Shown here one piece after another: positions 1-35,897 of a DNA stretch of 35,897 nt (positions are counted from its first letter, which is position 1; the number at the start of each line of letters is the position of its first letter). The DNA is taken from sequence record DRR378314_1695, one strand, 5' to 3'. The notes under the pieces were generated by a model. The model had not been told where the DNA came from. It saw nothing but the letters and a program-made list of their open reading frames with translations, and made no database searches. Position numbers and translations under genes: made by a program.

Positions 1-81
1 AGAATTATAGATGAGCCCGTAATAAAAAAAATAGCCTTTCATTCCACGGTGCCGGTCTTGTTCCTACCCGAGCAGTCATAG
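1..81 (+). CDS. 3' end of a universal stress protein (partial, window edge)
   Basis: Frame 1 reads RIIDEPVIKKIAFHSTVPVLFLPEQS*, matching the C-termini of the downstream USP paralogues (e.g. EPVIKKIGFHVTIPFMVIP). Confidence 0.9.
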   Translation, partial: RIIDEPVIKKIAFHSTVPVLFLPEQS

Positions 82-245
82 GAAGGGCAAATAAAAGCCG
101 TTTAACTATAAAAAAGATGGTACATACATGATTCAGAAAATTATTATACCCTAAGGGTAATAACACTTTTAATCATTACAGCTTACACCCTCTTGAATGA
201 AACTCTAAAGCTGCAGTGACCACTAAAAGCTATAAAAACAAACAA

Positions 246-1106
246 ATGAAAGCAAAACATATACTACTGCCCACGGACTTCTCGGCAAACGCGCGGAATG
301 CCATAGACTACGCCATTTACCTTTTTGAAAAGGTAGATTGTGTATTTCATATTTTGCATGCCTTTGAAGTTGGGGCATCCAATTTGAGCAGTACCATGGG
401 AAAGGCAAAGGACACTCGCCTATTTAGGGCAATAAAGGATGAATCCCAGAGAGACATGAAATCCCTAATAGACGAACTGGAATCCGCAAATAAAAATACT
501 AAGCACTCTTTTAAGGGATTAAGTATCGCCGATTCCTTGGTAAATGCCATAGGAAGAACCACTATCGATAAAGGCATACAATATATTTTTATGGGAACCA
601 AAGGTTCCTCCGCTCTGAAAGAGGTATTTATGGGCAGCAACACGGTAAGGATTATTCAGAAAATAGACTTCTGCCCTATCATTGCCGTTCCTGAAAATTA
701 TGATTTTGATCTTCCTGACGAAATAGCCTTTGCCACAAATTTTGAACATATTTACAGTGAGGTAGAACTGGTACCGCTCATAGGATTGGCAAAATTATGG
801 AACTCCAAAATCACCATCGTACATATTGATACGGGCAAGGAATTGCAACCCCATCAACAAACAGCCAAAGATACATTGCCCAAAAGGTTCTTTGGCCTAA
901 ATCACGGTTTTGAAGAAATTAAAGGACATACTTCTATTTCTGGGGCCATAAATGGCTATACCCATGAAAATGAAAATATAGGAATGATTGCCATGGTAAA
1001 TTATTGGCACAGTTTCTTTGAGAAGTTAACCAAAGAAAATGTTATAAAGCGGGTAGCCTTCAATACGGAAGTACCTTTTTTAATATTTCCCCTGATAGAA
1101 CCCTAA
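246..1106 (+). CDS. Tandem-domain universal stress protein (UspA family)
   Basis: ILLPTDFS N-terminus and MGTKG...GSNT ATP-binding motif; ATG at 246 aligns with paralogue starts better than GTG at 216. Confidence 0.92.
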   Translation: MKAKHILLPTDFSANARNAIDYAIYLFEKVDCVFHILHAFEVGASNLSSTMGKAKDTRLFRAIKDESQRDMKSLIDELESANKNTKHSFKGLSIADSLVNAIGRTTIDKGIQYIFMGTKGSSALKEVFMGSNTVRIIQKIDFCPIIAVPENYDFDLPDEIAFATNFEHIYSEVELVPLIGLAKLWNSKITIVHIDTGKELQPHQQTAKDTLPKRFFGLNHGFEEIKGHTSISGAINGYTHENENIGMIAMVNYWHSFFEKLTKENVIKRVAFNTEVPFLIFPLIEP

Positions 1107-1140
1107 ACGTTGCTACCATTTTACAACAATTACGGCCCAC

Positions 1141-1184
1141 ATGATATATGTCATAGGGCAACAATTCTAGAGCAATTAATTTTA
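1141..1184 (+). promoter_or_regulatory. FNR/CRP-like box plus -7-like element
   Basis: ATGAT-ATAT-GTCAT (1141-1154), 22 nt spacer, TAATTTTA (1177-1184). Confidence 0.75.
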
Positions 1185-1240
1185 GTTCACTGAATTCAAC
1201 CAACAAAACCAAACCATATTGAACCGTTAAAATAACATTT

Positions 1241-2080
1241 ATGAAAAATATATTGATACCTACCGACTTTTCTGACAATGCCTGGAATGCCATTAAATAT
1301 GGTACGGCATTGTACTCTAAAACCAGATGTACTTTTCATATTATTCATATAAATCCCATTTCCTACAATTCCGGTGGTGAAGCCGCCATGTATGTTTCTC
1401 CTGAAATATTGGAGGAAACCATCCTAAAGGAAAGTAAGGAAAAATTGGAAAATTTGCTTAAAGAGATTGAACGCCTGCCCCTTAACACCAAACATACCTT
1501 TAAGACATTGGCGTTGTACGGATTTTTTACAGATCATATTAAGCAGGAAGTACAGGATAAAAATATTGACCTGATCATTATGGGAACTAAAGGAGCCACC
1601 GGCCTTAAAGCTGTTTCCTTGGGCAGCAATACCGGTAACGTTCTAACAAAAGTACGATGCGCTGTTCTGGCAGTGCCCGAAGACGCAGAATACAATACCC
1701 CGCGAGAAATAGGGTTTCCTACAGATTTTCAGTTAAGCTATGATATAAAGGTCCTGAACCATATCAAGGAACTTGCTGTACTGCACAGCTCTGCCCTTCG
1801 CTTCCTATATGTTTCCCAAAAAGGAAAAGACCTCAGCGATCTTCAGAAAAAGAATAAGGAATTTATAAAAAATTATTTTAGGGAAAACGAACATTACTTT
1901 CATACCCTTACCATAAAGAATTTGGACGACGCGGTACAAGCATTTGTAGAAAGCAGGGATTTGGATATGCTGGTCATGGTAGCCAAGAACCTAAACTTCT
2001 TGGAACGCATCCTGTTTAAACCGGCTGTCGAAAAAATAAGTTACCATACCAAGATTCCATTTCTAATAGTACACGAATAA
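1241..2080 (+). CDS. Tandem-domain universal stress protein
   Basis: MKNILIPTDFS; MGTKGATGLKAVSLGSNT; C-terminal IPFL. Confidence 0.95.
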   Translation: MKNILIPTDFSDNAWNAIKYGTALYSKTRCTFHIIHINPISYNSGGEAAMYVSPEILEETILKESKEKLENLLKEIERLPLNTKHTFKTLALYGFFTDHIKQEVQDKNIDLIIMGTKGATGLKAVSLGSNTGNVLTKVRCAVLAVPEDAEYNTPREIGFPTDFQLSYDIKVLNHIKELAVLHSSALRFLYVSQKGKDLSDLQKKNKEFIKNYFRENEHYFHTLTIKNLDDAVQAFVESRDLDMLVMVAKNLNFLERILFKPAVEKISYHTKIPFLIVHE

Positions 2081-2124
2081 GACTGCTGGATTTCGATAAT
2101 TGGGCGAGTCCTAGTTACCGCCCT

Positions 2125-2424
2125 TTAAATATGCTGTTGAACAACCCTCACTATGTCGTTCTTTTGAAGCACGCCAGATTGTCGCCAAACCTGCTTCCCA
2201 TTTTTAAATAACACCATGGTAGGTACCCCCCTTACTTGATAAGTACTGGCCAAGGATTGATTCTTGTCCACATCGATCTTTACAATTTTCAGGGCATTCC
2301 CCATTTCCTCCTTGACCTGTTTTAAAATAGATGCCAGCATTTTACAGGGTCCGCACCAATCCGCATGAAAATCGACCAGAACAGGGGTTTCAGAATTGAT
2401 AATATTGCTAAAACTATCTTTCAT
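2125..2424 (-). CDS. trxA: Thioredoxin
   Basis: 99 aa with DFHADWCGPCK active site and cis-Pro GVPT motif. Confidence 0.95.
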   Translation of the reverse strand: MKDSFSNIINSETPVLVDFHADWCGPCKMLASILKQVKEEMGNALKIVKIDVDKNQSLASTYQVRGVPTMVLFKNGKQVWRQSGVLQKNDIVRVVQQHI

Positions 2425-2440
2425 AATTTTATTTTTTAAA

Positions 2441-2510
2441 AGTAAACTACCTCGGGGCAGGCAAGCATCTAAAGGCGGCCTGCAGGTTCAAATCTCGATT
2501 ATCGAGTAAA
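2441..2510. repeat. GC-rich palindromic islet (possible REP/MITE remnant)
   Basis: Bounded by AGTAAA direct repeats (2441-2446, 2505-2510); inverted pairs GCAGGC/GCCTGC and CTCGAT-T-ATCGAG. Confidence 0.4.
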
Positions 2511-2536
2511 ATTACCTAAACAAAGAGAATATGGAA

Positions 2537-2580
2537 CTGACCAATATCATGGTTTTCAAAATTCTTCCGCTTTAGATTTA
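2537..2580 (+). promoter_or_regulatory. FNR/CRP-like box plus -7-like element
   Basis: CTGAC-CAAT-ATCAT (2537-2550), 22 nt spacer, TAGATTTA (2573-2580). Confidence 0.75.
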
Positions 2581-2602
2581 CCGTACCAATGTATAAAACA
2601 CT

Positions 2603-3439
2603 ATGAAAAAAATATTGCTTCCCACTGATTTTTCAGACAATTCCATTAAGGCCATTAGCTACGCTTTGAAGATTTTCAAAAATGTAAAATGTAAATTCTA
2701 TTTAATGCATACCTATATGCCACCAGTGTACAACGCGGAATACCTGGTTGGAAGTCCGGGTCTGATCGGCTTGGGCGATGTAATGCAGGAAACCTCCATG
2801 ACCCAACTGGAAAAACTCAAAAGTCGCTTGGAAAAGGAATATATTAACCCTAATCATAGCTTTATTGTTCACACTGCCTTTAACACCCTGGTGAACGAAG
2901 TTATGGAAACCGTTGAATCTGAAGGTATACACTTGGTAGTAATGGGCACCACAGGAGCCACAGGGGCCAAGGAAATCCTATTTGGAACAAATACGGTACA
3001 TGTCATAAGAAAAGCCAATTGCCCCGTGTTAGTGGTACCCCCTAATTTTGAGTACGAGAATCCGTTGGAAATATTATTCCCAACCGACTATGAAATTGTA
3101 TACAAAAAGGAGAAGTTGACTCCACTTTTGGACATAGCTAATGAATACGGGTCCCAAATAAATGTTTTACACGTATCCACAGGCTATAAACTGACTCCGG
3201 ATCAAGAAAAGCAAAAGAAAGGCCTCGAAAAGATTTTGGGCAACAAGGCATTGTTCCATGATGTACCCAACAATGAAATTATAGACGCCATCAATGCTTT
3301 CCAGGCCAAAGAAAAAATCAACCTGCTGGTCATGGTTCAGAACAAACATACTTTTATGGAGCGACTTTTTATTGAACCTGTTATCAAAAAAATAGGTTTC
3401 CACGTCACTATACCCTTTATGGTAATTCCACAATTTTAA
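2603..3439 (+). CDS. Tandem-domain universal stress protein
   Basis: MKKILLPTDFS; MGTTGATGAKEILFGTNT. Confidence 0.95.
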   Translation: MKKILLPTDFSDNSIKAISYALKIFKNVKCKFYLMHTYMPPVYNAEYLVGSPGLIGLGDVMQETSMTQLEKLKSRLEKEYINPNHSFIVHTAFNTLVNEVMETVESEGIHLVVMGTTGATGAKEILFGTNTVHVIRKANCPVLVVPPNFEYENPLEILFPTDYEIVYKKEKLTPLLDIANEYGSQINVLHVSTGYKLTPDQEKQKKGLEKILGNKALFHDVPNNEIIDAINAFQAKEKINLLVMVQNKHTFMERLFIEPVIKKIGFHVTIPFMVIPQF

Positions 3440-3449
3440 TTCATAGAAA

Positions 3450-4295
3450 ATGAAGAATATACTTGTTGCCACCGATTTTTCCAATAATGCCTATTGTGCC
3501 CTGTTCTACGTAACAAAACTTTTAGCATCGGAAAAATGTACCTTTTACATTCTTAACACCTATTCAGAACTTACCATAGCCCCAGGCAAAAAACTTCCAA
3601 TACTAAATATTAAAAAGCACCTGAAGGAAATGGAATCTGAGTCCAAGGAAAAATTAACGCACACCAAGCACAAGATAGTCTTGGACAATGAGAATCCCCT
3701 TCATACCTTCAAGACCATATCCCAAAAAGGGGACTTGGTAAATATCATAGCACAAAAAATAGGGGAACTTAAGATCCATTTGGTAACCATGGGGAACAAA
3801 GGACTTACAGAAGCTACCGATGTATTTTTTGGAAGCAATACCATTAGGGTGGCCGATAATCTCATATGCCCATTACTGGCCATTCCCGGCGAAATGGATT
3901 TCCACCCAATAAAGGAAATCGCGTTTGTAACTGACTTGAGAAAGGATTGTGGTCAAAAAACTATAGATCAACTGCTATATTTTGCCTCTTTGTCCAAAGC
4001 GTCCATTAGGGTCGTACACGTTCAGGAACAACATATTCTGAACAAGACCCAGGAGGAGAATAGAAAAAATTTGGAAGATGGTCTAAGTCATGTTGGCCAT
4101 TCATTCCAATGGATCAAAAATTTTGACGACAAAGCGAAGGTAATAGATATTTTTTTGGAAAAACTAAAAGTGGATTTGTTCGCCATGGTACATGAAAAGC
4201 GCAACCTTTTTGAAAAGCTTACCCGTGAACCAGTAGTAAAAGACTTAAGCATGTATTCCGATATCCCATTCTTAATTCTCCCCTCCCAAGAATGA
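3450..4295 (+). CDS. Tandem-domain universal stress protein
   Basis: MKNILVATDFS; MGNKGLTEATDVFFGSNT; 10 nt after the previous USP. Confidence 0.95.
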   Translation: MKNILVATDFSNNAYCALFYVTKLLASEKCTFYILNTYSELTIAPGKKLPILNIKKHLKEMESESKEKLTHTKHKIVLDNENPLHTFKTISQKGDLVNIIAQKIGELKIHLVTMGNKGLTEATDVFFGSNTIRVADNLICPLLAIPGEMDFHPIKEIAFVTDLRKDCGQKTIDQLLYFASLSKASIRVVHVQEQHILNKTQEENRKNLEDGLSHVGHSFQWIKNFDDKAKVIDIFLEKLKVDLFAMVHEKRNLFEKLTREPVVKDLSMYSDIPFLILPSQE

Positions 4296-4335
4296 CCATT
4301 GTCATAGAAACTGTCACTAAAGCCTATTATATTTA
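4292..4335 (+). promoter_or_regulatory. FNR/CRP-like box (overlapping upstream stop codon) plus -7-like element
   Basis: ATGAC-CATT-GTCAT (4292-4305, perfect arms), 22 nt spacer, TATATTTA (4328-4335). Confidence 0.8.
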
Positions 4336-4357
4336 ATAAAACTAAAGAAGCATTGTC

Positions 4358-5203
4358 ATGGACAAAAGAATACTAATTCCTACCGATTTCTCCAAAAATG
4401 CGTTGAACGCCACACGCTATGCCTTGGACCTTTATGCAAAGCTTAACTGTGAATTCTATTTTTTGAACATCTTCCGCTTGGATAATTACACCACAAGTAC
4501 CTTAATTATGCCAGAACCGGGCAGTGCGGAATATGAAGCTGCCAAAGAAGCATCTGAGGTGGCGTTTGCCAAGCTACTGGACATGCTGGAGCTTCACCAT
4601 GACAACCCAAAACATAGTTATCATACAATTTCATCCTTTAATTTTCTTTCGGAGGCCATAAAACAGACCATTGCGAGCAAAGATATAGACCTTGTAATCA
4701 TGGGTACACAGGGAGCTACTGGTGCCAAAGGAATCATTTTTGGAAGCAATACTGTAAATGCCATGGAGTCAATAAGGGAGTGCCCAGTAATGGCCATCCC
4801 AGATGAACTTCGGTTTTCCACTCCCAAAGAAATTGTCTTTCCTACTAATTACAAATCCACGTTTAGCCGAAAGGAATTGAATTATTTGATAGAGATTGCC
4901 AAGATGCACAATACGGCGATACGCGTTGTACACTTTACGAAAAAAACTACGCTTGCCGAAGACCAAGAAGCCCACAAAAAACTCTTGGACGACATCCTCG
5001 AAAGTGTTGACCATAGCTTCCATACCCTTACGGATAAGGACGTCGCCCGGGGAATAACCTCTTTTGTAGAAAGTAGGAACAGCGACATGATCGCGTTCAT
5101 CAACAAAAAACATTTTTTGTTCAATAGTATATTTTCCAGACCATTGGTGAAGGAAATTGGTTATGATGCCACTGTTCCTATTTTGGCTCTGAACGAATCT
5201 TAA
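4358..5203 (+). CDS. Tandem-domain universal stress protein
   Basis: ILIPTDFS; MGTQGATGAKGIIFGSNT. Confidence 0.95.
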   Translation: MDKRILIPTDFSKNALNATRYALDLYAKLNCEFYFLNIFRLDNYTTSTLIMPEPGSAEYEAAKEASEVAFAKLLDMLELHHDNPKHSYHTISSFNFLSEAIKQTIASKDIDLVIMGTQGATGAKGIIFGSNTVNAMESIRECPVMAIPDELRFSTPKEIVFPTNYKSTFSRKELNYLIEIAKMHNTAIRVVHFTKKTTLAEDQEAHKKLLDDILESVDHSFHTLTDKDVARGITSFVESRNSDMIAFINKKHFLFNSIFSRPLVKEIGYDATVPILALNES

Positions 5204-5216
5204 AAAACATTGTATT

Positions 5217-5630
5217 ATGAAAAATATTGGAATATGGATGGATAGGGAAAAAGCCCATATCATCCGTTTGGATAACAAAGAAGAGAAATTGGAAACCATT
5301 TTTTCGGAGATGGAATTTTTTAACCGCAAGGGTACCTCTGGACCTAGGGTAAAATCCGGTGTAACCCAAGATGTTACACACGAGCGCACCTATCTGGAAA
5401 GGGAGAAAGCACAATTAAAATCATATTTTAAAAAACTCGCGGACGCCATTGGTGATGCAGATGCCATAGCTCTTTTTGGCCCGGCAGATACCAATGAGAA
5501 GTTTAGAAAAGAACTCTTGGAACACCACAAAGGACTTGCAGAAAGAGTAAAAGCCGTCGCCAAAGCGGATAGCATGACCGAGAACCAGACCAAAGCCTTG
5601 GTAAGGGACTTTTTTGGCCAAAAAAAATAG
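5217..5630 (+). CDS. Small baeRF/host-attachment (eRF1 middle-domain-like) family protein
   Basis: IGIWMDREKAHII N-terminal strand, basic helix, and ALFGPAD motif resembling the 'hhhhGP' signature of this family. Confidence 0.6.
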   Translation: MKNIGIWMDREKAHIIRLDNKEEKLETIFSEMEFFNRKGTSGPRVKSGVTQDVTHERTYLEREKAQLKSYFKKLADAIGDADAIALFGPADTNEKFRKELLEHHKGLAERVKAVAKADSMTENQTKALVRDFFGQKK

Positions 5631-5649
5631 TTGGTTAATTTTTAATTGG

Positions 5650-5690
5650 GAGACCGCCAAAACAATTTTTGTTTAGGCGGTCTTATTTAA
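5650..5690 (+). terminator. Stem-loop, probable intrinsic terminator/attenuator
   Basis: AGACCGCC (5651-5658) pairs with GGCGGTCT (5676-5683), followed by TATTT. Confidence 0.6.
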
Positions 5691-5701
5691 ATCCATTGCC
5701 C

Positions 5702-6601
5702 ATGAACAGTCTCTTGGACTTTTTTAACGACCCATTAGTATTGAAGATTGCCAAACTTTTGTTGTGGATACTGGCCATAATAATCTTTATTGGGTTTTTT
5801 CGTAGGGTACTAAAAAGAAGAATAGATAATGTTTCGGTTAGATACAAGGCACAAAAAGGAGTAGAAATTATTGGCTACGTTCTAATTTCGCTATTGATCC
5901 TAATGGCATTTACGGTAGAAAACATTAAAGATTACACCATTATCATAGGCCTGTTCACTGCTGGAATAACCTTTACCCTCCAAGAATTGATCCTAAGTAT
6001 TGCGGGATCTTTCTATATCTTTTTTGTAAAGGTCTATAAACCTGGAGACCGTATTGAAATTAATGGCATTAAAGGGGATGTAATTGATATAGATAGCATC
6101 TATACCACCCTAATGGAGATTGGGGAATGGGTAAGTAGTGACAATTATTCTGGTAGGATTGTCAAGATCAGCAACGCCTTTGTTTTTAAAGGTCCTATTA
6201 AGAACTATTCCATGGATTTTCCATTTGTTTGGGATGAACTCAATATACTTATAACCTATGATTCGGATGTTGCACTGGCAAAAAAGATAGTAATGGAAAA
6301 GGCCACTGATTTCCTTTCCGAATACACCAAGAATTCTATAGCAAGGTGGGAGGAAATGGTGGAGCATTATTATATAGAAAATGCCACTATTGCCCCAACC
6401 TTGGCCATTAGTCCAACAGATAATTGGATAGCCATAAATCTAAGGTATATTACGGATTATAAGTTAAGGCGGATAACAAAGCACGAACTGTTCGAGCAAA
6501 TAGTACAGGCCCTTATGGCTACGGATGACAAAGTAAAATTGGCTTCCACCACCTTGCAGCTTCTAAAAATACCGGAATTGGATATTCATCTAAAGCAATG
6601 A
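5702..6601 (+). CDS. Small-conductance mechanosensitive channel (MscS family)
   Basis: Three N-terminal TM segments and YKPGDRIEINGIKGDVIDI; ATG 5702 preferred because TTG 5669 lies inside the hairpin. Confidence 0.9.
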   Translation: MNSLLDFFNDPLVLKIAKLLLWILAIIIFIGFFRRVLKRRIDNVSVRYKAQKGVEIIGYVLISLLILMAFTVENIKDYTIIIGLFTAGITFTLQELILSIAGSFYIFFVKVYKPGDRIEINGIKGDVIDIDSIYTTLMEIGEWVSSDNYSGRIVKISNAFVFKGPIKNYSMDFPFVWDELNILITYDSDVALAKKIVMEKATDFLSEYTKNSIARWEEMVEHYYIENATIAPTLAISPTDNWIAINLRYITDYKLRRITKHELFEQIVQALMATDDKVKLASTTLQLLKIPELDIHLKQ

Positions 6602-6602
6602 T

Positions 6603-7448
6603 ATGAAAAAGGAATTGGACATTGAAATTCTAAAATCCTCAGGGGAACGGGCCAAATTTTCTTTGGACAAACTGCGTAAATCCCTTAAACACAGTGGGGC
6701 CGACCATAATCTTGTGGAACAAATTGTAGACCAGGTAAAGGATGAGTTATATGAAGGCATATCTACCAATGAGATATATAACAGGGCCTATTCCCTATTG
6801 AAAAAAAACAAATCCATCTTTGCTTCAAAATACAAACTAAAAAAAGCCATTTACGAATTGGGGCCAACAGGCTTTCCCTTTGAACGTTTTGTGGCCGCCA
6901 TTCTGGAATATTCTGGCTACCATACTAGTGTAGATCAAATAATGAACGGTATCTGTGTAACACATGAAATTGATGTTGTTGCGGAAAAAAATGGAACTGT
7001 CACTGTTATAGAATGTAAGTTCCACTCGGAAGAAGGGCGTAACTGCAATGTTAAGATCCCCCTCTATATCCATTCCAGATATAACGACGTAAAAGGACAT
7101 TGGACCACCAAGAAAAATGAACATAGGGAACTGGATAAAGGCTGGGTGGTAACCAACACGCGTTTTACCAGCGATGCCTCCACTTATGGAAAATGTGCAG
7201 GATTGTATTTACTAAGCTGGGACCTACCATTGAATGATGGCCTTAAGGACCGTATAGATCGTTTAGGACTTTACCCCATCACCGTTTCTACCCTGCTCAG
7301 CAATAGGGAAAAACAGTTTTTATTGAGTAGGGATGTGGTCTTATGTAGGCAGCTTTGGAAGGATAAGTTTTTTTTGGATCATTTGGGAATCTCCAGTACC
7401 AGGAAAGAAAAAATCCTGAACGAGATTAAACAGCTTTGCAATCATTAA
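6603..7448 (+). CDS. ATP-cone domain fused to an Mrr-like PD-(D/E)xK nuclease domain
   Basis: ILKSSGERAKFSLDKLRKSL (ATP-cone); GFPFERFVA, HEIDVVA, IECKFH, VVTNTRFT (restriction-endonuclease fold). Confidence 0.85.
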   Translation: MKKELDIEILKSSGERAKFSLDKLRKSLKHSGADHNLVEQIVDQVKDELYEGISTNEIYNRAYSLLKKNKSIFASKYKLKKAIYELGPTGFPFERFVAAILEYSGYHTSVDQIMNGICVTHEIDVVAEKNGTVTVIECKFHSEEGRNCNVKIPLYIHSRYNDVKGHWTTKKNEHRELDKGWVVTNTRFTSDASTYGKCAGLYLLSWDLPLNDGLKDRIDRLGLYPITVSTLLSNREKQFLLSRDVVLCRQLWKDKFFLDHLGISSTRKEKILNEIKQLCNH

Positions 7449-7451
7449 AAC

Positions 7452-8822
7452 ATGAATATAATCAAAATACATTTCCTGGGCGCTTCCGGAACCGTAACAG
7501 GCTCTAAATTCTATTTGGAGACCCCTGAATTGAATCTGATGATAGATTGCGGAATGTTCCAAGGGTTAAAGGAACTTCGACAACAAAACTGGATTCCCTT
7601 GCCCATAGATGTCTCAAAAATAGACATGGTGCTTTTGACCCATGGACATCTGGACCATACAGGATACCTGCCCAGATTACTAAAGGAAGGCTTTAGAGGT
7701 AAAATTTTGGGCACAGCTCCCACTTTGGCAATTGCCCGAATAATTCTTTTGGACAGTGCCAAGATACACGAAGAAGAAGCCGATCAGGCCAATAAGGAAG
7801 GGTACAGCAAGCACGACCCAGCACTCCCTTTTTACACCGTAAAAGACGCCGAACGTACCATAAGTTTGTTTCAATCCATGGAAAAGGAAGAATGGATTAC
7901 GCTCTCAGAGCACATTCGCCTCAAATACCGATATAATGGTCATATCATAGGGGCGACCTACATTGAATTGGAGATCTTCGGGAAACTATTTGTTTTTTCT
8001 GGGGACGTTGGTAGATTACATGATGATCTATTGGAAGCCCCGGTACGTCCAAAATGGGCCGATTATCTTTTTGTGGAAAGCACCTATGGGAATAAATTGC
8101 ATCCTAAAGAAGACGTAGAAGGAAAACTCAGCGATCTCATAAAAACAACCATTAGGGAGAGGGGAAATCTCATCATCCCATCCTTTGCCGTGGAGCGACT
8201 ACAATCGCTAATGTATCTACTTTGGCAGTTGTATAAAAAAAACAAGATCCCAAATATCCCTATTTTTATAGATAGCCCCATGGGCAACAATGTGTTGTCT
8301 GTATTTGAACAATTTCCACATTGGCATAAACTACCTATGAACGAGTACCATGCCATGTGCAATCACTTCAATATTATAACCTCCTATGCCGACACATGGA
8401 AGACCATCGACGATCCCAGATCTAAAATTGTAATTGCCGGAAGCGGCATGGTAACAGGAGGCAGGGTACTTACCTATCTAAAACAGCTGATAGACATAGC
8501 ATCTACATCGGTTTTATTAGTGGGGTTCCAAGCAGAAGGAACCCGCGGACGCCAACTATTGGAAGGGGCCTTTGAACTAAAGCTGTTTGGAAAATACTAT
8601 CCCGTTAAGGCAAAAATCCATCATTTGGAAAGTCTATCCGCCCATGCCGATCAAAGCGAGTTGTTGCATTGGATGGAGGAAATCGACAATATTCCCGAAA
8701 CAGTTTTCCTTATCCATGGGGAACCTACTTCCCTTGATGCCTTTAGAGTAAAGATCAGGGATGTTCATGGTTGGAACGTACAGATTCCAAAACTCAATGA
8801 AATACAAAAAATTTTCATCTAG
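7452..8822 (+). CDS. Beta-CASP metallo-beta-lactamase fold ribonuclease
   Basis: FLGASGTVTGS, IDCG, THGHLDH, GHIIG, SGDVG, ESTYG, SAHADQ, IHGE motifs. Confidence 0.92.
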   Translation: MNIIKIHFLGASGTVTGSKFYLETPELNLMIDCGMFQGLKELRQQNWIPLPIDVSKIDMVLLTHGHLDHTGYLPRLLKEGFRGKILGTAPTLAIARIILLDSAKIHEEEADQANKEGYSKHDPALPFYTVKDAERTISLFQSMEKEEWITLSEHIRLKYRYNGHIIGATYIELEIFGKLFVFSGDVGRLHDDLLEAPVRPKWADYLFVESTYGNKLHPKEDVEGKLSDLIKTTIRERGNLIIPSFAVERLQSLMYLLWQLYKKNKIPNIPIFIDSPMGNNVLSVFEQFPHWHKLPMNEYHAMCNHFNIITSYADTWKTIDDPRSKIVIAGSGMVTGGRVLTYLKQLIDIASTSVLLVGFQAEGTRGRQLLEGAFELKLFGKYYPVKAKIHHLESLSAHADQSELLHWMEEIDNIPETVFLIHGEPTSLDAFRVKIRDVHGWNVQIPKLNEIQKIFI

Positions 8823-8829
8823 AATGGAG

Positions 8830-8873
8830 ATGACAAATCTCATAGCAGGGATTTTTAAAAGTTCATAACTTTA
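8830..8873 (+). promoter_or_regulatory. FNR/CRP-like box plus -7-like element
   Basis: ATGAC-AAAT-CTCAT (8830-8843), 22 nt spacer, TAACTTTA (8866-8873). Confidence 0.7.
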
Positions 8874-8890
8874 TCCAAGATCCAAAAAAA

Positions 8891-9319
8891 ATGGAAAAGA
8901 AAAATACGGTCACAGATAACGGGAGGAAAATTGCCCTTTTGCATTGGAAAATCCAGCAATGGAAATTGAAGTTTCAATTAATGGATGACGAAATTGTTTT
9001 TATAAAACGCCTATTGGATTCCAATGCCTTTAAGCCCAACATCCCTAACCTCTTTGAACGTCTACAGGATTTCAAAACCCGTTTGCAGGTTATCGAAAAA
9101 AGAAATGCAGCTGTAAGATCTCAAATTTCATTGCACGAAAACAATTTGGGCAATGAGTTGGATATAGCGGACAGCTCCATTAGTGCGGACGACGTTAAAA
9201 AAAATGATAGTCTTCAAGTGAACGTGGATGAATGTCAGAGGGATTACCAAAATCTGAAAAGCGAAATTTTCAATTATACCGGGAGCATTTTTATAATGAA
9301 CGAACCAGAAGGGAAATGA
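8891..9319 (+). CDS. Hypothetical all-helical protein
   Basis: 142 aa ORF with amphipathic helices, A-rich translation-initiation region and its own predicted promoter. Confidence 0.8.
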   Translation: MEKKNTVTDNGRKIALLHWKIQQWKLKFQLMDDEIVFIKRLLDSNAFKPNIPNLFERLQDFKTRLQVIEKRNAAVRSQISLHENNLGNELDIADSSISADDVKKNDSLQVNVDECQRDYQNLKSEIFNYTGSIFIMNEPEGK

Positions 9320-9327
9320 TTGCACAA

Positions 9328-9371
9328 CTGACCAACGTCATATTAATTCATCAACACATCCACTACCTTCA
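9328..9371 (+). promoter_or_regulatory. FNR/CRP-like box plus -7-like element
   Basis: CTGAC-CAAC-GTCAT (9328-9341), 22 nt spacer, TACCTTCA (9364-9371). Confidence 0.7.
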
Positions 9372-9419
9372 CAACCATTCCTGAAATTAGAAAAAACTAT
9401 TAAAACAAAGGTTTATACC

Positions 9420-10076
9420 ATGAAAAAAGCATTAATTCTACTCGCAATAGTACTAACGGGATGTTCTTCCACGAGTTTGGTGGAAAACTGGAAAAACCCG
9501 GACATTGTGCTCTTCCATGCCAATAAGGTGTTGATAGTAGGTATGGCATCAAACGAGGAAGCCAGAACGGATTTCGAAACAAGCATGCTGAAAGAGTTTA
9601 GCAAAAGAAATGTTGATGCAATGCGCAGCCTTGATGTTTTTGATGTTTCATTTACCGATACCCGTAAGACCGAAAAGGAACTTGATGATGTGGAACAAAG
9701 TCTACTGGACAAAGACTTTGATGCCATACTTTTTACCAAAGTAGTTGGTTCCGAGGACAAGGAAAGCTTTTTGAAATCCATTTCCAGATGGAACAATTAC
9801 CAAGGAAGATTTAATGACGATTATCTAAGTCACCAGGACATCTACTACGACCAGGGATATTATGATAAGTTTACGGTATACCATGCGGAGACTACACTGT
9901 ATTGTATTTGTGAAGGCAAGGAAAGGTCTATGATCTGGAGGGGAAGTATAGACATCTCCGACCCCCAAAACATACAAAAAACTATCAAAGATTACATAAA
10001 GCTAGTTGTTATGGCTATGGAGGACCAAGATCTAATTTTTATTAAAGAAGAAAAAAATGAAATTACTGGTCTATAG
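9420..10076 (+). CDS. Lipoprotein of unknown function (possibly DUF4136-like)
   Basis: Signal peptide II MKKALILLAIVLTG-C; Tyr-rich loop followed by MIWRG; family assignment from resemblance only. Confidence 0.8.
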   Translation: MKKALILLAIVLTGCSSTSLVENWKNPDIVLFHANKVLIVGMASNEEARTDFETSMLKEFSKRNVDAMRSLDVFDVSFTDTRKTEKELDDVEQSLLDKDFDAILFTKVVGSEDKESFLKSISRWNNYQGRFNDDYLSHQDIYYDQGYYDKFTVYHAETTLYCICEGKERSMIWRGSIDISDPQNIQKTIKDYIKLVVMAMEDQDLIFIKEEKNEITGL

Positions 10077-11064
10077 TGCTAAAGATTTTGAAATCCCTTT
10101 TTTAAATAACGCCAATAACAAGATCCATAAGGTAACCTATACAACAGATGCCTTAAATTCCGAGACTGCGATCCAAGCTGTTGGGCATATGGCAGTTTCC
10201 ATATTTTCCGGTGATGATGCCTCCTCTTTAGTATTGGAAAAGCTATCGGATCTGGGAGTTCGTTATATTAGCTTGCGTTCGGCTGGATACAACAACGTGC
10301 ATCTTAAAACAGCACATAAATTTGGGATTAAGGTAGCCAATGTTCCGGAGTATTCCCCCTACTCCATTGCCGAACATGCGGTAGCCCAATTACAGGCCCT
10401 CAACCGGAAGATTATTTTAGCGGATAGGCAGGTACACGCCTATAATTTTCTGCAAAGCAACCTGATGGGTTTCGATTTGAACCGAAAGACCGTAGGCATT
10501 GTCGGGACCGGTAAAATTGGCAGTGTAATGGCGAAGATCATGAACGGTTTTGGTTGCAAGATATTGGCCAATGACCTTAAACCCGATTATAGACTGGTTC
10601 AATTATATGATCTTACCTACACTTCTTTGGACGAGCTTTGCAAACAATCGGATATAATAAGCCTTCACATTCCGCTCTCCCAAGAGAACTACTATTTAAT
10701 AGACAAACAAAAATTGGCCCTAATGAAACCAGGGGTTATTTTGATAAATACGGCAAGAGGGGCCTTAGTGGAGACTAAAGCCTTGATAAATGCCCTGGAA
10801 AAAAAAGCAATTGGTGGTTACTGCACAGATGTTTATGAAAAGGAAATAGGATCGTTCTTTAAGGACAATTCTAAAGATGGAATCAAAGACACCCAATTAA
10901 TAAAGTTATTGTCCTTTCCAAATGTGCTTCTTACACCCCACCAAGGATTTATTACCAAAGAGGCCTTGACCAATATTGCCGAAGTTACCTTTGAAAATCT
11001 GAATAGCTGGGAAGAAGGTAAACCGTCCAATAACGAACTGGTCCTTGAAACCATTAGTTCATAG
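10057..11064 (+). CDS. ldhA: D-lactate dehydrogenase (D-2-hydroxyacid dehydrogenase family)
   Basis: RSAGYNNV, VPEYSPYSIAEH, GIVGTGKIG, INTARG, DVYEKE, TPHQGF. Confidence 0.88.
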   Translation: MKLLVYSAKDFEIPFLNNANNKIHKVTYTTDALNSETAIQAVGHMAVSIFSGDDASSLVLEKLSDLGVRYISLRSAGYNNVHLKTAHKFGIKVANVPEYSPYSIAEHAVAQLQALNRKIILADRQVHAYNFLQSNLMGFDLNRKTVGIVGTGKIGSVMAKIMNGFGCKILANDLKPDYRLVQLYDLTYTSLDELCKQSDIISLHIPLSQENYYLIDKQKLALMKPGVILINTARGALVETKALINALEKKAIGGYCTDVYEKEIGSFFKDNSKDGIKDTQLIKLLSFPNVLLTPHQGFITKEALTNIAEVTFENLNSWEEGKPSNNELVLETISS

Positions 11065-12471
11065 CAACGGACTAAACAATTTTCCAAAACCTTCCTTTAG
11101 CTTTTCTCCCCAGGGTCTTTTTATATGGTCTTCATAGACCAACATTCTACTTGAATATGCATCCTTAAGAAAATCTTCCTTCAATAACTGGGCAAAAGAG
11201 GTGTCATAAACAATGGCATTTACCTCATAATTCTGTTCAAAACTCCTATCATCCAAATTGGCCGTGCCTATGGTAGCTATAGCATCATCACCAACAATGA
11301 TCTTACTGTGCAAAAATCCGTCAGGAAATAAATAGATCTTCACCCCGGATTTAAGAAGGGGTTCAAAATAGGACCGCACACTCCAACTTACTATTTTGTT
11401 ATCCGCATTTTCTGAAACCATTAAACGTACATCCACACCACCCAGTGCAGCGGTCTGCAAGGCCTGCATTACAGCCTGTCCGGGAATTACATACGGATTG
11501 GTAATAAACAGATAATTCTTCGCCTTATTGATTATTGTAAAGTAGGTTTGTTCCAAAGAAGGAAAATCGTCATCAGGTCCCCCGGAAACGATTTGCACAA
11601 GTTTACCTTCATTTTTATCAATGGCAGCTTTATCCGTATCCAAGGGTAGCACAGCAATAGTCTTTTGACAAACCAGGTACCAATCCATTGCAAAAACAAA
11701 ATCCAAATGACTTGCCGCCGTACCTTCCAGTCTTAGGTGCATATCGTGCCAATTGCCCAGTTCCAGATCGCCTTTCAAATATTTATCCGATACGTTTATT
11801 CCGCCGGTAAATGCCACCTTGCCATCTACCACAATAATCTTTCTATGATTTCTATAGTTTAAGGACGAAAAAAAACGCCCGAACTTGAAAGGCAGAAAAG
11901 GATATACCTCTACCCCAATAGTTGTTAATTTTCTTAAATAGACCTTACTTAATGAAAAGCTGCCAATACCGTCATAGATCATTCTTACCTCTACCCCTTG
12001 CGCAATTTTACGCTCAAAAAGCTGCAATAGCCTTTCTGTTAGTTCCCCTTCTTCAAAAATGTAGTATTGTAGGTGTATACGGTATTGGGCGTTCTCCAAA
12101 GATTCGAAGATAGATTCGAAGGTCGTTTTTCCATCTTTCAATAGTTGCAGTTCATTACTGTCCGTTGGTGGGAAATGTGAATTTCGATAAACCAAGGTCA
12201 TGAGTTTTTGGTACTTCCCGCTCATGGATGCCATATGCTGCATTAAGGGCTCCGGCAAATTTAAGAAGGCCTTCTTTTTTAATTTCAACAACTTATTTTT
12301 TCTTCGATTTCTTCCCAAAAGAAGATAAAGGAACATCCCGCCCACGGGAATGGTAAAAATGGCCAGAAGCCAGGCCAAACTTTTTGAAGGTTTGGCACCG
12401 TGCAAAAGGATACTTATGATAATGATTAAGGCAATAAGCAAATAAAGACTAAGAAAAATAGCATTCCACAT
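11059..12471 (-). CDS. cls: Cardiolipin synthase
   Basis: N-terminal PLDc_N TM pair and two HKD motifs (NHRKIIVVDG, LHSKIIVGDD). Confidence 0.95.
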   Translation of the reverse strand: MWNAIFLSLYLLIALIIIISILLHGAKPSKSLAWLLAIFTIPVGGMFLYLLLGRNRRKNKLLKLKKKAFLNLPEPLMQHMASMSGKYQKLMTLVYRNSHFPPTDSNELQLLKDGKTTFESIFESLENAQYRIHLQYYIFEEGELTERLLQLFERKIAQGVEVRMIYDGIGSFSLSKVYLRKLTTIGVEVYPFLPFKFGRFFSSLNYRNHRKIIVVDGKVAFTGGINVSDKYLKGDLELGNWHDMHLRLEGTAASHLDFVFAMDWYLVCQKTIAVLPLDTDKAAIDKNEGKLVQIVSGGPDDDFPSLEQTYFTIINKAKNYLFITNPYVIPGQAVMQALQTAALGGVDVRLMVSENADNKIVSWSVRSYFEPLLKSGVKIYLFPDGFLHSKIIVGDDAIATIGTANLDDRSFEQNYEVNAIVYDTSFAQLLKEDFLKDAYSSRMLVYEDHIKRPWGEKLKEGFGKLFSPLL

Positions 12472-12511
12472 GTTTCCCTTTTAGTTTGTTGACTTGGATA
12501 AGTACAATGAA

Positions 12512-12554
12512 CAAATTTCGGGAATTGTTGTGTTTTAACTATGATAATTATCAG
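12512..12554 (-). promoter_or_regulatory. FNR/CRP-like box plus -7-like element upstream of cls
   Basis: Minus strand: CTGAT-AATT-ATCAT (12554-12541), 21 nt spacer, GAAATTTG (12519-12512). Confidence 0.6.
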
Positions 12555-12613
12555 CTATAGAAAGCTTTGAGCTATATATAGCTATCCTATTGTAGCAGTG
12601 AATGGTAATATAA

Positions 12614-12650
12614 AACCCTCAAAACATAAATGTTTTGTCTTGAGGATTCT
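12614..12650. terminator. Possible terminator hairpin
   Basis: CCTCAA...TTGAGG inverted repeat with A/T flanks, downstream of the minus-strand ORF ending at 12733. Confidence 0.4.
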
Positions 12651-12732
12651 TTATTGTCCTTATTATTTAGTTCCAAACATTGCTGGAAATTAGTTTTGTC
12701 CAATAATCAAAGGTTTTTATGTATTTACGGTC

Positions 12733-13284
12733 CTATGAGTGAGCAAGCTTACCTGCAATTATACCAGGGCCTTTAAAAAGCTGTGCAATAGTCTTGAAAA
12801 GACCCATAGTTTTAAAAGGCGCAAAATCGAATCGTAGAATGGCTTCCGGCGACTCCTCCCCTACAATGTCCAGTCCGTTCACTATCTCGAAGTCCAGAAA
12901 CTTAATTCCGTCCGCCCGTTCTTGATATCTATCACTATAGATAATTCTACTCCCAGTTTTGGCAAGATAGAATCTGAACGTACTGTAAGAGCCCGGTTCC
13001 AGGCTAAGGACGCTTTTGGATTTTAGAAAAAGTCCGGTATGCATACCTTTGATAGGTATGGAAGCCTGACCTGGAAAGTCTGCAATAAAATGCTCCTGTC
13101 CTCTACTATCTATAGCAGAAAACTTAGTAATGTTCAAATCCATTTCGGACACTTTCATATCCGTGGCATAGATATTCCGCAGCACCAAATCCTTTATACA
13201 TATTCCATCAGAATCCAATAGATACCTATCGGATAGCAGAGGAACCACTTGCCAAGTTTTGGGATAAAAATTCATTTTTTTCAT
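12733..13284 (-). CDS. Hypothetical protein (weak DUF4382-like resemblance)
   Basis: 183 aa ORF with LEPGSYSTFRFYL and AILRFDF; canonical TAAATTTG -7 element upstream. Confidence 0.75.
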   Translation of the reverse strand: MKKMNFYPKTWQVVPLLSDRYLLDSDGICIKDLVLRNIYATDMKVSEMDLNITKFSAIDSRGQEHFIADFPGQASIPIKGMHTGLFLKSKSVLSLEPGSYSTFRFYLAKTGSRIIYSDRYQERADGIKFLDFEIVNGLDIVGEESPEAILRFDFAPFKTMGLFKTIAQLFKGPGIIAGKLAHS

Positions 13285-13310
13285 AACGAAGTAATTAAAG
13301 AATACACTTA

Positions 13311-13318
13311 CAAATTTA
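13311..13318 (-). promoter_or_regulatory. Bacteroidota sigma-A -7 element
   Basis: TAAATTTG on the minus strand, 26 nt before the ATG at 13284. Confidence 0.55.
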
Positions 13319-13536
13319 TTGGTAGGTGTACTTTAATGAAACAGCAGGATTTTCCAATTTATATGCTATCTTAACTTCAGATTTAAAATAAATCTTAAAA
13401 AATGTTAATATCTGGGATATTACGAGCTGATCCCGTTTAGGAGCCGTGTTATAATTATACAAGGTGTATTAGTAAATAGGACAGCTTTTGGGCTTGTACA
13501 ATTAAAACTTCAAGGCCTACCTAAGTTACCGCTCTT

Positions 13537-14082
13537 CTAAAAAGTAATATTTACAAACGGAAGTATGGGGCTGGTATATACACTTTCATCTTTCTTGTAC
13601 AGTAGATTGTACTTTGCCCCAACGGATATTTTTTCGTTAATATTCCAACCTAGACCAACGAAGAGTGCAGAGTCCCAATAATCATCGGTAACTTTTCCTG
13701 TAGAGGTTTCTGTTTTGGTATTCACCTTGAGTTGGGCGAATTCCAACAAGGTAGTCAGTTGCCTGATCGGCCTATACTGGGTTATGATGTTCGCCCCGAA
13801 AGTAGTGGTATTCTGCAAATCCTTGATAGAGGTATAACTGCCTTGGATTCCACCACCCAGACTCACCTTATCGCTTACTTCATATATTAAATTTGGAGCT
13901 AAACTAATGTTGGTACCCCCAACAAAGCTCAAGCCAAACCCTAAACCGAATTTTAATCTATTTTCTGTTTTGGAAGTACTATCCACAACCGCGATATCCG
14001 TAGTCTGGCAAAATACATTATCAGTGGATAAAAACACTACAATAACCGTGGCCACGGTTAAAAAAAATCTATTTAATTTCAT
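13537..14082 (-). CDS. Small outer-membrane beta-barrel protein
   Basis: Signal peptide (MKLNRFFLTVATVIVVF), alternating Gly/aromatic beta-strands, terminal Phe (VNITF); start uncertain (14082 or 14091). Confidence 0.8.
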   Translation of the reverse strand: MKLNRFFLTVATVIVVFLSTDNVFCQTTDIAVVDSTSKTENRLKFGLGFGLSFVGGTNISLAPNLIYEVSDKVSLGGGIQGSYTSIKDLQNTTTFGANIITQYRPIRQLTTLLEFAQLKVNTKTETSTGKVTDDYWDSALFVGLGWNINEKISVGAKYNLLYKKDESVYTSPILPFVNITF

Positions 14083-14329
14083 AATGGGCATGTTAATGGT
14101 TGGCTATATTTTAAAGCTTTTTTTGCTTATTCAAGATATGGCTTTTTTTTAACATTATTCAATATTTATTTTGCCCGCAATTATAGCAAGAGGTTCCTTT
14201 TTAGTACATTTCCCTAAAATTTAATGGGTTTGACCAAGTCATTGCATATGATCCTAATGGAATTTCCTTATCGGTTGAAGTGGATCAAAGCTATAGTTAT
14301 TGTGTAAGCCTAAGGATTTTGTCATGACA

Positions 14330-14965
14330 TTAGCCGGCATTTATTAACCCAGCAGAACAATCCTCCAAAATAAACCTGTTCTCCGTTTGGCTCAAGAAAT
14401 CCCTATAATCTTTCAACTCCTTTTCAACATCTGCATTTTTCTCCATATCGTGAAAGTGATGGGTCGCAAGTCTTTCCAATCCGGCAAAGGCATTCATTCT
14501 ATGAAATCCAAACATTACCCCATCATCTACGGATGTCTCATTAAAGAACTCCCCTTCCAAGGTAAATGCCTCCTTTGGTGCATTCCAGCTTGTAGTTAAA
14601 ATATACTTTTTACCTTTTAAAAGTCCACCGGTACCGTAATTAATGGCCGGATTCTTACTACTTCTTCCATCACTGTGGTAAATACCATTTTGGTGTCCGT
14701 AAGTAAAAACCTCGTCAATATACTTTTTAAAGCCAAAAGGCAATTGAAACCACCAAATAGGAGAATGGTATATAATTAAATCTGCCCATTTAAACTTTTC
14801 CACTTCCGCTTTGGAATCGTAATTTTCCCCTACCTGTGTAGATTTTACAGCGTACCCTTCCAAGGATTGGAAGTGCGCAATAGTTGTATTGAACAAAGTC
14901 TCATTAAACCTGCCTCCTGAATGCGCAAATGGGTGTCCCCCATTAATAATAAATATCTTTTTCAT
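14330..14965 (-). CDS. mdaB: NAD(P)H:quinone oxidoreductase, MdaB family
   Basis: MKKIFIINGG..FAHSGGRFN, PIWWFQLP..FKKYIDEVF, DGRS, YGTGGLL.GKKY, SWNAP; start moved to 14965. Confidence 0.88.
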   Translation of the reverse strand: MKKIFIINGGHPFAHSGGRFNETLFNTTIAHFQSLEGYAVKSTQVGENYDSKAEVEKFKWADLIIYHSPIWWFQLPFGFKKYIDEVFTYGHQNGIYHSDGRSSKNPAINYGTGGLLKGKKYILTTSWNAPKEAFTLEGEFFNETSVDDGVMFGFHRMNAFAGLERLATHHFHDMEKNADVEKELKDYRDFLSQTENRFILEDCSAGLINAG

Positions 14966-15019
14966 GCTTACCATTTTAATTATGGTGTAAAAATAATAGG
15001 AATACATGTATATTAAAAA

Positions 15020-15044
15020 TAATACAAATTATACCTTTGTATTA
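15020..15044. promoter_or_regulatory. Inverted repeat in the mdaB/LysR divergent promoter
   Basis: TAATACAAA-N7-TTTGTATTA overlapping the -7 element TACCTTTG (15032-15039). Confidence 0.5.
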
Positions 15045-15058
15045 AAATTTTAATGGTT

Positions 15059-15970
15059 ATGGTAAATTTGGAATGGTATAGGACCTTTAAAGAGATCTAT
15101 GAAAACGGAACCTTAACAAAGGCTTCCGTAGCCTTATATGCTTCGCAACCCGGAGTAAGTGTTCATTTAAATGCCCTGGAAGCCTACGTGGGCAAAAAAC
15201 TTTTTGAACGTACCTCAAGGAAAATGATCCCAACCGAGGAAGGCAAATTTCTCTACGAGTACATTATAGACCCTATTAATGTATTGGAGATAGCGGAACA
15301 ACATTTTAAAAAAACAACGCAGGAGAAAAATCCTTCATTACATATTGGCATGTGTTCTGAAACCTTTCAAATGATCATAGAGCCAGAAGTACCAAAATTA
15401 GAATTCGATCTAGTGGCAAAATTTGGAAACCATATGGACTTGATAAAAGACTTGAACAATGGTATATTGGATTTGGTAATAACTCCAAAAAAACAAACCA
15501 ACAAAACAACTTTGGTCAACTACACTCCTTTTTCCAAGGAAAGTATTGTATTGGTTGCCGGAAAACGAACAGACACCTTCAAAATAGAAGATCGGCTAAA
15601 AAAAGGGGACCTACAGACAGTGGAACAAGAGCTTTTGCAACACAGGTGGTATAGTGCTTCAAATGAAATGGAACACTTTAGGAAATTTTGGTATAAAAAC
15701 TTTAACAAACGTCCCACTTTTAAGCCTAATTACATCTTGCCAAGTATAAATTCGATCATCAGATGTTTGAGCAATGAAAATGGATTGGCTCTGGTTCCCG
15801 ATTTTCTTTGTAAGGATGCCATTGCTTCCAATGAGATTAAATTGGTCTGGGAAGGTAACACCCCTACTGAAAACACCCTCTATTTTGCCTCTAGGACCGA
15901 CTTAAAATACAAAAAGGAATTGGCCATCCTACAGGACATTTTTATATCTAAAATGACAAGTGAATTTTAA
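15059..15970 (+). CDS. LysR family transcriptional regulator
   Basis: HTH GTLTKASVALYASQPGVS..LE...LFERTSRKMIPTEEG; divergent from mdaB; start 15053 or 15059. Confidence 0.93.
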   Translation: MVNLEWYRTFKEIYENGTLTKASVALYASQPGVSVHLNALEAYVGKKLFERTSRKMIPTEEGKFLYEYIIDPINVLEIAEQHFKKTTQEKNPSLHIGMCSETFQMIIEPEVPKLEFDLVAKFGNHMDLIKDLNNGILDLVITPKKQTNKTTLVNYTPFSKESIVLVAGKRTDTFKIEDRLKKGDLQTVEQELLQHRWYSASNEMEHFRKFWYKNFNKRPTFKPNYILPSINSIIRCLSNENGLALVPDFLCKDAIASNEIKLVWEGNTPTENTLYFASRTDLKYKKELAILQDIFISKMTSEF

Positions 15971-16067
15971 GAATATTCAAAAAACACCTAAGCCTATTCA
16001 CTTTTCTTTGAACTATATCCACCCTATAACAACTATTTAAAGCAATGTGGGATTTGATGAAATAACA

Positions 16068-16075
16068 TATATTTG
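16068..16075 (+). promoter_or_regulatory. Bacteroidota sigma-A -7 element
   Basis: TATATTTG 39 nt upstream of the ATG at 16115. Confidence 0.5.
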
Positions 16076-16114
16076 AAAATACAGAAGGGAAAACTAAATT
16101 GATTTAGTTAAACT

Positions 16115-16921
16115 ATGAAATTAAAGAATCAAGAGCTAAAAGATAAATTAATTGGATCGAGCCTACTTTGGCGCCATAGACCTGTTAAGAATCATGTTAT
16201 TGACGAAATCAAGAACGGTTATATATATTTTAGCAGACCCGATCAACTTAATGACCCATACGATTGTTTTCCTGGTTTAATTAAAATGAAAGATGACCCG
16301 ATTACTATTAAAAAATACATTCAGAAGCATTACCCGGGAGATTCCAGAGCAGAAAGGAGGAGACAGGCCAAGGAACTTGCTAAAACTGATGGCGTACATA
16401 TACTCGAGGAGATTAATTCAAATCAAATTCAAAATATTGGAGTTGCTTCTTTCACAATAAATTGCAGTAACCTTATGATGTGGTCACATTACTCGGATTT
16501 TCATCAAGGAATATGCATGGGATATAATGGAACATTAGACAAAGATTACTTTAATTCGTGGCCGGTAAAATATGTTCAAAAAGATGAGAGTTTTGAAGTA
16601 ATGGAATTCGATCCAAGTGACCATGACCAATTTGCAAAAGGAATGAGTCATTTGGTTAGTGTTAAGTCGTTTCTGTGGCAAATGGAATATGAACAAAGAA
16701 TTATTAAAGTGAAAAGCGGGAAATATAAGTTTGCTCCAAACGCATTAGAATTTATTGTTCTTGGCTCCAAAATATCAACTGAATTTCAAAATGAAGTTCT
16801 GAATGCTATACATGAAAATGGGTCATACAGTAACCTAAGTGTTTATAGTTTACGGCCTTCTAGTAAAAATGTATTTGGAATGAATTTTACCAAGGTCACT
16901 CCACAAACCAGTAACAACTAA
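16115..16921 (+). CDS. DUF2971 domain-containing protein
   Basis: LNDPYD, MWSHYSDFHQGICMGY, VKY, KS..WQMEYEQR, IVLGSK motifs. Confidence 0.85.
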   Translation: MKLKNQELKDKLIGSSLLWRHRPVKNHVIDEIKNGYIYFSRPDQLNDPYDCFPGLIKMKDDPITIKKYIQKHYPGDSRAERRRQAKELAKTDGVHILEEINSNQIQNIGVASFTINCSNLMMWSHYSDFHQGICMGYNGTLDKDYFNSWPVKYVQKDESFEVMEFDPSDHDQFAKGMSHLVSVKSFLWQMEYEQRIIKVKSGKYKFAPNALEFIVLGSKISTEFQNEVLNAIHENGSYSNLSVYSLRPSSKNVFGMNFTKVTPQTSNN

Positions 16922-16929
16922 TAAATAAA

Positions 16930-18342
16930 ATGAGGAGAACGTTTTTAGTGTTAGTAGTAATTTTAGCTGTTTTAGTGGCTCCAGCACAAGCCCAAAATAG
17001 TGGCCAAGTATACTTTACCAATGGCTTTAAGATAGGAGAATTAACCGATTCCTCTGCCATACTATGGACCAGATTGTGCCGATACGAAAAGCCGGTACCC
17101 ATAAAACATCAACAGAAAGGGGCTCCCTTTAGAAGCCCTATCGATTTTGACAATGATATGCCGGTAAATGAAATGGACGGGGCCGTGGAGGGTACCTTCG
17201 GGCAGATCAGCATTGAGGTCCGTTCTAAAGACACTGTGATAAATACCCCATGGGAATATGTTTCGGAGTATAAAGACTTTACTTTTAAACACAAGATTTC
17301 CGGTCTAAAATCCAATACGGACTATACCGTAACCATTAGGGGAAGAAAAGGATCTGAAACACCCGTTACCGAAATACAGGGAAGGTTTACCACTGCTCCC
17401 AAAGCAAATGAAGTGGTGCCTGTCCTCTTCACCTCTTCCACCTGTCAATACTTTTGGTCCTATGACGATCCTGAAAGAGGCTTTAAGATATATGATAATA
17501 TGCTAAAACTAAATCCGCTGTTTCACTGCCAAACGGGAGATTATGTTTATTACGACAAAGCCGGGCCCATGGCCTATAATTTAGAATTGGCCAGACATAA
17601 ATGGCACGCCATTAATTCCTGGCCCTCTTTGAACAATTTCTACAACAATACTCCCCTTTACTTACAAAAGGACGACCACGATCTGTTAAAGGACGATGCC
17701 ATGCCCACCTCCTCCCCTTTTGGTGAACTGAGTTTTGAGGATGGCCTGTTAATCTGGAACGAACAGGCCCCTATCATGGACAAATCTTATAGAACCTTTA
17801 GGTGGGGAAAAGATCTACAAATATGGATGGTAGAAGGTAGGGATTACAGAAGTGACAATAAAGCTCCTGACGGAGCAGACAAAAGTATTTGGGGGAAGGA
17901 GCAGATAGAGTGGTTTAAAAAAACGGTGGAAGCCTCGGATGCCACTTTTAAGATACTAAGCTCGCCCACCCCCGTGGTAGGTCCGGATAGGGCAAAAGGA
18001 AAAATTGACAATCATTCCAATGTTTCCTTTAAAACAGAGGGCGATTGGTTACGTAAATACCTTTCCGATCAAAAAATGCTCGTAATCAATGGGGATAGGC
18101 ATTGGCAATACGTTTCCGTTGATCCGGAGACCGGCCTTATGGAATTTAGCCAAGGCCCATCAAGCGACTCCCATGCCCAGGGATGGGATGCAAAGGATAA
18201 ACGTCCCGAGCACAAGTTCCTAAGGGTCAAGGGTGGATTTTTGGCCGTAAAAATACATCGGGAAGGGAATACTCCTATTATTGAGTTTATTCATTATGAT
18301 GTTGATGGCAATATTGTGAACAAGGAAACCATAAGTAGGTAA
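16930..18342 (+). CDS. Alkaline phosphatase D (PhoD) family metallophosphoesterase, exported
   Basis: Signal peptide with RRTFL and AQA; SAILWTR, GDYVYYD, DDHD, GDRH motifs. Confidence 0.9.
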   Translation: MRRTFLVLVVILAVLVAPAQAQNSGQVYFTNGFKIGELTDSSAILWTRLCRYEKPVPIKHQQKGAPFRSPIDFDNDMPVNEMDGAVEGTFGQISIEVRSKDTVINTPWEYVSEYKDFTFKHKISGLKSNTDYTVTIRGRKGSETPVTEIQGRFTTAPKANEVVPVLFTSSTCQYFWSYDDPERGFKIYDNMLKLNPLFHCQTGDYVYYDKAGPMAYNLELARHKWHAINSWPSLNNFYNNTPLYLQKDDHDLLKDDAMPTSSPFGELSFEDGLLIWNEQAPIMDKSYRTFRWGKDLQIWMVEGRDYRSDNKAPDGADKSIWGKEQIEWFKKTVEASDATFKILSSPTPVVGPDRAKGKIDNHSNVSFKTEGDWLRKYLSDQKMLVINGDRHWQYVSVDPETGLMEFSQGPSSDSHAQGWDAKDKRPEHKFLRVKGGFLAVKIHREGNTPIIEFIHYDVDGNIVNKETISR

Positions 18343-18405
18343 AAATTAACTAACTTCAAGTTTAATTAAAGGCCATACCACTAACCCAATATAATAAATT
18401 GCCAA

Positions 18406-19299
18406 ATGAACAGGAGAAATTTTATAGGTAAAACAGCAGTCCTAAGCGCATCGGCTTTAATGCCCTTAAGTTCATTTTCCATATTGGGGCAACCAAAATA
18501 CAAGATGGGTTATCAGTTGTTTTCTGTACGTACCGATATGGCCGAAAATCCCCTTGCCACCATTAAGGCCTTAAAGGAAATGGGCTATGAGGACTTCGAA
18601 TTCTATGGATTTGATGCTGACAAGGGCCTTATTTATGGCTATACTCCTTCTGAATTGAAGACTATTTTGGATGACCTGCAATTATCCATTACAAGCGGAC
18701 ATTACAGCTTTTCCCCTTACTTGGAAAAATCCGATGAGGCGTTAAAACATTATGTAGATCAGTGTATACTGGCAGCAAAGGCTATTGATAGCAAATATAT
18801 CACCTGGCCCTATATTGCTCCGGAACAGCGGACTTTGGATAACTTCAAATTAATGTCCCGCAAACTCAACCTTATAGGGGAACAAGTTAATGAGGCTGGA
18901 CTAGGATTTGCCTATCACAATCACGGCTATGAATTTGAAGATTACGGAGGCCAAAGCGGATTTGACATCATATTAAACGAAACGGATGCTTCTTTGGTAA
19001 AACTCCAGATGGATATGTACTGGGTAATGCATTCCTCCACACTAACTCCGAAGGAATTAATAGAGAAACAACCTGGGCGTTACGTAATGTGGCATATCAA
19101 GGACATGGATAAAATTAGTAGGGACTATTCAGAATTGGGCAATGGATCCATTGATTACCGATCAATTCTTCCAGACCCTAAAAAATCGGGATTGGAGTTC
19201 TATTATTTGGAACAAGGTGGAAATTTTAAGACAAATCCTATGCAAAGTGCGGCGGATAGTGCCGATTATTTTAAAAAACACCTGCGGCAATATTTATGA
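18406..19299 (+). CDS. Tat-exported sugar phosphate isomerase/epimerase (xylose isomerase-like TIM barrel)
   Basis: MNRRNFI twin-arginine signal; AYHNHGYEF, QMDMYW, HIKD, YLEQ. Confidence 0.9.
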   Translation: MNRRNFIGKTAVLSASALMPLSSFSILGQPKYKMGYQLFSVRTDMAENPLATIKALKEMGYEDFEFYGFDADKGLIYGYTPSELKTILDDLQLSITSGHYSFSPYLEKSDEALKHYVDQCILAAKAIDSKYITWPYIAPEQRTLDNFKLMSRKLNLIGEQVNEAGLGFAYHNHGYEFEDYGGQSGFDIILNETDASLVKLQMDMYWVMHSSTLTPKELIEKQPGRYVMWHIKDMDKISRDYSELGNGSIDYRSILPDPKKSGLEFYYLEQGGNFKTNPMQSAADSADYFKKHLRQYL

Positions 19300-19547
19300 T
19301 CCATCCTCATGACTTCATAAAGTCCCCTTTGCCTCAGCACAAAAAAACAGAATAACATATATTCAATGAAGTAGGCATTATTCAATTTATTACTTTCAAA
19401 CAAATAAAATTCAGCTTTTTTCTTACTCTCGAATTTTCAAAACAAATAATAAAATAAGGATCAACAAACCATACTTTTTTAATATCTCCTGCCACAACTG
19501 AACCTCAATCCTTATTTTTGCCAAATATTCAACATTGCATTCTGGTC

Positions 19548-20816
19548 ATGAACAACGGTTTAAGACGATTAATTTACGATTACCTGATCCAATCTGGTCT
19601 GGAAGCCAATATGGCCTCCTACCTAAATGCATTAATTCTTTTTATCGGAATAATTTTAGTGGCCCTATTAATGGATTATATCCTTTGGAAACTATTCCGT
19701 TTCCTATCGGTCAGGTTCGCCAGACAATCCAAGACCAATTTTGACGATTTTTTAGTATTCAATAAGGTACCCAGATTTGTGGCTCACATTATACCCCTAT
19801 GGTTGTTGTACCGCTATCTTCCTTTGGCCTTTCTTGATTTTGAAAATGTAGAGGGCATTATATTGAAGTTAATCGAAATACTTGCCGTAATCCTGGTTTT
19901 AGTGCTGATTAGAAGCTTGCTCCGAAGCATTAAGGATTATCTAAAGACCTTGCCCCATATGAAGGACAAGCCTTTGGATAGCTATATTCAAGTATTTATG
20001 ATATTCGCTTGGATTGGAGGGATACTTACTTTTTTTGCAGTATTGACCGACATTACCATTTGGAAATTCTTTACCACCTTGGGTGCTGCCTCTGCGGTAA
20101 TCCTTTTAATATTTAAAGATACTATTCTAGGTCTTGTAGCAAGCATACAGGTAAGTATCAACGACATGGTCCGCATTGGGGATTGGATAACCTTTGAAAA
20201 ATTTGGGGCCGATGGCAATGTTACCGAAATTTCCCTAGCCACGGTGAAAGTCCAGAATTTTGACAAGACCATTACTACAATTCCTACCTATTCACTTATT
20301 TCGGATTCGTTCAAAAACTGGAGGGGAATGCAGGCTTCGGGAGGTCGTAGGATTAAACGCGCCCTGCTTATAAAACAGAAAAGCATCAAATTCCTTTCTG
20401 CAGATAATATTGAAACCTTAAAAGGTATACAGATAATTGCCAAATATATAGAAACTAGAAATAGCACTATAGACACGTACAACAAAGAGCATGGTATTGA
20501 CAAACAATTGGCCATAAACGGAAGGAACTTGACCAATATTGGGGTTTTTAGAAAATATGTGGAGACTTACCTAAAGAACCATTCCGCTATAAACCAGAAA
20601 ATGACCCTAATGACCAGACAATTGCCCCCTACTTCCCAAGGAATACCTTTGGAAATTTATGCCTTTAGCAGTGATAAGCGTTGGGAAAACTACGAGTATA
20701 TTATGGCCGATATTTTTGACCATTTGTTGGCGGCGCTACCCTATTTTGAGTTGGAAGTATTTGAACTGCCAACCACTTTTAATAATGGTTTGAAGGAGAT
20801 AGAAATTGAAGAGTAA
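19548..20816 (+). CDS. Mechanosensitive channel, MscS family (YbdG-like)
   Basis: LIFKDTILGLVASIQ, IGDWI, VQNFDKTITTIP, NWRGMQASGGRRIKR; ATG 19548 preferred because TTG 19518 lies in the -7 element TATTTTTG. Confidence 0.92.
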   Translation: MNNGLRRLIYDYLIQSGLEANMASYLNALILFIGIILVALLMDYILWKLFRFLSVRFARQSKTNFDDFLVFNKVPRFVAHIIPLWLLYRYLPLAFLDFENVEGIILKLIEILAVILVLVLIRSLLRSIKDYLKTLPHMKDKPLDSYIQVFMIFAWIGGILTFFAVLTDITIWKFFTTLGAASAVILLIFKDTILGLVASIQVSINDMVRIGDWITFEKFGADGNVTEISLATVKVQNFDKTITTIPTYSLISDSFKNWRGMQASGGRRIKRALLIKQKSIKFLSADNIETLKGIQIIAKYIETRNSTIDTYNKEHGIDKQLAINGRNLTNIGVFRKYVETYLKNHSAINQKMTLMTRQLPPTSQGIPLEIYAFSSDKRWENYEYIMADIFDHLLAALPYFELEVFELPTTFNNGLKEIEIEE

Positions 20817-20895
20817 GGGTCTCATTACAAGGTAGGAATGCCATAAATATTGTGAATGAAACCTTAGTTTCCATGTTTTCCATTAAATTAATAGT

Positions 20896-21501
20896 ATGAA
20901 TCGAATATTAATTTTGTTTGCACATCCTAAATTTGAACAATCCAGAGCAAACAAAGCCCTGGTCAAAATGATAGAAAACAAGGAAGGCGTTACTTTTCAT
21001 GACCTATATGAGCGCTATCCTGATTTTAACATAGATATCACCAGTGAAAAAAAACTTTTGGCCGAACATGATGTTATTGTTTGGCACCATCCTTTTTATT
21101 GGTACAGTTGCCCGCCTTTAATGAAACAATGGATGGATGTTGTTCTGGAATTCGGATGGGCCTATGGCGCAAATGGCACGGCACTACAATCCAAAAAATG
21201 TTTAAATGTCATTACCACTGGGGGAACCAGGGCCGTTTACTGTTCGGAGGGAAGCAATAATTATTCTGTAAATGAATTTTTAAGACCTTTTGAGCAGACC
21301 GCCAGACTCTGTGGCATGGAATATCTTCCGCCATTTACGGTTATGGGAACCCATAACATCTCGGATAAGGACCTGGAAGAATACACCTTGAAATACGAAC
21401 AATTAATATGTGAATTACGGCAAAGCTTGCCTTTTGACAAGATCAGAAACTGTGAATTTTTAAATGACACTCCCCAACTAAAAAAGGTAACATCCAAATG
21501 A
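20896..21501 (+). CDS. kefG: KefG/KefF-type ancillary NAD(P)H oxidoreductase
   Basis: ILILFAHP..EQSRANK, DLYERYPDF, HPFYWYSCPPLMKQWMD; ATGA overlap with the CPA2 gene. Confidence 0.88.
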   Translation: MNRILILFAHPKFEQSRANKALVKMIENKEGVTFHDLYERYPDFNIDITSEKKLLAEHDVIVWHHPFYWYSCPPLMKQWMDVVLEFGWAYGANGTALQSKKCLNVITTGGTRAVYCSEGSNNYSVNEFLRPFEQTARLCGMEYLPPFTVMGTHNISDKDLEEYTLKYEQLICELRQSLPFDKIRNCEFLNDTPQLKKVTSK

Positions 21502-23390
21502 GCGGTAGTATACTTTTTGCAGCAATTGTATTTCTGACCGGCGCAATTATTTGTGTCCCCATAGCCAAAAAGTTCGGATTAAGTTCTGTCCTTGGCTACC
21601 TCTTGGCAGGAATACTAATAGGGCCTTATCTTTTAGGCTTTGTTGGTGATGAAGGTCAGGACATACTTCACTTTGCCGAATTTGGTGTGGTCATGATGCT
21701 TTTTCTAATAGGCCTTGAGATAGAACCAAAGAGCTTTTGGCAAATGAGGAAAACCATAATTGGTATGGGTGGGGCCCAGGTTTTGGGTACCATGATTGTT
21801 TCCTTCTTGTTATTTACCACGATCGGCTTTGATTGGAAAGTTTCGTTGATCATATCCATGGCAGTATCCCTCTCCTCCACTGCCATAACCTTACAGACCA
21901 TTAAAGAAAATGGATTGATGAATACCACCTATGGGGCTTCATCGTTTTCCATACTTCTTTTTCAGGATATTATAGTTATTTTGATGTTGGCGGTTATCCC
22001 CTTGCTTACGGACTCGGAAAAAGCTGCCATTGCCGACGATCATTCGGATCATATCTATCTGCTCGAAAATTTACCCCTGGGGTTTCAGGCCTTGGCCATT
22101 TTTCTATCGGTAGTGACAGTGGTTCTTGCCGGTAGATATTTCTTTGTTCCCATGTTGCGGCTGGTGGCCAAAACAAGACTTAGGGAGCTCCTATCTGCCT
22201 CAGCATTGCTAATCGTTATTGCCCTGGCCTATCTCATGGAATTGGTTGGACTAAGTCCGGCCTTAGGAGCTTTTCTTGGAGGGGTGGTATTGGCTACCAG
22301 TGAATTTAAACATGAACTGGAAAGTAATTTGGAACCCTTTAAAGGCCTTTTGTTGGGCTTGTTCTTTATGGCGGTCGGTGCCTCCATTAATTTTATTGTT
22401 ATTGGGGACAACCCCTTAATGATTAGTGGGCTGGTAATCGCCGTAATTGTTTTAAAGGCCCTAATACTGTTCTTGGTCGCAGCCATTTTTAAGCTCAAGG
22501 CCGATCAAAGACTGCTCCTGACTATTGGGCTAGCCCAAATTGGGGAGTTTGCCTTTGTTCTACTTTCTTTTGCCTATCAATTAAATATTCTGGATAGGGT
22601 AGAGTTGGATATGATGTTGGTTGTAACGGCACTTACCATGACCCTTACACCCATACTTGGAATAATAAATGAACGATTGATCCTACCCAGGGTTGGAACC
22701 AAAAAAGCAGAAACAAGACAGGTAGATCATATAGCCAAGACCCACAAAGTTATTTTGGTAGGTTTTGGCCATTTTGGAAGTACCGTAGGAAGGTTCCTCA
22801 GATCATATGGCATTGAAGCCACCATATTGGATAACGATTCCAACCGGGTAGATCTTCTTAGAAAAATGGGTTTTGAAGTATATTATGGGGATGCTACGCG
22901 CATGGATCTTTTGGAATCGGCCGGTATAGCAGAGGCCAAGATTCTAATATCCGCTATAGACAATAGCGATAACGTAATTCATCTTACCAAAATGGTCAAA
23001 GAGAAATATCCAAACGTTAAACTAATGTTACGTGCAAAAAATAGATATGATGCGTATGATTTATTAAATATGGGTGTTGAAGATGTGTACAGGGAATCTT
23101 TGGAAACCTCCGTTAAGATGGCCGGTGATGCTTTGAACCATTTGGGATTTAGAAAATACACCATTTATAGACAGGCCCAAAAATTTATTCAATATGATGA
23201 GGAAGGCCTGAGACGAATGGCCGATAAAACTAAAACCAAGGAGGAATATATATTTAAGGCCAAAGAAGAGATCAAACAGCAGGAAAAACAATTGGAAGAA
23301 GATCTTAAAAGAGGAATTATTGAATTTGACAATCATTGGGATAGTGAACAGATGAGAGCGGCACACAAAAGTCCTGAACGGTCATCTTAA
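21498..23390 (+). CDS. kefB: Glutathione-regulated K+ efflux antiporter, KefB/KefC (CPA2) family
   Basis: LGYLLAGILIGP, AEFGVV, SSTA, LLFQD, HELESNLEPFKGLLLGLFF, C-terminal KTN domain (GFGHFG, YYGDATR). Confidence 0.9.
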   Translation: MSGSILFAAIVFLTGAIICVPIAKKFGLSSVLGYLLAGILIGPYLLGFVGDEGQDILHFAEFGVVMMLFLIGLEIEPKSFWQMRKTIIGMGGAQVLGTMIVSFLLFTTIGFDWKVSLIISMAVSLSSTAITLQTIKENGLMNTTYGASSFSILLFQDIIVILMLAVIPLLTDSEKAAIADDHSDHIYLLENLPLGFQALAIFLSVVTVVLAGRYFFVPMLRLVAKTRLRELLSASALLIVIALAYLMELVGLSPALGAFLGGVVLATSEFKHELESNLEPFKGLLLGLFFMAVGASINFIVIGDNPLMISGLVIAVIVLKALILFLVAAIFKLKADQRLLLTIGLAQIGEFAFVLLSFAYQLNILDRVELDMMLVVTALTMTLTPILGIINERLILPRVGTKKAETRQVDHIAKTHKVILVGFGHFGSTVGRFLRSYGIEATILDNDSNRVDLLRKMGFEVYYGDATRMDLLESAGIAEAKILISAIDNSDNVIHLTKMVKEKYPNVKLMLRAKNRYDAYDLLNMGVEDVYRESLETSVKMAGDALNHLGFRKYTIYRQAQKFIQYDEEGLRRMADKTKTKEEYIFKAKEEIKQQEKQLEEDLKRGIIEFDNHWDSEQMRAAHKSPERSS

Positions 23391-23990
23391 TATATATCAT
23401 CCAAAACAACTATATAATTCCTTCTAAAACACTGGAAAACAAATATTGAACTACCAATTAATGGTACTTGTTCAAGTTGCCCATGCTTCTCAGATATGGT
23501 AGGTCAGATCAATTCATTTCCAAAAAGGCAAAGTCTCCTACAAATCCATAAAATGTTATTTCAGCTGCAATATTAACTCTAGTAAGTATACAGCAGCTAA
23601 AACCTATGCCCATGGTGTAACACGCAACATTAAAAATAACCCATAAAATACTCCTAGTCTAACCGGATTACAAAAGGTTAATAGGCTGTTTAAGAAAGAC
23701 CTGCCCATAAAATTGGTTAACATATAGACAAAAGGCAGACAGTACAGGATGCCCAAATCCCTCTCCAAGCTTATTATTGTAGAATTGAATGGCCAATTGT
23801 AACATTAATAAAAAGGCAAGGTCTAGTGGTTTTGCCATCCTATTGCAAATTATCAAACAATTAACACAAAAATTGTAATCTATCGTATGAATGACCTAAA
23901 ATACTTTGCTAATTCTCTAATTTCGCCAATTTTCAATATTCATAACCAAAAAGTTAATTTACATCATAAATAACCAAACCATTAACCAAA

Positions 23991-25091
23991 ATGAAAATAG
24001 GTATTTTAAAAGAAACCTTGGATGGAGAAAGACGCGTTGCCATTACACCTAACATTGCAAAACAATTAATTGCATCAGGATTTGAACTCCTTGCGGAGGA
24101 AGGTGCAGGAGAGTACTCTTCCTTTAAAGATTCTGATTATAAAAATGTTGGGGTGGCTGTTGAAAAAAGAGCAGTCATTTTCCATGAAGCCGAGGTACTC
24201 CTAAAAATCAATCCCTTTGATGAAGAAGATTTAAAGTTGGTCGATAAAGGGCAGATTTTGATCAGTAAATTGTACCACAAATCCAATCCAGATCTAATCA
24301 AGGCCATTGCCAATAAGGGCGTTAGCGCATTTTCCATGGATGCCATCCCAAGAATTTCCCGAGCCCAGGATATGGATGTATTAAGTTCCCAAAACAATCT
24401 GGCGGGCTATAAAGCGGTGATCTTGGGAGCCTTTGAAATGACCAAAATCTTTCCTTTGATGATGACATCGGCAGGAACCATTGCTCCCGCCAGGGTATTG
24501 ATCTATGGTATTGGGGTTGCAGGCCTACAAGCCATAGCGACTGCCAAAAGATTGGGAGCTATAGTAGAAGCCACGGATATAAGATCTGAAACCAAGGAGC
24601 AAGCGGAATCCTTGGGGGCCAAATTTATCTCGGTAGACAATGAGGGAGAGGAAACAGAAGGGGGCTACGCCAAGGAAGCCTCGGCCGATTACCAAAATAG
24701 ACAAAAAGAGGCGGTAAACAAATCATTGTTCAAGGCGGACTTGGTTATTACAACTGCCAATATCCCTGGTAGAAAAGCACCGATTTTAATTACGGAAGAA
24801 CAGGTAATGCACATGAAAAATGGTGCAGTAATCATAGATTTGGCCGCTGCCCAAGGAGGAAATTGTGAAGTAAGTGAGATAAATAAGACCATAGTAAAAA
24901 ATGGAGTAAAGGTCATTGGCACCAGTATTGACCCAAGAAGCGTTTCCACAAATGCTAGTGATCTATATGCGAAAAACATCTACAACTATATTATACACTT
25001 AACCGACGGGACCAATTTTAAATGGGATCTGGGGGAAGAAATTACGGATGAAACCTTGATCGTCCAAAATGGAACTATTAGAAAAAATTAA
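23991..25091 (+). CDS. pntA: NAD(P) transhydrogenase subunit alpha part 1
   Basis: ERRVAITP, PRISRAQDMDVLSSQ, GVAGLQAIATAKRLGA, GGYAKE, GGNCE. Confidence 0.96.
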   Translation: MKIGILKETLDGERRVAITPNIAKQLIASGFELLAEEGAGEYSSFKDSDYKNVGVAVEKRAVIFHEAEVLLKINPFDEEDLKLVDKGQILISKLYHKSNPDLIKAIANKGVSAFSMDAIPRISRAQDMDVLSSQNNLAGYKAVILGAFEMTKIFPLMMTSAGTIAPARVLIYGIGVAGLQAIATAKRLGAIVEATDIRSETKEQAESLGAKFISVDNEGEETEGGYAKEASADYQNRQKEAVNKSLFKADLVITTANIPGRKAPILITEEQVMHMKNGAVIIDLAAAQGGNCEVSEINKTIVKNGVKVIGTSIDPRSVSTNASDLYAKNIYNYIIHLTDGTNFKWDLGEEITDETLIVQNGTIRKN

Positions 25092-25102
25092 ATAATTAAA
25101 CA

Positions 25103-25411
25103 ATGAACGAATTTTGGGAATTTATAGAGAATAACCTACAGATTACATATATCCTTATCCTTGCCATATTTGTTGGGATAGAGGTAATAAAGAGCATTCC
25201 TGCTGTTTTGCATACACCTTTAATGTCGGGCGCAAATGCCTTGAGCGGCGTTGTAATTGTCGGCGCAATTTTAGTCATGTTGCATGCAGACCCAACCGAT
25301 TATGTAGCCCTTTCATTGGGATTCGTTGCTGTTGTCCTGGGTGTCTTAAATGTGGTAGGTGGCTTTGCGGTTACCGATAGAATGTTACAAATGTTTAAAA
25401 GAAAAAAATAA
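25103..25411 (+). CDS. pntA: NAD(P) transhydrogenase subunit alpha part 2
   Basis: LHTPLMSGANALSG, NVVGGFAVTDRMLQMF. Confidence 0.95.
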   Translation: MNEFWEFIENNLQITYILILAIFVGIEVIKSIPAVLHTPLMSGANALSGVVIVGAILVMLHADPTDYVALSLGFVAVVLGVLNVVGGFAVTDRMLQMFKRKK

Positions 25412-26790
25412 TGGGAGTTTTATTGAATATTATATATCTGATTGCAACCGTAACATTTATAGTTGGCCTAAAAATGTTGGGCCACCCGGAAACGGCAAAA
25501 AAAGGCAATCTAATAGCGGCGGCCGGTATGGGATTGGCCATTTTGGGAACTGTTTTTGTTCATGAATTGGAGGTCCCCCCGCTTATATATATCCTAGTGG
25601 GAATAGCAATTCTTATAGGGTCCATCATAGGCTGGTTGATCGCCATAAAGGTAGAAATGACGAAGATGCCGGAATTGGTCTCTTTATTCAATGGTTTTGG
25701 GGGTGCAAGTGCAGCACTTATTGGCCTAGTGGAATACGGTAAAAATGTAACCAATGCTACCCAGTCCATGACTATAGTTTCAGGTATAATAATCGGGGCC
25801 ATTACTTTTTCCGGTAGTTTAATTGCCTGGGGCAAATTGAACGGCTCCTTAAAAAGCGTGGTAAGGATACCCTATTACAACATTGTAAACAACATTACTA
25901 TTATTGGAATTATCATTTTTGCGGCATTTATGGTCGGTTCCAGCGTAGATAGTCAACTGCTTTTGTATACACTATTGGCTGCCGGCCTTATCTATGGAAT
26001 TCTATTTGTGCTTCCTATTGGAGGCGCTGATATGCCCGTGGTAATCTCATTATTGAATTCCCTGACAGGTATTGCCGCGGCCATAACAGGTATTTTATAT
26101 AATAATATGGTAATGCTCGTGGGGGGTATATTAGTAGGTTCTGCCGGTATTATCCTAACTGTGGCAATGTGCAAGGCCATGAATAGGACCTTGGGATCCG
26201 TAATTTTTGGTGCTTTTGGGGGAGCAGCTGCAACAGCAGGTGAGAATAAGGCCTTAGGGTCTATAAAAAGCACCACCGCCAGCGATGCTGCCATTATGAT
26301 GAATTACGCAAACAATGTGGTCATAGTTCCGGGCTATGGCTTGGCAGTTGCACAGGCTCAACATGTAATTCATGAGTTGGAAGAACTATTGATAAAAAGA
26401 GGGGTAAATGTAAAATATGCAATCCATCCTGTGGCAGGCCGTATGCCGGGACATATGAATGTGTTATTGGCCGAATCCAATGTAGAATACAATATGTTGG
26501 TTGAAATGGAAGATATTAACCCCCAATTTAGCAATACCGATATAGTATTGGTTGTTGGGGCAAATGACGTTGTTAACCCGGCAGCACACAACAATCCGGC
26601 AAGTCCTATTTACGGTATGCCAATTTTGGATGTGGAAAATGCCAAACATATCATCGTAAACAAACGGAGTATGAACGCTGGTTATGCAGGGATAGAGAAC
26701 GAATTGTTCTATAATACCAAAACCTCCATGCTTTTCGGTGACGCCAAGGCGGCTTTGACAGATTTGGTGGCGGAAATGAAAAATATCTAA
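25411..26790 (+). CDS. pntB: NAD(P) transhydrogenase subunit beta
   Basis: MTKMPELV, IGGADMPVVISLLNS, HPVAGRMPGHMNVLLAE, GANDVVNPAA. Confidence 0.97.
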   Translation: MGVLLNIIYLIATVTFIVGLKMLGHPETAKKGNLIAAAGMGLAILGTVFVHELEVPPLIYILVGIAILIGSIIGWLIAIKVEMTKMPELVSLFNGFGGASAALIGLVEYGKNVTNATQSMTIVSGIIIGAITFSGSLIAWGKLNGSLKSVVRIPYYNIVNNITIIGIIIFAAFMVGSSVDSQLLLYTLLAAGLIYGILFVLPIGGADMPVVISLLNSLTGIAAAITGILYNNMVMLVGGILVGSAGIILTVAMCKAMNRTLGSVIFGAFGGAAATAGENKALGSIKSTTASDAAIMMNYANNVVIVPGYGLAVAQAQHVIHELEELLIKRGVNVKYAIHPVAGRMPGHMNVLLAESNVEYNMLVEMEDINPQFSNTDIVLVVGANDVVNPAAHNNPASPIYGMPILDVENAKHIIVNKRSMNAGYAGIENELFYNTKTSMLFGDAKAALTDLVAEMKNI

Positions 26791-26871
26791 ATCCTATGAA
26801 GAATTTCAGGTTAATCTTAAGTGGAGTTATAATTGGTGGGTTTAGGGCCCTGTAGCATCTAAAAATTCATA

Positions 26872-26910
26872 AGCAAGAGGGCGAGATTTAGTGGTCGCCC
26901 CCTTGTTCTT
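26872..26910. terminator. Intrinsic terminator between convergent pntB and the Lrp gene
   Basis: CAAGAGGGCGA / TCGCCCCCTTG stem with one mismatch, followed by TTCTT. Confidence 0.6.
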
Positions 26911-27045
26911 AGTGGATTCAATATCCATGAAACTACTTAATAGAAGTGCTGATACCGCAATCAATGAGGTAAAATGAAACCATTTGTTTTAATGGTCAAT
27001 CTATTTTTATCATATTAGGAGAACCTATAGTTGGAAAAATACAAA

Positions 27046-27513
27046 TCACTCAAAAGAAATATGTCGGCTCATGTTTTCTTCCACGGACATAAAAGACTCT
27101 ACCCCTTTTATCCCGTCTATGGTTAAAATGGTATCCTGGTAAACATCCCTATAATGCATACTATCCCTGGCGTGCATTTTAAGAAAAATATCATACTTGC
27201 CAGTGCTATGGTGAATTTTGACCACTTCCGGCACCTTTTGCAGGGCCTCGATAACTTGTTTGTACATAAAACTTTCACGTAGATAAACTCCTAGAAAAAT
27301 GGTCATTTTCCATCCAATCTTGCTGTAGTCCAGATTTAGGGTCGCCCCCTTTATCAGCCCCAAATTTATCATTTTCTTTGTCCGGGCATGTACAGTGCCT
27401 GGGGAGATACCCGCCTTTTTAGCTACTTCGGTATAGGGCATCTGTGCATTGTCTGCCAGCAAACTTAAAATTTTGAAATCCATTTCATCTATTCTATCTT
27501 TCATATTGTTCAA
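27046..27513 (-). CDS. Lrp/AsnC family transcriptional regulator
   Basis: IDEMDFKILSLLADNAQMPYTEVAKKAGISPGTVHAR HTH; STGKYDIFLK RAM domain; start may be 27504. Confidence 0.95.
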   Translation of the reverse strand: MNNMKDRIDEMDFKILSLLADNAQMPYTEVAKKAGISPGTVHARTKKMINLGLIKGATLNLDYSKIGWKMTIFLGVYLRESFMYKQVIEALQKVPEVVKIHHSTGKYDIFLKMHARDSMHYRDVYQDTILTIDGIKGVESFMSVEENMSRHISFE

Positions 27514-27603
27514 TTTGAGATTATCTAGTCCATTCGATATCTGTTATTCGTATAACATCAGCTGCGAAATGCTGTGTTTTATTCTGATAATTATAAGTTT
27601 CAG

Positions 27604-27652
27604 TAAATTTAATTCATCATTTAACGAAAAACACTAATAATATGATAATAAA
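27604..27652 (+). repeat. Copy 1 of a duplicated regulatory block
   Basis: 42/49 nt identical (manual alignment) to 28648-28696; weaker similarity continues downstream. Confidence 0.75.
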
Positions 27653-28064
27653 AGGATGTAAAAATAATTTTATGTCATTTTTCAGAAGTAGGATTTTTCA
27701 TATTATTAAAAATCATTTTTTCATTTTTTTGTTCCTTACATTGGCCTCTAAACCTTGAATTTTAAATTCTAACATATCATTATAAAAATTGATAAAATCT
27801 ATATATATGACATATAATAATGGATTAAACTATCAATTATTTAGTTTTAGATAAAAACAGTCTCCTTTATTGAAATCTTGGGTTCAACTCCCGTGATCTC
27901 TATCAACTAAATACATCAACCTTTAAATATTCAATATTTGGAACCATTGCCTAATGGCAACAGGAACTAGGCTCCTTTTCCAATTGTAAGAATTAGGTCT
28001 GCTGCTATTATAGGCTATAATTAAGGATTCTCTTTTATAGCTTTCCTTTATCCCTCTAATTGAC

Positions 28065-28226
28065 AAGAACAAAAACATACTAATCTATTTGGTTTTTGGA
28101 ACTTTTACGAATGCCCTAATCAGTTGTTCAAAAGAAAAAATCGACTCCTATATATATATAGGTATACATTTTTCCAATATTGATTTAGTTTTAATACAAT
28201 ATTATCCATGTTATAATAAAGGTTAA
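28065..28226 (+). pseudogene. Possible remnant of a lipoprotein gene
   Basis: Open frame KNKNILIYLVFGTFTNALIS-CSKEKIDS resembles a signal peptide II, but has AAG where ATG would be expected and stops at 28226. Confidence 0.4.
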
Positions 28227-28647
28227 CCCTTAACCCCAATTCCATTAATCATTCCGTTTTTAGTTTGAATTCCCTATTTGCCATTACGGACCAATGTCTC
28301 TATCCTTTACAACAATTAAGATAATTTAGCACTATGCGTTTAACTGGTTTCCTTTAATAGTCCGGGCACTGAAAGTTGCTCCTATTGTATTAGCTATAAT
28401 ATACTGGAACAACTTGAACCCCTATTATTGGACCAGACTAGTAATATCTCCAAGGAATTGGGGGTATTAATAAAGCCTGTGGATGAAAACTAAGACCTAC
28501 CCCTGTACAAAACTTGCAAAAACGCCCATCCAAGATCAAATCATATCGTTTTAACACTTTTTAGATCATAATAAACATATGTGTCAGTTTTTTGCAAAAA
28601 TAACGATGAAAAATATTCAATAAAATCGTTTTAACAGCCCATTCTGA

Positions 28648-28696
28648 TAAATTTAATTTACCATTTTGCAAAAAACACCAATAATATGATAAGAAA
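28648..28696 (+). repeat. Copy 2 of a duplicated regulatory block
   Basis: 42/49 nt identical to 27604-27652. Confidence 0.75.
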
Positions 28697-28934
28697 TGTG
28701 AGTAAATACTGATTTTAATGTATTCTAGACAAGAGGCATTTTATCATAATCATAAAAATGAATTATTTGCAAAATTGATCATTATGACAGCATTTGTTCT
28801 TTAAAATTTAAAAAGCTGACATTTCGGTAGAAAAGTAAATTTATAATAGCGATATGATTAGTTTTATCTCCATATCTACCTATAATACAGGCTTTTACAA
28901 AACTGTCAAAATTTTATTTATGCCAATGTATCGT

Positions 28935-28942
28935 TAAATTTG
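28935..28942 (+). promoter_or_regulatory. Bacteroidota sigma-A -7 element for the TonB-receptor operon
   Basis: TAAATTTG about 160 nt upstream of the probable ATG at 29100. Confidence 0.55.
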
Positions 28943-29099
28943 TAAAGTCATTTAACAACAAAAGTAGAGTTGTTTTTTGATAGTTAAGTATCCGGAACTT
29001 TCCTTTTACCAGGTGTACAGTTGAATTTCCATGGCCATGGAAACGATTGAAATTGGTATGCCTACAACATTGTTTACTAACTACCTTAAACTATTGTAT

Positions 29100-32036
29100 A
29101 TGAAGAAAGCTCTAATACTATCACTCGCATTATTCAGTATGCTAGCGATGAACGCCCAACAAATTACTGTATCTGGAAAAGTTACAGATGAAGTCGGTAC
29201 CCCCCTACCAGGCGTGAATGTAGTAATCAAGGGTACCACTAAAGGAAGTATCTCGGATTTTGACGGAAATTTTTCCATTGACGCCGAATCCGATGCAGTT
29301 TTATTATTATCATCATTAGGTTACGCAAATAAGGAAATTCTAATAGGAGGAAGAACCAATATTACCGTAACCCTTCCCGAAGCTGCTGAAATGTTAACGG
29401 AAACTATAGTTATTGGCTCTCGAAGTAAAGGTAGGACCAAATTGGAAACTACTGCCCCCGTCGATGTTATTAGTATAAAGGAACAGGCTATTAACATGCC
29501 GCAGATGGACCTGGCACAGATGCTGGTCGCTTCAGCACCCTCTTTTAGCGCCTTTCGCTCCCAGGGTGGTGACCTTTCGTCTGCCGTCGACCCTCCAACG
29601 CTTCGTGGCCTTGCCCCGAACCAAATGTTGGTACTTATAAATGGTAAGAGAAGGCATACTTCGGCACTTTTGGCAGGTTCGCAAACAGGATCGGCTGCAA
29701 ATGCCACGGATATGAGCTTCATTGTCCCAGATGCTATTGACAGGGTAGAAATTTTAAGGGACGGTGCCTCGGCACAATACGGTTCCGATGCCATTGCCGG
29801 TGTAATGAACGTTGTATTAAAAAAAGGCACTGGAGAGTTTACCGGAAATTTTACTGTGGGCGGATTCCCAAATTCCGCCCCAGATCTTAGCGGAACCGAT
29901 GTAAGTGAAGAAAATCAGGCTTTGTTGAAAGATACCGAGCCAGATGGTATCAATTATCAATTGGCTGGAAATTATGGAATCTCCTTTGAAGAAGGTGGCT
30001 ACTTAAACATTACGGGACTTTACCGCCAGGCCGAAGCAACAGTTCGCCCCAATATAAGCAATGCTACACCTTATGGAGATGCATACCTAAACAATGAGCG
30101 TACCGATGCCCAAGGGAATATTATCATAACCAACCCAGAACTGTTAGCGGCACAGGCTTCAGGCAATACCGCACTTGCCGATGACCTTAGGACCGATACC
30201 GGACTTATGGCTGCAAGAGGCTTAACCTATAAAGACTTCTCTACCTATGCAGGTACTGCAGCATCCAATCTAGGAGTAGTGGCCTACAATATGGCATTGC
30301 CCATCAATGAGGATATAGAATTTTATTCTTTTGGTGATTTTGGATATAAATACACTGCTGGGTACAGCTGCTTTTATCGAAGACCGGCCCAGGCCGATCG
30401 TGCCAACTTTGACTTGTTCCCGAATGGATTTAGGCCTCAAATTGCCAGTACCCAGACCAACATAGCCTTTACAGGTGGAATTGATGGTACCCTAGGCGAT
30501 TTCAATTTTGATTTCAGCAACACCTTCGGAAGAAACAAAATGAAGTATGACATGTTCAATACCTTCAATGCAAGTTTACAATCCGAGTCACCGACAACAA
30601 TGGATTTGGGAACACATAGTTTCTACCAGAACACCACCAATTTTGATGTATCCAAATATTTTGATGACGTATTATCTGGACTCAATGTTGCTATTGGAGT
30701 AGAATTGAGGGTAGAAAACTATCAAATAGCAGCTGGCCAGCCAGAAAGTTACGCTATTGGTGACGCAGGAATCTATACTGCAACCACGGACAATGAAGCA
30801 TTATTGGGTCCAGATGGCTTTCCAATGGAAGACATAAACTCACAACCTATAGTAAATGCGGATGGAAGTCCAGTGGTACTTCCATATGGTGCTGCCAGCA
30901 CTAATATAAATAAATTCTACAGTCCCAACTGTCAGTGTTTTAGAGGTTTTGCTCCTGAGAACGAAGCCAACGAATTTCGTTCGGTTACAGCGGCCTATTT
31001 GGATGCTGAACTTGATGTTACCGAAAAATGGTTGTTGACAGGCGCCCTGCGTACAGAGAACTATTCAGATTTTGGAGATGTCTTTACAGGTAAAATAGCT
31101 ACCAGATACTCCATCTTGGACAACTTTGCCGTAAGAGGATCTTTCAGTACAGGTTTTAGAGCTCCTTCCCTACAGGAATTGAATTATTCACACACCTTTA
31201 CCTTCTTTGTAGGTCTCAATCCTTTTGACGGTACTCTTTATCCAAATACCAGTAGTGCAGCAAGGGCCATTGGTATTCAAGCCTTAAAACAAGAACAATC
31301 CACTAATTTAAGTCTAGGTTTCACTACCCGTCTGTTTAACAAAATAGATCTAACAGTAGACGCATATAAAATTGATATTCAGGATCGGATCTTTGAAACT
31401 GATAATTTTAACGCTAGCGAAGCTCCTGTATTGGCTCCTATTATTGGTTCCGGATTGGCAAGTTTTAGAATTAATGGTGGAGACATAAGCACCAAAGGTG
31501 TTGAAATAGTAGCCAACTATAGAGAAAAAGTGGGTGAAGGCATGTTAGGCCTAACACTTTCAGGGGTATTCCGTGAAAACACTTTTGAAGGGGCAAGTGT
31601 TCCAGACCTTAATACGGTGTTGACCGATGAGGAATTGGAAACTAAATACGTAAACAGGTCTTCCATAGGTCAATTCGAATCAGGTACACCAAATACCACC
31701 TTTATTGGTTCTGGAACCTATTCTTGGGGCAAATGGTCTGGGATGCTAAGGGGATCTTATTTTGGGGAGGTAACTTCATTGGACAACACTTTCAGAACTC
31801 TTAATGATGGTTCTGAAGGATATTCCGATCAAACCTTCTCTGCTCAATTTGTTACCGATATAGGAGTTACCCACAACTTTACGGATAAGCTTGCATTAAC
31901 TGTAGGGGGCAATAACATCTTTAATAAGTACCCAGATATCCTAAGAGCAGAAGAAAGAGGATTCTACCTCTACTCCAACTATCAGCAAGGTTCTAACGGT
32001 GCATATTATTTCGCTAGACTAACTTTTGGATTCTAA
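29100..32036 (+). CDS. TonB-dependent outer-membrane receptor with SusC-like N-terminal domain
   Basis: Signal peptide MKKALILSLALFSMLAMNAQ; VSGKVTD..G.PLPGVNV; plug LRGL...LVLINGKR, RVEILRDGASAQYGSDAIAGV; C-terminal Phe. Confidence 0.95.
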   Translation: MKKALILSLALFSMLAMNAQQITVSGKVTDEVGTPLPGVNVVIKGTTKGSISDFDGNFSIDAESDAVLLLSSLGYANKEILIGGRTNITVTLPEAAEMLTETIVIGSRSKGRTKLETTAPVDVISIKEQAINMPQMDLAQMLVASAPSFSAFRSQGGDLSSAVDPPTLRGLAPNQMLVLINGKRRHTSALLAGSQTGSAANATDMSFIVPDAIDRVEILRDGASAQYGSDAIAGVMNVVLKKGTGEFTGNFTVGGFPNSAPDLSGTDVSEENQALLKDTEPDGINYQLAGNYGISFEEGGYLNITGLYRQAEATVRPNISNATPYGDAYLNNERTDAQGNIIITNPELLAAQASGNTALADDLRTDTGLMAARGLTYKDFSTYAGTAASNLGVVAYNMALPINEDIEFYSFGDFGYKYTAGYSCFYRRPAQADRANFDLFPNGFRPQIASTQTNIAFTGGIDGTLGDFNFDFSNTFGRNKMKYDMFNTFNASLQSESPTTMDLGTHSFYQNTTNFDVSKYFDDVLSGLNVAIGVELRVENYQIAAGQPESYAIGDAGIYTATTDNEALLGPDGFPMEDINSQPIVNADGSPVVLPYGAASTNINKFYSPNCQCFRGFAPENEANEFRSVTAAYLDAELDVTEKWLLTGALRTENYSDFGDVFTGKIATRYSILDNFAVRGSFSTGFRAPSLQELNYSHTFTFFVGLNPFDGTLYPNTSSAARAIGIQALKQEQSTNLSLGFTTRLFNKIDLTVDAYKIDIQDRIFETDNFNASEAPVLAPIIGSGLASFRINGGDISTKGVEIVANYREKVGEGMLGLTLSGVFRENTFEGASVPDLNTVLTDEELETKYVNRSSIGQFESGTPNTTFIGSGTYSWGKWSGMLRGSYFGEVTSLDNTFRTLNDGSEGYSDQTFSAQFVTDIGVTHNFTDKLALTVGGNNIFNKYPDILRAEERGFYLYSNYQQGSNGAYYFARLTFGF

Positions 32037-32064
32037 TCTGTTAACGCTATAAAAAATAAAAGAT

Positions 32065-32565
32065 ATGAAACATACATCTATAAAAATAATTAGTTTACTA
32101 TTTCTGGTTTTCTTCACTGCTTCCTGTGAGCAAGAAATGCCAGAAGCTGCATTAGAGGCCGCCGAAGGCGGGGGAACATTACGAAATTACACTGCCTATA
32201 CTATCGATGCTGCGGATCCCAGTGGATCCAATGTATATGGGCGCGTGGTTTTCTGGAAAGGTACCCTAAACAGAACACTTGTTCAGGTTTCCCTTTATAA
32301 CACCATTGAAGGGCAACAACATCCTGCACTCATTTTAGAAGGTGCCTCAGGAGTGGGAACAACTACCCTGCTAACACTGGATACGGTTTCCGGAGATACA
32401 GGCGAGCTAAATGACAACAAGTTTTACGTCATTAGCGACACTTCCTTTTATGATGGACTCCTAGACCTGGATGCGCACATAAACATTTACCTGAGCGAAA
32501 CAGACAATACGGTTGTCGCCTCAGGAAATATAGGCGCAAATGCCGATCCGGTAGAAAGTAATTAA
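32065..32565 (+). CDS. Lipoprotein with a CHRD-like beta-sandwich
   Basis: Lipobox FTAS-C followed by acidic residues; VYGRVVF..TLVQVSL..HPA..HINIYLS..VVASGNIG pattern; fold from resemblance only. Confidence 0.75.
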   Translation: MKHTSIKIISLLFLVFFTASCEQEMPEAALEAAEGGGTLRNYTAYTIDAADPSGSNVYGRVVFWKGTLNRTLVQVSLYNTIEGQQHPALILEGASGVGTTTLLTLDTVSGDTGELNDNKFYVISDTSFYDGLLDLDAHINIYLSETDNTVVASGNIGANADPVESN

Positions 32566-32599
32566 AAATTAAACTCATAAACTTAAATACAATAACATT

Positions 32600-33793
32600 A
32601 TGAAAACATTAGACAGAAGAGCATGGTTAAAAAGGGGTGCTTTGACAGCTGCAGGCGCAATGGTAATGCCCCATTTGAGTTTCGGAATTTCCGAGATGCC
32701 CAAAGCACCTTTGGCACTTGATGCCCAGGGAAATGCCATTTATACTCCATTTTTTAAGGAATTTTTACCGGCATTTAGTCGCGAAATGCCGGTATTGGAA
32801 GCCAAATTGAATGCTAATGAAAACCCTTACGGTCCATCCCCTAAGGCAATCTCAGCCTTACAGAAAGTAGCCTTTAAAGGCAATCGTTATGCCTGGTACG
32901 AACTTTTTGACCTGATGGGCAAAATTGCTAAGGAAGAAGGTGTGGACATCAAGAACATTATGATGGGACCGGGATCATCAGATCTTTTGGAAAAAACAGC
33001 CATGGTCCTATTTGCAAACGGTGGCAATGTAGTATCCGCAGACCCTACTTATATGTCATTGATTCGCGTTGCGGAGGCCACAGGTGCTTCTTGGAAGGCA
33101 ATTCCCTGTAAGGCAGATTGGTCACATGACCTAAAAGCCATGGAAGCTGCCATTGACGCAGATACAAAATTGGTATACATCTGTAATCCTAACAATCCTA
33201 CAGGAGCAATGACCGATAGTGCTGAATTGGTGGATTTCTGTTCAAGGGTATCAGAAAAAGTTCCCATTTTCGTGGATGAGGCCTATATGGGCTTTTTAGA
33301 GGATGGTGCCAAACAAAGTATGGTGTCTCTAATAAATGAAGGCAAAGACGTTATAATAGCCCGTACATTCTCAAAAATACACGGTATGGCCGGCCTTAGG
33401 GTAGGATATATCGTGGCACAGGAATCTACTCTTGCAAAACTTGAAAAAGTTACCCGCGGAGGTATGGGCATTGCTTACACCTCCATATTTGCAGCTACTG
33501 CCAGTATGGATGATGTAGCCTTTCAAGACAAATCCAGAAAGCTTAACGCTGAATGTCGCGAATATGTCTACCAAAGCTTGGATAAAATGGGCTTTGAGTA
33601 CATTCCGTCTTCCACAAGTTTCATAATCTTCCCAATAGAAATGGAAGGAAAGGCATTCCTGGAAAAAATGACTGCCCAAAAAGTAGGTGTTCGTGCCTTC
33701 GAGATCATGGGCAAGAACTGGTGCCGTGTAAGTATGGGTACCATGGAGGAAATGAAGCTATTTACAAAAGCGTTGGAAAAAGTATTGGTTTAA
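32600..33793 (+). CDS. Tat-exported PLP-dependent aminotransferase (class I/II, HisC-like)
   Basis: DRRAWLK twin-arginine signal; LNANENPYG, CNPNNPTG, DEAY, RTFSKIHGMAGLRVGY. Confidence 0.92.
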   Translation: MKTLDRRAWLKRGALTAAGAMVMPHLSFGISEMPKAPLALDAQGNAIYTPFFKEFLPAFSREMPVLEAKLNANENPYGPSPKAISALQKVAFKGNRYAWYELFDLMGKIAKEEGVDIKNIMMGPGSSDLLEKTAMVLFANGGNVVSADPTYMSLIRVAEATGASWKAIPCKADWSHDLKAMEAAIDADTKLVYICNPNNPTGAMTDSAELVDFCSRVSEKVPIFVDEAYMGFLEDGAKQSMVSLINEGKDVIIARTFSKIHGMAGLRVGYIVAQESTLAKLEKVTRGGMGIAYTSIFAATASMDDVAFQDKSRKLNAECREYVYQSLDKMGFEYIPSSTSFIIFPIEMEGKAFLEKMTAQKVGVRAFEIMGKNWCRVSMGTMEEMKLFTKALEKVLV

Positions 33794-33802
33794 GTTGAGT
33801 TT

Positions 33803-33870
33803 GCCCACAGGTTGGATCAATAGGAGGGCCGTAAAGATCTTTCTATGATCCAACTACTGTTGGGTTTTTT
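33803..33870 (+). terminator. Long hairpin with U-tract
   Basis: CCCACAG-GTTGGATCA-ATAG pairs with CTAT-GATCCAAC-TA-CTGTTGGG, followed by TTTTTT. Confidence 0.65.
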
Positions 33871-33918
33871 ATTACGGAAACCCCCGAACGGAATAGCGAA
33901 TTATTAAGAACTTATAAT

Positions 33919-35070
33919 ATGAATTATGCATTACAAAAAACATTAGAACTCCTACTGATCATAGGTCTGGGTCTATTACTACAAAAAAAGGTAGCTAAGG
34001 ATGACCTAAAAGGGATAAAGACCTTGATATTGAGTGTGGCATTGCCAGCTACAATTTTTGTAGCCCTATTAAAAATAGAACTCAAAGGGTCATTATTGAT
34101 TTTCCCCCTGATGGCTCTGGTATTTAATTTTATAATGGCCATAGCCACCAAATTCCTTTTGGCATCATCATTACCTAAAAATGAAGGAGCCAAAAAAAGA
34201 ACATTGACAATGCTCCTCCCCTCTTTGGCACCAGGCCTCTCCTGTTTTCCCTTTATCATAGTCTACTTGGGCGATGAATATCTGGCCTTGGCCGCACTGG
34301 CAGACGTGGGGAACAAAATCTTTGTACTTATCCTTTTGTATATGTTAGGGATGCACTGGTATCATGCCAGGGCCGTCAAAGATTTGGTTGCAACTACTTC
34401 CAGCAAGTTAAAAGGCCTGTTTCTTTCAATGCTGAATGAACCTATTAACTTGGTTATAATAGTAGCTCTGGTACTATTGGGATTCGGACTTAACCTAAGC
34501 TCCTTTCCTCAGTTCTTGGAGAATACCATTGTTAAAATGAGCTTGATTATGACACCTTTGGTGCTCCTTTTTATTGGTATGGCAGTACGTATAAAATTTA
34601 GGGAATTCGGCTTTATCTTTTCACTTTTGATGAGACGTGCAGGAATCACCTTTTTACTATCGGCTATTTTTGTGTTCCTTTTTCCAGCATTGGCTGCCCC
34701 AATGATTTTATTTATTGTGGTATTCCCACAAAGTGCCTGCAGTTTTTGGCCGTTTGCCCATATGAGTGCCGTAAGTACATTGGAGGAAAAGGACGAACAG
34801 AAGAAGCCTACTTTCGATATTAACTTTGCAGTTAATATTTTGGCTTGTTCCATGCCGTTTTCCACTATTTTGATCATTAGTATTTTTTCTTTCAGCGATT
34901 TTTTTGTGAACCCAGTAGTGCTAACGGTTACAGGAATCATAATGGTGGCTGTCACCTATATTCCTTATTTGATCACTAAACTGAAAAGGAGCAACAAGTC
35001 CGAGGAAGTTGTTAACTACAATACCTTTTTTGGAATAAATACCAATGCACATTCATCGGAAAATAATTAA
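33919..35070 (+). CDS. AEC (auxin efflux carrier/malate permease) family membrane transporter
   Basis: About 10 hydrophobic segments; LILSVALPATIF and LIMTPLVLLFIGM repeats typical of AEC. Confidence 0.8.
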   Translation: MNYALQKTLELLLIIGLGLLLQKKVAKDDLKGIKTLILSVALPATIFVALLKIELKGSLLIFPLMALVFNFIMAIATKFLLASSLPKNEGAKKRTLTMLLPSLAPGLSCFPFIIVYLGDEYLALAALADVGNKIFVLILLYMLGMHWYHARAVKDLVATTSSKLKGLFLSMLNEPINLVIIVALVLLGFGLNLSSFPQFLENTIVKMSLIMTPLVLLFIGMAVRIKFREFGFIFSLLMRRAGITFLLSAIFVFLFPALAAPMILFIVVFPQSACSFWPFAHMSAVSTLEEKDEQKKPTFDINFAVNILACSMPFSTILIISIFSFSDFFVNPVVLTVTGIIMVAVTYIPYLITKLKRSNKSEEVVNYNTFFGINTNAHSSENN

Positions 35071-35107
35071 TACTTCTTAATAAGTACTGATAGTTTTTCT
35101 AAAAATA

Positions 35108-35140
35108 AAAAGGCCCCTGAAATACATTCAGGGGCCTTTT
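35108..35140. terminator. Bidirectional intrinsic terminator
   Basis: AAAAGGCCCCTGAA-ATACA-TTCAGGGGCCTTTT perfect stem between convergent genes. Confidence 0.9.
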
Positions 35141-35162
35141 ACTATTATTTAATTGGACCAGC

Positions 35163-35519
35163 TTAAAGGATACTTCCTTTTTTACTAACTTCCAAAGGAA
35201 TACGATAAATTACTCCTTGTTCAAAAGTTCCTTTTGTAACCTTTTGGAAATCGATACTATTTCGAATATAGGTTTCCAATGCTTCGTTTTCTGTTTTAAC
35301 ACTTAGAACCCGTAAATAATCACCGTTGTCCAGGGCAACACGTATCTCTGCCGTTGCGCCACGAATCTCATCGGGAATAATATTATCGCTCAACATTTGG
35401 AAAACCTGGGTTGTAACCGCCTTCGCAGGTTTTGCTTCGCCTTTTTGGGGATCGGTTGCAAAGACTTGAACCACGTTCAACAACATTGCAGCCATCAAGA
35501 TAAATACTGACTTTTTCAT
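35163..35519 (-). CDS. Small secreted hypothetical protein
   Basis: Signal peptide MKKSVFILMAAMLLNVVQVFA; ends at the bidirectional terminator. Confidence 0.85.
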   Translation of the reverse strand: MKKSVFILMAAMLLNVVQVFATDPQKGEAKPAKAVTTQVFQMLSDNIIPDEIRGATAEIRVALDNGDYLRVLSVKTENEALETYIRNSIDFQKVTKGTFEQGVIYRIPLEVSKKGSIL

Positions 35520-35897
35520 ATTTTAAGGATGTTTTAGATTTATTTTTTAACTAATTCTACTCAAACTTATTAAATATATCGCAATATAGACCTTCTATAT
35601 TATAGATTTAATAAATTTTAACATTACAAAATACGAATATGCAAAATACAGGCAAAAAGCTAACGAATCGTCAGGTTTTCTTAGGTTTGGCGTAGTCAAT
35701 AGATTCAAACTTGGAAGATAAATATTTTGAGAAAAAGGGTCTAAAAATATATTGAAGCAATTACTAGAAATTCACTTAATGGGCTCCATAAACCTTTAAC
35801 AGGATTGTTGCCTATAAAATCCAGACATAGGCTAGTACTTATTTATAGTTTTTGTTTCCCTCCGCCCAAGTGCCTGGCGGTATCATACATTGGTACA

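Follow-up and report, generated by a model that had tools for sequence, protein, structure and literature searches.

We consider it likely that the six boxes in a 35,897-nt stretch of DNA from Arenibacter, a marine flavobacterium (the window), are Crp/Fnr activator sites at class II promoters of a low-oxygen island, and infer from the DNA both the binding and the signal. Each box would be occupied by a dimeric Crp/Fnr-family activator in the class II position of a sigma-A promoter. The window appears to be the edge of an island of ~60 kb, and its relevant features are as follows.

216-1106, plus strand: tandem-USP gene at the left edge of the window, lacking a box of its own.
1141-1154, plus strand: box 1, ATGATATATGTCAT; octamer TAATTTTA at 1177-1184, predicted start at ~1189; for the tandem-USP gene 1241-2080.
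2537-2550, plus-strand side: box 2, CTGACCAATATCAT; octamer TAGATTTA at 2573-2580, leading to the USP genes 2603-3439 and 3450-4295.
2537-2550, minus-strand side: box 2 again; TAATTTTA at 2514-2507, also after a 22-nt gap, leading to the thioredoxin gene 2424-2125.
4292-4305, plus strand: box 3, ATGACCATTGTCAT, overlapping the stop codon of the USP gene before it; octamer TATATTTA at 4328-4335.
4358-8822: probable operon of box 3, encoding a USP, a 137-aa protein of unknown function, an MscS-like channel, an ATP-cone/Mrr-like protein and a beta-CASP RNase.
8830-8843, plus strand: box 4, ATGACAAATCTCAT; octamer TAACTTTA at 8866-8873; for the 142-aa gene 8891-9319.
9328-9341, plus strand: box 5, CTGACCAACGTCAT; octamer TACCTTCA at 9364-9371; for the 218-aa gene 9420-10076 and the D-lactate-dehydrogenase-like gene 10057-11064.
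12541-12554, minus strand: box 6, CTGATAATTATCAT (minus-strand letters); GAAATTTG at 12519-12512 after a 21-nt gap; for the island-copy cardiolipin synthase gene (cls) 12471-11059.

All six boxes lie where the original prediction had placed them, at 1141, 2537, 4292, 8830 and 9328 on the plus strand and 12541-12554 on the minus strand, with the core TGA-N6-TCA in 6/6. They stand directly upstream of genes, as had been claimed, the distance from box start to the next start codon being 100, 66, 66, 61, 92 and 83 nt. Box 2 apparently drives both directions. Judging from the layout of the nearest genome (G001, with 71% of sampled words in common), transcription of the tandem-USP gene at 216-1106 probably starts to its left, at a promoter that has a box. 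The box 3 gene set is also present, with boxes, in a second genome, G104, and the product of the gene at 8891-9319 matched no family. Contigs of an RNA library (X2) over positions 1-13000 of the window cover several box-driven genes, though such contigs carry no information on starts, strand or level.

The octamers read as originally quoted and follow the box after 22 nt at the five plus-strand sites, starting at 1177, 2573, 4328, 8866 and 9364. TAnnTT has a frequency of 1.4% over the window's intergenic positions and follows 5/6 boxes at one fixed offset, for which this background gives P ~3e-9. A relaxed scan (TGA-N6-TCA, gaps of 19 to 26) returned six matches at gap 22, one at gap 25 and none at the other six gaps. 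The cls site has GAAATTTG after 21 nt, again as originally noted; this promoter is atypical in both its gap and its poor octamer, and we count it against our best explanation. The full 14-mer, (A/C)TGA(C/T)-N4-(G/A/C)TCAT, has eight strand matches at six places, and in 100 dinucleotide shuffles it matched 0.79 times on average, four times at most and never eight; because the pattern was tuned to the six sites this figure overstates the case, and the genome-wide counts serve as independent controls. Two finer details, the deviation of 6/6 octamers from TAnnTTTG and the AG after four boxes, are present in the window as described and are not general: over 347 related sites the octamer ends in G in 52% and in A in 44%, and the box is followed by A/T and then T/G.

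Composite sites, defined as a box, 22 nt and TAnnTT, number 58 in G001 against one in the control, and 2183 against 168 across 121 genomes of the family, so that motif and spacing together stand far above control. Over five genomes, 290 boxes have TAnnTT at a gap of 22 nt, with 27 at 21 nt and 32 at 23 nt. In 80 loci of the regulator RR1, introduced below (995 kb in total), we counted 347 composite sites versus one in the control; 364 sites have the 22-nt gap, and each other gap in the range 17-28 has 4 to 17. Within 100 kb around the island, ORF calls list 22/23 box places as intergenic, and TAnnTT stands at 22 nt in 18/22 boxes examined. The box before cls is found again, at -77 to -86, for 6/7 evaluable orthologues (at least 61% identity), and none occurs at a comparable place before 19 paralogues of at most 45% identity. 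Across 375 sites the box is asymmetric, with T at the promoter-side flank in 356, and A in 149 and C in 197 on the far side.

In Flavobacterium psychrophilum, the sigma-A -7 box lies at -12 to -5, going by published start sites (PMC9723704). With the start-site position borrowed from that species, the fixed 22-nt gap would place the box centre at -41.5, a class II position and in agreement with the -41/-42 claimed originally. In the textbook arrangement for activation by CRP or FNR, a class II promoter has its site centred at -41.5 and lacks a -33 element. Here the -7 element often seems weakened to TAnnTTTA and no -33 element is recognisable, so transcription should depend on bound activator.

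No Crp/Fnr-type regulator occurs among the 33 window ORFs scanned, as had been noted, and, going by the layout of G001, only because the window ends ~3.5 kb short of one. All evidence on regulators comes from G001, which encodes three Crp/Fnr-family proteins with a common recognition helix, E-(S/T)-x-I-R, in which FNR's Glu and Arg are kept. The earlier view of activator-dependent promoters under one Crp/Fnr-family factor is supported, all of its predictions that computation could address having turned out as anticipated; in place of the one factor there are probably three paralogues with near-identical recognition helices, comprising one canonical FNR-like protein and two receiver-Crp fusions.

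G001, ~3.5 kb past the window's left edge: RR1, a receiver-Crp/Fnr fusion of 350 aa, in an operon with the kinase HK1.
G001, further on than RR1: RR2, the second receiver-Crp fusion, in an operon with the LOV kinase HK2.

RR1 and RR2 score 102 and 99.9 bits for Response_reg (Pfam cut-off 30.2) and each has a kinase in the same operon, as in two-component systems; RR1 follows the end of HK1 by 7 nt and HK2 overlaps RR2. Both fusions retain a cNMP-binding-like domain. For the RR1-type fusion, no NCBIfam model scored over its cut-off and no solved chain spans the protein end to end. The first PAS domain of HK1 has its best solved matches in the haem domains of FixL (E 9e-12), DosP and EcDOS, with one His and one Arg aligned; these may correspond to the proximal His and distal Arg of FixL, the ligand residues, and haem binding is predicted. 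HK2 carries a LOV domain (E 1e-33). A homologue of HK1 adjoins RR1 in 76/80 loci, and 60/299 sites in full-length RR1 loci fall directly 3′ of the RR1 stop. Autoregulation of HK1-RR1 found no support: in those of the 80 loci that are full-length, none of the composite sites is directed towards the operon, and this too counts against our best explanation.

The gene of the Cys-bearing FNR-like protein has hemN, ccoS and a USP gene as neighbours. A box of its own stands before it, with TAAATTTG after a 22-nt gap, an arrangement suggesting that the protein is autoregulated. FNR proper is an oxygen-labile [4Fe-4S] sensor whose four cluster cysteines comprise three N-terminal and one central. In an alignment with Aliivibrio FNR the central Cys, in 'mvCeip', is kept together with two of the N-terminal ones and with the recognition-helix Glu and Arg; the third N-terminal Cys is not, and another Cys lies elsewhere. 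By this alignment the protein appears to be without one of the four cluster cysteines. It scores 101.8 bits with the NCBIfam Fnr model NF008365, below the cut-off of 228, and is therefore named FNR-like rather than FNR. We take RR1 as the putative local regulator of the window's promoters, with the FNR-like protein probably cross-talking. By eye, no discriminating feature separates sites near fnr, near RR1 and in fusion-less genomes, all of which have the same TGAC/TGAT half-site mix; with helices so alike, the acting paralogue cannot be told from sequence.

In G001 a box precedes hemN (435 bits, cut-off 325), ccoS and the fnr-like gene, the kinds of target that had been anticipated, as well as six USP genes and a cytochrome c gene. 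The island contains many USPs, Hsp20, P-type ATPases, ackA-pta, glk, pfkB, two D-LDH genes, ppsA, an M50-CBS protease and an RNase. A USP cluster with Hsp20, ATPase, RNase and sugar kinases lies behind one shared motif, as in lxa/DosR-like islands, and by analogy with the gene content of Burkholderia lxa and mycobacterial DosR the island is most likely for low-oxygen survival.

That the canonical FNR-like protein alone binds the boxes, the receiver-Crp fusions reading other DNA or none, seems to us doubtful. Such an arrangement would suit G104 (100% complete), which has the same USP/ATP-cone/beta-CASP cluster with six composite sites and in which the fusion was not found with the query used, so that the FNR-like protein by itself may suffice. 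Fusion-less genomes also keep a median of 8 composite sites over a control of ~1, compared with 24 in genomes with the fusion, a comparison for which the Mann-Whitney P is overstated since genomes of one family are not independent; and the fnr-like gene adjoins the classical targets ccoNO, a ccoI-type ATPase gene and hemN. However, the E-(S/T)-x-I-R helix is kept in RR1 and RR2, at least one composite site is present in 80/80 RR1 loci, at 3.5 per 10 kb versus 0.1 genome-wide in G001, and island genes co-occur with the fusion, the island-type beta-CASP gene being found in 40/57 genomes with it and 4/64 without.

The sites could also be genuine Crp/Fnr sites that answer to something other than oxygen, perhaps to light, to the redox state, to a small-molecule ligand, or to general starvation or entry into stationary phase. 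We judge this improbable: hemN, ccoS/cbb3, D-LDH, ackA-pta and the FixL/DosP-like haem-PAS kinase all indicate oxygen, and cbb3 oxidase and haem synthesis are up at oxygen limitation in F. psychrophilum (PMC9723704) and the lxa locus, with like content and the TGA-N6-TCA motif, is low-oxygen-induced (PMC3721108). Set against this are the LOV domain on HK2, the cNMP-binding-like domain of the fusions, the nature of USPs, Hsp20 and thioredoxin as general stress proteins, and the FNR cysteine missing by alignment. Very little weight falls on the boxes as repressor operators or as part of an alternative sigma factor site. Their asymmetry would allow a polymerase contact, but the TGA-N6-TCA core is two-fold symmetric, the downstream element is of the sigma-A type, TAnnTTT(G/A), the -41.5 centre without a -33 element is that of an activator, and single boxes serve two divergent promoters. 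As for a chance or compositional artefact of a post-hoc pattern, the 14-mer was indeed built around the six sites, the words at its ends, ATGA/TCAT, are frequent ones, and alone it occurs 223 times in G001 against 78 in the control; the composite counts and the 22-nt spacing peak nonetheless refute this explanation, to which we give next to no credence, and the cls footprint also speaks against it.

Flavobacteriaceae play a major part in degrading marine particles and algal matter, settings in which oxygen drops steeply, and to our knowledge hypoxia sensing and survival in the family have hardly been studied. In a literature search with most subscription journals and regulon databases outside its scope, we found no account of the regulon or of receiver-Crp fusions in Flavobacteria. 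A Flavobacteriales Crp/Fnr homologue is treated as MalR-like in PMC8510549, from which the terms 'universal stress', 'receiver' and 'TTGA' are absent; the transcriptome paper on F. psychrophilum has cbb3 induced at oxygen limitation, and 'Fnr' and 'Crp' are absent from its main text (PMC9723704). Applied across the family, the precise promoter rule of box, 22 nt and -7 element yields tens of predicted targets in each genome, and it is of practical help in annotating or engineering promoters of Bacteroidota that depend on an activator. Our analysis also supplies candidate regulators, including the receiver-Crp fusion, and a third, phylogenetically distant USP-rich low-oxygen island beside lxa and DosR. 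More speculatively, and with the prospect that it may well prove wrong, the receiver-Crp/Fnr fusions of marine Flavobacteriaceae could be phosphorylation-controlled FNR-type activators, the FixL-FixJ-FixK cascade collapsed to two proteins; with the LOV-kinase paralogue and the Cys-bearing FNR-like protein, haem-sensed oxygen, Fe-S-sensed oxygen and blue light would then converge on one rigid promoter class that turns on a dormancy-like USP island.

Proteobacterial FNR/Anr class II promoters carry TTGAT-N4-ATCAA centred at -41.5. The promoters described here resemble them in the TGA-N6-TCA core, in the inferred -41.5 centre, in a regulator with the FNR helix Glu and Arg, and in core targets, namely cbb3 assembly, hemN, USP and the regulator's own gene; for the targets, our basis of comparison was the FNR core regulon of alpha-proteobacteria listed in PMC2908626. 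They differ in that the outer box base is A or C, not T, the Ser of FNR is Ile, and the partner element is the Bacteroidota -7 box rather than a -10 hexamer. The FNR-like protein also falls under the NCBI Fnr cut-off, and two of the paralogues here have a receiver domain.

By gene content and motif, the island appears to be a Bacteroidota counterpart of the lxa locus of Burkholderia cenocepacia, for which Sass et al. 2013 (PMC3721108) give 50 co-regulated genes and a TGA-N6-TCA motif at 17 intergenic points. Ours (~60 kb) would likewise be a large co-regulated island, with TGA-N6-TCA at many intergenic points. Common to both are several USPs, an alpha-crystallin, a cation ATPase, a metal-dependent RNase, sugar kinases, Crp-family regulators and two-component systems. 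The phylum and promoter type differ, however, and here a receiver domain and the Crp module form one protein. For lxa, induction as well as a phenotype in survival are shown (PMC3721108); for the Arenibacter island both would be predictions.

PMC2908626 and PMC6127331 mention the FixL-FixJ-FixK cascade of rhizobia, Caulobacter and Burkholderia dolosa. Like it, the present system would have a haem-PAS kinase for oxygen and a Crp/Fnr-type activator of cbb3, hemN and USP genes at TGA-N6-TCA boxes. In FixLJ-FixK, the kinase phosphorylates FixJ and fixK is then induced; here the receiver and FixK-like module form one polypeptide, and domain order and operon structure suggest a cascade one step shorter. 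We found no separate FixJ-type regulator inducing a separate fixK, RR1 being fused and the HK1-RR1 operon having no site. The DosR regulon of Mycobacterium tuberculosis includes 10 USPs among 48 genes, according to PMC6127331. Like DosS/DosT-DosR, which acts under hypoxia, the island would pair a haem kinase with its response regulator for the control of many USPs, an alpha-crystallin and a kinase of phosphofructokinase type. DosR has a NarL/LuxR-type output domain, and the DNA motif and the sensor domains (GAF) of that system are not those of the island. The likeness to DosR is one of function, not of descent.

A palindromic 14-mer with a TGA-N6-TCA core, (A/C)TGA(C/T)-N4-(G/A/C)TCAT, had been placed by the original prediction at 1141, 2537, 4292, 8830 and 9328 on the + strand and at 12554-12541 on the - strand, and it occurs at exactly these six places (boxes 1 to 6). 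The pattern has 8 strand matches in the window, against 0.79 expected from shuffles, and 0 of 100 shuffles attained 8. The boxes begin 61 to 100 nt upstream of a start codon. The predicted octamers follow the five + strand boxes after exactly 22 nt, and box 6, which serves the cardiolipin synthase gene cls, has GAAATTTG at a distance of 21 nt, again as claimed. Within the window, 1.4% of intergenic positions carry the -7-like element TAnnTT, so its presence at one offset from five of six boxes has a P of about 3e-9. A relaxed scan of the window (TGA-N6-TCA, gaps 19 to 26) returned matches only at gap 22 (six) and gap 25 (one). The sixth match with gap 22 is box 2 read on the opposite strand and directed at a thioredoxin gene. 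The observation of six boxes with fixed spacing is confirmed, and the features concerned are as follows.

1241; 2603 with 3450; 4358, + strand: tandem universal stress proteins (USPs), downstream of boxes
2507-2550, - strand: box 2 with reverse element TAATTTTA, exactly 22 nt from the box, toward thioredoxin at 2424-2125
4358 to 8822, + strand: probable operon of a USP, a 137-aa protein, an MscS-like channel, an ATP-cone/Mrr-like protein and a beta-CASP RNase, downstream of a box
8891 and 9420, + strand: two genes without any family, downstream of boxes
10057, + strand: D-lactate-dehydrogenase-like gene, downstream of a box
11059-12471, - strand: cardiolipin synthase, downstream of a box

Contigs from three sequencing runs (X1, X2 and X3) end loosely at 2469-2513, between the thioredoxin gene and box 2, where the spacer seems variable among strains; the X2 contig end, at 2485, resembles library adapter. 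The 281-aa ATP-cone/Mrr-like protein and the 456-aa beta-CASP RNase adjoin both in the window (6603-8822) and in genome G104 (L095:4037-6260), and the top NCBIfam match of the RNase is a Cas14 beta-CASP model, with a score far under cut-off. The stretch 14330-26790, free of boxes, holds ordinary neighbours: a flavodoxin-like reductase with a divergent LysR regulator, a PhoD-like phosphatase, an MscS-like channel, KefF/KefC and the PntAB transhydrogenase.

As the 14-mer had been fitted to the six sites, the real test of the motif lies outside the window. The nearest genome used for comparison, G001, has 71% of sampled 31-mers in common with the window and cls and beta-CASP proteins of 99% identity; it was assigned to Arenibacter from the names of its proteins' closest homologues. 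The 14-mer alone gave 223 strand matches in G001 versus 78 in a reversed control. The composite TGAY-N4-VTCAT-N22-TANNTT gave 58 versus 1, bearing out the expectation that motif plus spacing would exceed control. Twenty of the 58 composites fall inside C1:2164143 to 2218177, a USP-rich island of which the window forms the right-hand end. In the 100 kb around this island the 14-mer occurs at 24 places, 22 of the 23 listed being intergenic by our ORF calls, and 18 of 22 boxes examined have TAnnTT at 22 nt in one direction or both. The composite was found 2183 times in 121 sampled family genomes, versus 168 in controls. Pooled over five genomes (G001, G042, G016, G053 and G036), gap 22 occurs 290 times, gap 21 27 times and gap 23 32 times; in 80 loci around orthologues of RR1, a receiver-Crp/Fnr fusion regulator, gap 22 occurs 364 times and each other gap within 17 to 28 only 4 to 17 times. 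Across the family, the 22-nt spacing holds as a rule. High composite counts in a phylum sample of 151 genomes were mostly confined to this family, with a few other lineages at 10 to 15 versus 0 to 2.

One palindrome with a -7 box 22 nt off on each side recurs in other genomes, seen as paired composite matches 29 nt apart (e.g. G080, G104, G012, G024 and G115). Five identical copies of a box-like 42-mer with a 23-nt gap, on contigs C9, C10, C22, C36 and C38 of G053, are probably a repeated mobile element and not a promoter set. G001 also has a second composite cluster (C1:108001-136000; L042, L043), with genes for a bacterial eRF1-like protein (baeRF), a CheB-CheR-PAS fusion, a hydrolase and a thioredoxin-like protein behind it.

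Of 7 evaluable cls orthologues with 61% identity or more, 6 retain the box, at -77 to -86, in a spacer that otherwise differs. The four orthologues at 52 to 56% identity yielded no such box, and neither did a comparable place before 19 housekeeping-type cls paralogues (45% identity or less), one of which has an unrelated box match at -32.

A study of Flavobacterium psychrophilum places the sigma-A consensus TAnnTTTG at -12 to -5 from mapped starts (PMC9723704). The distance from box centre to first octamer base is 29.5 nt, so with this placement the box centre is predicted at -41.5, in line with the position near -41/-42 originally proposed. This matches the class II position of CRP and FNR. 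The octamers of 347 related sites mostly end in G (52%) or A (44%), and only 13% of the sites have G at the place where the spacer length would put a -33 TTG; such weak core elements are consistent with activator dependence. The box itself is asymmetric: of 375 sites in the 80 RR1 loci (L099-L178), 356 have T as the promoter-side base after TCA, and at the far-side mirror base 149 have A and 197 have C. A contact with polymerase or half of a -33 element may account for this.

No Crp-type helix-turn-helix occurs in the 33 scanned window ORFs, as had been stated of the regulator. Four G001 proteins exceed the Pfam HTH_Crp_2 cut-off, three of them with a common recognition helix, E-(S/T)-x-I-R. 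One, of 228 aa, can be aligned with Aliivibrio FNR over the full length; it shares with it two N-terminal Cys, the central Cys and, in the helix, Glu and Arg, but lacks one N-terminal Cys and has Ile for Ser. We call it FNR-like because its score is under NCBI's Fnr cut-off. RR1 (350 aa) and RR2 (355 aa) each combine a receiver, a cNMP-binding-like domain and HTH_Crp_2; no NCBIfam model attains its cut-off on either, and solved structures match only each half separately. RR1 lies about 3.5 kb past the window's left end in G001, 7 nt after the gene of kinase HK1, whose first PAS domain has the haem domains of FixL, DosP and EcDOS as closest solved relatives, with His and Arg aligned. Roughly ten of the 121 family genomes contain RR2-type matches, of 41-45% identity to RR1. 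The RR2 gene in the island overlaps that of HK2 (L038:467-4265), a 917-aa multi-PAS kinase containing a LOV domain (E 1e-33 to LOV kinases; NCRFLQ motif).

The boxes expected before cbb3 genes, hemN and a crp/fnr gene were all present in G001, where composites precede ccoS (33.3 bits, cut-off 28.35), hemN (TIGR00538, 435.5 bits, cut-off 325) and the fnr-like gene, which has ATGATAATTGTCAG, 22 nt and then TAAATTTG upstream. Other composites precede six further USP genes, one cytochrome c and genes including those for NadA, a SulP transporter and CBS proteins. The fnr-like gene adjoins a ccoI-type ATPase and ccoNO in G008 and G104. These targets correspond to the core FNR regulon of alpha-proteobacteria, described as cbb3 oxidase, P-type ATPase, HemN, UspA and the regulator itself (PMC2908626).

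All 80 RR1 loci, whose named records span more than 25 genera, have composite sites (347 in 995 kb versus 1 in control), and an HK1 homologue adjoins RR1 in 76. Conserved among the sites are one immediately 3' of the RR1 stop and a divergent one ahead of HK1. Of 121 family genomes, 57 have the fusion. The median number of composite sites is 24 in these and 8 in the 64 without it, the island-type beta-CASP gene occurs in 40 of 57 versus 4 of 64, and all 11 genomes with island-type cls have the fusion, counts that are descriptive because the genomes are kin. Against exclusivity of RR1 counts G104 (100% complete), where the query used found no fusion, yet a USP/ATP-cone/beta-CASP cluster carries six composite sites. 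Site sets compared by eye showed no sequence difference, and the promoter class is probably common to the paralogues. Among them, the best candidate to regulate the window's boxes locally is RR1. The comparative evidence supports reading the composites as putative Crp/Fnr-family activator promoters; in place of the single factor originally proposed there are probably three paralogues, which in G001 have near-identical recognition helices.

Literature searches found no published description of these promoters. Of the known systems, the lxa locus in Burkholderia cenocepacia comes closest. As described in two reports (PMC3721108; PMC6127331), its 50 genes include six USPs, alpha-crystallin, a cation ATPase, a metal-dependent RNase, sugar kinases, Anr-related Crp regulators and two-component systems; 17 of its intergenic points carry a TGA-N6-TCA motif. 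Low oxygen induces the locus, and anoxic survival requires it. Its RNase may be compared with the ATP-cone/Mrr-like and beta-CASP RNase pair of the island. The G001 island has the same gene classes and adds ackA-pta, glk, ppsA, two D-LDH genes, a glycogen-phosphorylase-like gene and an M50-CBS protease. It differs from lxa in its phylum, in the -7 promoter partner and in the fusion of receiver to Crp module, which would take one step out of the FixL-FixJ-FixK cascade.
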